Origin: Syntrophorhabdaceae bacterium
Lineage (GTDB): Bacteria > Desulfobacterota > Syntrophorhabdia > Syntrophorhabdales > Syntrophorhabdaceae
Direction: 5' to 3'
DNA: 64,000 nucleotides
Assembly: GCA_963666485.2 (NCBI GenBank)
Contig: CAXXUO010000004.1
Span: 64,001-128,000, forward strand
Position 1 is the first letter of the stretch. Every line of letters starts with the position of its first letter. A program made the position numbers and the translations under genes. Below the pieces are notes generated by a model. It saw only the letters and a list, made by a program, of their open reading frames with translations, ran no database searches and had not been told where the DNA came from. This document shows positions 1 through 64,000 of the stretch, one piece after another.

Positions 1-2766
1 AACGGATGTTGTCAGAACGAGAAATGCAAGGTCGCCGTGTTTTATGTCCGCCAGATTGTAGCCCGCCACGATGAATACGCCCGTTGATACCACGATCGAT
101 AACGAAGAGGCCAGGGCTATGCCGGATATGCCCATGGCCCGCATGAATACAAAGTTCAGCAGTACGTTCACGACCAATCCGGACAACGAGGCGATGGCAA
201 TGACGGCATTTTTCCTGCGCGCGTTGGCATATTTCGTCAGGATCATCCCGACGCAAAAGAACGGCATCTGCAACAGGCCGTATTCCAGGATCTTCGTAAC
301 GGTGTTCGTATCACTGGCGGTGAATAGTCCGCCGTAAAAGATCAACCTGACTATGAGGGGCGATAATAACGTAACGAGCACCGTAAGAGGTATGGAGACC
401 GCCATCGTGATTATCACAAAGAACGACAATTCGTGCCTCACATCCGCCAGGCGGTCCCTGGCAAAATAATGAGAAAAATGGGGCAGCATGACCGTTGATA
501 TCCCGGTACCCACAAGTCCAGTAAAAAACATGATGAACTTCCACCCGAGATTGAACGCTGAAACACTGCCGGAAGCCAGGGATGCAGCCATCATGTTGTT
601 AACCGGCAATGCGAGGCCGACGAAAAGCGCCGCCAGCACCATAGGCATATACTCCGACGCGAGCGCCCTCAATGGGGCCGGCAAGGACACGGCCAAGGAA
701 CGGGATGAGCGCAGCCGGGGGAAAAATGAATACCCTTCTTTCTTCACGTAGTAACGTACGATCAGGAGATTGGCGACCTGCCCCGCGACCATGCCCGTAG
801 CCATTGCATATATGCCAATGAATTTCGCCGCGACGGCCAGTGCACATATTGCGACGATGGGAACGACGGCCTGGGCGAGAGCGGGGAGCCCAAACTTCTG
901 CCTGGCATTCAGTATCGAATTACCCAGGATCACGAACCCGCTGAAAAAAAGAATAGGCAGGATGACCAGCAGTATCCGGTGCGACAGGACGATCTTTTCC
1001 GGTGAGAATCCCCATCCTATCACAGGAAGGTACATCATACCCGTCAGATACAGGATCACGGTGAAGAACGACATGACACCCAGGATCGCCGTGGAGCACA
1101 GGCTGATGAAGCGCTGGGTCTCCGCTCTGCTCCCTTTCTCAAAAGAGCCGATCAGGTGAGGGATCACGACCGTACCGACAGGAATGCTGATAACGGACAC
1201 AAGGAACATGGGCACCGTCATCGCAATGAAGAACGCATCCAGTTCACTGCCGAGACCGAACCACCTGGCCAGCACAACGTCCCTGGCCACAAGCAATATG
1301 TTGGAAAAAAGCGTGAATGCTATAACCATAAACCCTGCGGTCACCACCGTGCTTTTTGTGCTGACCGGGCCCGTTTTCTCCCCCGCTGCGCCGGCGCTCC
1401 GGACGCCAGCCGCATTTTCGCACTTGAACAACGCTCTTCCCGGCATGAACTTTCCCAGGTTCCGCCGCGCAAATTCCACCCATCCCATAACGCCCAGCAA
1501 TACAAGGATGACCAGGTACACGTATCGAAACCTGTACAGTGTTCCAACGACCGGATTTGTAAAACCTAAGACCGTCAGAAAAACAAGGGCATTCAGGGCC
1601 GTCAATATAATTTCAAGCGACCTGCGGTACCAGAACGCCATGATCAGGCCCGGCACGCAGAGGTACCAGGCCATGGTTTCGCCGGCGGACACGAGGTTAA
1701 TGATCCCGGCGCGGGAAACCCATCTGTCCGGGAATGGAGCGAATAACGCTACGAGCGCTGCCCGGGGCAGATATGCCAGAGCAGACGATGCATCCTCGGG
1801 CATAACGTCGGGATCAATCACCGAGCCTGCACTGACAAGTTTGCTGTGATAAATATTCATCATTCTGACCAGGACTGTATTTTCAAGCAGTCCATCGATC
1901 GCGGCCGGAATGTTCCTGTTTTCCCGCCACGTCCAGTTAATCCCCTGTTCCCTGAACACCCGAATTACTTCATCCTTATTTTCAACAATAAAAAGTCTGG
2001 GCATCAGTGAATTTACAGCAACAAAAAAAATGATCAGGACCGTAAAGACCCCGGCGCCGCAAAGGGCTAATCTTACCCGCTTTTTCGCGGCAAAATATAC
2101 CAGGGCCGCGCAAAATAAAACGATTGCGGACATCATCAGCAGTTTTATGTTGTACGGCCTCACAAAGGCAACCAGGGCTGCACCCGTGCATGTCCCTAAA
2201 AAGATCCATGCTGCGCCGCGAAGCTTCGACGGGACATGGAATCCCTTAAGCCACGAGTAAAAAATGATCAGCATTCCCAGGATCGCGAAACCGTCCTTGT
2301 GGACCTGGGCATACCAGTTGAGTGCCGAGGGGAAGACAATGAACAGCGATGCCGCGACCATTCCGGAATACGTCCCGACCTTCCCCGGCCACAGTTCCCG
2401 GGAAAGGAGAAAAATGAGCAGGCCGGATGTGGCATGGACCGCTGCGTTGAGCGGCACCATCACGATAGGATCGTTCCCGAAAATAGCGTAAAGAGCCGCG
2501 AGCAGAGAAACATTCCCGGTCGCTCCTTCAGCCGGGCGCAGCGTCCATGCCGCCCAGCCATTCACCCGGATGGTGTCGGCGAGCCTGACCGCTACCTGGT
2601 GGAAAAAGACAGAATCGGTACCGCTGAGCAGGCCCATCCCGCCATGATAACGCGGAAAAAGGGGGAGGACCACCTTCTGGAACATAATGGCGGCAAATGT
2701 TGAATAACAGTAGAAAAGTATCCAGAGTATCGACTTCAATGAATAGGTATTCTTTTCCTGTTCCAC
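1..2766 (-). CDS. Fusion: N-terminal GT-C/polymerase-like multi-TM domain + C-terminal MurJ/MOP-family flippase (3' end beyond window)
   Basis: Manual translation from GTG at 2766 is open to position 1 (at least 922 codons). It is absent from the ORF track because there is no stop in the window. N-half: DSVFFH, WYAQVHKDG, VRPY, APFP, GTLYRFRY. C-half from ~1350: ARDVVLARWFGLGSELDAFFIA and ASLASGSVSAFNLG (MurJ-like). Confidence 0.85.
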   Translation of the reverse strand, partial: MEQEKNTYSLKSILWILFYCYSTFAAIMFQKVVLPLFPRYHGGMGLLSGTDSVFFHQVAVRLADTIRVNGWAAWTLRPAEGATGNVSLLAALYAIFGNDPIVMVPLNAAVHATSGLLIFLLSRELWPGKVGTYSGMVAASLFIVFPSALNWYAQVHKDGFAILGMLIIFYSWLKGFHVPSKLRGAAWIFLGTCTGAALVAFVRPYNIKLLMMSAIVLFCAALVYFAAKKRVRLALCGAGVFTVLIIFFVAVNSLMPRLFIVENKDEVIRVFREQGINWTWRENRNIPAAIDGLLENTVLVRMMNIYHSKLVSAGSVIDPDVMPEDASSALAYLPRAALVALFAPFPDRWVSRAGIINLVSAGETMAWYLCVPGLIMAFWYRRSLEIILTALNALVFLTVLGFTNPVVGTLYRFRYVYLVILVLLGVMGWVEFARRNLGKFMPGRALFKCENAAGVRSAGAAGEKTGPVSTKSTVVTAGFMVIAFTLFSNILLVARDVVLARWFGLGSELDAFFIAMTVPMFLVSVISIPVGTVVIPHLIGSFEKGSRAETQRFISLCSTAILGVMSFFTVILYLTGMMYLPVIGWGFSPEKIVLSHRILLVILPILFFSGFVILGNSILNARQKFGLPALAQAVVPIVAICALAVAAKFIGIYAMATGMVAGQVANLLIVRYYVKKEGYSFFPRLRSSRSLAVSLPAPLRALASEYMPMVLAALFVGLALPVNNMMAASLASGSVSAFNLGWKFIMFFTGLVGTGISTVMLPHFSHYFARDRLADVRHELSFFVIITMAVSIPLTVLVTLLSPLIVRLIFYGGLFTASDTNTVTKILEYGLLQMPFFCVGMILTKYANARRKNAVIAIASLSGLVVNVLLNFVFMRAMGISGIALASSLSIVVSTGVFIVAGYNLADIKHGDLAFLVLTTSV

Positions 2767-2768
2767 GG

Positions 2769-3902
2769 TTATATCAGGCCCCCGTAGAAATCGGCCATCG
2801 CCCTGGTCACTTTTTCCTTGGAATAATGGTCGACCACAGCCTGCCGCGCCTTTTTACCCATCGCCCGGGCCAGAACGGGGTCATCAAGGAATTTGACCAT
2901 TTTTTGCCTGAGATCATGCCAGGCACCTGGCTCGAACAGAAAACCCGTTGCGCCGTCCTCTATCGTATCCGTTATCCCGTATATGTTTGACCCTATCGAC
3001 GGGATGCCGACAGAAGCCGCCTCGGCGATGACCTGCCCGAACCCTTCGCGATAACTCGGAAGACACAGCACGTCCGCCGCGGCCATATACTCTTCGGGTT
3101 TTTCGACAAAACCTTTGAAGTGGACATGGTCCCCGCATCGGGAACAGATCTCCCGGACCTTCCGGCCCAGGCTTCCCTCGTCTGGACCCGCAATAACGAG
3201 ATGCGCCCGGGGGAAGCGTTCACAGAGGCCGGAAAAAGCCTGTGCCAGGTCCAGCACCCCCTTGTCCCTGGTTACCCTGCCCAGGAACAAAAAGACCATT
3301 CCGTCCGATGGTATGCTGAGAACCTTTCGTATTTCTTCCCTTTTTTCCTCATTATAGGCAAATTTTTCAAGGTCGACCCCGCATATGGACCCATCTGCGA
3401 TAACTGATGACCCGGAGCGCGACACAACACCCTGGCTTATGAGGTATTCTCTCTGGGACGGGCTGTCCACAAGGATATGCGTGGCGCACATAGCCATTAG
3501 CTTATCAATAAGCTTCAGGACAAATCTCTTCACCCCGAACAGGTTTTTCCAGAATTGACCGGTGAAGGTATGTATCCTGACCGGCACCCTCGCCAAAAGA
3601 CCTGCGGTCATAGCCAGCAGGCCCGACTTCGGCATGACGGAATGAACAGCATCGAATCTTTCTTCCCGGAATATACGGTACAGGGCGATCAGGCACTTCA
3701 AGTCGTGAAACGGGGTTATAGTGCGCGATATCCCGAGAGGGATCACGCGGGCCCGAATGCTATACGGTTCAAGAAAATGAATATCACCGGTATTGACTAT
3801 CAGGGTCAGATCGAACATGTCCTGCAGATAACGCATATGTTCCGTGAGGAACACTCTCACGGACAACTCCAATGTAACGACAAAACAGATCTTCTTTTTC
3901 AT
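2769..3902 (-). CDS. GT4 family glycosyltransferase
   Basis: FLGRVTRDKG and LPSYREGFGQVIAEA motifs; 377 aa. Confidence 0.9.
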   Translation of the reverse strand: MKKKICFVVTLELSVRVFLTEHMRYLQDMFDLTLIVNTGDIHFLEPYSIRARVIPLGISRTITPFHDLKCLIALYRIFREERFDAVHSVMPKSGLLAMTAGLLARVPVRIHTFTGQFWKNLFGVKRFVLKLIDKLMAMCATHILVDSPSQREYLISQGVVSRSGSSVIADGSICGVDLEKFAYNEEKREEIRKVLSIPSDGMVFLFLGRVTRDKGVLDLAQAFSGLCERFPRAHLVIAGPDEGSLGRKVREICSRCGDHVHFKGFVEKPEEYMAAADVLCLPSYREGFGQVIAEAASVGIPSIGSNIYGITDTIEDGATGFLFEPGAWHDLRQKMVKFLDDPVLARAMGKKARQAVVDHYSKEKVTRAMADFYGGLI

Positions 3903-3931
3903 TAATGAATACTACTCACGAAATGCATGTT

Positions 3932-5212
3932 TCATTTATTGACTATTTTGCGTATGGCGCCCCTGAACGGGGAAAGCATCATTATGCAGAATTGTTCCCA
4001 TTTTTCGACAATATTCATGAGCTTTAAGACGGCCCAGGACCTGATCTGCTGTCCCCATGTTGACCGTCGATACCCATCGGCCGGGATGCAGGACCCGATA
4101 ACGAGATCGACAAAACTCCGGTACGTGTACTTACCCGAGGCCACGACGTCCTCATACGCCCTCTCGACGATCGATGACCGCTTCCGGTCATCGACGACGT
4201 CTTTCAATACATCATGGATATTCGAAAAATCCTTCTTCAATTCAATATAATGGAGTCCCGGCTTCAATATCCCGTTATACTGGCCTTCCACGAGTATCTG
4301 GCACGTCCTCGTGGCACAGCATTCGAGGTGCCTCGGGCCGAGTGCGAAAAGAAGCGTGGTACCATCTATTCCCGGAAAACATGCTGCGGCGACCTCTTCC
4401 ATGGTAGCATCCGGATGAAGTGCAACATACCGTTCCGTGCGGTCACGAATTGACCCGTCAGGGTCGACCATGCTGGTGCCACTTTCTACGCCGATCGTAT
4501 ACTTGCACCGGGAAAGAAATTCATACCACTCATCCCCCAGGATAGCATCCTCCTGCGACGTGGAGATATTCGTGACCAGGCCGTAGGCAGGAGCTTCCCT
4601 CCTGAAGACCTCTGCTATTTCCTGTTTTAAGAAGCCGTGCGATCCCAGCCAATAAGCCGGCTTGCCCGTTGTGCGATACCCGATATCTATGGGACGGCTG
4701 GCAACCGATCCTGCCCGTGCGATTAGCATCGATAGTTTCTTTTCGTCCAGGTATCCCGTCAAGACGTTAAAAAACCGGACGCGTTCAAAATCGACGGTCC
4801 GGTATATGTTGTGCCACGTCGTCGGCGGCGCCACGCTGAAAACACAATCGATATTAAAGTCATTGATGAATTCGCTCAGCAGGTCCGAATTGATAAATTC
4901 ATCCTGAACAAGCATGGCTTTTACGGCCCGCGACCCCTTCAAAGGCTCCGCACGTTTCAGCAGTTTTGAAAAATGTTCCCTACCCCTCCAGTGATTTGTC
5001 AGAAAGAACGTATGGAATATAACGATATCAAAATCGATGCTTAATACATACCGGGGGACCTTTTTTGCGACCAGATTCAGGTAATATACGTCATCACTCG
5101 AATATCGTCTGAAGGCATATAAGTGGTCACGACTGGTGGCGCGCATCGGATAGTCGGCATATGCGCTGACCAGGAGGACCTTTCGCGTTGAATGCCCGGT
5201 ACGAAAGTCCAT
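3932..5212 (-). CDS. Uncharacterised glycosyltransferase-like protein (paralog of 11024..12328)
   Basis: 426 aa; shares QDE, DIGYR, PRH.EC..TRTCQ.L.EG.Y.G...PG.HYIE.KKD with the 434-aa ORF. Confidence 0.6.
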   Translation of the reverse strand: MDFRTGHSTRKVLLVSAYADYPMRATSRDHLYAFRRYSSDDVYYLNLVAKKVPRYVLSIDFDIVIFHTFFLTNHWRGREHFSKLLKRAEPLKGSRAVKAMLVQDEFINSDLLSEFINDFNIDCVFSVAPPTTWHNIYRTVDFERVRFFNVLTGYLDEKKLSMLIARAGSVASRPIDIGYRTTGKPAYWLGSHGFLKQEIAEVFRREAPAYGLVTNISTSQEDAILGDEWYEFLSRCKYTIGVESGTSMVDPDGSIRDRTERYVALHPDATMEEVAAACFPGIDGTTLLFALGPRHLECCATRTCQILVEGQYNGILKPGLHYIELKKDFSNIHDVLKDVVDDRKRSSIVERAYEDVVASGKYTYRSFVDLVIGSCIPADGYRRSTWGQQIRSWAVLKLMNIVEKWEQFCIMMLSPFRGAIRKIVNK

Positions 5213-5214
5213 AT

Positions 5215-6273
5215 TTACAGATCGTTATTCATGTGAACCGCGTGTTTTCGCATGCACGATTCAACGAGGGAGAGATTGCGTTTTGACCACTCGACCGTCC
5301 TGGCAAGCCCCTCAGCCAGGCCAACCTGTGCCGTAAACCCAAGCTGTTCCCGAGACTTTACGGTGCTCCCGAACCGTCTGCCCGAATGGTCCCAGTCGCG
5401 CACAGGCTTTATCTCGATGGGCGTTGCGTTGCCGGTCAGTTCGTTTATTTTTTCGGCAAGCTCCCTGATCGTTGTCTCCACGCCGCTCGCGAGATTGTAG
5501 ACGTCACCCGGCACTCCCCGTGCTGCGCACGCTATGAGTCCCCTGCAAATATCATCGACATAGATGAAATCACGAGATGCAACCCCGCCGCCCTCCACCG
5601 GCAGGGCCTCGCCGCGCAACGATTTATAGATGAAGGTGGGCGTCACGTTGCGCCAGACCGTGGCGGGAGTACCCCGCCATTTACCGGCGCCAAGTATTTC
5701 ACGCGGGCCGTAAACATTCTGGAACCGGGCCCGGACAACGGGCAATCCATGCCGGTCATGATAATAGACGGAATAGAATTCACCGATGATCTTTGATATT
5801 GAATACGGGCTGTCCATCTTCAACGAGATCGGCGCGTCTTCCATCGTCGCATGGGCCTGATCGAAAGTCTTTTCGGCAACGGCACACCCCGCCCCGGAAT
5901 AGACAACTCTCTTCAATCTCTTGAAATGTTTGAGGTGCTCAAACAATTTCAAGGTCGTCAGGGTATTGTTCTCGTGGTCAGCCAGCGGGTCGTGTATCGA
6001 ACTCTGATTCCCGTGATATGTCGCCAGATGGAAGACAAGATCTATATCGTCTTTGAGCGTACCCAGTATTTCGTTGTCCGTAATGGACCCTTCCCGGAAT
6101 TGAACACGGCCGTCGTCCGGAATGTTGGAACGTTCAGCAGACAACAGGTTGTCGATGATAACGAGCTCCAGTTGCCCCGAGGCATCCAGTATCATCCTGG
6201 CGAGGTTGCTCCCCACAAAACCTGCTCCTCCGACAATGACGATCTTCGAATTGTTGAATAGTGTATTGTCCAT
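5215..6273 (-). CDS. wbmF: SDR nucleotide-sugar epimerase, Bordetella WbmF-like
   Basis: GGAGFVG; HLATYHGNQSSIHDPLADHENNTLTTLKL and RGTPATVWRNVTPTFIYK match my recollection of WbmF. Confidence 0.88.
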   Translation of the reverse strand: MDNTLFNNSKIVIVGGAGFVGSNLARMILDASGQLELVIIDNLLSAERSNIPDDGRVQFREGSITDNEILGTLKDDIDLVFHLATYHGNQSSIHDPLADHENNTLTTLKLFEHLKHFKRLKRVVYSGAGCAVAEKTFDQAHATMEDAPISLKMDSPYSISKIIGEFYSVYYHDRHGLPVVRARFQNVYGPREILGAGKWRGTPATVWRNVTPTFIYKSLRGEALPVEGGGVASRDFIYVDDICRGLIACAARGVPGDVYNLASGVETTIRELAEKINELTGNATPIEIKPVRDWDHSGRRFGSTVKSREQLGFTAQVGLAEGLARTVEWSKRNLSLVESCMRKHAVHMNNDL

Positions 6274-6285
6274 TTCCTGTTTAAC

Positions 6286-7212
6286 CTATTTTGGCGCCGC
6301 GAGATGGCTGAATATATCCGTTACCCCGTATCTGTCGTACCATTCCAACTGACGCCGGATGGTTTCCTCGAAACCCACATGTGCCTGCCAACCGAAGACG
6401 CTGCGCGTCTCTGCAGGGTCGAGGACGACCCGGGGCACGTCATCCTCCCCGGGCGGAACCACGGGGACATCCGGAGGCTCGATCCCCAGGTAGCGGGAAA
6501 CGGCGTCGAACACATCTTTGATCGTGTGACCTTCCCCGGTCGATACGTTGAACACCCCGGTCGGCCCCCTGTCTTCGAGGGCCATATCCATGATCGAGAA
6601 AAAATCGTCCATATCGAGAAAGTCCCGGACCGTGTCGCTGCAAAAGCACGATTGTCCCGCCTTAAGGCGTTTATAAAAGGTCGGTATCGGACCGATCGCA
6701 AGCCGGGGGCCACAGATGTTGGCAAGGCGCAGCGAGACCACCGGGAGGGAAGAATGCAGCAGATAGCTTTCCCCGGCGGTCTTTGAAATACCGTAGCTTG
6801 TAAAAGGCGCCAGGGGATGCGAGACGGGAATGGGCACGGCGGTTGGCCTCCCGTAACACAGCGCGGTCTGAAAATATATGATTCGCCGGACGCCGGATGC
6901 CCGCGACGCCCGTGCGACATTGATCGTCCCGATCACATTTGTCGATGCGTCTTCCATCCAGTCGTCGGGGTCTTTATAGGCGGCAGCGCTGTGAATAACA
7001 TGGGTGGGCTGAAAATCTTCGAAGCAGTTACGAACGAGGGCCCCGTCCGCTATACTTCCCTCGACCACGGTCAATCCCCGGACAGGCGGAAGGACCTCCC
7101 TTTTACCCGTCGCGAAATTGTCGATCACAAAGATCTCATGTCCCCGGGGCAGATAATGCTCGACCAGGTTTGAACCCAGGCACCCTGCTCCACCGGTCAA
7201 AAGGATTCTCAT
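6286..7212 (-). CDS. wbmG: SDR nucleotide-sugar oxidoreductase, WbmG-like
   Basis: GGAGCLGSNL, HSAAAYKDPDDW, GPRLAIGPIPTFYKRLKAG, C-terminal YGVTDIFSHL. Confidence 0.88.
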   Translation of the reverse strand: MRILLTGGAGCLGSNLVEHYLPRGHEIFVIDNFATGKREVLPPVRGLTVVEGSIADGALVRNCFEDFQPTHVIHSAAAYKDPDDWMEDASTNVIGTINVARASRASGVRRIIYFQTALCYGRPTAVPIPVSHPLAPFTSYGISKTAGESYLLHSSLPVVSLRLANICGPRLAIGPIPTFYKRLKAGQSCFCSDTVRDFLDMDDFFSIMDMALEDRGPTGVFNVSTGEGHTIKDVFDAVSRYLGIEPPDVPVVPPGEDDVPRVVLDPAETRSVFGWQAHVGFEETIRRQLEWYDRYGVTDIFSHLAAPK

Positions 7213-7221
7213 AGCTCTTTC

Positions 7222-8163
7222 CTATTTCTTGTTATCATCAATGCGCAGGTGGGTGTAGCCGCCCTGAACGCCGAATTTCTTGTAATACTCAACCGCTGCC
7301 TGCGCTATGCCCGGCAATCCTGTAAATGTTATTTCGCCGAAATCTTCAAACGTCCGCGAAGGGTCGAGAAGGATTGACGGAGCGTCGTCGGGCCCGAGGT
7401 CGCGCACCTCCGGATCGGGGTACTCTGCAAGATTCATCGCTGACACAACGGAATCGTACAATTCCCTGATCGACACGTCCGTGCCCGACGAGAAATGGTA
7501 TGTTCCCTTGCCGATGCCGTCACACGCCCGTACAACGTGCACGGCGAGGTCTTTGACAAAAACGAAATCGCGCCTGGATTTTGTAACAAAGCACCGCTTG
7601 CCTTCGGACAGCCTCTGGTAGAATATGGGCAGAGGGCCGCTCACATTGCGGGGCCCGATAATATTGGCAAGCCGGAATGTGACAAAATCGACGCCGGAGA
7701 TCTCGATGAGGTCTTCAGCGGCCGTCTTCGTTATGGCATAACTCGAGTTTGCGGGAAACTTCGGATGATCGAGCCGTATGGGCTGCTGGAGCGGCTTGAC
7801 CCCGTAACATAACGATGTCTGGAAGTAGATGATCCGGCGAACGCCGAATGTTTTTACCGACTGCAAAAGGTTCGCGGCCCCCACGACATTCGTCAGGGAA
7901 TCATTGTACCAGTCATCCGGGTCCTTGTACGATGCCGCGGTATGAACGATGACCTCAGGCCTGAAGCCCTTCACAAGACTGTCGACCACACCTTTGTCTG
8001 CGATCGTGTCGATCACCACTTCGAGGTTCTTGTGGCCGGTCAGGTGTTCCCGCCTTCCGGTCGCCAGGTTGTCGATCACCAGGACCTTGTCTCCCCGTGC
8101 AAGGAGAAGCTCCACCACATGGGAGCCTACCTGCCCGCATCCTCCTGTCACAAAAACATTCAT
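7222..8163 (-). CDS. wbmH: SDR nucleotide-sugar oxidoreductase, WbmH-like
   Basis: HTAASYKDPDDWYND, GPRNVSGPLPIFYQRLSEGK, GPDDAPSILLDPSRT. Confidence 0.88.
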   Translation of the reverse strand: MNVFVTGGCGQVGSHVVELLLARGDKVLVIDNLATGRREHLTGHKNLEVVIDTIADKGVVDSLVKGFRPEVIVHTAASYKDPDDWYNDSLTNVVGAANLLQSVKTFGVRRIIYFQTSLCYGVKPLQQPIRLDHPKFPANSSYAITKTAAEDLIEISGVDFVTFRLANIIGPRNVSGPLPIFYQRLSEGKRCFVTKSRRDFVFVKDLAVHVVRACDGIGKGTYHFSSGTDVSIRELYDSVVSAMNLAEYPDPEVRDLGPDDAPSILLDPSRTFEDFGEITFTGLPGIAQAAVEYYKKFGVQGGYTHLRIDDNKK

Positions 8164-10085
8164 GCTGTCATATCTCCTTTTATAAGATCTCTATAATGAA
8201 CCTGCCTGTCATGGAATTCCTGGTGCCACAGTTCCAGGGAAAGCAATCCCCAGAGCTTCCGTCCGAAGCTTCCCTCGTTTGTCAGGTTCTTCATTATCTC
8301 ATCGTGGTTAAAGTATGGGCGGTCTTTCGCCCGGGGTGTGTCAAATATGGCGACAATAAAATCCTTAAGCTCTGTCCTGGCCCACTCCGTCAGCGGGACG
8401 GGAAACCCCATCTTGTCCTTCCTGTCCGCTATCATATCGGGGATCTCCTGCCTCAAGGCCCTGACGAGCGCCATCTTGAGCATCCCGTCCTTGAACTTCA
8501 CATCAGCCGGCATCGTTGCCGCAAACTCGACAAGATTGTGGTCGAGGAACGGGACCCGCGACTCGAGCCCGTGTGCCATGCTCATGCGGTCCTCCACCTG
8601 CAAAAGGGCGGGCAGAAGGGACTTGAAATCGAAATGTGTCATACGGTCGAAATACGACTCTTTGCTGATATTTTGCTGATTGAAGACCTGGCTGAACGTT
8701 TCGAATGGTGAATAATCGCCGAGCACGTCCCACCGGACCTCCTTATCAAGGGTCGGCGCGCGATTGATAAGCCGGAAATAACGCCGGTCCATCTCTTCGA
8801 AAAGCCCTTCCCGCCAGAACTCCTGCAGCATCGGCTTATAATTCTTCAGGGCCACCAGGTTCGGGATGATAGACTCATAGGTTACGACGAAATTCCCGTT
8901 ATGCGTCGTCCCGTCGATCGCCGCCTTTATGCACTGTTCGAAATAGGCGACGAGGTAGCGCGTGTAGCCGCCGAATATTTCATCGCCGCCCTGTCCGCCG
9001 AGCACGACCTTGCGATGCTGCGCCGCGAGTCCCGACACGATATACTGCGGAAACGACCCGGGGCCCGCTGCCGGGTAATCGAGATGATATATGACCTTCT
9101 TGATGGAATCCATAAAATCCGCGCTCGTGATGGACGCCTCGTAGAGGGTCATCCCCCGCATGTCCGCCACCGCCCGGGCATATGCGCTCTCGTCATACAA
9201 TTCGCCCAGGTCGAATTTCCCCGTGAATGCCTTAAAATCGGCGTCGGCGTTATAGCGCGCGGCCATCGATGCCACGATGCTTGAATCGGTCCCGCCGCTC
9301 ACATACGCGCCGACCGGGACATCGCTCCGTATATGGACCCTCACGGCATCATCGAGGAGCGCTCTCAGCCTGTCCTCGAAATACCTCTGGGTATGATCGA
9401 AATCCAGGTCATAGTAAACCTCCCAGTAGCGGTGTATCTTCAGTGAACCGTTGTCCAGGGAAAGGTAATATGCCGGTTTTAACTCATTCACTCCCTTGAA
9501 GAGGGTCTTTCCGTCCAGGCAGAACTGGAAAGCAAAATAATCCTTCAACGCGTCAAGATCGGTTTCGACGGAAGGCATGAAGGGAAGCAGGGCCTTCACT
9601 TCCGATGCGAAATAGAAGGTGTCGTTCATGACGGCATAATAGAACGGCTTGATCCCGAACCTGTCCCGGGCGCAGAATAACCGGCGGCGGCGGTCATCCC
9701 AGATCGCAAAACTGAACATGCCTCTTAGATGGTTGACGCAATCGTCACCCCATTTCTCGTATGCCGCAAGGATGACCTCGGTATCGGACGTGGTCTTGAA
9801 GCTGTAGCCGGCCTTCAGCTCGCCGCGCAGCTCAATGTAATTGTAAATCTCGCCATTATAGCTGATCACGTTGCCCGCTTCATTTGCCATCGGCTGCGCG
9901 CCGGTCTTCAAGTCGATGATGCTCAGGCGGCGGTGTCCGAAGCCGGCGTGCATACCCGGATGGACCCAGGTACCCTCTCCGTCAGGCCCGCGGTGTGCCT
10001 GCAGCGTATTCATGACGTCAAGGTGCGGCCCCATATTCCTTATGGGGTTGCCCTTCATTGAAACGATCCCTGAGATCCCGCACAT
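8160..10085 (-). CDS. asnB: Asparagine synthase-like glutamine amidotransferase (wbmI position)
   Basis: N-terminal MCGI, HRGPD, RDRFGIKP, SGGTDSS, GGQGGDEIFGGY; ATGA overlap with wbmH. Confidence 0.92.
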   Translation of the reverse strand: MCGISGIVSMKGNPIRNMGPHLDVMNTLQAHRGPDGEGTWVHPGMHAGFGHRRLSIIDLKTGAQPMANEAGNVISYNGEIYNYIELRGELKAGYSFKTTSDTEVILAAYEKWGDDCVNHLRGMFSFAIWDDRRRRLFCARDRFGIKPFYYAVMNDTFYFASEVKALLPFMPSVETDLDALKDYFAFQFCLDGKTLFKGVNELKPAYYLSLDNGSLKIHRYWEVYYDLDFDHTQRYFEDRLRALLDDAVRVHIRSDVPVGAYVSGGTDSSIVASMAARYNADADFKAFTGKFDLGELYDESAYARAVADMRGMTLYEASITSADFMDSIKKVIYHLDYPAAGPGSFPQYIVSGLAAQHRKVVLGGQGGDEIFGGYTRYLVAYFEQCIKAAIDGTTHNGNFVVTYESIIPNLVALKNYKPMLQEFWREGLFEEMDRRYFRLINRAPTLDKEVRWDVLGDYSPFETFSQVFNQQNISKESYFDRMTHFDFKSLLPALLQVEDRMSMAHGLESRVPFLDHNLVEFAATMPADVKFKDGMLKMALVRALRQEIPDMIADRKDKMGFPVPLTEWARTELKDFIVAIFDTPRAKDRPYFNHDEIMKNLTNEGSFGRKLWGLLSLELWHQEFHDRQVHYRDLIKGDMTA

Positions 10086-10095
10086 GTATCCCTCT

Positions 10096-11022
10096 TTACG
10101 CTTTCCTGCGAAGTTCGTAGACCGCGTCGATCCCGGCCACCTGGCCGTTATGGAGAGGCCTCCCGAATGCGTCGAACGAGAGGCCCGTCAAAAACTCCCG
10201 GTGCTCCGCTGGCAGTCTCATATCCGTAACGGCATCGTATCTCTGCCCGAGCAGCTTCATCTCGTCCATGGACACTGCGACGCCGAGCAGACGGGCGTCA
10301 AACCCGTTCTCCCCGGCATACTCGATGAAGTGAGATGCCTTGTAACACCGGGAAACCGGGCAATTCCTGGTATCTGTTGTTCTTCTGAAAGCCTCTTCCA
10401 GGCTGAGGTCTTTATACACGCCTTTTTTCACTCTCAAAACATATCCGCAATGCAGGTGCAGCCATATCGAATCGTAATTATATATCATAACTCTCATGCG
10501 TCCGTCAGGCTTGAGAACCCTTTTCAGTTCCGCCAGCACACGGGAAAGGTCCTCTACGTGATGCAAGACGCCCGAGGAATGGATATAATCGAAATAATGG
10601 TCCGGGAACGGCAAAGATGGGTCAGCGTCATCGATGAGGACCAACCGCGTGTCTGATGCACCGTGCAGAGCTATCCTTCGTCTGCCTTCTTCGAGCGATG
10701 TGGCGGACATGTCCGCCCCGGTTATTTCCGCGCCCGGGGAATTCTCTATGAACCCCACCACATCGTGGCACGGCCCGCACCCGTAATCCAGGATCTTAAG
10801 GCCCGCGAATCCCGAGGTCGGCATGAGCTGATCATAAAACAGGTACTGTGCATTGCGCCAATTCAAGTATTCCAGGGATTCTGCGCGGGAAGCAAATTCC
10901 TTGTGCAGCGTCACGTTGTATTTCGTCCAGAATTCCCGGTTGCCGAATTTTGCCGGCGCATAGGCAATATGCTTGAGGATGGGCAATGACTTGATAATAT
11001 CTTTGATGGTCCTCAGGGACAT
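10096..11022 (-). CDS. Class I SAM-dependent methyltransferase
   Basis: ILDYGCGP, FDYIHSSGVLHH, RVLKPDG; ATG at 11022 avoids overlap with the upstream gene. Confidence 0.85.
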   Translation of the reverse strand: MSLRTIKDIIKSLPILKHIAYAPAKFGNREFWTKYNVTLHKEFASRAESLEYLNWRNAQYLFYDQLMPTSGFAGLKILDYGCGPCHDVVGFIENSPGAEITGADMSATSLEEGRRRIALHGASDTRLVLIDDADPSLPFPDHYFDYIHSSGVLHHVEDLSRVLAELKRVLKPDGRMRVMIYNYDSIWLHLHCGYVLRVKKGVYKDLSLEEAFRRTTDTRNCPVSRCYKASHFIEYAGENGFDARLLGVAVSMDEMKLLGQRYDAVTDMRLPAEHREFLTGLSFDAFGRPLHNGQVAGIDAVYELRRKA

Positions 11023-11023
11023 T

Positions 11024-12328
11024 TCAGTTTGATGTCCTTGCAGATGGTCTGCGCAGCCCGTATTGCCGCACAAGTATGTACTTGTCGAACAGTCCGAGAC
11101 GTCTTAAGATGTCGTGAACGAAATACTTGAACCGGTACGGCAAAAGGTAAAGTTGCGACCTCTTTTCGCGCAGAACAAGCCTGTTGAGCAGCCTGTCATG
11201 TCCGCGTTCGGTCCTGGCCCCGGACGACTCTCCCTCAGAACACTTCCCGACCACCATCTCTGCAAAGCGCCTGTACGTATACAGGCCCGATCCGATGACA
11301 TCTCTGTGCGCGTTTTCAGCGATCCGCCTGCACAGGTCGTGGTCGGCAACCTGCTTCACAACATCGTCCAGGTTGCTCCAGTCCTTCTTGATCTCGATGT
11401 AATGGACACCCGGTTTAAATATGCCGGCGTATTCCCCTTCGATGAGCACCTGGCACGTCCTGGTGATGCAGCACTCGAAATGCCTTGGCGACACGGCGAA
11501 CAGCTTGAGGTTTCCGTCCATACCCGGAAAGCATACCTTCTCTACCTCTTCATATGAAGCATCGGGATCCCGGTCCACGTGTGCGTCGACGCATGTCCGT
11601 ACCGTACCGTCAAAATCGAGCAGGCTCGAACCCCCTTCGCATCCCAGCACTGCCCTGCAGCGGCATAGAAATTTGTACCAATCATCCCCGAAAAGGACAT
11701 CTTTTGTCATATCGGTCGAGACGTCGAGTTTGAGTTCCCCGCCTTTACAGGCATCTGCGAATTTCTCCGCGATCTCCCACTTCAGGCAGCCATGCCTCCC
11801 GAGGTAATACGGCACCTTGCGCGCGCGATAACCGACATCGATGTCCCTGTAACCGTCAACGTATTGTGAAATGCGCTCCAGGGAATTCTCGTCCACATAA
11901 CCCGTGAGGACCGTCACAAAATTCTTTACACCCGACAATCTGCGCGGATAGACCTTTTCCCATTCGGACTCGGGAAGGCAGGTAAAGACGGTCTCTACAG
12001 AATATTCCCTGAAAAAGGTGCACAAGAGGTCGGTATTCAGATATTCATCCTGCGGAATGGCCGCCTTATGCCCGGAAATGTTTTTGAGCTCTGCCCATTT
12101 GACAAGTTGTCTCTGAAACTTCGCCCTGAAATTCCGGCAAACACAAACCGTGTAATGGTAAATGACAATATCAAATGGGATCCTGTCAATGTATCCCGGA
12201 ACGCCGGCTGCAGCGTTCAAGTAGTAGCAGTCATGACCGGAATACCGCTGAAAGCAATAAAGGTGCTCATCTATCGTATTCCTGATATTGCTGTTGCTTT
12301 CCTGGTAATATACGATCAGGATCCTCAA
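11024..12328 (-). CDS. Uncharacterised glycosyltransferase-like protein (paralog of 3932..5212)
   Basis: 434 aa; QDEY, DVGYRAR, SPRHFECCITRTCQVLIEG. Confidence 0.6.
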   Translation of the reverse strand: MRILIVYYQESNSNIRNTIDEHLYCFQRYSGHDCYYLNAAAGVPGYIDRIPFDIVIYHYTVCVCRNFRAKFQRQLVKWAELKNISGHKAAIPQDEYLNTDLLCTFFREYSVETVFTCLPESEWEKVYPRRLSGVKNFVTVLTGYVDENSLERISQYVDGYRDIDVGYRARKVPYYLGRHGCLKWEIAEKFADACKGGELKLDVSTDMTKDVLFGDDWYKFLCRCRAVLGCEGGSSLLDFDGTVRTCVDAHVDRDPDASYEEVEKVCFPGMDGNLKLFAVSPRHFECCITRTCQVLIEGEYAGIFKPGVHYIEIKKDWSNLDDVVKQVADHDLCRRIAENAHRDVIGSGLYTYRRFAEMVVGKCSEGESSGARTERGHDRLLNRLVLREKRSQLYLLPYRFKYFVHDILRRLGLFDKYILVRQYGLRRPSARTSN

Positions 12329-14196
12329 CGCTTCCCCAGTTTCAGTTTCTGCACCTTATGAAAGATCCTGAGCATCAGGTGGTACACCCCGGCCGCCAGA
12401 CGATGGACAAAGGGAAACGGCACCAATGCTAAAGAAGTTTTGAGTGCCACCGAGCGGACCAGTTTTCTCACGCGTATGCTCATAGATTCGGGCAAGCGTT
12501 CGATGATCTCGGCCGGAAGCGGCAGTGCCGAAAAGATCGATGAAATACCGTTCCAGCGAGCGGTAGGGTAGCAATTGATCTTGATCACTTCGTTTGAATC
12601 CGCGGAGTACATGCCGATAGCCGCAGTAAGCAGGACGGTCTGCGACCTGCTGACGACACGATCTCTCAAATAAACGTCGAAATTCTGGATCGGGTCCGAA
12701 ACGTCTTCAGGGTATACAAGTCTCAGGGTTTTATCGGTCACTTTTTTAACAACAGCGTGTATGCCCATCGATTCGACCGAATCTCTGTATACATCGACAT
12801 CACCATCTTCATCCTGCACAAAGAGTATCTTATATCCCCCGAAATCGGGCAGTGCCCGGGAAAATGACTGAGACAAACCTGCAGTGAGGGGGAGCCTGAT
12901 CGTATGATGAATTATCATAACGTCAAAGGCAGTGATATTTATGTTGCATTTCGCGTTATTGGCCGCATGCGTGTAGAAGACCGCCGACCGGGTGAAACTC
13001 AACAAGGTACTGAGACTGTCATAGATGGTACCGAGATTTGTCGCGTACGCGTCATACAGAACGAGGACCTTCGGCGGGTTCCGTTCGGGCCGGGAGCCGA
13101 TAAGACGATCGATATGGCCCAGCAACTCGTTAAACCGTATGTCATAGTCCTGCCCGGAAGCGACCTTCAAACGATCTTGAATGGCAGCCCTGTCAAACCT
13201 GGCCGGGCCCAGTCGCGAAATGGTCTCCGCAAATTCCCGGGCCGTCCTCGCAAATTCAAAGCATTCCGGATACGATTCGAGGGCCTTGATCGGCACACTT
13301 ACGACCGGTAAACCGCACGCAGCATATTCGAAGGCCTTCAGGGGTAAAGATATATTGATGAGATCGATCTGCTTGAAAGGAATGACCCCCAGGGTGGCCT
13401 GGTGACAGATCTCGCGAAGCCTGTCAGGTTCCAGGTAACCCATGACCTTGATGTTTTTCGACCTAAGCGATTGTACATCTCTCACAGAATCGGGGGCAAC
13501 GCTTCCACAGAGCCAAAATTCCCAGTCCGGCAATTCCCGGCCGATGCCGTCAATGAGTTGCCAATCGAGCCGCCAGTTGAGTCCGCCCTGATATATCATG
13601 ATCTTTCTTTTGCCATCGGGCAAAGGAAGTTCGTCAGGTCCGGGAGCCCAATAATCATAATCGCAACCATTTGGTAAAAGCACGGCTTCGCCCTTATAAC
13701 GGTCTTCCCGGACATACGAATTCAGGACCTCCGGGGAAACGGCCACCAGGAGGTCAACACACTTCAGCAACTCGGTCAGGTCCTTAAGTGAATAGGCTTT
13801 CTGAGGAAAATCTTCCGAATAATGGTCTTCCGTCGCGTGGTAGATAAGCAGCGGGGAATGGCGTTGTATTATAAAAGGGAGAAAATGAGGGTTGTACACC
13901 CACAACAGCGGGCTTAAGAAGCCGTTTTTCAGTATGGCTTGATTGATGAATTTGCTCTGCTGTTCACCGTGCCTGGAGTAGACATGCACCACAAAGACAT
14001 TGTCGATCTCGGTCTTCTCGATCGTGAACCGCGGCTCGTTCAGATCAGCCTGAACGAACAGCACCGGCAACCACCTCGCGAAGCGCGATGCATAATGATA
14101 CCTGTTGCTTCGGGGCTCCGTTTTCCAATCGGAAGCCGTAAGCATTACCACGCAGTCAAAATGCTGTGCCAGTATGTCAGGGTTACCCGAGATCAT
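12325..14196 (-). CDS. GT4-like glycosyltransferase with an extra C-terminal domain
   Basis: YQGGLNWRLDW and SLPLKAFEYAACGLPVVS; the C-terminal part resembles the N-half of the 426/434-aa family. Confidence 0.75.
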   Translation of the reverse strand: MISGNPDILAQHFDCVVMLTASDWKTEPRSNRYHYASRFARWLPVLFVQADLNEPRFTIEKTEIDNVFVVHVYSRHGEQQSKFINQAILKNGFLSPLLWVYNPHFLPFIIQRHSPLLIYHATEDHYSEDFPQKAYSLKDLTELLKCVDLLVAVSPEVLNSYVREDRYKGEAVLLPNGCDYDYWAPGPDELPLPDGKRKIMIYQGGLNWRLDWQLIDGIGRELPDWEFWLCGSVAPDSVRDVQSLRSKNIKVMGYLEPDRLREICHQATLGVIPFKQIDLINISLPLKAFEYAACGLPVVSVPIKALESYPECFEFARTAREFAETISRLGPARFDRAAIQDRLKVASGQDYDIRFNELLGHIDRLIGSRPERNPPKVLVLYDAYATNLGTIYDSLSTLLSFTRSAVFYTHAANNAKCNINITAFDVMIIHHTIRLPLTAGLSQSFSRALPDFGGYKILFVQDEDGDVDVYRDSVESMGIHAVVKKVTDKTLRLVYPEDVSDPIQNFDVYLRDRVVSRSQTVLLTAAIGMYSADSNEVIKINCYPTARWNGISSIFSALPLPAEIIERLPESMSIRVRKLVRSVALKTSLALVPFPFVHRLAAGVYHLMLRIFHKVQKLKLGKR

Positions 14197-16123
14197 ATGC
14201 CTTCATCCATAACGAAAGGTTCAGCCACCGCCAGGAAGCAAAATCGGCTGCCGCAGACGTTCGCGACCTCGCAAAATATTCTGCCGCTTTCTCAGGTTGA
14301 ATGTAGCGGCGCACCCGTTCATCCTGTATGGCTTTTTCAATGACGGGGCCGAGCATCTCGTTTTGCCATTTTCGTTCAGGGGTCGCAAAACCTAATTTAC
14401 CGACGCGCCACCGTACCTTTTCAGGCAATACACCGGCCATAGCGTCCCGTAAAACACGTTTCGTATAGCCGTCGCGCAGCTTGAACCGCGACGGCAGGCC
14501 GAGTATAAATTCAACGAGCCTGTGATCAAGGAACGGCACGCGTGATTCCACTGAAAACGCCATTGAATTACGGTCCTCGTACCTCAGCAATGCCTGGAGA
14601 TTATTTATGAATGTCATCTGGTACAGTTTATTCTCAAGATGTTCTTTTACCCCGAAGGGCTTTAACCTCATCGTTTCGCCGTACATTGAACCCTGCGCAC
14701 ACGCCCGGGCAAATTCAACGTCCAGCCAATCCGGTACGGTCCCGTTGCCATTCGCCCTGCCCCGCGCGACCGAAAGGGCGCCACGGCATTGTTCCATGAG
14801 TACCTTCGCCCATGGCTTCCGGTGGACCGAAGCGTACCGGCGTGTTTCTTTCAGCAAGCCGCAGTACTGACGTTTTGCCCTTAGTTGATGGAAGTATGCG
14901 GAATATAGACCGACATATCCCGCCAGCATCTCGTCTGCGCCCTGCCCGTCGAGCATGACCTTGATATCGTTTTCCTTGACGAGCTTGAAAACGGACCATT
15001 GAGCAAAAATACTCGTCGACCCGAATGGCTCCTCCTGGTGAAAGACGATGCGGTCAAGATCTTTAACGAGGTCCTCCCCTGAGGGATAGGTGAAGTGAGA
15101 TCGGGCCCCTGTTTCCCGGATGACCTCCTGCATGTATTCAAGCTCGTTCGCCTCTTCATCTTCGAAATGAGAACTGAAGGTATGCTGGGCCCGTTCCGGG
15201 CTGCCCGTTTTCATGTGGTCACGTATCAGGCACACAATCGAAGAACTGTCGAGCCCGCCGGAGAGGCAGCTGCCGACCTCCACATCCGCCCGTAATTGCA
15301 GGCGCACGCTGTCGGAAAGGAGTCTCCGGAACTCTTCGGATGCCTCCGGCAATGTGATCTGCACATTTTTCTCAAACCCTGGATGATAATAGCGTGATCC
15401 CCGGATCGAACCATCTCTTAGATCAAGGACCAGGTTAGATCCCTGCATCAACCTCCTGATCGAGGCAAAGAACGTTTCTTCCGCGTGATCGACCGCACCG
15501 AAGGCGAGATAATCATATACCACATCGTCGTTAATCCGGCGCGGCACAAAAGCGAAGTGCAGCAATTGTTTTATCTCCGAGCCGAAAACGAACTGTGAAC
15601 CATTATAGAAATAATGAAATGGCTTGACCCCGAACCTGTCCCGGGAACAAAAAAGCTTCGCATTCTTGAGATCTGCCAGGGCAAACGACCAGATCCCGTT
15701 GAAGTGATGAACACATTCCTCTCCCCAGCGCTCGTATGCCGCAAGGATCACCTCGGTATCCGACGTTGTCCGAAAATCATATTCGGACGCCAGTTCATTT
15801 CTCAATTCGATGTAATTATATATTTCGCCGTTATAGGTGATCCACGAACCGCCTGTTTGGCTTGCCATAGGCTGGGCCGCATTGGGCGACAGGTCTATGA
15901 CTGCCAGCCTGCGATGCCCGAGGGCCAGTGTTACATTCTCCTCGGTCTGTATCGGTCCTTCGTGGGCAAAAGAGACCAACCGGGCTTCCGGGGGATCCAA
16001 CCGGAAACATGCGTAACCGAACCCGTCCGGACCCCGGTATGATACTGAGTCGTTGATATCGTGGAACCGGACCCTTTCAAGATCAATTCCCCCCCTATCG
16101 AAAAACCCTGTAATGCCGCACAT
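14183..16123 (-). CDS. asnB: Asparagine synthase-like amidotransferase
   Basis: MCGI, RGPD, SGGLDSS, DGQGADE, SVESRVPFLD. Confidence 0.92.
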   Translation of the reverse strand: MCGITGFFDRGGIDLERVRFHDINDSVSYRGPDGFGYACFRLDPPEARLVSFAHEGPIQTEENVTLALGHRRLAVIDLSPNAAQPMASQTGGSWITYNGEIYNYIELRNELASEYDFRTTSDTEVILAAYERWGEECVHHFNGIWSFALADLKNAKLFCSRDRFGVKPFHYFYNGSQFVFGSEIKQLLHFAFVPRRINDDVVYDYLAFGAVDHAEETFFASIRRLMQGSNLVLDLRDGSIRGSRYYHPGFEKNVQITLPEASEEFRRLLSDSVRLQLRADVEVGSCLSGGLDSSSIVCLIRDHMKTGSPERAQHTFSSHFEDEEANELEYMQEVIRETGARSHFTYPSGEDLVKDLDRIVFHQEEPFGSTSIFAQWSVFKLVKENDIKVMLDGQGADEMLAGYVGLYSAYFHQLRAKRQYCGLLKETRRYASVHRKPWAKVLMEQCRGALSVARGRANGNGTVPDWLDVEFARACAQGSMYGETMRLKPFGVKEHLENKLYQMTFINNLQALLRYEDRNSMAFSVESRVPFLDHRLVEFILGLPSRFKLRDGYTKRVLRDAMAGVLPEKVRWRVGKLGFATPERKWQNEMLGPVIEKAIQDERVRRYIQPEKAAEYFARSRTSAAADFASWRWLNLSLWMKAYDLG

Positions 16124-16131
16124 GATACTAC

Positions 16132-17298
16132 CTACCGGGCCCGTTCCCGTCTATTTGTGTGTTTCACGTTCCAGGCCGATTCGTAATCCCCTTTCAACTT
16201 CGAGGCGATCTTCATGGGGTCGTGCCATTTCTCCACGTATTGCCTCGAGCGCGCACCAATTTCAGAAAGATCGACTGCCCCCGGGGTCAAAACACTTTTC
16301 AGCGTCCTGTATATGTCAGACGCTGTGGTCCTGATGATCGGCATTTCCTCTCTCATCCTCGCAGGGATAAATTTAAGGTCTTCGTCCCGTACATATGCCA
16401 CGACAGGTTTGCCCAGGGCCATAAATTCCGTTGCCACGCCACCATACCATCCAACGAGAAGCTGGTCCACGAGGAGATCCGAGTTCTCATAAGCCTTCTT
16501 CGCCTCGGAATGGGACATGTTCTCGATGAGGACAAAATCAAATTCAACATTCTCGTTCTTAAGCCTGTTCACCGCCTCCTCGATAAAACGGGTCCCTTTT
16601 ACCTTCCGGTGCGTCGGCGCGTGGGCTATGACGGGTTTCTTTCGCGGGGCACCCGAAGTTTTCCACTGACTCAGATCGACGCTGGCGTACGGCACAAACT
16701 CCGCCTTCTCCGGCAATACGTAAAGCAGGTCCGGGTTCAACGCGTATATCCTGTCCGCATACCTGTCGAACCGGGAAATGGCAGTCCTCTTTATCGAGTC
16801 ACCCATCGGCGTGTAGTATCCGTCTTCAACCTCCCCGATATGCGATATCGCAAAGTGTTCCCTGCAATAATCACCCTGCCTCGCGTCGTCCCCCTGGTAC
16901 GTGACCGCCATGACCTTGCCCAGCCTCGACATCATAGCCAGATCTCTGAACTCGACAAGAGAAACATATCTCTCGTATATCGAATGGAGAAACGACCCGC
17001 CGTATGCCCCCGCCTCAAGCAGCGCTTCCGTTCTATACGGTAATATAGGCATCCCCGAATTGAAGTGAATAACATCATAGTGCCTCATGGCCCGATATGC
17101 CAGCTTCAATCGCCTGATCTCCGTTACGGGGCCCGGTGTCGTGCTGTCCCAGAGAACTTCGTCAGACGCGTAATCCAGGTAGTTCTTCGTAAAAGTAACG
17201 CACGTGCTTTCGAGCCCCAACGCACGTTCCGCCCTGACAAGGTTCTGCGGATTTCCGCCGACATCGGTGGGACAGTGGAGAACGCGAAGCTGCCTCAC
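16132..17298 (-). CDS. GT4-like glycosyltransferase
   Basis: HAPTHRKVKGT and DQLLVGWYGGVATEFMALGKPVV. Confidence 0.8.
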   Translation of the reverse strand: MRQLRVLHCPTDVGGNPQNLVRAERALGLESTCVTFTKNYLDYASDEVLWDSTTPGPVTEIRRLKLAYRAMRHYDVIHFNSGMPILPYRTEALLEAGAYGGSFLHSIYERYVSLVEFRDLAMMSRLGKVMAVTYQGDDARQGDYCREHFAISHIGEVEDGYYTPMGDSIKRTAISRFDRYADRIYALNPDLLYVLPEKAEFVPYASVDLSQWKTSGAPRKKPVIAHAPTHRKVKGTRFIEEAVNRLKNENVEFDFVLIENMSHSEAKKAYENSDLLVDQLLVGWYGGVATEFMALGKPVVAYVRDEDLKFIPARMREEMPIIRTTASDIYRTLKSVLTPGAVDLSEIGARSRQYVEKWHDPMKIASKLKGDYESAWNVKHTNRRERAR

Positions 17299-17305
17299 GA
17301 CGACG

Positions 17306-18178
17306 CTATCCGTTTTCCGCTGCGGAGATGATCTTTGCTACCCCGTCCCTGAAATGAGTGAAACCGGGATCTAGTCTATTCTTGAGCAACGATATGTCGG
17401 CAATAAAATTGGTATTGCGGAACCAGGCGGATTCCTCGATCGACTGATTCCTGCCCAAAAATTCCGCCATCGTCACTGCTATCTTCCTGATGCTCAGGAT
17501 CTCGTCGCTCGCCACATTCATGAGCGGGATATCACGCTCCCGGATCACGGAATGAAACACTTTCAGCAGATCGTCGACGTAACAGAGAGATATCTTCAGT
17601 CCGTCGTTATCTTGCGGATCTTCGGGGTTTTTCTCCACAAAGATCGTCTTGCCATTCATAACCATCTCCATGATCATCGGAATGAGCTTGCCCTTTTGGC
17701 CCGGGCCATACACACCGAACAATCTGAGAATGCTGACATGCATGTCGCGTCTGAAAAGGGACAGTGACTCTTCGGCGTGTATTTTACTCAAGGCGTACCA
17801 GTCATCCCGGCGCAGTGCATGCGCCTCCGATAAAGGCTGGAAGCTCGGGGAATAGACGTTTCCGGTAGACGTGTAGATGAAATGTTCCACGTTTTGCCTT
17901 CTGGACAATTCGGCTACCCTGATCGCCCCGACCACATTCATGTTCATCAGATGCCAGGACATGGACGGAACATCCCGGTAATAAGGGGATTGCGCGAGAT
18001 AGATAACCGTTTTCGTGTCCGGGGGAAGCTGAAAGGCATCGGACAAGACCCCGGTCTTCCTATCAATTCCGGGAGAATCCGCTACCGACAATCCATGGAC
18101 AACGAACCCTGCATCACGCAGGTAAGCACTTAATTTTGTGCCAATATATCCGCATGACCCAACAATAAAAATACTCAT
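17306..18178 (-). CDS. NAD-dependent epimerase/dehydratase
   Basis: GSCGYIG, YALSK, LRLFGVYGPG; ATG at 18178 is the likely start. Confidence 0.85.
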   Translation of the reverse strand: MSIFIVGSCGYIGTKLSAYLRDAGFVVHGLSVADSPGIDRKTGVLSDAFQLPPDTKTVIYLAQSPYYRDVPSMSWHLMNMNVVGAIRVAELSRRQNVEHFIYTSTGNVYSPSFQPLSEAHALRRDDWYALSKIHAEESLSLFRRDMHVSILRLFGVYGPGQKGKLIPMIMEMVMNGKTIFVEKNPEDPQDNDGLKISLCYVDDLLKVFHSVIRERDIPLMNVASDEILSIRKIAVTMAEFLGRNQSIEESAWFRNTNFIADISLLKNRLDPGFTHFRDGVAKIISAAENG

Positions 18179-18221
18179 TTCAACTTCCTTTTCACGGTTT
18201 ATTTCAGGTCTGCTCAGGGTC

Positions 18222-18827
18222 CTATGCCCCATATCCTCCGGACTTCCCGAAAAGCCCCTCTTCAACGTACCCGCATACTATATGCCCGATAAGTATATGC
18301 GCCTCCTGTATCCTCGGGGTGCTCGCCGACGGTACACATATACAGTGGTCCGACCTCTTCGCCATCTCACTGTCTTTCTTATCCCCCGTCAATCCAATGG
18401 TCGCCATGCCCGCCGCTTTCGCCGCATCGAGAGCTTTCAGAATATTTCTCGAACTTCCGCTCGTCGATATACCAAGCAGGACATCTCCCGGTTGGCCCTT
18501 TGCTTCTATCTGCCGCGCAAATACCCGATCAAAATCATAGTCGTTCGCGATTGCTGTCAACGAAGAAGTGTTGACCGTCAGAGACTCCGCATCAAGACCT
18601 TTTCGCTCGAGCATAAACCTGCTGACAAATTCGGTCGCTATATGCTGCGCATCGGCAGCGCTCCCACCATTGCCGCAGATCAGAAGTTTCTTACCCGATA
18701 GAAAAGCCTTCAAGAGTATTTCGGCCATTTTTACAATATCCCGGGTCAATTCGGGTTCACTCAAAATCGAGTTTATGACCCGGGCATGTTCGGTAATTTC
18801 ACTGTGCACATATTTTGCCGCATCCAT
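18222..18827 (-). CDS. gmhA: Sedoheptulose-7-phosphate isomerase
   Basis: CGNGGSAADAQH, TAIANDY, GISTSG, PRIQEAH. Confidence 0.95.
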   Translation of the reverse strand: MDAAKYVHSEITEHARVINSILSEPELTRDIVKMAEILLKAFLSGKKLLICGNGGSAADAQHIATEFVSRFMLERKGLDAESLTVNTSSLTAIANDYDFDRVFARQIEAKGQPGDVLLGISTSGSSRNILKALDAAKAAGMATIGLTGDKKDSEMAKRSDHCICVPSASTPRIQEAHILIGHIVCGYVEEGLFGKSGGYGA

Positions 18828-18847
18828 TATGGCTCCTCACTGATTTA

Positions 18848-19867
18848 TTACTGATCGAGTTTCGCGGTCAATCCCTGTTTCTTTTTGAGAAATGTCATCG
18901 TATAGATCACTTCCTTCAGGGAATAAACATAGCGGGTATCGGACAACAGAAAAATGACACCGGCGACCAAATATATTCCAATGCCAATCACGTAATAACT
19001 TATCGAAAAGGTCAGGGCATCTGTTTTTGAGATGTGATACACCGCCAGGGCCACAATGCAGCTATATTGAAAGGTACCCAGAAAACCCGGTGCCGACGGA
19101 ACGCTTATCCCGAACATGCTGATGAGCAAGACAAAAAATGCTGCAAATATCGACAAAGATAAATTATGCGCCAAAAAGAGAAAATATATTGCGAAACCCG
19201 AAAACATCCAGATCAGGACCGACAAGAAAAAAGTTGTCAGCAACTTCCATGGGTCTTTGATTATTGTAAAACCGTCCATAAAGTGCCGAATGTTATTCTC
19301 GATGAAAACTTTGATCTTTCCCGGTAGTCTGCGGCTGAAAAAGCGTATGGCACCGAATATCCTGTCGGGTTCGAAACATACCAGGAGAACGAACACGATC
19401 AAGACTGCAAATACCGCAACAAACATATATGTCGGCCGCTTCAGCCAGGGAAAGAACGTGGTCTGCATCAGGACAAGGAAGAGCAGGGATATCAGCACCA
19501 GGCAATCAAACACACGCTCTATAAAAATGACCGCAAGGGTCGAGCTGAACGGCACCTTTCCGTCGACGCTTATCAGGTAAGGCCGTACAAACTCGCCCAT
19601 GCGCAGTGGGAACAGTATGATCGACATGAAGCCCACACTCGTGATCCCCAGAAGGCTTTTCCCGCTCAGCCGGACTATGGGCGATACGATGACGCCCAAC
19701 CTTACCGAGCGTAAAACCAAAACGGCTAAAAAACACAGGACGGCGGGTGCCAGGAACACATAGCGGAAGTCCCGCGCACCCCTGTATATCTCATCAAATT
19801 TGATGTCCTTGACCGCAAAGAAAACGAGCACCGCGCTTACGAGAACGCTTATGATGATCTTCTTCAT
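18848..19867 (-). CDS. Lysylphosphatidylglycerol-synthase TM-domain (flippase-like) membrane protein
   Basis: Multi-TM; FPLRMGEFVRPY, IERVFD, VPSAPGFLGTFQ; ATGA overlap with gmhB. Confidence 0.8.
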   Translation of the reverse strand: MKKIIISVLVSAVLVFFAVKDIKFDEIYRGARDFRYVFLAPAVLCFLAVLVLRSVRLGVIVSPIVRLSGKSLLGITSVGFMSIILFPLRMGEFVRPYLISVDGKVPFSSTLAVIFIERVFDCLVLISLLFLVLMQTTFFPWLKRPTYMFVAVFAVLIVFVLLVCFEPDRIFGAIRFFSRRLPGKIKVFIENNIRHFMDGFTIIKDPWKLLTTFFLSVLIWMFSGFAIYFLFLAHNLSLSIFAAFFVLLISMFGISVPSAPGFLGTFQYSCIVALAVYHISKTDALTFSISYYVIGIGIYLVAGVIFLLSDTRYVYSLKEVIYTMTFLKKKQGLTAKLDQ

Positions 19868-20415
19868 TTGTCTCTGGTCATCCCCAATATGTAGCGCGCG
19901 ATATCCCACCAGTCCTTTGCAGCAAAATCAGCGTCCTCAAGGTCGACTATCTCATCATCCGTAAGTGAGATATGTATGGTCCGACATCCTGCATTTTTAC
20001 CCGCCAGCAGGTCGGTCTCTTTATCGCCTATCATGAATGAATTGCCGACATCGAGGTCAAACTCCCGGACAGCGCTGAGAATCATACCCGGCATCGGTTT
20101 CCGGCATTCGCACTTATCCTCAGGGGTATGGACACAATAGTAATATGATGTCAGGCTAACCCCGTGCTCGGCCAGCAACGACTCGAGCTTCTGCTGTATT
20201 TTTTCGAGCTCATGGGTTTCGATCAAACCTCGGCCTACCCCTGACTGGTTGCTTATAAGGATTAATTTATAGCCGTGATGCTGCAATTCAGCAAGGCATT
20301 CACCAGCGCCCGCTGCAAGTTTTACCTTTTCATGGTTCGCGAGATATGGAATGTCCTCGATGATCGTGCCGTCACGGTCCATGAATATTGCCTTTTCTCC
20401 TTTTTTACCTGCCAT
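19864..20415 (-). CDS. gmhB: Heptose-1,7-bisphosphate phosphatase
   Basis: DRDGT, SNQSG, CxH..CECRKP, MIGDK..D. Confidence 0.92.
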   Translation of the reverse strand: MAGKKGEKAIFMDRDGTIIEDIPYLANHEKVKLAAGAGECLAELQHHGYKLILISNQSGVGRGLIETHELEKIQQKLESLLAEHGVSLTSYYYCVHTPEDKCECRKPMPGMILSAVREFDLDVGNSFMIGDKETDLLAGKNAGCRTIHISLTDDEIVDLEDADFAAKDWWDIARYILGMTRDK

Positions 20416-20425
20416 ACGAAGCCCG

Positions 20426-21973
20426 TTATTCCGCCTGCAACTTTCTTCTCCTTACAATGGCCCGCACATCACCAGCCATTCCTGCAAGGAGAAGAACAAA
20501 AGACAGATAATTCGCGAAAACAACAGCCTGCGGCATCCTGAGTTCGCCGACCGTGAACAGGGAAACTCCCAGGATATGGAGAAATGTGAATGAAGACATG
20601 AAGAAGCTGATAAAATAGATGTCTTTTCTTAAACTCGTGACCAGCAGAATCAATGAGCCTATTATCGTAAACAATAATGCGTATCCCCATTTCCCGGACA
20701 TGAAATAAGATCTGTATCCTTGCAACAGCATCAAATAAGCCTGGCCCGCAAGAGATGGGACTATGGTCACCGTAGAGCCGTTTACTTTATATTTGTCCAG
20801 ACCGGCTGCGTCACCGTATTCCTTGAGAATATAATGCCGGGGATTAACTTTGTCATATGATCGTTCAACGAAAATAATTTTATAAATATCCTGCAGATGT
20901 CCGAGGTAATCGATATCCATATTACTGTAGGAAAACATTTGCCGGTACATATTGAAGAGAACGATCTTTTTGTAGGTCGACGGATGGACTTTGATAGCAT
21001 TTAAGGCCACCGCCTTGTTGATCTTAAATATCTCCGATTTCGTCGAGGCAGCAGCAGCGAGGGGCTGCCATATCCTGTCACACGCGAAATATTTATGGTA
21101 CGGCCCGAAGAACTTGTCCATATCCCAAGAATTCAATATTATTTCCCGGTCACCGGGATCAATGAAGCTATTGATCTTTCCAATCGCCTCATTCCAGGAA
21201 TCCGGGAACGTCTGGTTCTTCTCGAGGAACGATCCAGTTGTAATGCTCAAAGTAAGTGACGAGCCGCTGGAAAATGTAAAATCCCCGTAATCCCGCCAGT
21301 TATAAAAATACACCGGCAGTACCAGTATTATGGGCGGAATAACAAGCAGTAACAGTTTTCTTATGGCTTCCTTGTTGAAAAAGAACTGGTAGCCGGCAGC
21401 GACAAATAACATGGGTAATAGCACCATACCCGTGGGCCTGAAGTATATCGACATGCCACAGAATACGGCCGACAGGCAGTACAAGGCAGCTCGCCTGTAT
21501 TTAAAGGCAAGCATCAAAAATGCAAAACAGAGCATGATGCTGCTAGAATACAGGCTATCGGTAAGTATAGCGCAATCCATGATCGTCTTGGTCCCGCTGA
21601 CCTGAAAAGCGGCAAGACATACCGCGCCCGGCAATGAAGCGTAAGGGCTTAATGCGTATACGGACAATATCAGAGTCACGCTTGCCGCAAACGAAATCAA
21701 TACCTGGAGCGTGACCGCAAATGACCAGCTATCCTTCATAAGTCCGGCAAGCCACAGAAAAACCGGGTAGCCCAAAGTTCTGTATGAAAGATCCAGGGCC
21801 TGCCCTGTTTCTATGAAAAAAGCCATCTGGATATAATTAGTTGAATCCGGTTGAATACTCGCAAGGGATGAATAGTGGTAAAAGGGATGCCGGGCGATAG
21901 CGAATATAACGGTAAACAACGCCAGCGACAAGCAAAGCAGAACGATTCGTTTGCGTCCGACGATTACGTTCAT
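20426..21973 (-). CDS. GT-C-fold-like integral membrane glycosyltransferase
   Basis: 515 aa multi-TM; PDSTNY after TM1, RTLGYP, ILTDSLY, YFRP, large periplasmic loop. Confidence 0.65.
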   Translation of the reverse strand: MNVIVGRKRIVLLCLSLALFTVIFAIARHPFYHYSSLASIQPDSTNYIQMAFFIETGQALDLSYRTLGYPVFLWLAGLMKDSWSFAVTLQVLISFAASVTLILSVYALSPYASLPGAVCLAAFQVSGTKTIMDCAILTDSLYSSSIMLCFAFLMLAFKYRRAALYCLSAVFCGMSIYFRPTGMVLLPMLFVAAGYQFFFNKEAIRKLLLLVIPPIILVLPVYFYNWRDYGDFTFSSGSSLTLSITTGSFLEKNQTFPDSWNEAIGKINSFIDPGDREIILNSWDMDKFFGPYHKYFACDRIWQPLAAAASTKSEIFKINKAVALNAIKVHPSTYKKIVLFNMYRQMFSYSNMDIDYLGHLQDIYKIIFVERSYDKVNPRHYILKEYGDAAGLDKYKVNGSTVTIVPSLAGQAYLMLLQGYRSYFMSGKWGYALLFTIIGSLILLVTSLRKDIYFISFFMSSFTFLHILGVSLFTVGELRMPQAVVFANYLSFVLLLAGMAGDVRAIVRRRKLQAE

Positions 21974-21976
21974 ATT

Positions 21977-22657
21977 TCAGTTTAACTTTTCATCGATCAG
22001 CGTTCTCACTATAGCCCACCCTGCCCTGATCTTGGGGACTTTGACCTCTCCACCGATCCGTTTATGTTCCGTTCCCGGGATCTCAATAATTTTAAGACCT
22101 TTCTTGATAGCACGAAGGAGAAGGATCTGACCCCACGTCCTCTCCCCGTTATCGATATCCAGGGCGCTGATAAGATCCCGTCGAAAACCTAGATACGTGT
22201 AAAGAAAATCGGTGAATTTGAACGGGAACATAATACTTGTCACCCTGGTGAAAAGCCAGTTCGCAAACCCCGTGGCTATGTTGTCATCATGGCTCCTGTT
22301 GCGGTTCATATACCGGGACACGTTGACCAGATCATAACCTTCTTCTTTTATCTTGTGCGTTATGATCGGGATCTGCTCGGGCTCAAAACTCCCGTCCGGG
22401 GCGTAAATGATGATTATGTCCCCGCTGACCTTGCGGACCGCTTCATTAAGAGCCGCGCCCACACCCCTTTCTTTTTGTATGAAATAGTCGTACCCGTTAT
22501 CCTTGCAGTATTCTATCGTGCCGTCGGTCGATCCCCCGTCCACAACGATCAACTCATCATACCACTCTTTCCTGATCAGGGGCATCATTGCCCTCATCCC
22601 GTCTATTTCATTGATCTCAAAGACTATTATGGACACGCTTGTACCGTTCTTGCCCAA
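21977..22657 (-). CDS. GT2 polyprenol-phosphate glycosyltransferase-like
   Basis: VVDGGSTDGT, APDG, R.GGEVK; TTG at 22657 follows a GGAGG RBS. Confidence 0.8.
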   Translation of the reverse strand: MGKNGTSVSIIVFEINEIDGMRAMMPLIRKEWYDELIVVDGGSTDGTIEYCKDNGYDYFIQKERGVGAALNEAVRKVSGDIIIIYAPDGSFEPEQIPIITHKIKEEGYDLVNVSRYMNRNRSHDDNIATGFANWLFTRVTSIMFPFKFTDFLYTYLGFRRDLISALDIDNGERTWGQILLLRAIKKGLKIIEIPGTEHKRIGGEVKVPKIRAGWAIVRTLIDEKLN

Positions 22658-22682
22658 TAAAACCTCCCGAATGTGCCTAAAT

Positions 22683-23678
22683 TTATGAAAAATCCTGCGT
22701 AGCGTACAGAATGACCTGGGTTCCCAGGTTTTCGAACCGGAACGGAACATACAGGATATCCTTCAAAATGTTTTTCACGTCATCCCGTTTCTCCGGAGGG
22801 ACAAACAGGAGCATGAAACCCCCACCGCCCGCACCAAGAAGCTTTCCCCCAATTGCGCCTGCACGTCTTGCCGCATCGTACATCTCATCGATCTTGCCTG
22901 TTGTTATGTACTGAGTAAGATCCTTTTTGAGCAGCCACGATTCGTGCAGGAGTGAACCGAATTCCTTGATGTCGCCATTGCTGTTCAGTATATCTACGGC
23001 CTGATCGACCATCTGGTGCATGGTTTTAAGTTCGATCGCTTTTTTCGGGGTGTTCTTGATCTGCTCATGAGCGATATCCGACGCATTCCGCGAAAAACCC
23101 GTAAAGAACAGCATAAGATGGTCCTGCAAAGAGTTCAGTTTATCGCCGCTGATCGTCATCGGATAAACATAAAATTCAGTCTCGCTCCCGAATTCTATCT
23201 TGTTGAACCCCCCGAACGCCACCGACACCTGGTCCTGCGATCCCACATTTTCCTGGATTATGTTCTGCTCCACATGGATGGCCTCCCTGCCGAGCTGCCT
23301 TTTCGTGACCATCTGTCCCTTTAGCGCGTAAAGAGCATTGAGAAGTCCTACCGTGAACGATGAACTGGAACCGATTCCCGATCGTGCCGGGATGTCGCTC
23401 GTATGCACCATCTCAACACCCTTTTCGATGTTGAGATACTCGAGACATGCCCTAACCGAGGGGTGAACGATCTCCTGCGTGCTGTTTCGCTCTTCCCGAA
23501 CAGAATACCGGATGAGGTGCTTCATGTTGAAGAAGGGCGGCAGATACCGGCAATTGATATAACAGTACTTGTTTATGGTCGTACTCAGGACTGCCCCCCC
23601 ATTTTCCCGATACCAGACAGGGTAATCCGTGCCGCCCCCGAAGAATGACACCCGGAATGGGGTTCGTGTTATGATCAT
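22683..23678 (-). CDS. hddA: D-glycero-alpha-D-manno-heptose 7-phosphate kinase (GHMP)
   Basis: TPFRVSFFGGGTD, PARSGIGSSS, GSQDQ, GKLLGAGGGG. Confidence 0.92.
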   Translation of the reverse strand: MIITRTPFRVSFFGGGTDYPVWYRENGGAVLSTTINKYCYINCRYLPPFFNMKHLIRYSVREERNSTQEIVHPSVRACLEYLNIEKGVEMVHTSDIPARSGIGSSSSFTVGLLNALYALKGQMVTKRQLGREAIHVEQNIIQENVGSQDQVSVAFGGFNKIEFGSETEFYVYPMTISGDKLNSLQDHLMLFFTGFSRNASDIAHEQIKNTPKKAIELKTMHQMVDQAVDILNSNGDIKEFGSLLHESWLLKKDLTQYITTGKIDEMYDAARRAGAIGGKLLGAGGGGFMLLFVPPEKRDDVKNILKDILYVPFRFENLGTQVILYATQDFS

Positions 23679-23690
23679 CTTACCGCCTCC

Positions 23691-24209
23691 TCAATCCACG
23701 TATTGGCCAAGCTCGTCACGCCGGGACAGGATCGGGTTATGAATGGGCCACCAGACATTGAACCTGGGCTCATTCCACGTGTAGCTGAACTGGGCCTTCG
23801 GATTGTAATACGTTGACTGTTTATAGTGAAATATGGCTGAATCGCTCAGTATCAGATGCCCGTTACCGAAATTAGGCGGTATCAGTATCTGCCTGTGATT
23901 ACGGTCGGACAGGACAAAAGCGTCCCATTTACCGAAATCCGGTGATCCTTCGACGCAATTGACAACTGCAAGGTAAAGTTTCCCATACGGACACGTAATG
24001 AGTTTCCATGTTTCTTTATCACCATGAAGGCCGCGCAGCACATGTTTCGTGGAACACGAGTAGTCGTCTTGTATGAACCTGATCTTTATGCCGGCTTCAA
24101 AATAATCTTGTTCATTGTAAGTTTCGACGTATTCCCCCCTGTGGTCTTCAAAACCCTCCAGCCAGACCGATAGAACACCATCCAGTTTGGTCTTCTCAAC
24201 TTTTATCAT
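23691..24209 (-). CDS. RmlC-like cupin NDP-4-keto-sugar 3,5-epimerase
   Basis: DHRGEYVETY, VLRGLHGD, GNGH, FHYKQ; located in the heptose cassette (Cj1430-like role inferred). Confidence 0.85.
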   Translation of the reverse strand: MIKVEKTKLDGVLSVWLEGFEDHRGEYVETYNEQDYFEAGIKIRFIQDDYSCSTKHVLRGLHGDKETWKLITCPYGKLYLAVVNCVEGSPDFGKWDAFVLSDRNHRQILIPPNFGNGHLILSDSAIFHYKQSTYYNPKAQFSYTWNEPRFNVWWPIHNPILSRRDELGQYVD

Positions 24210-24255
24210 AATGTCACCTCTGAATTGAATTCATGAAAATGCAAGGCAGGCGCGC

Positions 24256-25182
24256 CTAGATCGGCCGCCAGACAACGTACGATAGCGCATCATCATACAT
24301 ATTACCGAATTTATGATAATGGCTCGCGATGATCTTTATCCGCCCGTCCTTCTCAAAGTCCCTCAGCGCTGTGAGATACCCGCTGAGATAGTTTCTTTTT
24401 CGGTGGTACTGCAGAGCCAGGAAAGACAACAGGTTATCGGGGTCATAAAATTCGTGGAGGCACTCCACATTCATACATATCGCAGGCTTATTCCTTAAAA
24501 GGAAATTCAGAAATTCCCCGTGCTTATCCCCGATCTGTTCCAGCGCGCCGAACGTGAAGACCGCACTATCCCTTTCGAGAACAAGGTCACTGGCCGGCTC
24601 AAAAAAATCGAACCGTCTTCCGGTTATCCTGAACCCGAGTTCTTTCGATAAGACACCTATGATCTCCTGCGATGAGGTCGCCCAATCCAGACCAAATAAA
24701 TTCTTTTCCGGGTACAACCTCGCAAGATAGACTAAATGGTACGCGGGGCCGCAACCAAACTCGTAAATGTTCTGCGCACGTTCCAGGTATTTCCTGAAAA
24801 GCCATGTCCGGTAAACGTGAGTATAGTCGAAGACGAAATTGGGGGCCAGCGGCATGATGTATTTGAGGTTCAACCGCGCCGGGACATTCTTTTTAAAATA
24901 TTTTGGCACAAGATGATCAAAATCAAAATTCGACGCTACGAACTCCTCGAGATTCTCTCTCCACCCTGTTTCCCAGTCGCCCTGCCTTTCTTTGCCCGCG
25001 CGCCGCAGCCCGGTATCAAATATTCTTTCCAGAACCTCGAGAAGGAGTTTGTCCCGGGCCTCGCCTGCTATCTCCTCGTATTCAAAGTCGCGTGCCTTTA
25101 GGATATCCCCACAATATCGGGTTATTTCCTCGGGAGTGGTACCGAACAAAGAGGCAAAATCATCTACGGTTATGTTGGGCAT
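24256..25182 (-). CDS. SAM-dependent methyltransferase
   Basis: IYEFGCGP, FGLDW. Confidence 0.75.
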   Translation of the reverse strand: MPNITVDDFASLFGTTPEEITRYCGDILKARDFEYEEIAGEARDKLLLEVLERIFDTGLRRAGKERQGDWETGWRENLEEFVASNFDFDHLVPKYFKKNVPARLNLKYIMPLAPNFVFDYTHVYRTWLFRKYLERAQNIYEFGCGPAYHLVYLARLYPEKNLFGLDWATSSQEIIGVLSKELGFRITGRRFDFFEPASDLVLERDSAVFTFGALEQIGDKHGEFLNFLLRNKPAICMNVECLHEFYDPDNLLSFLALQYHRKRNYLSGYLTALRDFEKDGRIKIIASHYHKFGNMYDDALSYVVWRPI

Positions 25183-25233
25183 TGTCTTATCCTGTTATTT
25201 GTTTTGGTACCTGGGTACACAAAAACTGTTTAT

Positions 25234-26181
25234 TTACGGTTCCCAGCGAACTATGGTCTTTAATATCCCTCTGAGGATCGAGATCCTCAGCTGCTCACGG
25301 GCTATTATCTGTGACAGATCGGATTGCTTTTGAGGCGTGCTCAATTTGTCGCACTCCCGGGGATATAAAGAGGTCCCGCTCGAGTGCTCGAGCACGGAGA
25401 GCATCTCGACCCAACGGCGGAATTCATGGAAAGAGTGGGTGATCGTGTCCACATATTCGAAATCCGCCTTCAGAGCATTATCGATACAGTAGCAGGCCTG
25501 AACGCTGTCGAACTCGGCGCCCCTTTCTCTGAGGGTATCGAGCCCTTTTGGAATAGAAACGTCAAACATTTTCCCGACCGTCGAGTTTATTCCTTTCCCT
25601 ATACTAAGAAAGGTCTTAAAGCATTCATCGACGCTCACGGTATTTTCTGCCGTATTTCCCTTAAATCCATACAGGATCTTGTATTCGTGCCGTGCATCCT
25701 TCAGCAATCCCTTCGATAACAGGGTATCCAGAAAAACTTTAACTGCGAAATGCGCTATACCGCCTCTTTCATCCGGGTCATAATCGTGAAACGCGACTGT
25801 CCCCTGCGGTGCAACAAGGGGGTACCAGGCATTGAAATCCTCGTAAATTCCGGTAAAGTTATGGTCGCCGTCTATATAGAGAAAATCTATGGGAACCCCA
25901 ATTTCATCTATCCATGTCCTCGCGAAATCGGACGAAGCCTTCCGCACCAAAATAACGTCGGTGTCTTTCAGATTCTTCCTTGCCCTGGTGCAGTCCAGAA
26001 TGTCAACAGTGTATATCTTCACATTCTTTCCGGCGGTTGTCTTGTGGTAGATAAAACTCGTACCGCCCATCGCTGTACCGATCTCGACTATGGTGCCATT
26101 CTCAGGCACGCCAGCCGCCAGGCGGCTCAGGACGTCCTGTTCTTCCTTCCAGACAAAGGCAAAATCAACTTTTTCCATCAT
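25234..26181 (-). CDS. SAM-dependent methyltransferase (Methyltransf_24-like)
   Basis: VEIGTAMGGT, DFLYIDGDH, GTVAFHDY. Confidence 0.82.
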   Translation of the reverse strand: MMEKVDFAFVWKEEQDVLSRLAAGVPENGTIVEIGTAMGGTSFIYHKTTAGKNVKIYTVDILDCTRARKNLKDTDVILVRKASSDFARTWIDEIGVPIDFLYIDGDHNFTGIYEDFNAWYPLVAPQGTVAFHDYDPDERGGIAHFAVKVFLDTLLSKGLLKDARHEYKILYGFKGNTAENTVSVDECFKTFLSIGKGINSTVGKMFDVSIPKGLDTLRERGAEFDSVQACYCIDNALKADFEYVDTITHSFHEFRRWVEMLSVLEHSSGTSLYPRECDKLSTPQKQSDLSQIIAREQLRISILRGILKTIVRWEP

Positions 26182-27160
26182 CTTTCACTTTCTGAAATGA
26201 TCTGTCGTAGAAGAGGTCTTCATTTTCTTTATAGATATCCTGGACCTTCTTTATCTCATCCTGCGCCAGCGGGAGCATATCGGATGCGCCGGCATTCTCG
26301 AGCACTTCGGAGACGTTCATCATTCCCGGTATAACCGTTGAAACCGGATCAAATCCGAGGCAGAACCTCAAGGCAGCCTGCGCAGGGGTCTGACGACTGT
26401 TCTCGAAGAGGAACGAAAAAAGCTCAGGCGCCTTCGCCCATCTCTTCAGCTGATCCTTCGGCCAGTTTTTCCTGTGATCGGTCTCTTCGAAGTCTTCGTT
26501 CCCTTTCAATCTTCCGGCCAGGTACCCGAACGTCAGGGGCGTACGGACAATTACACCGATCCCGTCCCTGTTCGCCCGGTCGAAAAGACCATTAGTTACG
26601 GCGCGCTGATCGATCATGTTGAAGTTTACCTCCACTATCCGGAAACCGAATTCTTCGACAGCTTTTATGGCATCCTGAGGAGTGCGGGCCGATATTCCGT
26701 AGGTCTTGATCTTACCCCTCTTCTTGAACATTTCGAGCGTATCCAGGACACTTCTGTTTGCCTCGATATCTTCGAGCCTGGGACTGTGCAAGAGATACAA
26801 GTCGATGTAATCGGTCTTGAGCCGCTTCAGGCTGGCTTCCAGGGCGTCCGTAATATGTCTCGACGAAAAATCTTGCGGCATGACAAACGTCGTGTGCGGA
26901 AGCGTCCCCCCCTTGGTCGTAATCACGATCTTGCCGCGGTCATTGCCCGAAAAAACCTCACCCAGCAATTCCTCGGCGTGCCCATCCCCGTAGAGATCGG
27001 CTGTGTCATAAAAGGTGATGCCCTTCTCAAGGGCAACTCTGAGTGCCCTTCTCGATTCATCATCATCGGTGCTCCCATAAGCGGTGCCACCTATACCCCA
27101 TGTGCCGAAACCGATCTCAGACACGGTTAGTCCCGAATCACCAAGCTGCCTGTATTTCAT
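26165..27160 (-). CDS. Aldo/keto reductase
   Basis: SEIGFGTWGIG, YDTADLYG, SLKRLKTDYIDLYLLH. Confidence 0.92.
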   Translation of the reverse strand: MKYRQLGDSGLTVSEIGFGTWGIGGTAYGSTDDDESRRALRVALEKGITFYDTADLYGDGHAEELLGEVFSGNDRGKIVITTKGGTLPHTTFVMPQDFSSRHITDALEASLKRLKTDYIDLYLLHSPRLEDIEANRSVLDTLEMFKKRGKIKTYGISARTPQDAIKAVEEFGFRIVEVNFNMIDQRAVTNGLFDRANRDGIGVIVRTPLTFGYLAGRLKGNEDFEETDHRKNWPKDQLKRWAKAPELFSFLFENSRQTPAQAALRFCLGFDPVSTVIPGMMNVSEVLENAGASDMLPLAQDEIKKVQDIYKENEDLFYDRSFQKVKDDGKS

Positions 27161-27175
27161 CCTATTTGACGCTCC

Positions 27176-28156
27176 TTATCCCAATCCTGATTTACCGTAA
27201 AGCCGGATCGCATCGGGATTCGATCTTTGTTGTTTGCAAAACCATTCTATCGTTTTCTTAAGGCCGGCACTGAACGGCGTGTACTCGAAGTTCGATAGTT
27301 TCAGAAAAGCCGAATTGTCCGTGTTCTTGCGAAAGATCCCCTTCGGCTTCGTCGTATCGAAGGCTATCCGTTTCCGGTCTACCCCCAGCTCATCAGCTAT
27401 CATGTAGGCGATATCGCTGACGGAGTTCTCTTCCGTCGAGCTGATGTTCAGGACGCGTGCCTCGTTGTAATTCTCGAGGGCCCAAAAATATATCCTGGCC
27501 AGGTCTTGAGCATAGCTGTATTCCCTGAGCGGCGTCCCGTCACCCCAGATAATGATCGGTTCGTCGTTATCCCTACTTTCGTAGAAACGCCGTATAAGAG
27601 AAGGGACCATATTCGCGTCTTCGTAATTGAAATTGTCGTTCTCCCCAAATATGCCCCCGGGCACAAGCCCTATCACGTTAAGGCCATATTCTTCACGATA
27701 TCCCCGGATGGCCGGGTCTATCAGTCTCTTCGCGAAAGATGACCCGTAGTTCGATTCGTGGGGATACCCGTCATGGATCGACTCCTCCTTCAATGGCAGC
27801 GGCGCGTTGACCGGGTACATCCCCGTTGTCAGCGTCATGATCGTCTTCTTCACACCGCACTTCCGGGCCGCCTCGAGGATCCCGAACGTCATGAGGGTAT
27901 TGTCACGAAGAAGAGTGGCGGGGTGCTTTGTGCTCAGCCCTATCCCCCCACTGATGGCCGCCAGGTGGAATACCGCATCCGGGCGATACCTGCTGAACAG
28001 ATCATACGTCGCCGGGAGGTCCCTGAGATCGCAATCGGACGATCTCAAGAAAAAAAATTCATACTGCGGATACTCCGGGCTTATGGCGCGAACAGCTGTT
28101 CCGAGGACCGCCGAAGAACCCGTCACAAGTATTTTCCCGTATTCAGAACTAGACAT
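27176..28156 (-). CDS. GDP-L-fucose synthase-like SDR (NDP-4-keto-sugar reductase)
   Basis: CDLRD, FHLAAISGGI, IWGDGTPLRE; atypical SFAKR where YxxxK is expected. Confidence 0.8.
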   Translation of the reverse strand: MSSSEYGKILVTGSSAVLGTAVRAISPEYPQYEFFFLRSSDCDLRDLPATYDLFSRYRPDAVFHLAAISGGIGLSTKHPATLLRDNTLMTFGILEAARKCGVKKTIMTLTTGMYPVNAPLPLKEESIHDGYPHESNYGSSFAKRLIDPAIRGYREEYGLNVIGLVPGGIFGENDNFNYEDANMVPSLIRRFYESRDNDEPIIIWGDGTPLREYSYAQDLARIYFWALENYNEARVLNISSTEENSVSDIAYMIADELGVDRKRIAFDTTKPKGIFRKNTDNSAFLKLSNFEYTPFSAGLKKTIEWFCKQQRSNPDAIRLYGKSGLG

Positions 28157-29081
28157 TGCTATATTGATTTCTCCTTATCACTTTATAACCCTTGACCAAT
28201 TCTTCTATTCCCTGTTGGATAGAATACGTCGGCGCATAGCCCTTAGACTCGATCTTCTCATTGCTCACCATGTAGTCCCTCTTATCGGGATCTTCACCAA
28301 CCGCGGCCTCAACAAAGTAAAAGTCCGGCACCTGTTTCTTTATCTCCTCGCAAAGCTGCCATTTGCTTAAGTTGGCCGAACTGAGCCCCACATTGTACGG
28401 CTCATTCTTCATTGACCCGAAATTGTTCAGGCAATGCACGAATGCGCGGGCCACGTCCCTGACATGTATATAGTTCCGCATGAAATGCGCCTCGAACAAC
28501 ACGAGGAAACGGTCGTTCACGGCCCTGAAGGTGAAGTCGTTAACGAGAAGGTCGAGCCTCATGCGGGGGCTTATCCCGAAAACCGTGGCGAGCCGCAACG
28601 TTATGGCATTCCCGCTCTCCAGGAGGTCCTGTTCGGCCTTAACCTTTAACCGGCCATACAGGGAAATCGGGTTCATCGGCGTTTTTTCCGTGCACTGTAT
28701 GCCCTGCTGGCCGATGCCGTAGCCGCTGTTTGTCGTCGGGAATATTATGATCTGCGAGGCGGACCGTAATTCGAGGATCATCTTGATCGCATCGTAATTG
28801 ATGGACTGCGCTTCAAGCGGGAGCTTATTGCACAATGGCGCACCCACGAGGCAAGCCAGGGGAAAGATCGCATCGGCGTCACGCATCGCAGCCGATACCG
28901 TGGGACGGTCCCGGACATCGCCTTTGATGATCCTCAATTCTTTCCGATGGCAGCAATCGAGAAGCGAAGGCTGATCATAGAGGAAATTATCCAGCACTGT
29001 CACTTCGTGCCCCTGGTCCAGGAGGACCGGGACCATCACGGAGCCTATGTAGCCGGCCCCTCCCGTTACAAGTATTTTCAT
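28149..29081 (-). CDS. GDP-D-glycero-alpha-D-manno-heptose C4 dehydrogenase-like SDR (Cj1427-like)
   Basis: PLACLVGAPLC, TNSGYG, RLATVFGISPRMRLDLLVNDF, GEDPDKRDY match my recollection of C. jejuni Cj1427. Confidence 0.82.
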   Translation of the reverse strand: MKILVTGGAGYIGSVMVPVLLDQGHEVTVLDNFLYDQPSLLDCCHRKELRIIKGDVRDRPTVSAAMRDADAIFPLACLVGAPLCNKLPLEAQSINYDAIKMILELRSASQIIIFPTTNSGYGIGQQGIQCTEKTPMNPISLYGRLKVKAEQDLLESGNAITLRLATVFGISPRMRLDLLVNDFTFRAVNDRFLVLFEAHFMRNYIHVRDVARAFVHCLNNFGSMKNEPYNVGLSSANLSKWQLCEEIKKQVPDFYFVEAAVGEDPDKRDYMVSNEKIESKGYAPTYSIQQGIEELVKGYKVIRRNQYSNV

Positions 29082-30043
29082 AAAGCCCCCTTTTCTTTGC
29101 TGATTCCTGAGATCCAATTTTTTACCGACTCCTTGTCGAAGCCGCTCTGCCGGTACAGGAAATCGCGGCTGCCGAACTTGAAAATGTATTCGTCCTTGAA
29201 ACCAAAACTCTTTATGAACCTGGTCCCATGCCCGGCGAGCAGATTAAGAATGAGACTATCCAGGCCGCCCTTTCCCGTAAAGGCCTCTTCTAAGACGGCT
29301 ATCACATCATAATCCTTGAGAAGGCCCGACAATGCCGCTTCGTTCGGAGATTTCAGGTTGAACACGTCAATAACGCCTATCCTGCGATCAGCCATCTCGG
29401 AGGAGATCTGCAGGGCCATGTGCGTTGTATACCCCGAGGACACAAGGCACAACCGATCTCCTTTGGCCAGTTCGTAAAAACCCTCCTCGTAAGACGGCGA
29501 CATCGTATCATCATAAATGGACGGCAAAGGCTTGCCGTCAAGCCGGATATACTTCGGCACTCTTGTCTTCAATGAATAATCGACGAAGTTCCGGGCCAGA
29601 ACGTAATCGCTGGGAGACGCCACAACGAGGTTGGGAAGGGTCCTCATGACCGATATATCCTCGAGGCAATGGTGCGTCGGGCCCGAGACATCATAGCTCA
29701 CTCCCGCACCGACCCCGATCATATTCACGTTGATGGGCCGGACCTGGGATGAGAGCGCAAGGTTAACGCGCATCTGCTCGAAAGACCGGATCAGGAAGGA
29801 GGCTATGGCATAGCCATATACGGTGAAACCCTCCAGGGCCAGGCCTGTCGCAACGTTCACGAGATTTTGCTCGGCAATACCCACGTTAATGAACCGGTCT
29901 TTGAAGACTTCGCGCAGTTTGTCAAGAAGCGGGGCCCCCATGTCGGCGGACAGGAAAAAGATGCTCTCGTCTTCGTGCATTTTGTCGTAAAGCCTTTCCA
30001 GTAAGGCATCACGCATGGTCATCATTTTTTTTGCAGTACTCAT
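29078..30043 (-). CDS. Transketolase-like ThDP enzyme, C-terminal subunit
   Basis: NVGIAEQN, GPTHH, YIRL. Confidence 0.9.
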   Translation of the reverse strand: MSTAKKMMTMRDALLERLYDKMHEDESIFFLSADMGAPLLDKLREVFKDRFINVGIAEQNLVNVATGLALEGFTVYGYAIASFLIRSFEQMRVNLALSSQVRPINVNMIGVGAGVSYDVSGPTHHCLEDISVMRTLPNLVVASPSDYVLARNFVDYSLKTRVPKYIRLDGKPLPSIYDDTMSPSYEEGFYELAKGDRLCLVSSGYTTHMALQISSEMADRRIGVIDVFNLKSPNEAALSGLLKDYDVIAVLEEAFTGKGGLDSLILNLLAGHGTRFIKSFGFKDEYIFKFGSRDFLYRQSGFDKESVKNWISGISKEKGAL

Positions 30044-30855
30044 TTCTCACCCGAAAGCAAATCGTCTATTTCGGCTCCCGTGAGGGACCTTATATGACAG
30101 AGATCATCCGTTTCCAGACGAGGCACGCCCCGCCCTTTCCTTGTGTGGACGATCGCCACTGAAGGCCGGTCCCCTTTTTGACGGACCAGGCCATTCAACC
30201 CCTCGTACAATTTCTTGAGATCATGGCCGTCGACAATGCAAATATTCCAATCAAATGCCGAGAACTTTTGCTCCAGGGGTTCAAGCCCAAGGATGTCCTT
30301 CTGGTAACCCAGCATGGACAATTTATTATTGTCTATTAACAAAATAATGTTATCCAGTTTATGGAAAGAGGCGAACATTACCGCCTCCCATATTGCCCCT
30401 GCATTCAGCTCTCCGTCGCCGCACAGAACAAACACCTTGTTGTCCATTTGTTTCTTCTTCAACGCCAGTGCAATTCCGCAGGCTACACCGAGCCCATGTC
30501 CGAGGGACCCGTTGATCGTTTCAAATCCCGGGATTATGGTATCGGGAATCACACCGAGAAAGGACTCTTCCCGGGAGATCATGTCCAATTCGGCCATCTC
30601 GAAAAACCCCGTGTCGGCAAGGACCGGGTACAGTGAGATCGCCCCGTGCCCCTTGCTTATGATCAACCTGTCCCTGTCCGGCAAAAACGGGTCCCTGGGA
30701 TCGTACTTCATCAGTCCGCCGTAAAACAGCAGCACGAATATCTCGATATCGGAAAGGGACGAGGCGAGCCGGGTTTCCGGGGCCCGGCGATGCAGCAGAA
30801 GCGTCTGGCACCAGACCCAATCCACCTTTCGCTTCAATTCTTCAAAGTCAACCAT
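30040..30855 (-). CDS. Transketolase-like ThDP enzyme, N-terminal subunit
   Basis: DRLIISKGH, GSLGHGLG, GDGE..N ThDP motif, TRKGRG. Confidence 0.9.
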   Translation of the reverse strand: MVDFEELKRKVDWVWCQTLLLHRRAPETRLASSLSDIEIFVLLFYGGLMKYDPRDPFLPDRDRLIISKGHGAISLYPVLADTGFFEMAELDMISREESFLGVIPDTIIPGFETINGSLGHGLGVACGIALALKKKQMDNKVFVLCGDGELNAGAIWEAVMFASFHKLDNIILLIDNNKLSMLGYQKDILGLEPLEQKFSAFDWNICIVDGHDLKKLYEGLNGLVRQKGDRPSVAIVHTRKGRGVPRLETDDLCHIRSLTGAEIDDLLSGEK

Positions 30856-30880
30856 GTCTCAACCATCCTGATAGGCCAGT

Positions 30881-31354
30881 TCAAAATACCTGGTTTCTTT
30901 TTCCGTCCAGAAAATCCCGGAGAGGACGTATCCCCGGATCCACTATGTTGTCCGGCAGGCTATCCTGTGAAAAAAAACGGACTTCGTAACTCTCTTCGCT
31001 CGGCCTCAATTCCCCGGATACGACGACGGCCGTAAATATGGCGTCTATGATATGCGCAAGGTCGCCGTTGTCCGGGTAGCACACAATCCGGCCATCCAGA
31101 GGATCGGAATACATCCCCAGGAATCCCGTGATCTCGACGTCGAGCCCGGTCTCTTCGCGTATCTCGCGAATAGCAGTTTCTCGTAAAGTCTCACCCGGCA
31201 AGACAGCACCTCCCGGGAGCCCCCACATGCCGTTGTCCCGTCGCCGTTCGAGAAGGATCTCGCCTTTCTCATTCACCACAAAAGCCCCCGACCCTATCTT
31301 GACGCGGGTCAGTCCGGGTTTCTGGACACGGGTAGAATACATAGATACCGTCAC
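30881..31354 (-). CDS. NUDIX hydrolase
   Basis: Nudix box PGGAVLPGETLRETAIREIREETGL. Confidence 0.9.
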   Translation of the reverse strand: MTVSMYSTRVQKPGLTRVKIGSGAFVVNEKGEILLERRRDNGMWGLPGGAVLPGETLRETAIREIREETGLDVEITGFLGMYSDPLDGRIVCYPDNGDLAHIIDAIFTAVVVSGELRPSEESYEVRFFSQDSLPDNIVDPGIRPLRDFLDGKRNQVF

Positions 31355-32058
31355 GTCCGTCCCAGTATTTCGTGTGCACTGCCATATGATTCCGGCGTGC
31401 CTATGTCGATGAACTTCCCCTTCGTCACGTAAGCATAAACTCCTCTGGGCAAAATAGCAGGCATTATCTCTCTCTCGAACGAAACGACGGTGTCGGGCTG
31501 GACGCCGTCAAAGACCTTTCTGTTTATCAGGTAGACTCCTGCATTGATGTAACCGCCCTGACCGTCATCCTTCTTCTCCTCAAACGCAAGGACTCGTCCC
31601 GTACCGTCAAACGTCACCCTGCCAAACCTGCTGGCGTCATCCACACTGACGACCGTCAGGGTGACAAGGGCCCCGCACTCTGTATGCATTCTCATAAGCT
31701 CCCTGAGATCAACATCCACGAATGAGTCACCGTTCAGCACAAAAACATCTTCGGTCCTCGTAAGGTCGAGTGCCTTCTTGATGCCGCCGCCGGTCCCCAA
31801 CAGTTCCCTTTCGATCGAAAAATCTACATCAAAAGGAAGATCGGGGCGATCCCTATACAATTCGATGACCTGTTCGGCCATGTGCCCTGCGGCGAACACC
31901 AGTTTCGCGGCGACCCCGCTCGACTTCAACATGTCCACGATAATATCGAGAAACGGCCGGCCGTCGACCAGCGCGACAACCTTCTGACGGTCTTTAACCA
32001 CCGTACTCAACCTTGTGCCTCGCCCACCAGCCAGTATAATTGCGTCTAACGATTTCAT
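31351..32058 (-). CDS. hddC: Heptose-1-phosphate guanylyltransferase
   Basis: ILAGGRGTRL, LLGTGG, VLNGDS, FIDIGTPESY; gmhA, hddA and gmhB are nearby. Confidence 0.85.
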   Translation of the reverse strand: MKSLDAIILAGGRGTRLSTVVKDRQKVVALVDGRPFLDIIVDMLKSSGVAAKLVFAAGHMAEQVIELYRDRPDLPFDVDFSIERELLGTGGGIKKALDLTRTEDVFVLNGDSFVDVDLRELMRMHTECGALVTLTVVSVDDASRFGRVTFDGTGRVLAFEEKKDDGQGGYINAGVYLINRKVFDGVQPDTVVSFEREIMPAILPRGVYAYVTKGKFIDIGTPESYGSAHEILGRT

Positions 32059-32146
32059 AATGTGAACAATTTCATCTGAAAGGTATTCAAGAAGTAACCT
32101 ATTTCTGCGACGTTAGTCTGGTTATGAAGGCAATTACGAACCCAAA

Positions 32147-33415
32147 CTATTGACGATCCAGTACCTTGTTATCCAGGTATTCGAATAATGCATCGGCGGC
32201 CCATGAATGTCCCGTTTTGTTCCAATGTGCGTCATACCTCCACCTAGCTTCTTTCAGATCACCTCTTTTTGAGAAATATGTGTTTAGATCAATCAAGGGA
32301 ATGTTATTCTGATCCGCAATTTTCTTTATCCTTGACATATAACCTTTGTCTGTCGTTTTTCTTCCATTCATCTTGTCAGGACTCTCCGGAAGCGACGCGG
32401 CGTTGGCCATGATGACCAGTTTTGCGCCATCCTTAAGGGTCTTCTCTTTAAATACTTTGATAATGTGATCCGTAATGCCTACTGCATCTTCAAACACTGG
32501 CGGCATGTTTTCTGCGTAGATCATCAGATCCATATCAAGATCGTCGGGGAACTTCCAACCGGACAGCTGAGCCCTGTAAGAAGGCACCTGTCTCAATTCT
32601 GCTATTCTTTCCTTTACCACCTCATTGTAAGCATTAGTGCTTATTTTGAATTTGATGTCGATAATTTTCGTAAGCCATCTGTAGAGTGTGCTCCATCCCA
32701 AATAAGGGTTCATTTGATTCTCAATTCGTACAAAAAGCGGGGTCTTTCCTTTTGTTTTTAGTACGTATTTACCCCAATCAGGATCAATGTCGATCCTGGC
32801 ATAATCATTTTCACCTTTCTTTTCGAAAAACAGGCGGGGAGACTTGTACGGATCCCACCCATTCCTGATAGATTCCAACAAAGGCGAGTTATTAGCGAAA
32901 TCATTGTATACAAACACGATCACAACAAGATCTGGTTTATACTTCCTTCCCAGTTCTTCGTAGAAAGACAGGACATTACTCGTACCACAGCCTGAGAATC
33001 CCAATGCAATAACTTCAGGCTTTCTGAATGGATATTTCTTTTGCAGTTTTTCCTGCAAAATAGCCTGAATTTTATCTTTGGTCTCAACCTGTACGGCTTC
33101 GATAAATGAGTCTCCAAGTAATAGAACGCGATATGTTCCCCTCGGCTTTTCAAATGAATGCTCGTAATCCAAAAATCCTACCGAGTTTGCTTTTTGCGTA
33201 ACGCTATAATCAATGACATTGCTCCATTTGAGGGTTGAATTGGGCTTAAAAACAAACCCCAACCTGGGATTAAACTCGGCGGGCCAGGTGCTCTCCTGGA
33301 CCTTTACTGGAACAACAAAAACTCTTACTATCAATTCCAACACCAGAAAACAAATACATAAAGTTACGCCCAGGATCATAACATTTGTTATCAGGGGCGG
33401 AATCTTGATTTTCAT
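32147..33415 (-). CDS. Membrane-anchored SGNH/GDSL-family protein (AlgX/DltD/SxtL-like)
   Basis: N-terminal TM; LLGDSF, GFSG.G, YNDF, DAHWN. Confidence 0.8.
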   Translation of the reverse strand: MKIKIPPLITNVMILGVTLCICFLVLELIVRVFVVPVKVQESTWPAEFNPRLGFVFKPNSTLKWSNVIDYSVTQKANSVGFLDYEHSFEKPRGTYRVLLLGDSFIEAVQVETKDKIQAILQEKLQKKYPFRKPEVIALGFSGCGTSNVLSFYEELGRKYKPDLVVIVFVYNDFANNSPLLESIRNGWDPYKSPRLFFEKKGENDYARIDIDPDWGKYVLKTKGKTPLFVRIENQMNPYLGWSTLYRWLTKIIDIKFKISTNAYNEVVKERIAELRQVPSYRAQLSGWKFPDDLDMDLMIYAENMPPVFEDAVGITDHIIKVFKEKTLKDGAKLVIMANAASLPESPDKMNGRKTTDKGYMSRIKKIADQNNIPLIDLNTYFSKRGDLKEARWRYDAHWNKTGHSWAADALFEYLDNKVLDRQ

Positions 33416-33488
33416 TACTGTCTCAATGAACTAAAGGCTTTTCGGATAGCGGCGCGTCTTATGGGGACATCTATCTTCGTACCACCGA

Positions 33489-33893
33489 TCACCAGACATC
33501 CTGCAAGTCTTTTGGAATATAAAGATGGTTTCTTGTTTTATAGCCCGTTTCTCTCTTTCTGTTCATCTTGATTTCCATGAAATCCCCATGCAAGACACGA
33601 TAGAAGGCGGCAATAGGTGTTAAGAGAAGAAAAAAGATCATAGACAAAATGATTTTTGAATTTACGGTCCCCAAGAAATTGGCGAAGGCTAGCCAGAAAT
33701 AGGAGATCTTGCTGGCAACGTTTTTCAAAAAAACAGCAATGCCAAGGAGCGCAAGAGCCACGTAATACAGGATCTGCGTTTTAAACAACAGGCCGAATAC
33801 GATTGCCATCCCCGCGAGGATACACAGCGTTTCAATGCTTTTAAGGTCATGATCCTCTTTCGATCTAATGTCCGATGTCATATATGAACCCAA
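33489..33893 (-). CDS. sxtJ: SxtJ-family small membrane protein
   Basis: WLAFANFLGTVNSKIILSMIFFLLLTPIA pattern; lies downstream of the carbamoyltransferase. Confidence 0.75.
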   Translation of the reverse strand: MGSYMTSDIRSKEDHDLKSIETLCILAGMAIVFGLLFKTQILYYVALALLGIAVFLKNVASKISYFWLAFANFLGTVNSKIILSMIFFLLLTPIAAFYRVLHGDFMEIKMNRKRETGYKTRNHLYIPKDLQDVW

Positions 33894-33926
33894 TTTATCG
33901 ATCCTTTCCGCTACTCACATTTGCTT

Positions 33927-34076
33927 TCAGAACAGAGCATATATAAAGGGCGCGATAGCGGACCCTCCTGCAATAACGATCACCACGGCAAACAGAAGCA
34001 GAACAATTATAATCGGCAATAACCACCATTTTTTTCTTTGCCTCATAAAACCCCATAGATCAGCAAATAAGGACAC
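33927..34076 (-). CDS. sxtK: SxtK/DUF5989-family 49-aa membrane peptide
   Basis: Manual translation MSLFADLWGFMRQRKKWWLLPIIIVLLLFAVVIVIAGGSAIAPFIYALF*; AGGAGG RBS at 34085-34090; too short for the ORF track. Confidence 0.88.
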   Translation of the reverse strand: MSLFADLWGFMRQRKKWWLLPIIIVLLLFAVVIVIAGGSAIAPFIYALF

Positions 34077-34121
34077 TATCACAACCTCCTAAAAACACAT
34101 TTCTGTATAGTCAAGCGGCCT

Positions 34122-35999
34122 TTAATCAAGCCCATAAACAGCCCGCCAATCTATGTCATCAATCCATTCCGGCTGCTGTTTCTTGTCAAAAAGATAATTT
34201 CCTACGACGAGATAGTCCATTTCGGTTCTCATAAAGCACTTATATGCGTCGTCAGGCGTACAGACTATTGGTTCCCCTCTTACATTGAAACTGGTATTGA
34301 CTATCAATCCGCATCCGGTCTTTTCCTTAAAACGTTTGATCAAGTGCCAGTATCTTGGATTCGTTTCCTGATGAACAGTCTGTATACGCGCAGTAAAATC
34401 AATATGGGTGATCGCAGGGACATCCGATCGCACGAAGTACAGCTTATCTTTCCACGGAAAAGAATGATAATCCTCAGGTATCTGATTCCTTCTAGACTTC
34501 AGCACATTGGCGATGAGCAGCATGTAAGGCGAGACAGACTCCAGATCAAAGAACGTTTCTACATCTTCATCCAGTACAGAAGGGGCAAACGGCCGGAATC
34601 CCTCTCTGAACTTTATCTTCAGGTTCAGTTTCTTCTGCATGGCCGGACTCCGTGCATCGGCAATGATACTTCTGTTGCCAAGCGCGCGCGGTCCCCACTC
34701 CATCCGACCCTGGAACCAACCCAGGACGTTCCCGCTCTCGATAAGGTTTGCTACGACCTCACATAACTCATCAAAATCGTTGTAGTATGAATAGACTGCC
34801 TTTTTCTTTTTCCGGACTGCCATGCGCATGACTTCCAGGTCATCAAACATAGGTCCCAAATAAGAACCCTGCATTGAATCGGAACCCTTTTTATCGGTAT
34901 TGGCATCTCGAGGCTGGTCGAAATAGATGTGATAAGCAGAATAAGCTGCACCCAGCGCACCCCCGGCATCCCCCGCCGCAGGCTGGATCCATATATCCTT
35001 GAAAATCTTCTGCTTCAGCAGCTTACCGTTAGCGACACAGTTCAATGCCACGCCGCCTGCCAGGCATAGATACTCTGATCCTGTCAATCTTTTAGCTTCA
35101 CCGGCCATTCTTAAGACAATCTCTTCCGTTACGTTCTGAATGGCAAGGGCAAGGTCGCAATGAGCCGAAAGTAGATCCTCCTCCTCGTCTCTGGGAGAAA
35201 GACCGAACAATTTCTGCCACTTTGGGACATTCGCCATTCTCAGTCCGGTGGCATACTCGAAATACTCCTGGTTGAGAAATACAGAACCATCGTTCTTTAT
35301 ATCCAGCATTTCGGTCTTTATCAGATCTATAAAGTGCTTTGTCTGTTCAGATTCGGGGTTGCCGTACGGGGCAAGGCCCATAAGTTTATATTCGCCTGAG
35401 TTCACTTTAAAACCAAGGTAATAGGTGAATGCGGAATAGAGTAATCCCACTGAATGAGGAAAGCACAGTTCTCTGAGGATTTGTATGCTCTTCCCTTTTC
35501 CATGGCAGATCGAACTAGTTGCCCATTCACCAACTCCATCTATTGTCAATATTGCGGACTCCTGAAATGGGGAAGGATAGAATGCACTTGCTGCATGCGA
35601 GAGATGATGTTCAGGGAAGAGAAGCTTGGTCCTGTTTGCGTCGAACTTACCAAAAAGACTAAGTTCATTAAGGATCATTCTTTTGAGCATCAATTTTTCT
35701 TTGATCCAGACCGGCATAGCGGACAGAAACGATCGCAGACCTTTTGGGGCAAAGGCATAATATGTTTCCAATAATCGCTCAAATTTAAGAAACGGCTTAT
35801 CATAGAAGACGACCGCATTCAATTCTTCGACCGCGACATCTCCTTCCATAAGGCAATATCGGACTGCATTATGAGGAAAGGAGGGATCGTGTTTCTTTCG
35901 AGTAAACCGTTCTTCCTGCGCGGCCGCAAGAATTCTCGAATCGTGTAACAAAACTGCAGCTGAATCGTGATAAAATGCCGATATTCCTAAAATGTGCAT
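34122..35999 (-). CDS. O-carbamoyltransferase (NodU/CmcH/SxtI family)
   Basis: GISAFYHDSAA, AAQEERFTR, HHLSHAAS, GGVALNC, GPRALGNRS, NTSFNVRGEP. Confidence 0.95.
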   Translation of the reverse strand: MHILGISAFYHDSAAVLLHDSRILAAAQEERFTRKKHDPSFPHNAVRYCLMEGDVAVEELNAVVFYDKPFLKFERLLETYYAFAPKGLRSFLSAMPVWIKEKLMLKRMILNELSLFGKFDANRTKLLFPEHHLSHAASAFYPSPFQESAILTIDGVGEWATSSICHGKGKSIQILRELCFPHSVGLLYSAFTYYLGFKVNSGEYKLMGLAPYGNPESEQTKHFIDLIKTEMLDIKNDGSVFLNQEYFEYATGLRMANVPKWQKLFGLSPRDEEEDLLSAHCDLALAIQNVTEEIVLRMAGEAKRLTGSEYLCLAGGVALNCVANGKLLKQKIFKDIWIQPAAGDAGGALGAAYSAYHIYFDQPRDANTDKKGSDSMQGSYLGPMFDDLEVMRMAVRKKKKAVYSYYNDFDELCEVVANLIESGNVLGWFQGRMEWGPRALGNRSIIADARSPAMQKKLNLKIKFREGFRPFAPSVLDEDVETFFDLESVSPYMLLIANVLKSRRNQIPEDYHSFPWKDKLYFVRSDVPAITHIDFTARIQTVHQETNPRYWHLIKRFKEKTGCGLIVNTSFNVRGEPIVCTPDDAYKCFMRTEMDYLVVGNYLFDKKQQPEWIDDIDWRAVYGLD

Positions 36000-36094
36000 T
36001 TGAATCGCATTGTGTTGGACTGGATCGTCAAATCATCTACCCTGTTCAATTGTGCTGGTCCGTGGTTCTAACAGGTCCTGGATAGCGAGAATGG

Positions 36095-37975
36095 TCAGCT
36101 GACGTCCAGCGTGTTTTCATGCTGAACCATCCACTCATTGAGAAACAGCAAATTCCATATCTTAGCCGACATATCATGGACTCTTGAATGTTCGTTCAAA
36201 ATCCTCTGGATCGTGTCCATGTTAAAGAACAACGGCAGATGTTTTGAATTAACGAGCCTTCCTCTTACATCTTCTCTCAGTCCACCCGCAAACCAGTCCC
36301 CAAGCGGGATCCCGAAACCTTTCTTGGGCCTTTCTATCACAGATTTCGGAAATCTTTTCAGGGCGAGGGCCTTCAAAATATACTTCTTGTCATACGTGGT
36401 CTGTCCATCAGCGTGAATCTCGCGCAGTTTGAAACTGGCCGGGATTGTTGCCGCAATCTCCATCAATCGATGGTCAAGAAGCGGGGTTCTGACCTCCAAG
36501 GAATTTGCCATAGACGCAATATCGACCTTTGTCAGGATATCGTACGGAAGATATGTCAGTATATCAAGGTGCTGCAGCCGGCTTACCAACGTGTCACCCT
36601 GAAGAGCCAGGAGACTTCTTCGATACGATTGCTCATTATCGACCAGCGAAGCGTATCTCTCGTTATACAGGAGGTCCCTCTCCTGGGAGGAAAAATGCTT
36701 ATAGACCGAAGAATAAAGATCGAAGATACTGTGTCCGCTGTTTTGCTCCAATATCGGCCTGGCTCTGCCGAGTAGCCCCAAAGCGTATCGGGTCAACCTT
36801 TCACCAAATTTCTCTTGCCTTTTCTTGACCTGCCCGGAGACCACATACTCGTACGTGTTGTATCCGGCAAAGTTCTCGTCGCCCCCGTCACCGCTCAAAA
36901 CCATCTTGACGTTTTCCCGGGCCATACGCGACACATAGTATGTGGGGATAGCTGATGAATCGGCAAAAGGCTGGCCATAATGTTTGACAAGCAGCGGCAG
37001 AATACCGAGAGATTCCACTTTGACGATCTTTGTGTAATGCTCGGTGCCGCATAGTTCGGCAACCTGCTTTGCATACTGCAATTCACTGAAATCCGCATTC
37101 TCAAACCCGATGCTGAAGGTCTTGACGGGTTGGTTCAGGATATCGGACATATATCCCACTACCAGGCTGGAATCAATTCCTCCACTTAGAAATGCCCCGA
37201 AGGGCACATCACTCACAAGCCTTAACCTTACGGATTCACGCAGTACACAATCCAATTCTTCCAGCCAATCATCAAAAGATAAAGACCTGTCCTCCTTGAA
37301 ACTGAGTCCCCAGTATCTTTTCCTGACAATCTGACCGGATTTTGTATCAACCGCGAGGTAATGTGCCGGGGGCAGGCAGTGCACATCCCGGTAAATGGTG
37401 CGGGGAGCAGGGATGTATTGCCAGTACAGGTAATCGTCGAGTGCTTCAGGGTTGATTCTGAAGGGGCCTGCTACGCGATAAAGCGGCTCAATCTCGCTCG
37501 AAAAGAACAGGGTGCCGTTCCGCGTGGTGTAAAAAAGAGGTTTTTTACCCGCACGGTCGCGAGCGATCAAGGCCTTGCCGCTCCCGGTGTCATAGCAGGC
37601 AAAAGAGAACATACCGCGGAAATGCTCAAGACAGTCCTCGCCCCATTCCAGACAGGCATTTAAAACGACCTCAGTATCCGAATGCGTGTCGAAGCGCCGT
37701 CCCGTCTTTTCGAGATCTTTGCGTATCTCGGGAAAATTATATACTTCTCCGTTATACGTTATTATTCCGGTACCGGTATGGTCCTGCATGGGCTGTTTGC
37801 CCAGGTCGAGGTCGATGATTGAAAGACGTGCATGCCCGAACGAGACCGGTCCTGCCGTTTCCACCCCGTGGCCGTCCGGGCCCCGATGCCGCATCAGCCC
37901 GATCCCTGTTGTGACCTTATCGATTTCCGCACAGTCAGAACCGTTAAGATTGATGGCCCCAAAGATCCCGCACAT
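36095..37975 (-). CDS. asnB: Asparagine synthase-like amidotransferase
   Basis: MCGI, HRGPD, SGGIDSS, SGDGGDE. Confidence 0.92.
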   Translation of the reverse strand: MCGIFGAINLNGSDCAEIDKVTTGIGLMRHRGPDGHGVETAGPVSFGHARLSIIDLDLGKQPMQDHTGTGIITYNGEVYNFPEIRKDLEKTGRRFDTHSDTEVVLNACLEWGEDCLEHFRGMFSFACYDTGSGKALIARDRAGKKPLFYTTRNGTLFFSSEIEPLYRVAGPFRINPEALDDYLYWQYIPAPRTIYRDVHCLPPAHYLAVDTKSGQIVRKRYWGLSFKEDRSLSFDDWLEELDCVLRESVRLRLVSDVPFGAFLSGGIDSSLVVGYMSDILNQPVKTFSIGFENADFSELQYAKQVAELCGTEHYTKIVKVESLGILPLLVKHYGQPFADSSAIPTYYVSRMARENVKMVLSGDGGDENFAGYNTYEYVVSGQVKKRQEKFGERLTRYALGLLGRARPILEQNSGHSIFDLYSSVYKHFSSQERDLLYNERYASLVDNEQSYRRSLLALQGDTLVSRLQHLDILTYLPYDILTKVDIASMANSLEVRTPLLDHRLMEIAATIPASFKLREIHADGQTTYDKKYILKALALKRFPKSVIERPKKGFGIPLGDWFAGGLREDVRGRLVNSKHLPLFFNMDTIQRILNEHSRVHDMSAKIWNLLFLNEWMVQHENTLDVS

Positions 37976-37978
37976 CGC

Positions 37979-39307
37979 TCAGTTGTTCCTTCCCTTATTC
38001 ATTTTCGCCCGGAAGACTTCGTTGTAACGCATAATCATATGTTCGATTATCTTATCTGAGTCATGATATTTTTCGATGAATGCCGGCCCCTTTGCTCCAA
38101 GCATTTTCAACTCGTCGGGCTTGCTGACCCATTCTTTCAGTTTCTCATAAACATTGTCCGGGCGCGCTACAATGATCGGGCAGTCCGGTATACTGTCCAG
38201 AAATTCCTCACGTATATAGGCCATGTTGGGGACGCCCATGAGCATGGTCTCAATATTTGCGTTATTGTAGTACCCCATCATCAGTTTTCCAGCATACAGG
38301 TCGGCGCTTTTGTAGAGCGACAACGCTTCGGACAACGGCTTCTTTACAACCTCGATGTACTCGATATTGAACCCTTCGTCCTGAAGCCTCGATATGGCTT
38401 TGCGAAGGTGTGGCAGTCCGTCGACTCCCGGATGGTTCGAACTCGACACGATCCTGAACACCCCGTTATTCTTCGGGGCCGGCACCACATTCTCGAAATC
38501 TATCCCATATGGTGTTATGAACGGGATATGCTCCGCTTCGGCAAAGAAATCCTGAAGGTCCGGGGTCGTCACAAAGAAAAGGTCGCCTGCCTGCCTTGCC
38601 TTTGACAATCTCATGCGGTGGTAATCCGTATCACATGATCCCTCAGGATAATCACATTCTTTACAGCAGCTGACATCGGGGTTCTTCCGAAGGTTGATGC
38701 TCTTTTGTCGCAGGTCGCAGCCGCGGAAATGAAATACGAGTACCTTGTTCATTTTTTTGAGGTAGGGAATCTCCCAGCCATCATCAAGGGATAATAATGA
38801 ATTGAAATGGAAATGGATCACATCGTGCCTGGCGAGGACAGCCCATAGATAGTAAACTTCCAGGAGTTTACGTTTAAAGAAAGTAATTTTGTAGGGTATT
38901 GAATAGTCGAAGCCAATTAACAATCTGTTATCAATGCCGGTATTTAGTGCAAAATAATTTGCCTTTTTCTTGTGGGATCTCAGTAGACGCGACAGCATGA
39001 ACTGTTTGCTGGATAAAATAGACACATGAAGTACCGACCTGACCTCCGTCCTTCGTATAGCCAGGTGCAACACCTTATAAATGAACAACGATACATCACA
39101 AAAGAATGTCCGCATATATTGAAACGACACATACAATACATGTCTTCGATGAGTTATTGCCATCATCACCAGGTTTCTTGCCCGCAAGATTGGAAATACG
39201 AACAACTTTTTTGTGGCTAAGAAGAGATAATGTTTCAGTATGTAGTAAAGTTTCCTGAACATTTTTACAAAGATCCATTTGTTTGAGGTGGTGTCTCCGA
39301 AAACCAA
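37979..39307 (-). CDS. GT4-like glycosyltransferase
   Basis: HDVIHFHF, RGCDLRQ; C-terminal similarity to 16132..17298. Confidence 0.65.
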   Translation of the reverse strand: MVFGDTTSNKWIFVKMFRKLYYILKHYLFLATKKLFVFPILRARNLVMMAITHRRHVLYVSFQYMRTFFCDVSLFIYKVLHLAIRRTEVRSVLHVSILSSKQFMLSRLLRSHKKKANYFALNTGIDNRLLIGFDYSIPYKITFFKRKLLEVYYLWAVLARHDVIHFHFNSLLSLDDGWEIPYLKKMNKVLVFHFRGCDLRQKSINLRKNPDVSCCKECDYPEGSCDTDYHRMRLSKARQAGDLFFVTTPDLQDFFAEAEHIPFITPYGIDFENVVPAPKNNGVFRIVSSSNHPGVDGLPHLRKAISRLQDEGFNIEYIEVVKKPLSEALSLYKSADLYAGKLMMGYYNNANIETMLMGVPNMAYIREEFLDSIPDCPIIVARPDNVYEKLKEWVSKPDELKMLGAKGPAFIEKYHDSDKIIEHMIMRYNEVFRAKMNKGRNN

Positions 39308-39313
39308 TGAAAA

Positions 39314-40984
39314 TTAATTGCCCGCACCTTCGAAAACCTCGCGGTATATATCAGTCATACGGTCGATGACTACTTTTGAACTGTGATATTTTTCAAACCA
39401 TTTACGGCCTTCTTCTCCAACTGTCAACCTGTATTCACGATTCTTGACTAATTTTAACAACTCCATTTCAATAGAAACGGAATCAGGTGCATTGATCACC
39501 GGAGGGAGTTGCGGATAACACCAATAGTGAAGGTGTTCTTTGTAGTTCAGGATAACAGGCTTCGCGCAAGCCATTGATTCAGGTACAACTGCTCCGAATG
39601 TACCAATGCCGTCATTGAACTGATCCAGGATGACGTCCGCAGCACAATAATAATCTTTCATCGCCGGCTTGCTCTGGATAGGCACCCAACGAACCTTATC
39701 GCTGAAACCGCATTGTGCGATCAACTCTTTCGAAAGATCTACTTCCTGACCCCACTCAAAGAAAACGACATGTGCCCTTAAGTCCGGGTTATTTGCAAAA
39801 AGTTTTCCGAGTGCTCGAATCATAATATCATTTCTCTTGAACCAACTATTTTCAAGGCCCGCGGGGCAATGCTTCCAATGGTGCCGGGAAGGAGCGACAA
39901 AAATAAATTCACTGCCAGTTTCCCTGACAATCTGTTCTCGTATCGGAGATTCGTCAGGTTTTAAAAGCTCGTCATCAATTATGTGAGGAATAAAAACATA
40001 ATTATCGAGACCGAGACGTTCCGCGGATAAATTACAGTCGGCATTGGTAATAATAATCTTCTTCGCCTTCTTTAATGCCAGCGAATAAAGTCTGCCCCGT
40101 GCAGAGTCTTCGAAGGGAAAATCCCTCATCGTCCCATGTTCATAACAAATAAAAGGCTGACCCGGACTTCCCAGCATGACATAGATGGGATCAAGGGCAT
40201 AGGCCTGGATGAGGTCATATTGTTTCAAGAAATCACTGTGAGCAATACTTCTCGGCATCCATTCCAGGATATCATTTATAGAAAGCGGTTCCGTCCGGTC
40301 AGGATAGAATTTCCGGTATTCTCGCCGGATACTCTCCAATCGGGAATGATGCTTTGCATTACAGATCTTGATATCCAATCGTTGCTTTATCCTCTGTGCC
40401 TTGTATAGAGCATAAAGAGCCAGGCTTTTTGAAAGTTCTTTGCTTTTTATAAGATGACGGATCTGACGGACCCTGTGGTTAAGTATCCTTACGCCCGGTT
40501 CTACCAACCTTACCTGCCGTTCTACCTGCCTCAAGAATTGCCTGGTGTTCGGGCCAAGAATTCTTTTGGCGTATCCCAGCACGTTGCCGGATATCGGCCG
40601 GTATATGTACGGCTCAAAGGGGGGCAGCGATACAAGGTGATCCGATAGAGCGTTTCGTCCTGCACGCTGTTGATTCGATAATCCCCCATTCGGACCGTCA
40701 TCCGACTGCTCTAATTTAGAATAATTGGCCAATTCTCGCAAAGTAAGATCGAAAAACCATTCCGGTCTCTTGAAGCCCTTGAGGTCGCATTTCGACCAAT
40801 CCGGGTTAAATTCATCAACCGTTTCATTGAGATAAACCTCGGCCCATTCCGGTTGACCCTGGCAATGACGATAATCGACGTTCAGGCAATCCGCGTCAAC
40901 CCCTCGTTTCCGAAGATATCTGCAATGAAGGTATCCATTATTCAGGATGTTTCCCACATGAAGTACTTTTTTATTTCCTATCAT
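39314..40984 (-). CDS. GT4-like glycosyltransferase
   Basis: VLHVGNILNNGY, APSRHHW, DQFNDGIGTFGAVVPESMACAKPV. Confidence 0.75.
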   Translation of the reverse strand: MIGNKKVLHVGNILNNGYLHCRYLRKRGVDADCLNVDYRHCQGQPEWAEVYLNETVDEFNPDWSKCDLKGFKRPEWFFDLTLRELANYSKLEQSDDGPNGGLSNQQRAGRNALSDHLVSLPPFEPYIYRPISGNVLGYAKRILGPNTRQFLRQVERQVRLVEPGVRILNHRVRQIRHLIKSKELSKSLALYALYKAQRIKQRLDIKICNAKHHSRLESIRREYRKFYPDRTEPLSINDILEWMPRSIAHSDFLKQYDLIQAYALDPIYVMLGSPGQPFICYEHGTMRDFPFEDSARGRLYSLALKKAKKIIITNADCNLSAERLGLDNYVFIPHIIDDELLKPDESPIREQIVRETGSEFIFVAPSRHHWKHCPAGLENSWFKRNDIMIRALGKLFANNPDLRAHVVFFEWGQEVDLSKELIAQCGFSDKVRWVPIQSKPAMKDYYCAADVILDQFNDGIGTFGAVVPESMACAKPVILNYKEHLHYWCYPQLPPVINAPDSVSIEMELLKLVKNREYRLTVGEEGRKWFEKYHSSKVVIDRMTDIYREVFEGAGN

Positions 40985-41018
40985 TACAAAGACTTCCTCA
41001 TCGCTTCACGATCGACGA

Positions 41019-42159
41019 TCATGTCCTGTCAAGCGCATTATTTACCTTCTCGACAACAAACGACTGCTCCGATTCTGTCATGCCAGGGAATAAAGGAAGG
41101 GTGATGGTCGTATCCTCGCCGAGACATGCGTTCGGAAAAACATCCGGGTCTATTCGATACTTATCCGCATAATATCCCAGGCGATGCACCGCCAGCGTTC
41201 CGGGCCTTGTCTGAATATCGTCCAACGAGAGGTGATCCATGATCCTGTTTCTTCTTGACCGTCCTCCATCCAGGAGTCTTATCACATAGGATTGATACGT
41301 GTGATGACATTTTTCGGGAATGACCGGTACGGCAATAGCCTCTATGTGCCGCAGGAATTCTGTATATCTTTCGGCAAGCATGATCCGTTCTTCGAGCAAT
41401 TTATCAAGCTTATGAAGTTGGGCGACCCCAACTGCCGCCTGTATATCGGAAAGCCTGAGATTATAACCCAGATTATTGAATGTAGACATAACCCATGGTT
41501 TTCCTGGATCGTCGATTCCTGGAGGAAGTCCTGTTGCGCCGTGGTTCCTCTGACTTCTTACCCTGGCGGCGATATCAGGTTTGTTCGTGGTGATCATTCC
41601 GCCTTCACCCGTGGTGACGACCTTCCGGGGGTGAAATGAAAAACAGCCCGCATCACCAATTGCTCCCACGGGTTTTTCTCCGTACAACGTGCCTACCGCA
41701 CATGCTGCGTCTTCAATAACAAAGAGGCCATTTTTCGCCGCGATGTCCATGATCTCGTGCATCTTCGCGGAAAGCCCGAAAAGATGTACCACTACTATTG
41801 CCTTTGTCCTGTCCGTGATTGCTCTTTCCAACGCAATGGGGTCCAGGTTATACGTATCAAGCTCAATATCCGCAAAAAACAGCCTTAGCACCGGTGTATT
41901 CCGCGCAGTGAGCCGAAGTCACCCATGTGAATGCCGGTACGATAACCTCGTCGCCGGGTCCGATTCCCAGCGCCAACATGGCAAGGTGTAAGGCGGCCGT
42001 ACAGGAGGTGGTTGCCAGTGCATGATCTACATGATGGCGCTCCGCGAACATCTTTTCAAAACGCTCAACGAACGGGCCCTGGGTCACCCACCCCGAATCC
42101 AGGCATTCCTTGAGAAGAGCTATTTCTTCTTCGTCAAACTTAGGAGCTGTCAGGTTCAT
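41019..42159 (-). pseudogene. DegT/DnrJ/EryC1/StrS aminotransferase, one +1 frameshift (possibly a sequencing error)
   Basis: Two overlapping ORFs (SCTAALH..PAFTW; VHLFG, EDAAC, SFHPRK). Removing one T from the T6 run at 41874-41879 gives AKAVFADIE and 380 codons. Confidence 0.9.
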
Positions 42160-43166
42160 AAACGACCTCTTCCACTAAATATTTTGGTAACCGCTACCCT
42201 CAGGGCGGCTATCATATCATCCGGCAAATCGACATTCACGGAACGATCCAATCGATCTATGCTGTTTTCAGTCGGACTGATGGTACAACCCAGTCTGTCC
42301 AATCCACAGCAAATACTCGACAGCGTGCTGGAAGGTTCAGAGCAAAGCTGCTCGTAAGTGATCTGCAAGGAATTTACATGTACCCCCTTCAATTCCTCGT
42401 CTATTTCCCGCCGGCATTCAAATACCTGCATCGACACGTCATGGACGGGGTCGGGGCCGTGACCCGCAAAGGGCCACGTGGAAGGTTTCAAAGACCACCA
42501 TGTACTATAGGAACCAAAACGTTCGCGCCGTGATTTCAGGATCGACGCTGCTGTCATGAAGGGATCACGTTTGATGTGTATAAAAATGCTTTTGCCGTAT
42601 ATTTCAGTCAGGTATCTTGCCTGAAGGCCGCATATGACATTTTTGAAGACAACGGGGCGCCGAAATTGACCGAGAATTTCATGGATAAGAACTTTTCTTA
42701 GCCCTTCCGCATCGAGTTCCCCCAGATGTTCCTCGGGTATCTTGTGCGTGGGGAATTGATCCAGTTTAAGCCAGTGACGCCAAAAATACCCAAATTCATG
42801 CGGTTCGTGAGCGCCTTCTGTCGTCCCGAAATTAGACCGAAAGGAAATATTACGCCGATAATCATCGCCGAGAAGCATTCCGGATAGCCTAATACCCACT
42901 GACGGCCTCATCCAAAAACGTGCAACAACATTATTGATATATCCCACCGGAAGATAACGGCTCAGCATCTGTGAAAGAAGCGTCGTTCCCGATCTCGGGG
43001 CGCCTACTATATATACGAGAGGGTATTGCGAGTCCTTCGTTTCATCTTCATCAGGAAGGTCCGCTGACTGAAGCACTTCGTTCAATTTTGCTAGATATAC
43101 CTCGTCGGCCGTTTTCTTACGAAACGCAAGTGCCCTTATCCCTGGTTCATGCGGATCAAATTCCAT
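42156..43166 (-). CDS. Sulfotransferase
   Basis: PAPS-binding IVGAPRSGTTLL, RDP...AS, YEQL. Confidence 0.88.
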   Translation of the reverse strand: MEFDPHEPGIRALAFRKKTADEVYLAKLNEVLQSADLPDEDETKDSQYPLVYIVGAPRSGTTLLSQMLSRYLPVGYINNVVARFWMRPSVGIRLSGMLLGDDYRRNISFRSNFGTTEGAHEPHEFGYFWRHWLKLDQFPTHKIPEEHLGELDAEGLRKVLIHEILGQFRRPVVFKNVICGLQARYLTEIYGKSIFIHIKRDPFMTAASILKSRRERFGSYSTWWSLKPSTWPFAGHGPDPVHDVSMQVFECRREIDEELKGVHVNSLQITYEQLCSEPSSTLSSICCGLDRLGCTISPTENSIDRLDRSVNVDLPDDMIAALRVAVTKIFSGRGRL

Positions 43167-43210
43167 CGATCACATCCATTGACAGAAAGTAGATACCAAC
43201 AAAGGGAAGG

Positions 43211-44245
43211 TCATTTCTTTTTTCCCATGAGGTAGTGTTGGGCTTCTATGGAAACCGTCTGTTCTATGATTATCTTGTTTTCGGAAAACCATGGCTTCAC
43301 TTCATCGATGGTATAACGATAGGCATATTGCGGGTGATACCAATCATAATTGACAAGAGTAGAGAACTCCTCACCAAAGTTGTCATTGTTAAAACATTTC
43401 AGGAAATTATAATAGAATAGTTCTTGAACCTTGTACTTTCCCTTTTTGATTCCGAGCAAAGGCAAGTCCTCAGTTAGACAGACCTCTTCCCGGATCTGTT
43501 GCAGCGCTTGGCCAAGCAGAGTGAATTGCCGGCATACTCTGTAAGCTTCATCATTCGGCATCCGCGAGATGACTTCCCGCAGCGCGTTGTCGCTTGATTC
43601 TCTGCAGACACCTTTCTTGTTGTAGACTGAAATGGCTACGGTGCCCCCGGGCTTTAGCACTGTGCACAAGGAACGAAATGACGCCCTGGGGTCAGGAGTA
43701 TGATGAAGGGACGCCCGGCAAATGACATAGTCAAATCTCTCACGAACAGGGATTGGACGGGATATATCCCACCTTAGAAGCATCCCGCATTTTTCCAGAT
43801 CAGGAATTCTTGGAATAATGTCGCCGAGAGAGCCATGTATATCGGCGCCTATGTAATGCATATGGCCGCTCGTAGTGTCGTCTACCAGTTCATTGGCTAT
43901 TCCGCCAAATCCGCAGGCTGCGTCATACACATAGATATCTTCGTTTGCGGCATCACTCCGGATACGGTCAAACAACCTGTCCCAACCCAATTTTGCCGCA
44001 GGCATGACCAATTTCGCTTGGGGATTCGACTGTATGAATTCAAGAAAGCCTTTTTCGCTTCCCCACTGGTCCGAATAATGCCCGGCGGTCTGATCGTTCA
44101 TGCCGCCGGAAAGATCTATATAACAAGAAGACCCCGGTAATGAATGATGACCCCCTTCGCACATCCAGGCTCCCGTATCCGTCCGTTTCGAATACGAAAG
44201 GCGGCCCCCGCAAACGGGGCATATGACAGTGCAGATCTTTCTCAT
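43211..44245 (-). CDS. SAM-dependent methyltransferase with N-terminal CxxC (Trm112-like) element
   Basis: CPVCGG, YDAACGFG, LHHTPDP, LKPGG. Confidence 0.85.
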   Translation of the reverse strand: MRKICTVICPVCGGRLSYSKRTDTGAWMCEGGHHSLPGSSCYIDLSGGMNDQTAGHYSDQWGSEKGFLEFIQSNPQAKLVMPAAKLGWDRLFDRIRSDAANEDIYVYDAACGFGGIANELVDDTTSGHMHYIGADIHGSLGDIIPRIPDLEKCGMLLRWDISRPIPVRERFDYVICRASLHHTPDPRASFRSLCTVLKPGGTVAISVYNKKGVCRESSDNALREVISRMPNDEAYRVCRQFTLLGQALQQIREEVCLTEDLPLLGIKKGKYKVQELFYYNFLKCFNNDNFGEEFSTLVNYDWYHPQYAYRYTIDEVKPWFSENKIIIEQTVSIEAQHYLMGKKK

Positions 44246-44275
44246 AACGCCTTTAGTACCTTATTTGACATCAGC

Positions 44276-45336
44276 TCACGTCAATTGATCGAAAGGAAAC
44301 ACGTAATAGTACGGGAACGCCTGCGATATTTTATCCCTATTGCGTTTAATAAGCTCCCTCGACCTCTCGGAGGCGTGAATCAGATAGGAATATGGATGAT
44401 CGACCGCACCCCAGCCCGCTTTGAACCGGTGCAGCGTCTGTTGCGTTACCCACGTCCCACCCCAGTTCCAATGCTGGAAGCCTGATTTGATTGAATCCAG
44501 CATGGCATTGAATATTATCAAAGATAAGGGTTGAAGCGGTCTATAGTCGTGTTTGATCACAGGAGTGATGTATTCTACGGTTCTGTTGAAAAATATGACC
44601 AGCAGCGCCGCGATGGGGGTAGCCTGCAACATCGCGACATAGATCTTTCTGAAAGCACTGGGAAGGCTTCGGCGCATAGCATCAAAATGCTCCCACAATT
44701 TTGTTTTGCCACCAATCGCCTCGATATTCTCAACATGGGTTTCATACAGGAATCGCCACGCCCATTCCTCATCAACCACCCGAACCGTGAACCCTTGCCG
44801 GGTAGCCTTATTTACGTTTCTCATTTTCTTCCTGACAATATGTGCAAGTTCTTCCCTGGCCCTTTCCGAGCTCCGGGGCAAAAAAGTTATCTGGCCTATC
44901 CTCTCGTCAATAAATGGGGTATTCACAACATCCTGGTATGCCCGGAAGTACTCATTTTCAAACGGCGACAATATAAGGGTCGCCGACAACAGATCGTCAT
45001 CTTTCAGATGCTCCGCATATTTTAACAGGAGGTCCTTACGGACGTTCTCGTCGTTCGGCTTGAGCAATGTGCAACCGCCATAACTTCCGTACCAGGGCAG
45101 GCTGTTCACAAACTCTTCCCGTATTCCGGATGCCGCAGACTGAATAAAGGCAGCGTCCCGCAAATCTCATCATCCTGCCAGGCCACGTAATAGGTCGTCT
45201 CGCCGCCTACCGCAGATTGCAGGAAATCCCTGAATTCAAGGCTTGAATACACGAGATTGAACTCGTTTTTCTGGAGAAACTCCTCGTATTTCTGACGGTC
45301 ATCCGGCCGTAGAACGGTAACGCGGCACGTGCTCAT
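44276..45336 (-). pseudogene. FemAB/GNAT-type (amino)acyltransferase, frameshifted near 45110-45121
   Basis: ORFs 45106..45336 and 44276..45163 join; NSLPWYGSYGG, WNWGGT, LHRFKAGWGA. Confidence 0.75.
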
Positions 45337-47020
45337 TTATCTGGCCTCTACAAGGCAATTCCTATGATATTCCATTTCTTCTTCGGATTGATCATCCATG
45401 AGAGGATTGAGCCTCGAGATCTCTTCCGGCAATGCCCGACCGGAGGCCACAAGACCAAATAACGCCAGCATGAGGGGCATAGTCTTTTCTTCGCCATGAT
45501 TTCTCACCAACCATTCACGCATTTCCTTTTCCTTGCCGAGCCTCAGATCGGCATGATCGACCAATGCGCATATATGCCTGTAAATCTGTGCCGGGGAATC
45601 CGCATTCATCGCCGGGATGGCGTCTCCCTTATACAGGGAATTATACTGGTCTTCCCGTAGTTTCATTATGATAGGTTTACCCACGGATGCAGCCTCCAGA
45701 GCCGTGGCACCGTAATAACCCATAAAGAACTGATCCATGAAAATATCACAGGAGCGATAATAATCGATCAACTTCTTCTTTCCAACGGGATTCAGGAGTA
45801 AAAATTGATCCTGTATTCCGTTTGATTCGATCATACTCCTGAGGGTGTCTCGCGTCATCACCCCAGTTGATCACGACATACCTGATATTATTCCTCTCTT
45901 TGGCTGCCTTGACGAGGATATCAAAAAACCCCGTATCCTGGCCTTTCCATTTTGTGTCCCCACCTGCTGGTCATCAGAATATAAACCCCATCCCCATGTT
46001 CCCGCACCCATTCTTTCCTGGCAGTGCCGGGGCCCGGACAGTATCGATGATCGTCCATGGGGTACGGGAGATATAACGCATTGGATAACCCAAGGCGCCT
46101 GCATTGAGCAAGTACATGGGGATTTGACGCCAGGAGGAAAACGGGCCGCGTTGTACCCTAAATGGGCGACAAGACCTAATTCATCGGACCGGCCGCAAAC
46201 CCACATCAGGTCCCCGCCGTAGGCAAAAATACAATAGGGCCGACCGCTTGCGTAGACTGCCCCGATAGGATCCATACTGTATATCATGTCATATTTTGCC
46301 AGTTCGCAGGACCATTCAAAATAGGGGATAAAACCCTGTATACCATGCGAGGGATTCCGGGCGAACGCTCTTGGCTCGATCCATGATCTTGATGAATCCG
46401 AGTCTATCCCCTTTCAGCAGTCTTGCATATCCGGTCAAAAAATTGAAACCATCCATCTGGACCGTGCGGCATGGTACTATCAAGGGGAATATTCTCTTTT
46501 ATTTTGAGAAACTCCTGTTCATTTTCAAGGTCAGCAAACTCTCCGTCAAATAACTCCCATTCCGGCGACATCAATATTGTCTTATCCAGGGGATTGAGAA
46601 ACAGGGTGGCATCTGCTCCGTATTTTTTTGACAGCATTGACCATTTGTGCATACTTTGATTCATGTTGGTACAAAACGCCAGCTTCAACGAAGATGGGTT
46701 CCGTCCGCCGTCAAACTCCATTGCGTACTGCCATATTGCTTCAGAATAAATGCGAAACCGCCTGATATTGTCCGGTGTCAAATACGGATGTTTCCATGGT
46801 GTTTCGTCCACACTGTCATATCTCGGGGAAGGGTCGAATGCAATGGTAGGGATGCGCTGGAGTAAATGATTTTTCTCACGGAGAAGAAGATCGCGGTTCT
46901 GCTGTGATCATATCGCGTTCTGCTGTGATCATATCGCGTTCATAAATCACACGATCCAGAGCAAGAATAATTTTCTTTTATTGGAGGTATTCTTAAGCCA
47001 ATTTTGAAAAGAAAACTCAT
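45337..47020 (-). pseudogene. GT4-like glycosyltransferase broken by about 7 single-base insertions
   Basis: ATG at 47020 overlaps the upstream stop. Fragments reassemble to 559 codons after removing 7 nt. C-terminal DQFFMGYYGATALEAASVGKP resembles 39314..40984. Confidence 0.75.
46897..46941. repeat. 21-bp exact tandem duplication (encodes ERDMITA x2)
   Basis: ttctgctgtgatcatatcgcg twice, followed by ttc. Confidence 0.95.
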
Positions 47021-48570
47021 ACTCTATTGTCCTGGGCCTGAGTTCCTTTATAGGGATAACAAAGCTTCATGACGGGCGATACGATACTCTCATATCGTGG
47101 AGTATCCTCTATCCTCAAGACATGGGCAAACCAGCACTGGCATTCCCTGCACGACGCAATGTCGTTGAATCGACCCGATGAATGGGCCGTCCAGAGATTC
47201 TTTAACGTATCGTTTTGCCGCAGGATCTCCTGCAGCGGGGAATCGGTAATATTGCCGATATACCCCGGGACACCACCATTGCACGGCATCACATCTCCGG
47301 AAGCCTGGACCCAGGCGCATTCTGTAATGAGATTGCACGGCAGGCGGAGCGACCGTTCGGGTTCAAAGAAACACAGGTCCGTTTGATACTTCTTGCTATG
47401 AACCTGCTCATCCATCCTGTTCTCGGGTGAAAGCGCAACATAATCCACTATTTTGAGCCATTGATCGAGGTAGACGTCTGTTTCGTGTTTGTTGCTATCC
47501 TGAACAGTAAATATGACACCTACCTGGGGATTCTTCTTGCCCAGACTGTTTCTCATTTCTATGAGCCGTCTTACATTGGATTCTATGTTTCCAATATCCC
47601 GTCCCGTAATGGTTTTATAAACCTCCGGTGATGCACCGTGCATACTGATCTTTAAGTGATCGACCTCGAGATCTATCAAGACCCGGCTGGCCTTTTCATC
47701 CATTGCCGTGGCATTCGTGGCAAAAAAGCATGCCAGTCCATTCTCTTTGATGACCCTGAGTATCCTCTCGTAGTCCAGATTATAGAATAGTTCACCTCTC
47801 CAGTACGGCACCACCGTTCTGGAGAGAGTATTGTGATAGGGATCGTCCCATTTGGCTATCTCACGAACAGTACGCTCGAACACTTCCAAAGGCATGTCCT
47901 TCTCTTCCTCAGGTCTGATATACCGCGAACCGCTGCTTTGCCTGACGCCGTGATACGGGCACATGAGACAGGAGTTGTTGCACCGTGTCGAGGTCTCGAG
48001 CTGGATCGTCCTCGGCAAATGCATATCCGCCATAAGGGCATATCCTGCAAAAAAGTCTTCTCTGCTATGTTCGAGTTCGATGAAAGACTCATTATCCAGG
48101 AATTCGCTACGGAATTGTTCGATATAGTTTGACCCGCAATTTGATAAATATCCGGCCAGCGAGGAGTTTATGCCCGGTCTCAGTGCTATAAGACCGTCCT
48201 GAACCCCGAAAGGCTGGATCCTGCCGTCAACTGCCATCGGCAGGACATGTTTGCCCGATGAAGAGGAGGCGGACAGGAAGCGTTTGATCCGGGCTGCGGA
48301 CAGATGTATGTTCCAGTCCATGGCCAGAACCACCGGGCCGTTATATTTCCTGCAGAAATCCTCTATGCTTGTCCTTTCAGCATCCGGTAGAACAGGCAGT
48401 TGATCAATATAAGACCCGTATGAGGTGGTCAACAATACCTTTTTTATGCCCGACTCGCGCATCTGCCGGGAGATAAGCGTTATTCTGTTATTTCTCTTTC
48501 GGGCCGGGCCGGAAAAGTCGTTTACAAGAATAAGTCCGGCGACACCCGAATATTTCTTTCTAAAAAACAT
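47017..48570 (-). CDS. Radical SAM protein with SPASM/twitch domain
   Basis: CNNSCLMC; C-terminal PC..GDVMPC..IGN..CREC. Confidence 0.9.
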   Translation of the reverse strand: MFFRKKYSGVAGLILVNDFSGPARKRNNRITLISRQMRESGIKKVLLTTSYGSYIDQLPVLPDAERTSIEDFCRKYNGPVVLAMDWNIHLSAARIKRFLSASSSSGKHVLPMAVDGRIQPFGVQDGLIALRPGINSSLAGYLSNCGSNYIEQFRSEFLDNESFIELEHSREDFFAGYALMADMHLPRTIQLETSTRCNNSCLMCPYHGVRQSSGSRYIRPEEEKDMPLEVFERTVREIAKWDDPYHNTLSRTVVPYWRGELFYNLDYERILRVIKENGLACFFATNATAMDEKASRVLIDLEVDHLKISMHGASPEVYKTITGRDIGNIESNVRRLIEMRNSLGKKNPQVGVIFTVQDSNKHETDVYLDQWLKIVDYVALSPENRMDEQVHSKKYQTDLCFFEPERSLRLPCNLITECAWVQASGDVMPCNGGVPGYIGNITDSPLQEILRQNDTLKNLWTAHSSGRFNDIASCRECQCWFAHVLRIEDTPRYESIVSPVMKLCYPYKGTQAQDNRV

Positions 48571-48582
48571 CGCATTCCCTCG

Positions 48583-51441
48583 CTAGTTATTTCTTATTTC
48601 CATGTTGCAGCAATTCATCCCTGATTCGAATATTTTGTATCCCCGGGGATGCAGTTTTCCGTTCTGGCTGTTCATGAATACTTCTGTGGCGATACCTTTC
48701 TTCACGTCCGGAAAGATAAACATGCCATTATAACCGGTTTTTGTCGACAGGTATTCTTCGTCCTGTCTCAAGAATACCTCAAGCCCGTCTTCCCCGGAGA
48801 CAACGCGGCCGCCTATTACCGCGCTTTCGGGATGCCTGTGATCGACCCTCTCGGGGAGAAAAGAGATTCTGTGTAGTTCCACGAAGTCCCCGTCGGCGGA
48901 GTTATCTCCTGTCAGGATAACATGTATCCTGGACACCGAACCCGTCGGCAAACGCCTTGTTTGATTTCCGTTGTGTGACATGTCCTTCAGGTCGTATGTT
49001 CTATATTTGACCTTGCCCGCCTCGCTGCCCTTCATGCGGATACCGGCGTATTCGATACAACGGTCCGCTTCCTCGCACCATATGAACTCGTCCCGGTCTT
49101 CCACGGTAAAGCCTATACCGAGAAACATCGAATCACTATTCTTTCGGTATGCGAAATGAAAATAGCGCCCATCACCCAGTTCGAGGGAATCAGGTACAAA
49201 TGTAAGGCGCGCTGCACCGGGGCCGTTTTTCGTGAATTTGCCAACCGATAACCCGGCATCAAAATAATAGTCCCCCCCGGAGACGTCCAGCACCCCGGCC
49301 TGGTCGAAAAAACCGACCTTTCCATGAATAACCTTCTGGGAAGTGGCATCAAGGATCGTTACACTATTCCTTCCTGACTCATCCGGCCCGTTACATTTGT
49401 AAAAGTGATAAAGCTCGTTGTCGATGATCACGTCGGTCGTCTCGGGGTCGTCGACGTATATCGTGGCTCCGTGCAAGAATGATACCTGCCGTGAAATGAT
49501 CGGGCAGAAATGGTTGTGCCACAATCTGATGGAGACCGTTTTCTGACCTATGTCCAGGTGCCGGTCCAGGTCTCTCGTCATTGCAGCGTAACGGGCCAGC
49601 ACTGATGCTGGAGTCACCCAGATCCTGGGACCGCTCAGGCCTGATAAGTCCGCCTGCAGATCGGAGAGCACAAGAAGCGCCTCTACTGTCTGGTCGTTGA
49701 ATATCTCCTGCTCGGGCTGAAGGAGGATGTCCGCAGCTCCCCAGTGCACGTAAATGATTGCCGCATGGCCGGGCCTGACAGCTAATTGATGTATTGCCTC
49801 GGACAGCTGAAAACCGAGGTTTTCATTATGATGAATATCTGCATGCCTCGCATAATAGGGGTGTCCTTCCTTCTCTTCTGCGATATAGCGGGGTACTATG
49901 TAGATCGGACGGTCGTCTCGGCTTAAATCCTCGATCAACAGTTCTGTTATCAGGTTGGATGCGGAGTTCAGGGGGACATGGGGGTCATCTGCGGCAAACG
50001 CCATACGTGCCGGGCATATGAACGATACCCCTCTTTGAGCGAGCAGATCATAGTGATAGGCCGATGAGGAGCGCAGGTCAGCTTCGCCTGTTCTGTAAGG
50101 ATTGCCTCTAAAGATCGGTCCTTTGAAAGTGGGTGAGGTCATGGTTGAGACAAATTGCTTTCCGCCATGGCACACCATTAGGATGGGGATCATTTTCAGA
50201 GACTCCAAGACCGGCGCCTGACTCTCAACTATTGCCCTGTGAAAGGGCAGTGCACAAACACCTTCCAAGGCAAACCTGCCGCTGCCTTTTAGCGACAGGA
50301 CCATACGGTCAATAGATGCGCCCGGCACATCCAGCCTCGATCCAACCGGCTGGTTTCTTTCCTTGCTGTATAGCAGATATTTACCGTCGACAAGATCTGC
50401 GGGCTCCCATCCTGAACTCGACAGGAGTTCTCCCCTCAATACGACTGTATGGCTGCCGCCTCTGTTGTCGGTGAGGATCAATTCCGCTGTTTTCACGCCC
50501 GGATCGATCTGTGCGTTTATGACCAATCCATAGTTGCCAAAGGCCAGATAACCTGTATCCCGGCGATTAACGTCAATAACCTGTTCGATCTCGCCCTGCA
50601 CCTGAATGTCCAAAGGGGAACAAATGTTACCCGGCTCGACAAAATCATCATCCCAGGAATGGCATGAATCAAACCAACCGCGGTGGAACATCTCCAACAA
50701 TTCTGACGCGGTTTTGTTGTTAAGGTCCCCTGATGTATTACGAAAAAAGATACACGCATTCTCCGGCTGGCATGAGAGGTTCCCCGAAGGCCAGAAGGAG
50801 TCTCCCTGGTTAACGCCGATCTGGGATTCAATGTACTCGTGAATAGACCTGGCCATTCCGACGGTCATGCCGTCCACGTCGCTTGCAATGGCCAGCGCAT
50901 TGTTATAGGGAAAGGGCAAAACACGGCAATTCTTGCCCAACCGTGGGTCAACCTTCTGGTCTGTGAAAGGACGGGTCTTCTGTGCAAAAGCAATGCGCGC
51001 GTCCCTCGCTGCACCTGCGAGGTCCGCTATGTCCTGCCTCCTTTGCGGCTTGACGGGTTTTAAGATATAGACCCTCCCGTTCTTTCTGGGGTCGGAATTA
51101 TCTGAAGTGCTGAAATAGAGAAAGTTGTGCCAGTGTGAATAACCGCCTGAACCTCTGTTGATTATGGTTGCGTGCATGGAATGCGCAGGAAATAGTTCTT
51201 TGCCGTCCTCAAAAAGAATATACGTTGAATTCCTCGGTTTTTCCGTGGAGTCACCCTGTTCAGCCGGAAGCTCCAATCTTACCGAATATCCGAACGGCTC
51301 CAGGCAGTTGATATCGTTTGTGTTAATTACTCGTACCCCGGGGTCTTGCTGCGGCAATGTATCGACAGTTACAGGATCGATCACATCCCCAACCGCGCCT
51401 TTGAAGAAGATTTTTCTTATGTTCCTGATCATGGATGTCAT
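48583..51441 (-). CDS. 952-aa protein: unnamed His-rich N-terminal domain + polysaccharide-deacetylase-like region
   Basis: PFPYNNALAIASDVDG, DSCHSW, VCHGG, IIYVHWG; N-terminal domain shared with 52231..53505. Confidence 0.55.
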   Translation of the reverse strand: MTSMIRNIRKIFFKGAVGDVIDPVTVDTLPQQDPGVRVINTNDINCLEPFGYSVRLELPAEQGDSTEKPRNSTYILFEDGKELFPAHSMHATIINRGSGGYSHWHNFLYFSTSDNSDPRKNGRVYILKPVKPQRRQDIADLAGAARDARIAFAQKTRPFTDQKVDPRLGKNCRVLPFPYNNALAIASDVDGMTVGMARSIHEYIESQIGVNQGDSFWPSGNLSCQPENACIFFRNTSGDLNNKTASELLEMFHRGWFDSCHSWDDDFVEPGNICSPLDIQVQGEIEQVIDVNRRDTGYLAFGNYGLVINAQIDPGVKTAELILTDNRGGSHTVVLRGELLSSSGWEPADLVDGKYLLYSKERNQPVGSRLDVPGASIDRMVLSLKGSGRFALEGVCALPFHRAIVESQAPVLESLKMIPILMVCHGGKQFVSTMTSPTFKGPIFRGNPYRTGEADLRSSSAYHYDLLAQRGVSFICPARMAFAADDPHVPLNSASNLITELLIEDLSRDDRPIYIVPRYIAEEKEGHPYYARHADIHHNENLGFQLSEAIHQLAVRPGHAAIIYVHWGAADILLQPEQEIFNDQTVEALLVLSDLQADLSGLSGPRIWVTPASVLARYAAMTRDLDRHLDIGQKTVSIRLWHNHFCPIISRQVSFLHGATIYVDDPETTDVIIDNELYHFYKCNGPDESGRNSVTILDATSQKVIHGKVGFFDQAGVLDVSGGDYYFDAGLSVGKFTKNGPGAARLTFVPDSLELGDGRYFHFAYRKNSDSMFLGIGFTVEDRDEFIWCEEADRCIEYAGIRMKGSEAGKVKYRTYDLKDMSHNGNQTRRLPTGSVSRIHVILTGDNSADGDFVELHRISFLPERVDHRHPESAVIGGRVVSGEDGLEVFLRQDEEYLSTKTGYNGMFIFPDVKKGIATEVFMNSQNGKLHPRGYKIFESGMNCCNMEIRNN

Positions 51442-51467
51442 CGGATAACCAAAACTGCTGCGGCGAA

Positions 51468-52208
51468 CTACTCCTCGCGATCTTCTTTTACCGCCACTGC
51501 CCCCGCAAAAACAAATTTGTCGGGATGAAGCGACACCAACTTCGAATAGATGGACCCAGCGAAATACTTGAACTTTAAAAACGCCCTGTATGATTTGAAG
51601 AATTTCTTCGGATACATCCCGTAATCCTGTGTGTGAACCACCGAAAATCGAGCCTTTTCGAGAGACGCTACCAGTTCATCTCTGTTCCAGTAGGTAGGGA
51701 TCGTCCTGTCCAGCCTCCCCAGTTCGTTATTGATATTATTTTCCGGCCGGCGGGTACTCGATACGAACAACACGCCCCCACGATCGAGGACACGCCTCAC
51801 TTCCTTAAGGGCTTCCAAGGGGCTCTTCATGTAGCATATGGCGCCCATAAAGACACAGACATCGAAGGATGCATCACGAAACGGCAGGGGCATATCTGCA
51901 TCACCGATGACGACCTTCAGCCTGCTGTTATATTTCTCCAGAATAGACCACTGCCTGTAATATCCCCATGAGTCGAACAATGTGATGTTCTTTTTCATAG
52001 CGTTTAGAGAAGCCGCCGTCGTAACTCCCGCAGAGGGGCCGATCTCCAGTATGCGCAGGTCTTTATTCAGGTCGGCGAACCTGGCGATCTGCAAACGGCT
52101 TGCGAAGCCAAGCTGCTTCCTCGGGTTGGTGATATACAGATGATAGTATGTCGCAAGAGTGTCAAATGCATCGGTAGTTCCTAGCCGATATGTCGAGTCT
52201 TTATTCAT
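51468..52208 (-). CDS. Class I SAM-dependent methyltransferase
   Basis: ILEIGPSAG, LPFRDASFD, RVLDRGG. Confidence 0.85.
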   Translation of the reverse strand: MNKDSTYRLGTTDAFDTLATYYHLYITNPRKQLGFASRLQIARFADLNKDLRILEIGPSAGVTTAASLNAMKKNITLFDSWGYYRQWSILEKYNSRLKVVIGDADMPLPFRDASFDVCVFMGAICYMKSPLEALKEVRRVLDRGGVLFVSSTRRPENNINNELGRLDRTIPTYWNRDELVASLEKARFSVVHTQDYGMYPKKFFKSYRAFLKFKYFAGSIYSKLVSLHPDKFVFAGAVAVKEDREE

Positions 52209-52230
52209 AGGCCTTATCGCTATTTAAGAC

Positions 52231-53505
52231 TTATTGTTTTTCAGCCCAGCAGAAAAAATTAATACCCCGGGTGCCTTTTTCCCTGTATCTCATTTCCCCC
52301 CGATACATTGCCATAGCCAGTACTCCATTGATCTTTGAATGTATTGCCTTAAGGGATCGTGACTTCCAGAGCCTTGTCTTCATTTCCGCCAGGGGAAAAT
52401 TCTTAAAATTGAATTTTTCTGCAATGTAAATGAACATGAACCTGGGGTCGCAATTGAATTCATTATATTGCTTAATCCTGAACCCAACGGGTTCCAGGTA
52501 TTTTTCGATCTGAGGTCTTCCAATCAAATTCTGCGTGTACAGTTTCCGATATTCAAAGAAGGTTTTCTTTCCTCCAAACATCTTGTAAATGTGGAACGGA
52601 AACCACTTCTTATAATACAGTTCCGTAAAACCGCTAAAGAAAGCATTGCCGCCCTTGGTCAATATATACTGGAACGCCTGAAAGATCTTTTCCGTTTCAG
52701 GGCTGTCAAAATCATCGATGCTGTGGATCATTACGATCGTCCTATAGGTCCCGTGCTTCAAGGTCTGCGGAACCTTCAGGTCAAAATAGACGAACTCCTT
52801 GTGCGGCAAACGGTCCTGAAATTGCCTGCAATGATCGAAGCAGTATTCCGTGCCGGTCGTAAAACTGTAATTCAGGTAGCATATTGAACTGGCGCCTTCT
52901 CCCACGGCAATCTCGATAGAGGGGTCAACTATTTTCATGCTGCGAAAAAATTCACTGTCAAGATACTGTCTGAAATATTCGGTCAGAAGCGAAGGCCATC
53001 GAGGCTCGGTTAAATCGAAGATCGATTCGTAGAATCTGCAGAAATCCGCTTTATCGAAATCGACGTTTCGAAAAGACAACAGCTCGGGTAAAAACAATAG
53101 CCATGTAAGAATTCGGGTTACTATCCAGAGCAACATTCCGACGGCCGGCCTGTAAACGTCGGCCAGATACTTCCTTATAAGGGGAGGGACAATTCTCTTC
53201 CGCCGGGAAAGAACATACTGCATCCCATTTGACCGGGGATCGGAATTGTTGCTTGAAGAAAAATAGAGAGTATCTTCCCAATGTGAATATCGTCCATTTC
53301 CGTCGTTCACGATCTCCGAATGAAATGAATGCCCCGGGCCTATTTCAGAACTGTCTTCGAACAATTTCCAGGAAGAATGACGAGCATGACCGGAATCATC
53401 TCCCTCAGACTTCGAGAGGGGAAGACGTACTGTATACAAATTGCCGGAGACATGGTATACACCGGCAGGTTGAATCCTTATCTCTTTGTTTATGATATTC
53501 GTCAA
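52231..53505 (-). CDS. Unnamed His-rich domain + divergent methyltransferase-like domain
   Basis: IEIAVGEG and ILTKGG; N-terminal repeat of the 952-aa protein domain. Confidence 0.55.
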   Translation of the reverse strand: MTNIINKEIRIQPAGVYHVSGNLYTVRLPLSKSEGDDSGHARHSSWKLFEDSSEIGPGHSFHSEIVNDGNGRYSHWEDTLYFSSSNNSDPRSNGMQYVLSRRKRIVPPLIRKYLADVYRPAVGMLLWIVTRILTWLLFLPELLSFRNVDFDKADFCRFYESIFDLTEPRWPSLLTEYFRQYLDSEFFRSMKIVDPSIEIAVGEGASSICYLNYSFTTGTEYCFDHCRQFQDRLPHKEFVYFDLKVPQTLKHGTYRTIVMIHSIDDFDSPETEKIFQAFQYILTKGGNAFFSGFTELYYKKWFPFHIYKMFGGKKTFFEYRKLYTQNLIGRPQIEKYLEPVGFRIKQYNEFNCDPRFMFIYIAEKFNFKNFPLAEMKTRLWKSRSLKAIHSKINGVLAMAMYRGEMRYREKGTRGINFFCWAEKQ

Positions 53506-53562
53506 TTTCTAGAACAAACCCGGCAGTTGATATTTTACGAAACGAAGGCGTGGGTTTTAATG

Positions 53563-54807
53563 TTACTGTCTTCTTATATCGCCCCATTTTGCATCGCCTT
53601 CATACGCATATGGCACCGGGGCGCGCCATGAATAACGCCGCTTTACGAAAAACTTGCGGCATCGTCTCTCCAGGGCGATAATATCACCTTCTTTTCTGAT
53701 CAGTGTGTCCCGGGTAATTCCGAGTGTAAGCCAATATTCACCTGCGCCGAGGAGGAGTTCGTCTGTAGAAATCTCAAACGTGCCTTCCCCGGCCAGGCCA
53801 TCAAAAATAAGTCCCTGTTCATTGCCGTCAGAGCCGGTGATCCAAATACCTTCAGAACTCTCTATTCTATACAAAGGCATGATATCCTGTTTTGGGCTGC
53901 TGCCTTTCCATGAAAAACGGAGTCTGAAGGGCTCTCCCTGCATGAACGTCGTCTTCTCGATTCCATCGTGATCACATGTCTTTATGTCGTAAATCTCTAT
54001 CTCGCCGGTACCTTCACGGTATGACGCGCTGTGAAGAGCATTTTGCAGTTCCTGTTCCGGCTCTTCCGCTTGAGTCCCGTGGATCAATTGCTGCACATAT
54101 TTTTCATAGGCCATGCATACGCCCATTGATACGTCGTAAAACTTCACCTTGCCTTCATGTATCCACAATGCCCGCTGGCAGATACGTTTGACAAGGTCGA
54201 GTGTATGCGAAACAAAAAGAACTGTGGTGCCGCTCCTGCAAATATCGTAGATCCTTTCAAGACATTTGCTGACAAAGTAGGAGTCGCCGGCTGCAAGCGC
54301 CTCATCCAGAATGAAGATATCGGGTTCAATGCTCATTGCTGTTGAAAACGTCAATCTCGCCTGCATCCCGCTTGAATATGTTTTGAAGGGCCTGTCGATA
54401 ACGCTGCGTAACTCGCTAAAATCAATAATGGACTCTACCTTTTTGTCAATTTCGTCACGACTCATCCCGAGGCACATGCCGCCCATATATATATTTTCCC
54501 GTCCTGTATATTCGCTGTGAAATCCGGATCCCAGTTCAAGGATAGCGGATATCTTGCCATCTATATGAACATTACCGGATGTTTTATCGAGAGTGCCTGC
54601 CAATATCTTCAGGAGAGTACTCTTGCCGGCTCCGTTAGGGCCTATGATCCCTACCACCTCGCCTCTTTTTACCTCAAACGAAACATCCTGCAATGCCCAG
54701 AACTGCTCATGAAACGGCTTTCCGGTCACAAGTTCTTTGAACATGTCTTTGGGCTTGTTGTAAATCTTGTACATTTTTGAAAGGTTCTCGACCTTGATAG
54801 CACTCAT
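53563..54807 (-). CDS. wzt: Polysaccharide ABC exporter ATPase with C-terminal Wzt_C domain
   Basis: [24 protein letters not shown], ~170-aa C-terminal extension. Confidence 0.93.
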
Positions 54808-54822
54808 AAATACCGTTCCCTG

Positions 54823-56727
54823 TTATTTCCCTGATATGATCTCTTTACGATAAAGGTATTCAAGGATCTTGTCTAGGATTCCGGAAACATCTTCCGATTC
54901 CGTATTTACCACGATCTCCGGATCGAGCGGTTCTTCATAAGGGGATGAGATTCCGGTAAACTCAGATATCTGACCACTGCGGGCCTGTTGATAAAGTCCA
55001 TGGGGGTCCCTTTGCGCACACGTATCGATGCCGCACTGCACATAGATCTCGATAAAACGGGAACCGTCTATAATTGACCTGACGAAGTCCCGGTCTCTCC
55101 GGAAAGGGGAGATGAAGGTGCATAAGACTATGTTCCCTGCTTCGTAAAAAAGTCTCGCCGTTTCACCTGCGCGCCGTATATTTTCACTTCTGTCCCTGTC
55201 GGAGAACCCGAGATCCCCGCATAATCCATGCCTTAAATGATCTCCATCCAAGAGCATCGTCAGGCAATCCATATCAAAGAGCTGTCTTTCCAGGCGTTGC
55301 GCAATTGTTGATTTTCCCGATCCGGAATAACCCGTAAACCAAAGAACAGCCGCTCCGTGATTATTCCGGAATTCACGTTCCACGCGGCTTATATTGCACT
55401 TGTGCCACACGGCATTTGGCGACCTCATCCTAAGGTCTTCCGTACTGGCAGACTCATTGATAATCTCTCCCAGTGAACGGGAAGCGCCACGGATGACCCC
55501 GGCAGCCACCGTATTGTTGCTCAAGGCGTCTATAAGAATAAAACTGCCCGTTGCCCTGTTCGTTTTGTAATTATCGAAAAACACGGGTTGGGAGGTGCGG
55601 ACCTGCACTCTGCCGATCTCATTGAGACCAAATGTGTCCGCCGCCTCGCGATGCAGGGTGTTCATATCGATCTTATAAGTGATGCTGTCGATAAATGCCT
55701 TTACAGACCGGGTGGTGTGTTTTAGGATATACGGTTTATCACCGGACAGGGGTGTTTCATCCATCCAGCATATCGTGGCGTCGAATTTATTGCTGATGAC
55801 AGGGACGTTATTTTTCCGGACGATCATGTCGCCGCGGCTGACGTCGACCTCGTCCTCCAGGGTCATCACGACAGATTGTGGGCAAAACGCCTCGGGCAGT
55901 TCGCCGTCATATGTCACGATCCGCTTGACGCGGGTGGTGCGGGCCGAAGGCAGGACGATCACCTCCTCGCCCGGCGAAACAGTGCCGGAGACGATCTTCC
56001 CCGCAAATCCGCGAAAATCAAGATGGGGCCGAATAACGTACTGGACGGGAAACCGGAAATCTATAAGGTTCCTGTCGGCTGAAACATGGATGTTCTCCAG
56101 GTAATGCAGCAAGGTCACATCATCATACCACGGCATATTGCCGCTTTTTTCAACGACGTTGTCACCCCTCAGGGCAGAAACAGGGATGAAGACGATGTCG
56201 TGGACGTCAAGCTTTTCCGAGAACTCGCCATACTCCTCCACTATCCCATTGAACACATCCTCGGAATAATCGACAAGATCCATCTTGTTGACGGCCACCA
56301 GGATCCTCGGTATCTGCAGGAGCGATGCGATGAACCCGTGGCGCTTCGACTGGGTCAGCACCCCATTTCTGGCATCGATAAGGATAATGGCGCAATCGGC
56401 TGTCGACGCGCCTGTCACCATATTGCGCGTATATTGAACATGTCCCGGCGTATCGGCTATGATGAACTTTCTTTTCGCCGTCTCAAAATAGCGGTATGCG
56501 ACATCGATAGTGATCCCCTGCTCCCGCTCCGCGGACAGTCCGTCGAGCAGTAACGCCAGGTCTACGTCTGCCAGGCCCTTGCGTTCCGATGTCTTCTGTA
56601 TGGCGGCATACTGGTCTTCATAGATGGATTTCGTTTCATACAGCAGGCGCCCGATAAGGGTGGATTTCCCGTCATCGACGCTGCCCGTCGTCGTAAAACG
56701 CAATATTGACTTTTCCCCGCCAGGCAC
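54823..56727 (-). CDS. cysNC: Sulfate adenylyltransferase large subunit fused to APS kinase
   Basis: GSVDDGKST, AEREQGITIDVAYRYF, NKMD; C-terminal WFTGYSGSGKST, LDGD, FISP. Confidence 0.95.
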   Translation of the reverse strand: MPGGEKSILRFTTTGSVDDGKSTLIGRLLYETKSIYEDQYAAIQKTSERKGLADVDLALLLDGLSAEREQGITIDVAYRYFETAKRKFIIADTPGHVQYTRNMVTGASTADCAIILIDARNGVLTQSKRHGFIASLLQIPRILVAVNKMDLVDYSEDVFNGIVEEYGEFSEKLDVHDIVFIPVSALRGDNVVEKSGNMPWYDDVTLLHYLENIHVSADRNLIDFRFPVQYVIRPHLDFRGFAGKIVSGTVSPGEEVIVLPSARTTRVKRIVTYDGELPEAFCPQSVVMTLEDEVDVSRGDMIVRKNNVPVISNKFDATICWMDETPLSGDKPYILKHTTRSVKAFIDSITYKIDMNTLHREAADTFGLNEIGRVQVRTSQPVFFDNYKTNRATGSFILIDALSNNTVAAGVIRGASRSLGEIINESASTEDLRMRSPNAVWHKCNISRVEREFRNNHGAAVLWFTGYSGSGKSTIAQRLERQLFDMDCLTMLLDGDHLRHGLCGDLGFSDRDRSENIRRAGETARLFYEAGNIVLCTFISPFRRDRDFVRSIIDGSRFIEIYVQCGIDTCAQRDPHGLYQQARSGQISEFTGISSPYEEPLDPEIVVNTESEDVSGILDKILEYLYRKEIISGK

Positions 56728-57683
56728 TAGAAGTAGCCTTCCTTCTTCTTCTGTTCCATCGATGAGTCGCTCGTCAGGTCAATGATGCGGTTTTCGCGTT
56801 CTGACTTGCGGGCACGCCTCACCTCGCCAATGATACCGTCTATTGTCGTCGATCCCGATTCGATCGCACCCGTGCACGGAATACATCCGAGGCTCCGGAA
56901 ACGGCTCATGACAATTTCGACCTCTTCGCTATCAGTTCCCTCGCCCTGCCCGTCACCCCCTGGCGTCCCCTTCCCCCCTGGGCCATTCACGGTTGAACAG
57001 GAAGACACCGGGATCAGGATCCCCTTTCTTCGGATCACGGGCCTTTCCTGTGCGTAATAGATGGGCACTATAGGTATGTTCTCGAGTTTTATATATTGCC
57101 ACACATCCTGTTCCGTCCAGTTGCTTAAAGGAAAGACGCGGACGGTCTCACCCTCATTTATGCACGTATTGAACAGGTCCCAGACCTCGGGCCGCTGGTT
57201 CTTGGGGTCCCATTGTCCATGCGGATCTCTAAGAGAAAAGACCCTCTCTTTTGCCCTTGATTTCTCTTCGTCCCTTCGTGCCCCGCCAAACGCGGCGTCA
57301 AAACCATGCTTCCTGATGGCGTCGAGCAGCGCCCCCGTCTTAAGGTAGCTGCAGCATTTGTCGACCCCTATCTTCAACGGATGGCATCCGTTCTCGATCA
57401 TCTCCTCGTTGCGTTCCACTATCAGCCTGGCCCCGATCTCCCGGCAGAAGCGGTCCCGGAATTCGTACATCTCCGGGAACTTGAAGCCGGTGTCTACGTG
57501 CATCAACGGAAAGGGGAATTTCCCCGGATAAAAAGCCTTCTGGGCAAGCCTGACCATAACGCTCGAGTCTTTTCCCACGGAATAAAGCATGACGGGATTC
57601 TGAAATTCGGCAACAACTTCCCGCATTATATGTATGGATTCGGATTCGAGCTGCCTGAGAAAAGAGATGGTGTAAGAACTCAT
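56727..57683 (-). CDS. cysD: Sulfate adenylyltransferase small subunit
   Basis: [36 protein letters not shown]. Confidence 0.96.
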
Positions 57684-58531
57684 CAGCTGATCTCGCCGCT
57701 TATGTATGCTTTTGTTCTTTCATCTTTTGGATCGTTCAGGAATTGAACTGCGGGACCGTATTCAACCAATTCTCCCATGTAGAGAAAGACAATATAGTCG
57801 GCGATCCTTTTTGCCTGCCGGAGAATATGGGTCACGACAATTATCGTGTATTTCTGTTTCAGCAATCTGAACTGCGCCTCGACGAGCTTCGCCGAGATGG
57901 GATCCAGCGCAGACGTCGGTTCGTCGGCGAGAATGATCTCCGGCTCGATGGCGAGCACGCGGGCGAGTGCCAGTCTCTGCTGCTGGCCGATGGAAAGCTT
58001 CGAAGCAGGCGCGTGCAGCCTGTCCTTCACCTCTTCCCAGAGTCCTGCCAACCTCAGGTAATACTCTACGAGGAGATTCATTTCCCGCTCTTTGTTCCCT
58101 TTTTTGATTGTTTCTTTCTTTTCAAAGAAACCGTCAAAAACATGGTTGAATTTTTCTTTCTCCGATATCTTTTCGAAGATGTTGCCACCGTTGATCTTAT
58201 GGATGCGCGGCCCGAAGGCTATGTTGTCATATATGGACATGGGTAAGGGGTACGGCCTCTGGGGCAGGAACCCCACCCTCTTCCTGAGGTCTATAACATC
58301 GGTCCCGCTCCCGTAGATATCGGTCCCGTCTATATATATGTCCCCCGTCACCCTGACATCCTCGTTCAACTCAAGAAGCCTGTTCATACTCTTGAGAAGC
58401 GTGGTTTTTCCGCACCCGGATGGCCCGATAATAGCGATTATCTGTTTTTCCGGAATATCAAGGATGATGTTTTGGAGGACCTGGTGGCTCCCGTAGGACA
58501 CCGTCAAGCCGTCCACATGGATTGTTGACAT
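57683..58531 (-). CDS. pstB: PstB-like ABC ATPase
   Basis: [36 protein letters not shown]. Confidence 0.88.
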
Positions 58532-58540
58532 GAACAAGCC

Positions 58541-59389
58541 TTATCGAATGAGGTGCTTCGAAAATCTCCAGCCCAGAAAACGGGATACGATACTCACAAG
58601 CAATACGATCATGAGAAGTATAAGCGCCGAAGCGAAGGCCCTTTCCTGGACCTCCGGTACAGGGGTGCCGGCCTGGAAGAACACGGCAAGCGGCAGTGAC
58701 GCGACGGGATCCAGCAAAGACCCCGGTATCTCATCCGTGTACCCGGCGGTAAATAGTATCGATGCGGCATCGCCGATGCCGCGTCCGAACGCCAAAATCA
58801 CCGCGGTGCAGATCCCGGGGAATGCCTGCCTGAATATCACTGAAAAGGTCGTTTCCAACCGGGTAGTGCCGAGGGCGTACGATACCTCCTTTAGCTCGAA
58901 AGGGACCATACGGATCGCCTCTTCCATGGACCTGATCATAATGGGCAGCATAAGAAGCGTCAGCACAATTATCCCGCCCAACAGCGAAGCACGCAGCCCG
59001 AAATAGACCATAACAACGAATCCGAAAGCGCCATAGACGATCGAGGGCGTTCCCCAGAGTATATCGAGTATCAAACGCGTATAATCCCCGAAAATCCTGT
59101 GCGTGTACTCCTTCTGCAGGGCAAGCGCCACGGGGAGGCTGATCATTATCGCGATGATCAAAGAGCCCGACACAAGCAGGAATGAACCGACGATCGCGTT
59201 TGCGATTCCCCCTTCCCTTCCCAGGTAATAACCTCCCTTCGGAGTGCTGAAGATCATGGAGAGGTTCATGGCCGAAAATCCTTTAGCGGCAATGACCATG
59301 ACGATACCGACCAGGGACAAAAGGACAACTGTCACCGAAGCGATCATCAACGCTTTGAATATGTTTTCTTCCAGATTCCTTGAATTCAC
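58541..59389 (-). CDS. pstA: PstA-like ABC permease
   Basis: GTPSIVYGAFG, ALGTTRLET, GRGIGDAA. Confidence 0.88.
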   Translation of the reverse strand: MNSRNLEENIFKALMIASVTVVLLSLVGIVMVIAAKGFSAMNLSMIFSTPKGGYYLGREGGIANAIVGSFLLVSGSLIIAIMISLPVALALQKEYTHRIFGDYTRLILDILWGTPSIVYGAFGFVVMVYFGLRASLLGGIIVLTLLMLPIMIRSMEEAIRMVPFELKEVSYALGTTRLETTFSVIFRQAFPGICTAVILAFGRGIGDAASILFTAGYTDEIPGSLLDPVASLPLAVFFQAGTPVPEVQERAFASALILLMIVLLVSIVSRFLGWRFSKHLIR

Positions 59390-60289
59390 TCAGTCTCCGG
59401 AAACACTAAGCCTCAATAGGGTAAAATGCGCCGTAACGCTGAAACCGGCGACGATCAGGAGCAGTATGAGCGCTGCGAGCATCAAGGCGGAATCGTACAG
59501 TGGGATCGACATGACCTCCCCGTAATTATTTGCGATCAAGGCAGGTAACGGGTATGCGGCATCGAAAATGGACGACGGTACCTGCGGAACGTTTCCGACA
59601 ACCATCAATACGGCCATGGTCTCGCCGAAGGCCCGCGCAAACCCGAGGACCACCGCGGCAATGAGCCCTCTTCTGGACTTTCGCAGCACAACATATTTCA
59701 CCGTCTCCCACCTCGTTGCCCCCAGGGCCAGTGCAGATTCACGTACCTGTGCGGGTACCATCCTCAGCACCTCCAGAGAAACAGAGATAACGAACGGGAC
59801 GACCATAACCGCCAGAATGATCCCGCCCGACAACAGGCTGTATCCGGTTGTGTCCATCCCCAGCAATTCGCCGATCTTGCCGACAAACGGCACTACTACC
59901 AGAATTCCGCAAAGTCCGTAGATAACGGAAGGTATTCCGGCCAGTATGTCGATGATGAGATGTGCGAATTCGCGAAAATGCCTGTGAGCATACTCTGACA
60001 GGTAAATAGTGCTCAAAAGACAGATCGGCATCGAGATGACCATGGCAAGCAGTGTGACCTCGACCGTGCTCACGATAAAGGGAAAAAGTCCGAATTGATT
60101 GTTGAGCGGATGCCATGACGAAGACAGCAAGAGACGTGCCAGGGACGTCCCGGATATGATCGGTAACGATTTAAGCAACAAACCAAAAAGAATTATGAAA
60201 AACACTACACTGACAAATATCAGGCTGCAGCGCATTCCAAGGCTGGCGACGAAGTCCTTGGACCGTCTGATGCGAAGCCAGCCTTTCAT
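59390..60289 (-). CDS. pstC: PstC-like ABC permease
   Basis: LAGIPSVIYG, ALGATRWET, RAFGETMAVLMVVGN. Confidence 0.9.
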   Translation of the reverse strand: MKGWLRIRRSKDFVASLGMRCSLIFVSVVFFIILFGLLLKSLPIISGTSLARLLLSSSWHPLNNQFGLFPFIVSTVEVTLLAMVISMPICLLSTIYLSEYAHRHFREFAHLIIDILAGIPSVIYGLCGILVVVPFVGKIGELLGMDTTGYSLLSGGIILAVMVVPFVISVSLEVLRMVPAQVRESALALGATRWETVKYVVLRKSRRGLIAAVVLGFARAFGETMAVLMVVGNVPQVPSSIFDAAYPLPALIANNYGEVMSIPLYDSALMLAALILLLIVAGFSVTAHFTLLRLSVSGD

Positions 60290-60296
60290 ACCGCCA

Positions 60297-61298
60297 TTAC
60301 CGGCCAAGCTTTTTCAATGCCTCTCTGGCCTGGCCTTGCTTTATCTTCAGATACCCAACCTCATCGACGTACCGCTGCCCATCGGATAGGATCCATTTCA
60401 CGAAATCCATTGCAGGGCCCTGGAACTGCCCTTTTGTGACGAGATAAAGATCCCGTGCAGGAGGCGAAGGATAGACTCCCGAATTGACCGCCTCTATGGC
60501 CTCGTGCTTATTCCTGAGCCTTTCCTGGGGATCGATCTTGCCGTTCTCGTTCACATCGATCGGGACCACCTGGAGTCCAGGGACCGGTTTGCCGGTTTTC
60601 ATGTCAAAGGCATAGTTAAGATTGTTGAACCCAATCGCGTTCTTGTCTTTTCTTACAGCTTCGGCGACACCCGGATCGCCGTACACGGCGACACCCTTAA
60701 GGTCCTCCTGGTTCTTTCCAAAGTATTTCGCCCAGGTTTCCGCGGCACCACATGAATCGGACCTGGTGTAGACCCTGACCTTTTGATGGGCCGATGTTCC
60801 TGCAAGTTCTCCCCAGGTCATGGACCGTCCGGATATCCACAGATCCACAAGTGTCTTCTTTCGTATTCCTTTTTCCAGTATCTGCGGAAGAACAGGATTA
60901 TCTTGATTTATAGTGGGGAAAACCGCGTCTTTCACGACGGCGACGGAGAAGACGCCCCGTTTCGCCTCCTCGGGCCTGATCTCGCGGGAAACCATTCCAA
61001 TATCGACGAATCCGTTCGTGGCATCCACGATACCCTTTCCGGCCCCTCCAGCCGAAACGTCTATCCGGACCTTCGGATAGATTTTCTTATACTCTTCGGC
61101 CCATTTGACCATCATGGGATAGAGGGCCCATGCTCCCGAAACTCTGATCGTCCCTTGCACCAGGCCAATTTGTGCTGCTTTGCCCTGTCTTTGTTGCCCC
61201 CCTTCAGACGCGTTGACAACAGACAACCCCAGGAAGAACAGAAAAAGTCCACATAGGATGATCAAACAACGTTTTGTGCCTTGATATCGCGTGCGCAT
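60297..61298 (-). CDS. pstS: PstS-family oxyanion-binding protein (atypical ligand motifs)
   Basis: Signal/TM after ATG at 61298; SGAWALYP, AGGAGKG, DIGMVSR, RSDSCGAAETW, RDLYLV. Confidence 0.8.
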   Translation of the reverse strand: MRTRYQGTKRCLIILCGLFLFFLGLSVVNASEGGQQRQGKAAQIGLVQGTIRVSGAWALYPMMVKWAEEYKKIYPKVRIDVSAGGAGKGIVDATNGFVDIGMVSREIRPEEAKRGVFSVAVVKDAVFPTINQDNPVLPQILEKGIRKKTLVDLWISGRSMTWGELAGTSAHQKVRVYTRSDSCGAAETWAKYFGKNQEDLKGVAVYGDPGVAEAVRKDKNAIGFNNLNYAFDMKTGKPVPGLQVVPIDVNENGKIDPQERLRNKHEAIEAVNSGVYPSPPARDLYLVTKGQFQGPAMDFVKWILSDGQRYVDEVGYLKIKQGQAREALKKLGR

Positions 61299-61327
61299 TG
61301 AACCCTCTTTTCCGGCCCGGAACACTG

Positions 61328-62176
61328 CTACAGAACGTTCCCAAACATGACCTTCAGCTTTCGGAATATCCGGTACCCAACATAGAACGTTCCTACGCTG
61401 AGACAGATATAGACAACCCAGGCCCACCAATGTTCAAATCGGCCGAAATAGAATATATCCTGATAGCACCAGGCGAGATAGCTAAAAGGATTGAGATACA
61501 AAAGGGGGCGAAAGATTGCCGGTACCTGGTCGGGTAAATAAAAGATCGGCATGATATACATGCCCAGCAAACAGAAAACTTGTGTGAAGTCTTTGAGGTC
61601 GCGAAAATAGGTCCCGATCGAGGAAAGGACATACGACATGCCGATCATGCCCAGGACCTGGAAAAAGACCGGCACCGGGATAAGTACGTATGTCCACAGA
61701 AGCCCCTTGTGAGTGATAAGAACATACAGGATCAAAAATACTGTCAGTATGATCTGGGTGACGAGTGATGATATGACAGTCTTGATAGGAAGGACCTCTA
61801 CGGGAAAAATGACCTGCTTTACAAGATTCGAGTTTCCCGTTATTGATGTCGTGGACTTCATCATGGTTTCCTGGAATGCCATCCAGGGGATGAGGGCGCA
61901 TAATAAATAGGTCGTGTAATCCAGGGGAAGTTTATATGTCCCCCCGATCTTCATCTTGAAAACGTAGGCAAAAATGAAAACATAAACGGCGATAAGCGCG
62001 AGGGGATGCCCTACCGCCCAGAAAAGTCCGAATAATTGCCCGGCATACCGTTCCGATATCTCCCTCTTCGACATTTCCCATGTCAGTTGGCGATGCCGCG
62101 TCAGGAGACTTAATATTTCCTGAATAGCGGCAAAATGATTCTTTACATTAAATACTTTGCTGATAAGCACTTTCAT
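61328..62176 (-). CDS. wzm: Polysaccharide ABC exporter permease
   Basis: RYAGQLFGLFW, NLVKQVIFP, YFRDL, PIFY, LNP. Confidence 0.93.
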   Translation of the reverse strand: MKVLISKVFNVKNHFAAIQEILSLLTRHRQLTWEMSKREISERYAGQLFGLFWAVGHPLALIAVYVFIFAYVFKMKIGGTYKLPLDYTTYLLCALIPWMAFQETMMKSTTSITGNSNLVKQVIFPVEVLPIKTVISSLVTQIILTVFLILYVLITHKGLLWTYVLIPVPVFFQVLGMIGMSYVLSSIGTYFRDLKDFTQVFCLLGMYIMPIFYLPDQVPAIFRPLLYLNPFSYLAWCYQDIFYFGRFEHWWAWVVYICLSVGTFYVGYRIFRKLKVMFGNVL

Positions 62177-62186
62177 GGATCACTCT

Positions 62187-64000
62187 TTATCCAAGGAATC
62201 TTTTACACCAATTCTCAAAATTAAGAAGGGACCATATCAAAAGTCTTCTGTTCTCGATGCCGTGCAAATGTTGGTCGACAAGCCCCTGTATTGTTTCCTT
62301 ATGAAGGTAATTATAGAGTTCGGCCCGGTCGTTATAGAGCATCCGTTTTACATAGTCTATACTCTCTCCCTTGAACCAGCTTGCGTCCGGTGCGGAGAAT
62401 CCCTGTTTTTCGCGCTCCGTTATCTCGACAGGGATGTATCTCTCCATTATCTTTCTGAGGATCAATTTGCCGTCCTGCGTCCGCTTGAAATAATTGTCCT
62501 GCTTCGGGCCCGGCTCGTTTTCGTTGGGGCGTTCTATATCCTTTCCGAGGTTCCTGAGCTTGTACCGCACCGGTATGCGTATTGCAAAATCGACCAGATC
62601 ATTATCGAGAAACGGGACTCGGGTTTCAAGTGAATGCGCCATGCTGAGCTTGTCGTCGACAAGGAGAAGGCCGTGAAGGAAGGTCCTGGCCTCGAAGCAC
62701 AGGGAATGATTTATGTAATCTTCCGGCGTCCGCAGGACATGTTCGTGGTCCAGGAAGACGCTTTTGAAAATATCCCGCGTCCACACGTGCCGGACATCAT
62801 TCCAAACCGGTTGAAACACATCCTTGATCGTCTTGTTCGGTATGAGCCTTTGCCAGAACTGGTAGTAATTATCGACATAGTCCTCGAAATTCGAGCTTCC
62901 CGCCGCCCGGTAGTAACGCCATGGATACCCGCCGAAAAGCTCGTCGCCCCCCGTCCCGGCAAGAACGACCTTAACGAATTTGCTGGCAAGTTGTGCAACG
63001 TAGTAATTGGGATAGCTCTGCCCTACCCGCGGCTCTTCAATATGCCAGGCCATCATGGGCATGATGCGTTCCATGTCGCCTGATTTAAGGACCATCTCGT
63101 AATGCTCCGTTTTGAACAAATACGACATGTACTCGGCGCCGGACCTCTCGTCGTACGTCACTTCGATACCCGATGCCGAACTGAGATCAAAGCCGCATGT
63201 AAAAGACTTGATATACGGTATCTCCTGAGCAGCCAGCGCCGTGATGGAGCCTGAATCCATACCGCCGCTGAGGTACGCGCCGACGTCCACATCGCTGACC
63301 AGCTGCCTTTTTACTGCCTGACGGAACAAGCGGTCCAGCTCTTCTATGTACTCTTCCTCGGCTACCGGGGATTCGGGTTCCTTGAACATAAAATCCCAGT
63401 ATTTACGAAAGCTGAGGGAGCCAGTTCCTTTGTCCAGTGAAATGCTCGCCCAGGTTGCAGGCGGAAAGAGCCGCACGTTCTTCAGGAATGTCCTGTCCGT
63501 AAAGATATTCTGGAATGAGAAATACTCGACCAGCGCTTCGAGGTCCAGCTCCCTTTTCAGGCGGGGATACGTGATAATTGCCTTTTGCTCCGAGGCAAAG
63601 AGCAGCACATTATCCACGACCGCGTAATATAACGGCTTGATGCCGTACCTGTCACGGGCGAGGAAAAGCTTCTTCTCGACCGCGTCCCAGACCGCGAACG
63701 CGAACATCCCGTTGAACCGGTCGACACAGGCGCTGCCCCACTCTGCGTACGCGTGCAGGACAACCTCGGAGTCGGATGTCGAGATGAAGCGATGCCCAAG
63801 AGACTGAAGTTCAGCCCGCAGTTCCCGGAAGTTATACACCTCACCGTTGTAGGTCAGGGCATACCTCTTATCGGGCGTGACCATGGGTTGATGGCCCGTC
63901 GGCGTGAGGTCTATGATCGAGAGCCTGCGATGGCCGAAACCTATGCAGCCGTCTATATATATCCCCTCGTCATCGGGCCCCCGGTGGGCAATGGCGGTCG
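62187..64000 (-). CDS. asnB: Asparagine synthase-like amidotransferase (5' end beyond window)
   Basis: Frame is open to the window edge (AIAHRGPD..GHRRLSIIDL); SGGMDSG, GTGGDELFGGY. Confidence 0.92.
   Translation of the reverse strand, partial: TAIAHRGPDDEGIYIDGCIGFGHRRLSIIDLTPTGHQPMVTPDKRYALTYNGEVYNFRELRAELQSLGHRFISTSDSEVVLHAYAEWGSACVDRFNGMFAFAVWDAVEKKLFLARDRYGIKPLYYAVVDNVLLFASEQKAIITYPRLKRELDLEALVEYFSFQNIFTDRTFLKNVRLFPPATWASISLDKGTGSLSFRKYWDFMFKEPESPVAEEEYIEELDRLFRQAVKRQLVSDVDVGAYLSGGMDSGSITALAAQEIPYIKSFTCGFDLSSASGIEVTYDERSGAEYMSYLFKTEHYEMVLKSGDMERIMPMMAWHIEEPRVGQSYPNYYVAQLASKFVKVVLAGTGGDELFGGYPWRYYRAAGSSNFEDYVDNYYQFWQRLIPNKTIKDVFQPVWNDVRHVWTRDIFKSVFLDHEHVLRTPEDYINHSLCFEARTFLHGLLLVDDKLSMAHSLETRVPFLDNDLVDFAIRIPVRYKLRNLGKDIERPNENEPGPKQDNYFKRTQDGKLILRKIMERYIPVEITEREKQGFSAPDASWFKGESIDYVKRMLYNDRAELYNYLHKETIQGLVDQHLHGIENRRLLIWSLLNFENWCKRFLG

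What the first reader, a model, noticed from the sequence alone, without database searches (positions are those of the whole stretch)
32147..35999. Carbamoyltransferase + FIYxxF peptide + SxtJ + SGNH: candidate DltX-like trans-membrane carbamoyl shuttle
Seen: four consecutive genes encode a cytoplasmic carbamoyltransferase, a 49-aa single-TM peptide (basic RQRKK before the TM, ending ...APFIYALF-COOH), an SxtJ membrane protein and an anchored SGNH protein with intact GDS and DxH. Established: S. aureus DltX ends in FIYNEF, and its Tyr carries D-alanine from the MBOAT DltB to the SGNH-like DltD; AlgI/PatA-type MBOATs end in a similar motif. Inference: SxtK is a Tyr-based carrier that delivers a carbamoyl group to the periplasmic SGNH enzyme, which carbamoylates the exported glycan. 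SxtJ and the carbamoyltransferase would replace the MBOAT, which is absent from this window. This would also give a role to the poorly understood sxtJ/K/L genes beside sxtI in saxitoxin clusters.
Basis: partly seen in the sequence, partly recalled or inferred. Interest (0 to 1): 0.9.

Follow-up and report, generated by a model that had tools for sequence, protein, structure and literature searches.

The report
Tyrosine-tailed carbamoyl carrier across the membrane
A tiny membrane protein found in many bacteria probably picks up a carbamoyl group inside the cell on a tyrosine and hands it to an enzyme outside that decorates surface sugars, which would be a new way to carry chemical groups across the membrane, though nobody has tested it.

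Summary
Observation confirmed: carbamoyltransferase (CT), 49-aa DUF5989 peptide (K), SxtJ (J) and an anchored SGNH enzyme lie in a glycan locus; no MBOAT was found in the genome. Comparative evidence supports a DltX-like tyrosine relay. The Tyr four residues from the end is kept in 132 of 132 K C-termini, and 20 of 20 MBOATs from the same phylum end in the same FxYxxF. K marks one CT branch (52 of 53 well-flanked loci; 0 of 30 other CTs). 66 of 68 K-bearing genomes carry this SGNH subfamily, against 23 of 233 without K; the subfamily also flanks MBOATs. Soluble phage peptides ending PFIYK come with CT, unanchored SGNHs and no J. Not shown: any contact, any covalent intermediate, or how a cytoplasmic enzyme reaches the tail; no complex model was available. 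Against: the SGNH is adjacent in only about 55% of loci, does not co-diverge with CT/J/K, and SxtL is published as a decarbamoylase. Sinorhizobium meliloti SM_b20469-72 carries all four genes and makes this testable. The scan noted soluble relatives, and DUF5989 with another donor, on other DNA before. New variant of a known kind; periplasmic relay about 55%.

The parts
34122..35999 (-). O-carbamoyltransferase, NodU/CmcH/TobZ family, SxtI-like branch; cytoplasmic donor enzyme
   Evidence: PF02543 + PF16861; closest solved chains GdmN, NovN, TobZ; H11, H131, H135, D154, D344 invariant in 73 relatives; K-linked CTs form one clade
33927..34076 (-). DUF5989 (K) 49-aa membrane microprotein: amphipathic N-helix, basic RQRKK, one TM helix, uncharged tail ending FxYxxF
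   Evidence: PF19451 87 bits; P21, Y46, F49 invariant in 110 rows; codon-level purifying selection
33930..33947 (-). FIYALF hexapeptide; Tyr46 codon at 33939-33941, the proposed carbamoyl carrier
   Evidence: Tyr at -4 in 132 of 132 K C-termini and 80 of 80 metagenome loci; same pattern in 20 of 20 MBOAT tails; FXYXXF motif in PMC12148441
33489..33893 (-). SxtJ-family small membrane protein (J): two short TM helices, an amphipathic helix, a Pro-kinked hydrophobic helix and a basic tail; proposed membrane scaffold or conduit
   Evidence: PF19588; model pLDDT 90.8; P87 invariant, W61 in 102 of 105, no conserved His/Tyr/Cys; in-frame J-K fusions
32147..33415 (-). Membrane-anchored SGNH enzyme, CgnD-like subfamily; Ser103 (33107-33109), Asp395, His397; predicted periplasmic; proposed final carbamoyltransferase
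   Evidence: PF13472; Ser in 74 of 74, His in 73 of 74, Asp in 67 of 74; closest fold CgnD 8a2n, Z 21.9 against 16.2 for the next
53563..62176 (-). Context, not part of the module: Wzt (53563-54807) and Wzm (61328-62176) glycan exporter of the surrounding glycosyltransferase and tailoring locus, the likely source of the acceptor
   Evidence: PF00005 + PF14524 and PF01061

Best explanation
CT, J and K form a membrane-bound donor module, and an anchored SGNH is the exchangeable, acceptor-specific transferase. Step 1 (established for the family, recalled from TobZ; residues shown conserved here): CT makes carbamoyl-AMP from carbamoyl phosphate and ATP in the cytoplasm. Step 2 (inferred): CT transfers the carbamoyl group to Tyr46 of K, giving an aryl carbamate; for this the uncharged tail folds back into the membrane beside J so that the Tyr reaches CT at the inner face. 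Step 3 (inferred): the tail swings to the periplasmic face and carbamoylates Ser103 of the SGNH, as DltX does with DltD. Step 4 (inferred): the SGNH passes the group to a hydroxyl of the Wzm/Wzt-exported glycan. It works like DltB-DltX-DltD and PatA-PatB but has no membrane-embedded acyltransferase.
For: Tyr -4 in 132 of 132 and Phe -1 in 131 of 132 K C-termini, including 72 found through the CT and so not selected on the peptide. 20 of 20 MBOATs from the same phylum end FxYxxF. MBOAT not linked: 32 of 67 K genomes have none, and 1 has one within 20 kb of K. K and J mark one CT clade: K at 52 and J at 53 of 53 well-flanked loci, 0 of 30 other CT loci. The SGNH subfamily is in 66 of 68 K genomes (37 of 39 outside the profile's training set; 32 of 33 lacking an MBOAT) against 23 of 233 others, and near none of the 30 other CTs by Pfam. 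The same subfamily flanks FxYxxF-tailed MBOATs (24 of 37 loci, 12 at 60 bits or more; interspersed in the tree). Anchoring matches: 90 of 95 K-linked SGNHs have an N-terminal TM, with net charge favouring N-in in 55 of 72 single-TM cases, whereas phage soluble PFIYK peptides come with CT (57 of 80), 0 of 35 anchored SGNHs and J in 0 of 80. The K tail is more hydrophobic than MBOAT tails (mean KD 1.19 against -0.01; 0-1 against about 2 charges). J-K in-frame fusions occur. K genes separated from CT-J often sit beside an SGNH (L093, L308, L310, L380, L404, L418). An aryl carbamate is a chemically suitable donor for a Ser hydrolase (own knowledge).
Against: No contact or intermediate is shown. 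The SGNH lies within 3 kb in only 30 of 53 and 28 of 50 well-flanked loci, and its divergence does not track CT, J or K (rho about 0 against 0.50-0.67). It keeps the block II Gly (52 of 74, window G142) that PatB and OatA replace, although DltD keeps it too. Most structural neighbours after CgnD are esterases. SxtL is proposed in print as a decarbamoylase (PMC2679770, PMC3037375). N-sulfation of the saxitoxin carbamoyl uses PAPS (PMC2684587 passage), which points to a carbamoylated product in the cytoplasm. J has no conserved catalytic His, and moving a C-terminal carboxylate through the bilayer is costly. Five phage records carry CT, with a short J seen in all five, but no K, one of them complete. 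Related genomes are not independent samples.
Confidence: 0.55

Rival explanations
1. CT-J-K is a complete carbamoyltransferase on the inner face of the membrane. J and K anchor CT (K's tail acting as a structural or acceptor-binding subunit) and it modifies the lipid-linked glycan before export. The SGNH is a separate periplasmic de-carbamoylase or editor, like Ape1 beside PatAB and as proposed for SxtL.
For: CT, J and K co-occur and co-diverge tightly while the SGNH does not. The literature groups SxtI/J/K as the transferase and SxtL as the remover. Canonical block II Gly and esterase neighbours. Needs no membrane crossing.
Against: Does not explain why K ends in exactly the MBOAT/DltX motif at the free C-terminus, why the same SGNH subfamily flanks MBOATs, why 66 of 68 K genomes keep one, or why SGNH anchoring follows the anchoring of the peptide. 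Loss of sxtL along with sxtI in L. wollei fits either role.
Confidence: 0.25
2. The tyrosine relay is real but stays on the cytoplasmic face: K is a hairpin with its tail always inside, and the SGNH domain also faces in, so this is a membrane-tethered form of the soluble phage system.
For: Soluble PFIYK peptides with soluble SGNHs show the chemistry can run in one compartment; K's tail is uncharged; it would fit cytoplasmic sulfation of saxitoxin.
Against: Charge bias favours N-in, C-out for 55 of 72 single-TM SGNHs against 9; most others have three TMs, the same parity; MBOAT-linked members of the subfamily are expected outside.
Confidence: 0.1
3. K is the end substrate: CT carbamoylates it and the CgnD-like SGNH clips off a small modified peptide, as in crocagin biosynthesis.
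For: CgnD, the closest solved relative, is described as a leader protease, and its precursor ends in a basic stretch plus IYW (PMC10070186).
Against: K is usually single-copy, membrane-bound and under strong constraint across phyla. Where J and K have been described (saxitoxin clusters) the carbamoyl ends on another molecule. CgnD cleavage was slow, with no detectable binding, and the four related cluster types list neither a CgnD-type hydrolase nor a CT.
Confidence: 0.05

Closest known systems
DltB-DltX-DltD teichoic acid D-alanylation (PMC12148441, PMC13653941)
   Same: About 50-aa single-TM microprotein with a C-terminal FxYxxF, and an anchored SGNH with Ser-Asp-His and block II Gly.
   Different: No MBOAT and no carrier protein; the donor is a soluble ATP-dependent carbamoyltransferase; an extra small membrane protein J; the tail is uncharged; carbamoyl rather than acyl; Gram-negative hosts.
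PatA-PatB and AlgI-type MBOAT-SGNH pairs (PMC12148441)
   Same: Same terminal motif (20 of 20 MBOATs here), often with Pro before it; the same SGNH subfamily flanks some of these MBOATs.
   Different: The motif is on a free microprotein; there is no membrane-embedded catalytic His; the PatB block II change is absent.
SxtI-SxtJ-SxtK-SxtL of cyanobacterial saxitoxin clusters (PMC2679770)
   Same: Same four gene types and sizes (1839, 405, 165 and about 1280 bp in print; 1878, 405, 150 and 1269 bp here); J scores over the SxtJ cut-off.
   Different: Here in a glycan locus. Printed roles: J and K unknown or 'in conjunction' with SxtI, L a decarbamoylase. That SxtK is DUF5989 is recalled, not tested.
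CgnD and CgnI of crocagin biosynthesis (PDB 8a2n; PMC10070186)
   Same: Closest solved fold of the SGNH (Z 21.9, rmsd 3.0, 245 aligned) and the only one of the 60 listed PDB chains matched end to end by the subfamily profile; shares a cluster with a carbamoyltransferase.
   Different: Soluble, and assigned as a slow leader protease; the paper's table lists no J or K.
TobZ, GdmN, NovN, NodU carbamoyltransferases
   Same: Two-domain architecture and catalytic residues.
   Different: These act directly on their acceptors (recalled). The K-linked branch has its own conserved segment 65-102; the NodU equivalog scores 130 against a cut-off of 1000.

Membership tests
FXYXXF tyrosine acyl shuttle (DltX/PatA type) | C-terminal F-x-Y-x-x-F with invariant Tyr at the free end | tested here: met
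   132 of 132 Tyr, 131 of 132 Phe, 130 with Phe at -6
FXYXXF tyrosine acyl shuttle (DltX/PatA type) | Motif follows a TM helix with the N-terminus inside | tested here: met
   Mean 3.7 Lys/Arg before the TM and none in the last 14 residues; sequence inference only
FXYXXF tyrosine acyl shuttle (DltX/PatA type) | Partner MBOAT loads the Tyr | tested here: not met
   None found in own genome; none in 32 of 67 K genomes, within 20 kb of K in 1 of 67
FXYXXF tyrosine acyl shuttle (DltX/PatA type) | Partner anchored SGNH with intact triad | tested here: met
   adjacent in about 55% of loci, in the genome in 66 of 68
FXYXXF tyrosine acyl shuttle (DltX/PatA type) | Tail binds the SGNH active site | not tested
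FXYXXF tyrosine acyl shuttle (DltX/PatA type) | Covalent Tyr and Ser intermediates | not testable with these tools
   Needs mass spectrometry
PatB/OatA-type SGNH transferase | Block II Gly replaced by Ser or Asn | tested here: not met
   Gly in 52 of 74 including the window; Ser 8, Ala 8, Asn 3. DltD also keeps Gly
CgnD-like SGNH subfamily | Fold and profile match across the N-terminal beta extension and the SGNH core | tested here: met
   Z 21.9; profile positions 55-349 in one stretch, E 5.5e-15
NodU/CmcH/TobZ O-carbamoyltransferase | Both Pfam domains and the catalytic and metal residues | tested here: met
   residue roles recalled from TobZ
SxtI/J/K/L module | J in PF19588 and a matching four-gene set | tested here: met
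   sizes in PMC2679770
SxtI/J/K/L module | SxtK is DUF5989 with the Tyr tail, and SxtL is anchored | not tested
   No cyanobacterial locus was among those fetched

The most novel reading that the evidence does not exclude
A third architecture of bacterial tyrosine shuttles, besides MBOAT-SGNH and AT3-SGNH: a soluble ATP-dependent enzyme loads a microprotein's Tyr in the cytoplasm, the tail itself crosses the membrane with the help of SxtJ, and swappable CgnD-like SGNHs deliver the group to many exported acceptors. SxtL and CgnD would then be carbamoyl transferases rather than hydrolases, and the soluble phage PFIYK peptides the single-compartment form of the same relay.
Probability: 0.4. Interest if true: 0.92.

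Novelty: new variant of a known kind. Interest (0 to 1): 0.82.

Why it matters
DUF5989 is common (72 of 301 genomes of this phylum, 57 of 151 of a Bacteroidota sample, 6,320 clusters at 50% identity) and has no described function in the searched library. If the relay holds, it is a widespread route to O-carbamoylated envelope glycans, and it shows a group crossing the membrane on a moving peptide tail without a membrane acyltransferase. It would also give roles to SxtJ, SxtK and SxtL, listed as unknown or hypothetical since 2009, and would question the protease assignment of CgnD. A harmless, genetically tractable host (S. meliloti 1021) carries all four genes, non-essential in rich medium, so the question is directly testable.

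Tried and rejected
A complex model of CT, J and K was not available, so nothing here bears on binding. The fold search of J gave only generic helical hairpins, best Z 6.6: inconclusive. The K profile against PDB sequences gave nothing below E 0.06. A search for long J fusions scored none among 8000 candidates: weak evidence. Several apparent fusions (P0199 CT-J-K, P0189, P0198, P0157, P0169, P0210) have garbled or read-through junctions and were rejected as assembly or gene-calling artefacts; only P0149/P0186 and L087 were kept as J-K fusions, and CT-J in L097 as possible. The K profile does not detect the soluble PFIYK peptides (best E 0.05 among 66) and their CTs sit on a long unresolved branch, so common ancestry is not claimed; the two CT groups share Y66, K72, R75, D38, E158, S189, K198, G252 and C321. 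No RNA holder was listed. Atlas searches returned only the known families. S. meliloti nodule TnSeq rows show no clear shared phenotype (CT 59 hits against 44.6 expected). Paper search returned only unrelated papers. No PP-loop partner was recognised among the 8 K loci without CT in set B (checked by eye, and 4 neighbours against NCBIfam).
Full report
Observation. The four genes are present as described, all on the minus strand: carbamoyltransferase (CT), the 49-aa DUF5989 peptide (K), SxtJ (J) and an SGNH enzyme with one N-terminal TM. They sit in a locus of glycosyltransferases, nucleotide-sugar enzymes, amidotransferases and a Wzm/Wzt exporter. The 3.77-Mb genome, 99% complete, has one CT, one J, one K and one related SGNH, and no PF03062 match, while the control search rang in 3 of 14 known genomes.

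The tyrosine. The 120 best of 485 hits all end PFIYxxF, but they were selected by likeness to the query. A fairer set came from 80 named-genome loci found with the CT: 72 hold K and all 72 end YxxF. With 60 K regions from the window's phylum (58 had a K ORF), 132 of 132 true C-termini have Tyr at -4 and 131 have Phe at -1; one N-terminal fragment of a frameshifted gene was set aside. 80 of 80 metagenome loci agree. Third codon positions vary and second positions do not. Twenty of 20 MBOATs fetched from the same phylum end FxYxxF, often PFIYFxF. This is the motif described for DltX and PatA (PMC12148441; PMC13653941). K's last 13 residues are more hydrophobic (KD 1.19 against -0.01) and carry 0-1 charges against about 2.

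Co-occurrence. Among CT-found loci with at least 3 kb on both sides, K is at 52 of 53, J at 53 of 53, and an SGNH within 3 kb at 30 of 53 (34 within 9 kb). Among K-found loci, CT is at 45 of 50, J at 43 and SGNH at 28. My SGNH profile was trained on these loci; Pfam independently gave an SGNH-type hit to 34 of 48 candidates, none to 13, and showed only TPR rows for one. Thirty CT loci from other branches had K at 0, J at 0 and one weak SGNH-profile hit. Pfam found no SGNH among 31 of their 33 motif-bearing ORFs; the other two were the CTs. K-linked CTs form one clade (support 0.88-1.0, FastTree, midpoint root). MBOATs are unlinked: 32 of 67 K genomes have none, and one has one within 20 kb. 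At genome level the SGNH subfamily (E 1e-15 or better) is in 66 of 68 K genomes and 23 of 233 others; one of the two exceptions has a frameshifted K and no CT. Four K-branch loci without a K ORF in view were checked and K was found elsewhere in all four bacterial genomes; several such orphan K genes sit beside an SGNH. In a Bacteroidota sample K is in 57 of 151 genomes, with CT at 16, J at 16 and SGNH at 10 of 18 loci. Related genomes are not independent, so these are patterns, not statistics.

The SGNH. The model (pLDDT 81.5) matches CgnD best (Z 21.9; next 16.2; PatB 13.8). Ser, Asp and His are conserved. 90 of 95 K-linked members have an N-terminal TM, and charge favours N-in for 55 of 72 single-TM cases against 9, with 8 ties. 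The subfamily also flanks MBOATs: 24 of 37 MBOAT loci have a hit, 12 at 60 bits or more, and these 13 proteins fall among K-linked ones in a weakly supported tree; four loci were picked because I had seen the adjacency. Against a fixed partnership, SGNH divergence does not track CT, J or K (rho -0.07 to 0.04, against 0.50-0.67 among those three), and block II keeps its Gly.

A natural contrast. These are soluble, basic, amphipathic peptides. CT is at 57 of 80 loci, SGNH-like ORFs at 25, none of 35 such ORFs is anchored, and J and K are at 0 of 80. Membrane peptide, J and anchored SGNH thus go together, as do soluble peptide, no J and soluble SGNH. Homology between the two peptide types is not shown.

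J. The model shows helices 3-31, 34-49 and 51-96 and no informative fold match. Only P87 is invariant; W61, G69, L77 and R93 are nearly so, and no His is conserved. Short forms keep only the Pro-kinked helix with basic ends, and J-K fusions join J's tail to K's N-terminus, so both probably face the cytoplasm and the helix may be re-entrant (inference). J looks like a scaffold, not a catalyst.

Mechanism. Most likely CT loads K's Tyr at the inner face, the uncharged tail crosses beside J, and the periplasmic SGNH takes the group on Ser103 and passes it to the exported glycan (0.55). Only adenylate formation is established for the family; the rest is inferred, and no complex model was available. 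The main rival (0.25) is cytoplasmic transfer by CT-J-K with the SGNH as remover, which is the printed view for saxitoxin (PMC2679770, PMC3037375, PMC12300590). The need for PAPS in later sulfation (PMC2684587) also favours a cytoplasmic product there.

Literature seen. PMC12148441: first two of nine parts and passages. PMC13653941, PMC2679770, PMC2684587, PMC3037375, PMC5132012, PMC12300590, PMC11231755 and bioRxiv 10.64898/2026.06.11.731795: passages; the preprint's supplements were not seen. PMC10070186: passages and supplement 1, parts 6-7; its file 2 could not be read. PMC7268258: passages and supplement rows; files 13-14 were not searched. The original DltX paper was not read. 'DUF5989' is in no paper of the library, and searches showed no title or passage proposing a tyrosine carbamoyl relay; most subscription journals are not covered. 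The scan itself noted soluble relatives, and DUF5989 beside a PP-loop enzyme, on other DNA; these are unchecked notes, not support.

Verdict. The feature is real, widespread and undescribed in the searched library. It works like DltX but is not a member of the MBOAT systems. New variant of a known kind, interest 0.82. S. meliloti SM_b20469-72 allows a direct test.

Noticed in passing
PDB 8a2n; PMC10070186 Supplementary Table 5: CgnD is the closest solved relative of the SGNH. It and the carbamoyltransferase CgnI are listed only in the crocagin cluster, not in the four related cluster types, and its protease activity is slow. It may be a carbamoyl relay enzyme.
   Followed up: partly
L414:9631-13833 (S. 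meliloti 1021 pSymB 482210-486412): All four genes are present, about 6 kb from a glycosyltransferase/DUF995/GH26 operon (annotated in strain ABS7, L413). PMC7268258 calls SM_b20472 an ornithine carbamoyltransferase (arcB2), but it is a NodU-family enzyme 57% identical to the window's CT.
   Followed up: partly
L092:5999-6199, L094:5937-6089, L095:5988-6149, L146:6046-6213, L081:2899-3054: K variants with Pro right after the Tyr; two are tandem second copies and two lie away from any CT. They may serve another donor or acceptor.
   Followed up: no
L272:5065-9264: A CT near the K branch, a 59-aa soluble protein ending FVYPH and an unanchored SGNH, with no J: possibly a second soluble form.
   Followed up: partly
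L274:7109-7523: Divergent K ending ISFIYAGI with a short J-like ORF, beside a basal CT of the K branch.
   Followed up: no
L082-L086: Phages with a K-branch CT and a 48-57 aa short J but no K in the record (one complete). One CT is sister to a Pelagibacteraceae CT, so K may come from the host.
   Followed up: partly
window 48583-51441 and 52231-53505; L272:7000-9264: An unnamed small domain ending roughly FSxSxNSDP recurs in two window proteins without Pfam hits and at the end of the L272 SGNH.
   Followed up: no
window 8160-10085, 14183-16123, 36095-37975, 62187-63884: Four AsnB-like amidotransferases in one glycan locus, plus a sulfotransferase, methyltransferases and a radical SAM enzyme: a heavily tailored glycan.
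   Followed up: no
window 54823-61430: A pstSCAB-like transporter and cysD/cysNC lie between wzm and wzt; noted earlier by the scan (e1-7688649).
   Followed up: no
L416:2774-8836: Methylosinus plasmid: an AMP-binding protein and a 79-aa ORF directly upstream of SGNH-J-K-CT, suggesting a non-glycan acceptor.
   Followed up: no

Follow-up and report, generated by a model that had tools for sequence, protein, structure and literature searches.

The discrimination of phosphate-binding proteins against sulfate amounts to about five orders of magnitude (PMC5381212), and the origin of this selectivity is a classic problem. A role as acceptor for the proton of HPO4(2-) was given to an Asp in D-type PstS proteins and to a Ser13/Thr131 pair in S-type ones, Thr131/Thr148 being the proposed back-up acceptor (PMC13614923). 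According to the same source, Thr17Ala abolished phosphate binding in Synechocystis SphX, Ser13Ala weakened it about 30-fold in Clostridium perfringens PBP-1, and SphX showed no response to sulfate in DSF. In the membrane, PstA Arg220 and PstC Arg237 of E. coli were named as phosphate determinants (PMC12976172). Sulfate transporters were surveyed as five families in PMC5840216, which makes no mention of 'Pst'. B. subtilis CysP, described there, belongs to the PiT phosphate family, has lost phosphate-critical residues and acts as a sulfate permease; its gene shares an operon with sat. Passages of PMC5840216, PMC6286981, PMC10322725 and PMC4501297 name other transporter families only. No description of a Pst-type sulfate importer was found in the literature, as judged from titles and abstract starts; most subscription journals and supplements lay outside this scope, and a gene table could name one.

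The window, by which we mean the whole stretch of 64,000 nucleotides analysed from a Syntrophorhabdaceae bacterium (genome G000), carries pstS-like, pstC, pstA, pstB, cysD and cysNC genes as a single compact minus-strand run. The module belongs to a glycan locus, in which wzm flanks it upstream and wzt downstream:

61328..62176, minus strand: Wzm, glycan ABC exporter permease, 29 bp upstream of the module (PF01061)
60297..61298, minus strand: PstS-fold solute-binding protein of 333 aa with a hydrophobic N-terminal leader (PF12849; entry P0001, 333 aa)
59390..60289, minus strand: PstC-type permease (TIGR02138, 252.6 bits, cut-off 196.45; aligned to 9k3s_B)
58541..59389, minus strand: PstA-type permease (TIGR00974, 197.9 bits, cut-off 193.45; aligned to 9k3x_A)
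57683..58531, minus strand: PstB-type ABC ATPase with an internal insertion of about 35 aa (PF00005; TIGR00972, 308.8 bits, below the cut-off of 343.2)
57681..57685, minus strand: TGATG, overlap of the pstB stop and the cysD start
56727..57683, minus strand: CysD, ATP sulfurylase catalytic subunit (TIGR02039, 434.6 bits, cut-off 396.6)
54823..56727, minus strand: CysNC, fusion of the ATP sulfurylase GTPase subunit with APS kinase (NF004035, 916 bits, cut-off 715; PF00009 and PF01583)
53563..54807, minus strand: Wzt, glycan ABC exporter ATPase with a Wzt_C domain, 15 bp downstream of the module (PF00005 and PF14524)
42156..43166, minus strand: sulfotransferase (Sulfotransfer_3; PF13469, E 1.2e-13)

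CysD and the CysN-APS kinase fusion, which make PAPS from sulfate, thus both exceeded curated cut-offs, and cysD was the sole copy in the genome (a single tblastn match). The Walker A, signature, Walker B and His motifs of PstB were all intact. The start codon of pstC is an inferred one, and an in-frame TTG lies at 60307. Both overlaps claimed in the first-pass annotation were present: the pstB stop TGA (57685-57683) has one base in common with the cysD ATG (57683-57681), as has the cysD stop TAG (56729-56727) with the cysNC GTG at 56727. Among 11 relatives on genome contigs in which a close homolog of cysD (identity 69-80%, alignment beginning at residue 1) comes directly after pstB, the gap was at most 2 nt in nine and 13 and 35 nt in the other two, so the overlap is not a matter of chance. 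Such overlaps suggest that the genes concerned may be translationally coupled. GC content was higher in the module genes (0.50-0.54) than in the flanking wzm and wzt (0.458 and 0.473). A scan returned 18 promoter-like sites for 11.3 expected and 15 terminator-like sites for 10.1 expected, none of which was singled out.

Fold and ancestry of the binding protein are those of Pst. Its model reached a pLDDT of 93, and the 29 best rows of the fold list were PstS proteins (Z 22-27), TupA and ModA scoring ten units lower (Z 14-16); no Sbp/CysP structure occurred among the best 50 rows that made up this list, an absence not used as evidence. The gene set pstS-pstC-pstA-pstB was complete, with permeases and ATPase of Pst type: PstC and PstA exceeded the NCBIfam phosphate equivalog cut-offs, and TIGR00972 was the best match of PstB though under its cut-off. 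The binding protein itself remained under the curated PstS cut-offs (112 vs 206.6 bits for TIGR02136, 64 vs 205 for TIGR00975), and the best E-value of a PstS model among 77 family members was 4.6e-35. None of these 77 members matched the Sbp/CysP models TIGR00971, NF008022 and NF008106 at E 1e-5, nor the NCBIfam models of ModA/TupA. The other SulT models were all under cut-off (CysT 51.0 vs 246.1 bits, CysW 45.5 vs 329.1, CysA 111 vs 502), and ModB gave 61 bits against a cut-off of 182.6. The family formed one clade (SH-aLRT 99, stem 0.91). A sequence-word search retrieved at least 8000 proteins with E-values no worse than 1e-20; among the best 120 of them, most source names referred to phosphate transport.

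Replacement of the usual Ser/Thr phosphate-binding segments by Ala-rich ones, noted at first reading, was confirmed by alignment to PDB 4q8r, on which the motifs SGAWAL, GGAGKG and DSCGAA fell at the phosphate-binding segments. In full-length numbering, A56, W57, A58 and A86 occupy the places of PBP-1 Ser11, Thr12, Ser13 and Ser41, and S104, R179, C183 and A185 those of Ser59, Arg125, Ser129 and Thr131. Measured by the contact list of PMC5381212, the protein has thus retained one of the seven Ser/Thr of the C. perfringens site and lost six, the Arg being kept; its site also has a Gly/Ala-rich backbone. Invariance was assessed solely on 76 relatives retrieved with patterns free of the site motifs, since the scan patterns behind 80 metagenome loci contained these motifs and counting them would have been circular. 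Both proposed proton acceptors (the Ser13 and Thr131 places) were Ala in 76/76, as was the Ser41 place, while 41/41 canonical S-type controls had Ser41, Ser129 and Thr131. In the wider family, Cys occupied the Ser129 place in 150 of 164 members and a bulky Trp or Phe the Thr12 place in all 161 rows with a letter; the Asp-Arg pair and the equivalents of Arg125 and Ser59 were conserved. The place of the discriminating D-type Asp was taken by Ser, leaving neither the D-type nor the S-type proton acceptor for HPO4(2-). The published mutagenesis at equivalent residues fits import of sulfate.

PstC retained an Arg and a Glu equivalent to E. coli Arg237 and Glu241, and PstA the equivalent of Arg220. 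The Arg220 column was R in 97% of 118 family rows, and the Arg237 column R in 88% and K in 9% of 129. PstA displayed GDA in the family where canonical proteins have GET, with D in 116/118 family rows and E in 34/34 controls.

The neighbourhood survey called for by the first-pass annotation separated the family from canonical PstS. Genes cysD, cysN, cysC or sat adjoined 48 of 164 family loci (52 with cysH included) and none of 43 canonical loci, the latter drawn from one phylum; PhoU adjoined 0/164 and 29/43, respectively, and a strong PhoB match was found in 1/164 and 18/43. This is the opposite of the phoU/phoBR association that the first-pass annotation had named as grounds for rejecting its proposal. 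Partners varied in kind: CysDN at 40 family loci with cysD, Sat at five (NF003166, over the cut-off or matching), and CysH at L034, L054 and L077 (over the NF002537 cut-off) and L163 (by PF01507). Before the final counts, 'cysN' matches in L120 and L162 were excluded as other GTPases, and 'cysD' matches in L034 and L054 were relabelled as CysH. The partner enzymes were encoded upstream, downstream or divergently, over at least five phyla plus archaea. Among 68 long-flank loci, 33 had an activation gene (cysD, cysN, cysC or sat) and 26 lacked any marker sulfur gene; after clustering at 65% identity, an activation gene or CysH was present in 6 of 17 long-flank clusters.

Among 41 related genomes, CysD was found in five of the six transporter carriers, always within about 4 kb of the transporter, and in none of the 35 non-carriers. 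In genomes G044 and G164, which also carry the family, no activation gene lay close to it. CysD or Sat was encoded elsewhere in 39 of 44 carriers lacking one nearby and likewise in 9 of 14 control genomes, which supports the link weakly. Sbp/CysP was above cut-off in one of 54 carrier genomes.

Within the genome of the window, the reported absence of adjacent phoU and phoBR was borne out, PhoU matches being on other contigs only (C1, C3, C9) and the ORFs near the module including neither phoB nor phoR. Examination for a canonical pst-phoU locus and for cysPUWA revealed three separate phoU-linked pst operons and no match to Sbp/CysP (TIGR00971). Sat, DASS and an assimilatory sulfate-reduction cluster were not found in this genome, and its one SulP match means that the importer may not be the sole sulfate route. 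A second, weak PAPS_reduct match and a NIR_SIR match both lay outside any cys cluster. The sulfotransferase said to lie in the same cluster was indeed there, likewise on the minus strand and 11.7 kb further downstream than cysNC, and was the only PF13469 match in the genome; it is likely a PAPS consumer. Its link to the transporter was not generalised to the family because it gave no tblastn match in the first 80 family loci.

Most of the phosphate-gripping residues are lost, and in many anaerobic bacteria and archaea the transporter is encoded near genes of sulfate activation, which makes sulfate its most likely substrate. The first-pass proposal of a Pst-derived sulfate ABC importer is therefore upheld as probable, supported by the linkage to sulfur genes, the lack of PhoU, the separate pst-phoU operons and the lack of Sbp/CysP, with the ligand itself deduced. 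Points on the other side are the conserved membrane arginines, the retained Asp-Arg, Arg125 and Ser59 equivalents, the long-flank loci and clusters that lack sulfur genes, genomes G044 and G164, and the single phylum behind the control set. It is conceivable, though unlikely, that the transporter carries a sulfur oxyanion other than sulfate, or several unprotonated oxyanions of which sulfate is just one; candidates are thiosulfate, sulfite, selenate, molybdate and tungstate. Loss of the proton acceptors would predict an unprotonated oxyanion rather than sulfate specifically, the Cys prevalent in the pocket may suit a ligand containing reduced sulfur, and softer neighbours comprised TauE, DASS, a chromate exporter and an Sbp/CysP-like protein (L019), as well as molybdenum or tungsten genes near L003-L005, L043 and L090. 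However, the recurrent partners CysDN and Sat use sulfate as substrate, the Mo/W neighbours were sporadic and not common to several lineages, and no thiosulfate- or sulfite-specific enzyme recurred as frequently as CysD.

A divergent, PhoU-independent phosphate importer hitch-hiking with a mobile cysDNC cassette appears very unlikely. Its favourable points are the permease scores, the conserved membrane arginines, the phosphate-binding source names, and the 14 of 50 carriers in which two queries found no second PstS (11 Bacteroidota and three archaeal bins, completeness not given). A phoB/phoR-like pair after pstB in L077, a Na/Pi cotransporter in L035, an alkaline phosphatase in L090 and a porin O/P gene near 18 family loci also have a phosphate flavour, but L077 has CysH directly upstream too. 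Moreover, six hydroxyls have been lost, those of both proton acceptors included, PhoU is absent from all 164 loci, the host of the window already has three pst-phoU operons, and a single hitch-hiking event cannot account for pairings with CysDN, Sat and CysH in varied orders and several phyla. Import of organic sulfur in the form of a sulfate ester or sulfonate, or of a phosphorylated small molecule, for which the Ala changes would make room in a site lined by small residues, appears very unlikely as well: a sulfatase (one locus), arylsulfotransferases (three) and PF01663 phosphodiesterase-family genes (16) do occur as neighbours, but sulfatases are rare there, whereas ATP sulfurylases, enzymes that depend on free sulfate, are frequent, and the invariably bulky residue at the Thr12 place argues against an organic group. 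A distant haloarchaeal homolog (36%), counted among the points for such a ligand, comes after a gene named 'putative sulfate exporter'.

Returning to sulfate import, we propose that an S-type PstSCAB phosphate importer became an ATP-driven sulfate importer encoded by four pst-like genes. The pocket would grip a fully ionised tetrahedral oxyanion via backbone NH groups, Arg179 and Ser104, W57 and C183 would close it, and the retained membrane arginines may hand the anion onward. CysD-CysNC would then convert imported sulfate into APS and PAPS. In this genome, PAPS could serve the single sulfotransferase for sulfation of the glycan exported by Wzm/Wzt, the transporter-cysD-cysNC cassette having presumably been inserted between wzm and wzt and being expressed with the glycan operon. 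The glycan sulfation module initially proposed is well supported in this genome only. In other lineages the transporter was found in assimilatory clusters (sulfite reductase, CysH and siroheme genes), where the same importer would supply assimilatory sulfate reduction; the family is therefore better regarded as a general sulfate supply than as a sulfation-only module.

On a broader scale, and with less assurance, we consider it rather likely that these proteins make up a sixth family of prokaryotic sulfate transporters, one that has not been listed until now. In this view a complete Pst ABC importer went from phosphate to sulfate in one ancient switch, by removal of proton-accepting hydroxyls. 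It would have spread in anaerobic bacteria and archaea (Bacteroidota, Chloroflexota, syntrophs, Bathyarchaeia, Methanomicrobiales, Methanoperedens) as the main high-affinity sulfate uptake system replacing CysPUWA, often under an Rrf2 repressor, and be mis-annotated as pstSCAB in thousands of sequences. If true, this would extend the five families of PMC5840216, explain how CysDN and Sat are supplied in many low-sulfate anaerobes without CysPUWA, and correct metagenome counts of phosphate scavenging. It would also mean that nature has turned the phosphate/sulfate selectivity rule around on the PstS scaffold, in a way that two or three substitutions could undo; with a PstS-fold protein of opposite preference, the proton-acceptor rule could be tested directly both ways.

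Among known systems, SulT (Sbp/CysP-CysUWA) does the job that is proposed for this importer. The sulfate-binding protein structure of Pflugrath and Quiocho reportedly has backbone NH donors carrying ligand binding, and reliance on such groups is proposed for the present protein too. The linkage to sulfate activation and assimilation genes is likewise SulT-like (52/164 loci; 5/6 vs 0/35 among kin). However, neither the binding protein nor its genome matched TIGR00971, the permeases gave 51 and 46 bits on CysT/CysW models against 253 and 198 on PstC/PstA, and the two systems rarely co-occur in one genome (1/54). S-type PstS proteins, namely PBP-1 (PDB 4q8r, 4gd5; PMC5381212) and SphX (PMC13614923), were the best solved-structure matches (E 4e-17; E 2e-26 with a profile). 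They have the fold in common (Z about 25) and the Ser59, Arg125 and Asp-Arg equivalents, at an identity of just about 26%; Ser11, Thr12, Ser13, Ser41, Ser129 and Thr131 of PBP-1 became Ala, Trp/Phe, Ala, Ala, Cys and Ala in the family. With E. coli PstSCAB (PDB 9k3s/9k3x; PMC12976172) the module has in common the gene set, the order S-C-A-B and the equivalents of PstC Arg237/Glu241 and PstA Arg220. It differs by a Ser in place of the discriminating Asp, the PstA change from GET to GDA, a different periplasmic loop in PstC, the absence of PhoU from 164 family loci, and the linkage to sulfur genes. B. subtilis CysP offers a precedent for a phosphate-transporter family member moving sulfate (PMC5840216), but it is a single-protein secondary carrier, whereas the importer described here is of ABC type, is encoded by four genes and includes a binding protein.

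The module is a real and coherent system. It stands between wzm and wzt (window positions 53563-62176), separating two genes that are normally adjacent, and its members are listed below with these flanking genes and a sulfotransferase gene.

61328-62176, minus strand: wzm
60297-61298, minus strand: PstS-like binding protein
59390-60289, minus strand: pstC
58541-59389, minus strand: pstA
57683-58531, minus strand: pstB
56727-57683, minus strand: cysD
54823-56727, minus strand: cysNC
53563-54807, minus strand: wzt
42156-43166: Sulfotransfer_3 gene (PF13469)

Intergenic gaps, in gene order from wzm to wzt, were 29, 7, 0, 9, -1, -1 and 15 bases. Both overlaps announced by the first-pass annotation were present, as TGATG at 57681-57685 (pstB/cysD) and as TAGTG at the cysD/cysNC join, and the genes are presumably coupled and co-transcribed. 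The sulfotransferase that it had placed in the same cluster was found at 42156-43166, and a profile search of the genome (G000) returned this gene as its sole PF13469 match. The surroundings form a long glycan locus with epimerases, glycosyltransferases, aminotransferases and methyltransferases, named by reading ORF translations except where Pfam was scanned. The GC content of the module (0.50-0.54) is about 5 points richer than that of wzm (0.458) and wzt (0.473), and another locus, L010, carries the same module followed by an unbroken wzm-wzt pair. From these features and the splitting of wzm and wzt, we infer that the module is an inserted cassette. Downstream of wzt, the glycan locus also holds two ORFs without Pfam match (48583-51441, 952 aa; 52231-53505, 424 aa) whose N-termini look alike by eye over about 70 residues. 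Four asparagine-synthetase-like amidotransferase genes, named by sequence, are spread over the locus (8160-10085, 14183-16123, 36095-37975 and 62187-64000).

The binding protein scored far under the curated PstS cut-offs (112 against 206.6 and 64 against 205 bits); PstC and PstA exceeded theirs. Its AlphaFold2 model (pLDDT 93, 77-row alignment) matched PstS structures with Z 22-27 and TupA/ModA with Z 14-16, and its best sequence match was PBP-1 of C. perfringens (4q8r). In sulfate-binding proteins, the ligand is held mainly through backbone NH donors. In PBP-1, phosphate is contacted by the backbone NH of Thr12, Ser13, Ser41, Gly130 and Thr131, by the hydroxyls of Ser11, Thr12, Ser41, Ser59, Ser129 and Thr131, and by Arg125, Ser13 being the proton acceptor (PMC5381212, partial text). 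The window protein retains this arginine and the serine at the Ser59 place, and Ser11, Thr12, Ser13, Ser41, Ser129 and Thr131 are replaced by Ala, Trp, Ala, Ala, Cys and Ala, respectively. Patterns lying outside the anion-site motifs gave 80 genome loci, which yielded 76 full-length relatives (a frameshifted sequence and partial matches were dropped, and one locus contributed two rows); all 76 had Ala at the Ser13, Ser41 and Thr131 places and Trp or Phe at that of Thr12, the Ser129 place being Cys, Ala or Ser in 65, 9 and 2. Canonical S-type controls kept Ser41, Ser129 and Thr131 in 41/41 and Ser/Thr at the Ser13 place in 36/41. Replacement of the latter by Ala abolished phosphate binding in Synechocystis SphX (Thr17Ala) and weakened it about 30-fold in PBP-1, and Thr131/Thr148 has been proposed as a second proton acceptor (PMC13614923, partial text). 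The family lacks both S-type acceptors, with Ser where D-type proteins carry the discriminating Asp.

At least 8000 proteins belonged to the family at E 1e-20 or better (all of the 8000 scored candidates); with the limit at E 1e-30, 385 representatives of 50% clusters were counted. Many lower-ranked representatives (P0147-P0269, 310-340 aa) had strongly degenerate anion-site motifs, which suggests an offshoot that evolves fast or does not bind. A tree built from 37 family and 22 control rows, subsampled from 148, placed the family on one side of a branch (SH-aLRT 99, stem 0.91), the root being unsure owing to one D-type row on a long branch.

In the membrane part, the equivalents of E. coli PstA Arg220 and PstC Arg237/Glu241, which bind phosphate within the membrane (PMC12976172, partial text), were retained in the module; across the family the PstA place was R in 97% of 118 rows and the PstC place R/K in 97% of 129. 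Their retention fits any oxyanion and does not speak for sulfate in particular. Family-wide changes nearby comprised GET to GDA in PstA (D in 116/118 family rows versus E in 34/34 controls), a Trp before the GxPS motif and Tyr for Arg in a PstC periplasmic loop; they were given no weight because Glu224 is not required for phosphate transport, according to the available part of PMC12976172.

A check of the genome (completeness 99%) for a separate canonical locus yielded three further pst operons (C3:148-152 kb, C3:180-187 kb and C1:774-781 kb), each with phoU and two also with phoR-phoB, so phosphate uptake is covered outside the module. The pstA of one of them (C3:181599-182096) is apparently split by a frameshift, giving two tblastn pieces in different frames, and adjoins an IS256-like transposase ORF. 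The parallel check for cysPUWA gave no Sbp/CysP match. The genome had a single cysD and one SulP match, and Sat and DASS were not found in it. Since it contains one PF13469 sulfotransferase and no assimilatory sulfate-reduction cluster was found, PAPS from the module has one evident consumer.

Neighbourhoods were surveyed at 164 loci of the family, taken from genome contigs (best 80 of 84), a phylum sample (four) and metagenomes (best 80 of 566); they formed 156 clusters at 95% identity, L032 and L091 being identical. In the phylum sample, 5/301 genomes carried the family, G000 included. As controls, 43 canonical loci were used: the G000 operons (three) plus 40 of the 54 other canonical PstS matches in 121 sampled genomes of that phylum. 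Searched with identical seeds, PhoU was linked to 0/164 family loci versus 29/43 controls, and sulfate-activation genes (cysD, cysN, cysC, sat) to 48/164 versus 0/43, both as the first-pass annotation would predict. Before counting, two cysN calls were removed as false GTPase matches and two cysD calls were relabelled CysH. An activation gene or CysH occurred at 52/164 loci and any sulfur marker at 64/164, the softer markers (sulfite reductase, MetY, MetX, ThiF, JAB, CysG, TauE, DASS, arylsulfotransferase, sulfatase, ChrA) being seeded from family loci and thus biased in favour. Among 68 loci with long flanks (5 kb or more downstream, 3 kb or more upstream), these figures were 33 for activation, 35 with CysH and 42 for any marker; activation or CysH was present in 15/33 long-flank clusters at 70% identity and 6/17 at 65%. 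The sulfur partners changed across lineages:

Syntrophales-like loci: cysD-cysNC after pstB
Syntrophorhabdus-like loci: PF01663 gene, cysD, cysN
Segatella/Prevotella: sulfite reductase, cysG, cysD, cysN, cysH before pstS
Bathyarchaeia: divergent sat-cysC
Methanomicrobiales bin: cysC-cysD-cysN before pstS
Three Chloroflexota loci: cysH beside the transporter

Such partner change across phyla can tell function from hitch-hiking, which the profile among 41 related, non-independent genomes cannot do alone. There, the family occurred in six and CysD in five, in each case no more than about 4 kb from the transporter; the remaining carrier is a bin of 330 contigs, and CysD was found in 0/35 genomes without the family. 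Only 1/19 genus mates carries the family, which is therefore gained or lost as a cassette.

Several other neighbourhood features were recorded. An Rrf2 gene occurred at 36/164 family loci versus 0/43 controls; these proteins have 0 to 5 Cys each, and the one tested matched CymR best, below cut-off. The PF01663 phosphodiesterase/nucleotide-pyrophosphatase gene (16/164 loci, e.g. L003:13440-16870 and L056:3600-6700) lies next to the transporter, either flanking cysD-cysN or placed between sat and cysC; several such loci show no cysC, a hint that APS or PAPS may enter a step not yet studied. The Segatella, Prevotella and Dysgonomonas transporters (L018:3200-13000, L030, L080) cluster with sulfite reductase-TusA, ThiF, JAB protease and siroheme genes, the pstB-like gene lying about 10 kb away or upstream, not after pstA. 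Among Anaerolineales, pstB of L019 is followed by genes resembling a chromate exporter and an Sbp/CysP binding protein (L019:13439-15971); at L017, L022, L026 and L031 two to four MFS genes stand in tandem after the operon, Sat being encoded elsewhere in these genomes inside open frames of about 800-900 aa. A distant haloarchaeal homolog (L244:5755-10527, NZ_CP101459.1; 36%), whose site is altered in another way, lies between a 'putative sulfate exporter family' gene upstream and pstC/A/B downstream; it may represent a sister group that binds a different ligand.

Built on the observed gene identities, site changes and linkage, the following reading is likely as a whole: sulfate would be captured by the binding protein, relayed by the PstC/PstA arginines and imported with PstB driving the transport, CysD-CysNC would produce PAPS, and the sulfotransferase would sulfate an exported glycan. 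Import of another unprotonated oxyanion, or of a broader range of them, is unlikely in view of the recurring sulfate-activation genes. Phosphate as substrate is very improbable given the rebuilt site and the lack of PhoU linkage, and an organic sulfur or phosphorus compound is just as improbable. Several results count against sulfate import. No sulfur marker was seen at 26 of the 68 long-flank loci. A second PstS was sought with one S-type protein and TIGR00975 in 50 carrier genomes, 44 of which lack an activation gene near the transporter and 6 of which have one (another 29 genome loci lay outside this search); none was found in 14, genome completeness not being given, and 11 of these were Bacteroidota, one a closed 6.7-Mb chromosome. 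Many members of that phylum take up phosphate by other carriers. At L077 a phoB/phoR-like pair follows pstB, but CysH precedes pstS; a Na/Pi cotransporter with PhoU domain (L035) and an alkaline phosphatase (L090) lie on the opposite strand, and 18 family loci encode a phosphate-selective porin of the O/P family.

Sulfate import remains the preferred reading, and a Pst-type sulfate importer is apparently undescribed so far: no description was found in a literature search with supplements outside its scope, nor in the available parts of PMC6286981, PMC10322725 and PMC4501297, and 'Pst' is absent from the accessible text of a survey listing five sulfate-transporter families (PMC5840216). Compared with PstSCAB, the window system has the same build and departs from it in binding site, curated cut-off and PhoU linkage. 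In its mode of action it probably resembles CysPUWA, though profile tests do not make it a member of that system; Sbp/CysP exceeded its cut-off in 1/54 carriers (one weaker match lay within L019), a figure without baseline that fits replacement of CysPUWA. Its closest precedent is a sulfate permease of the PiT family, CysP of B. subtilis (PMC5840216, partial text).
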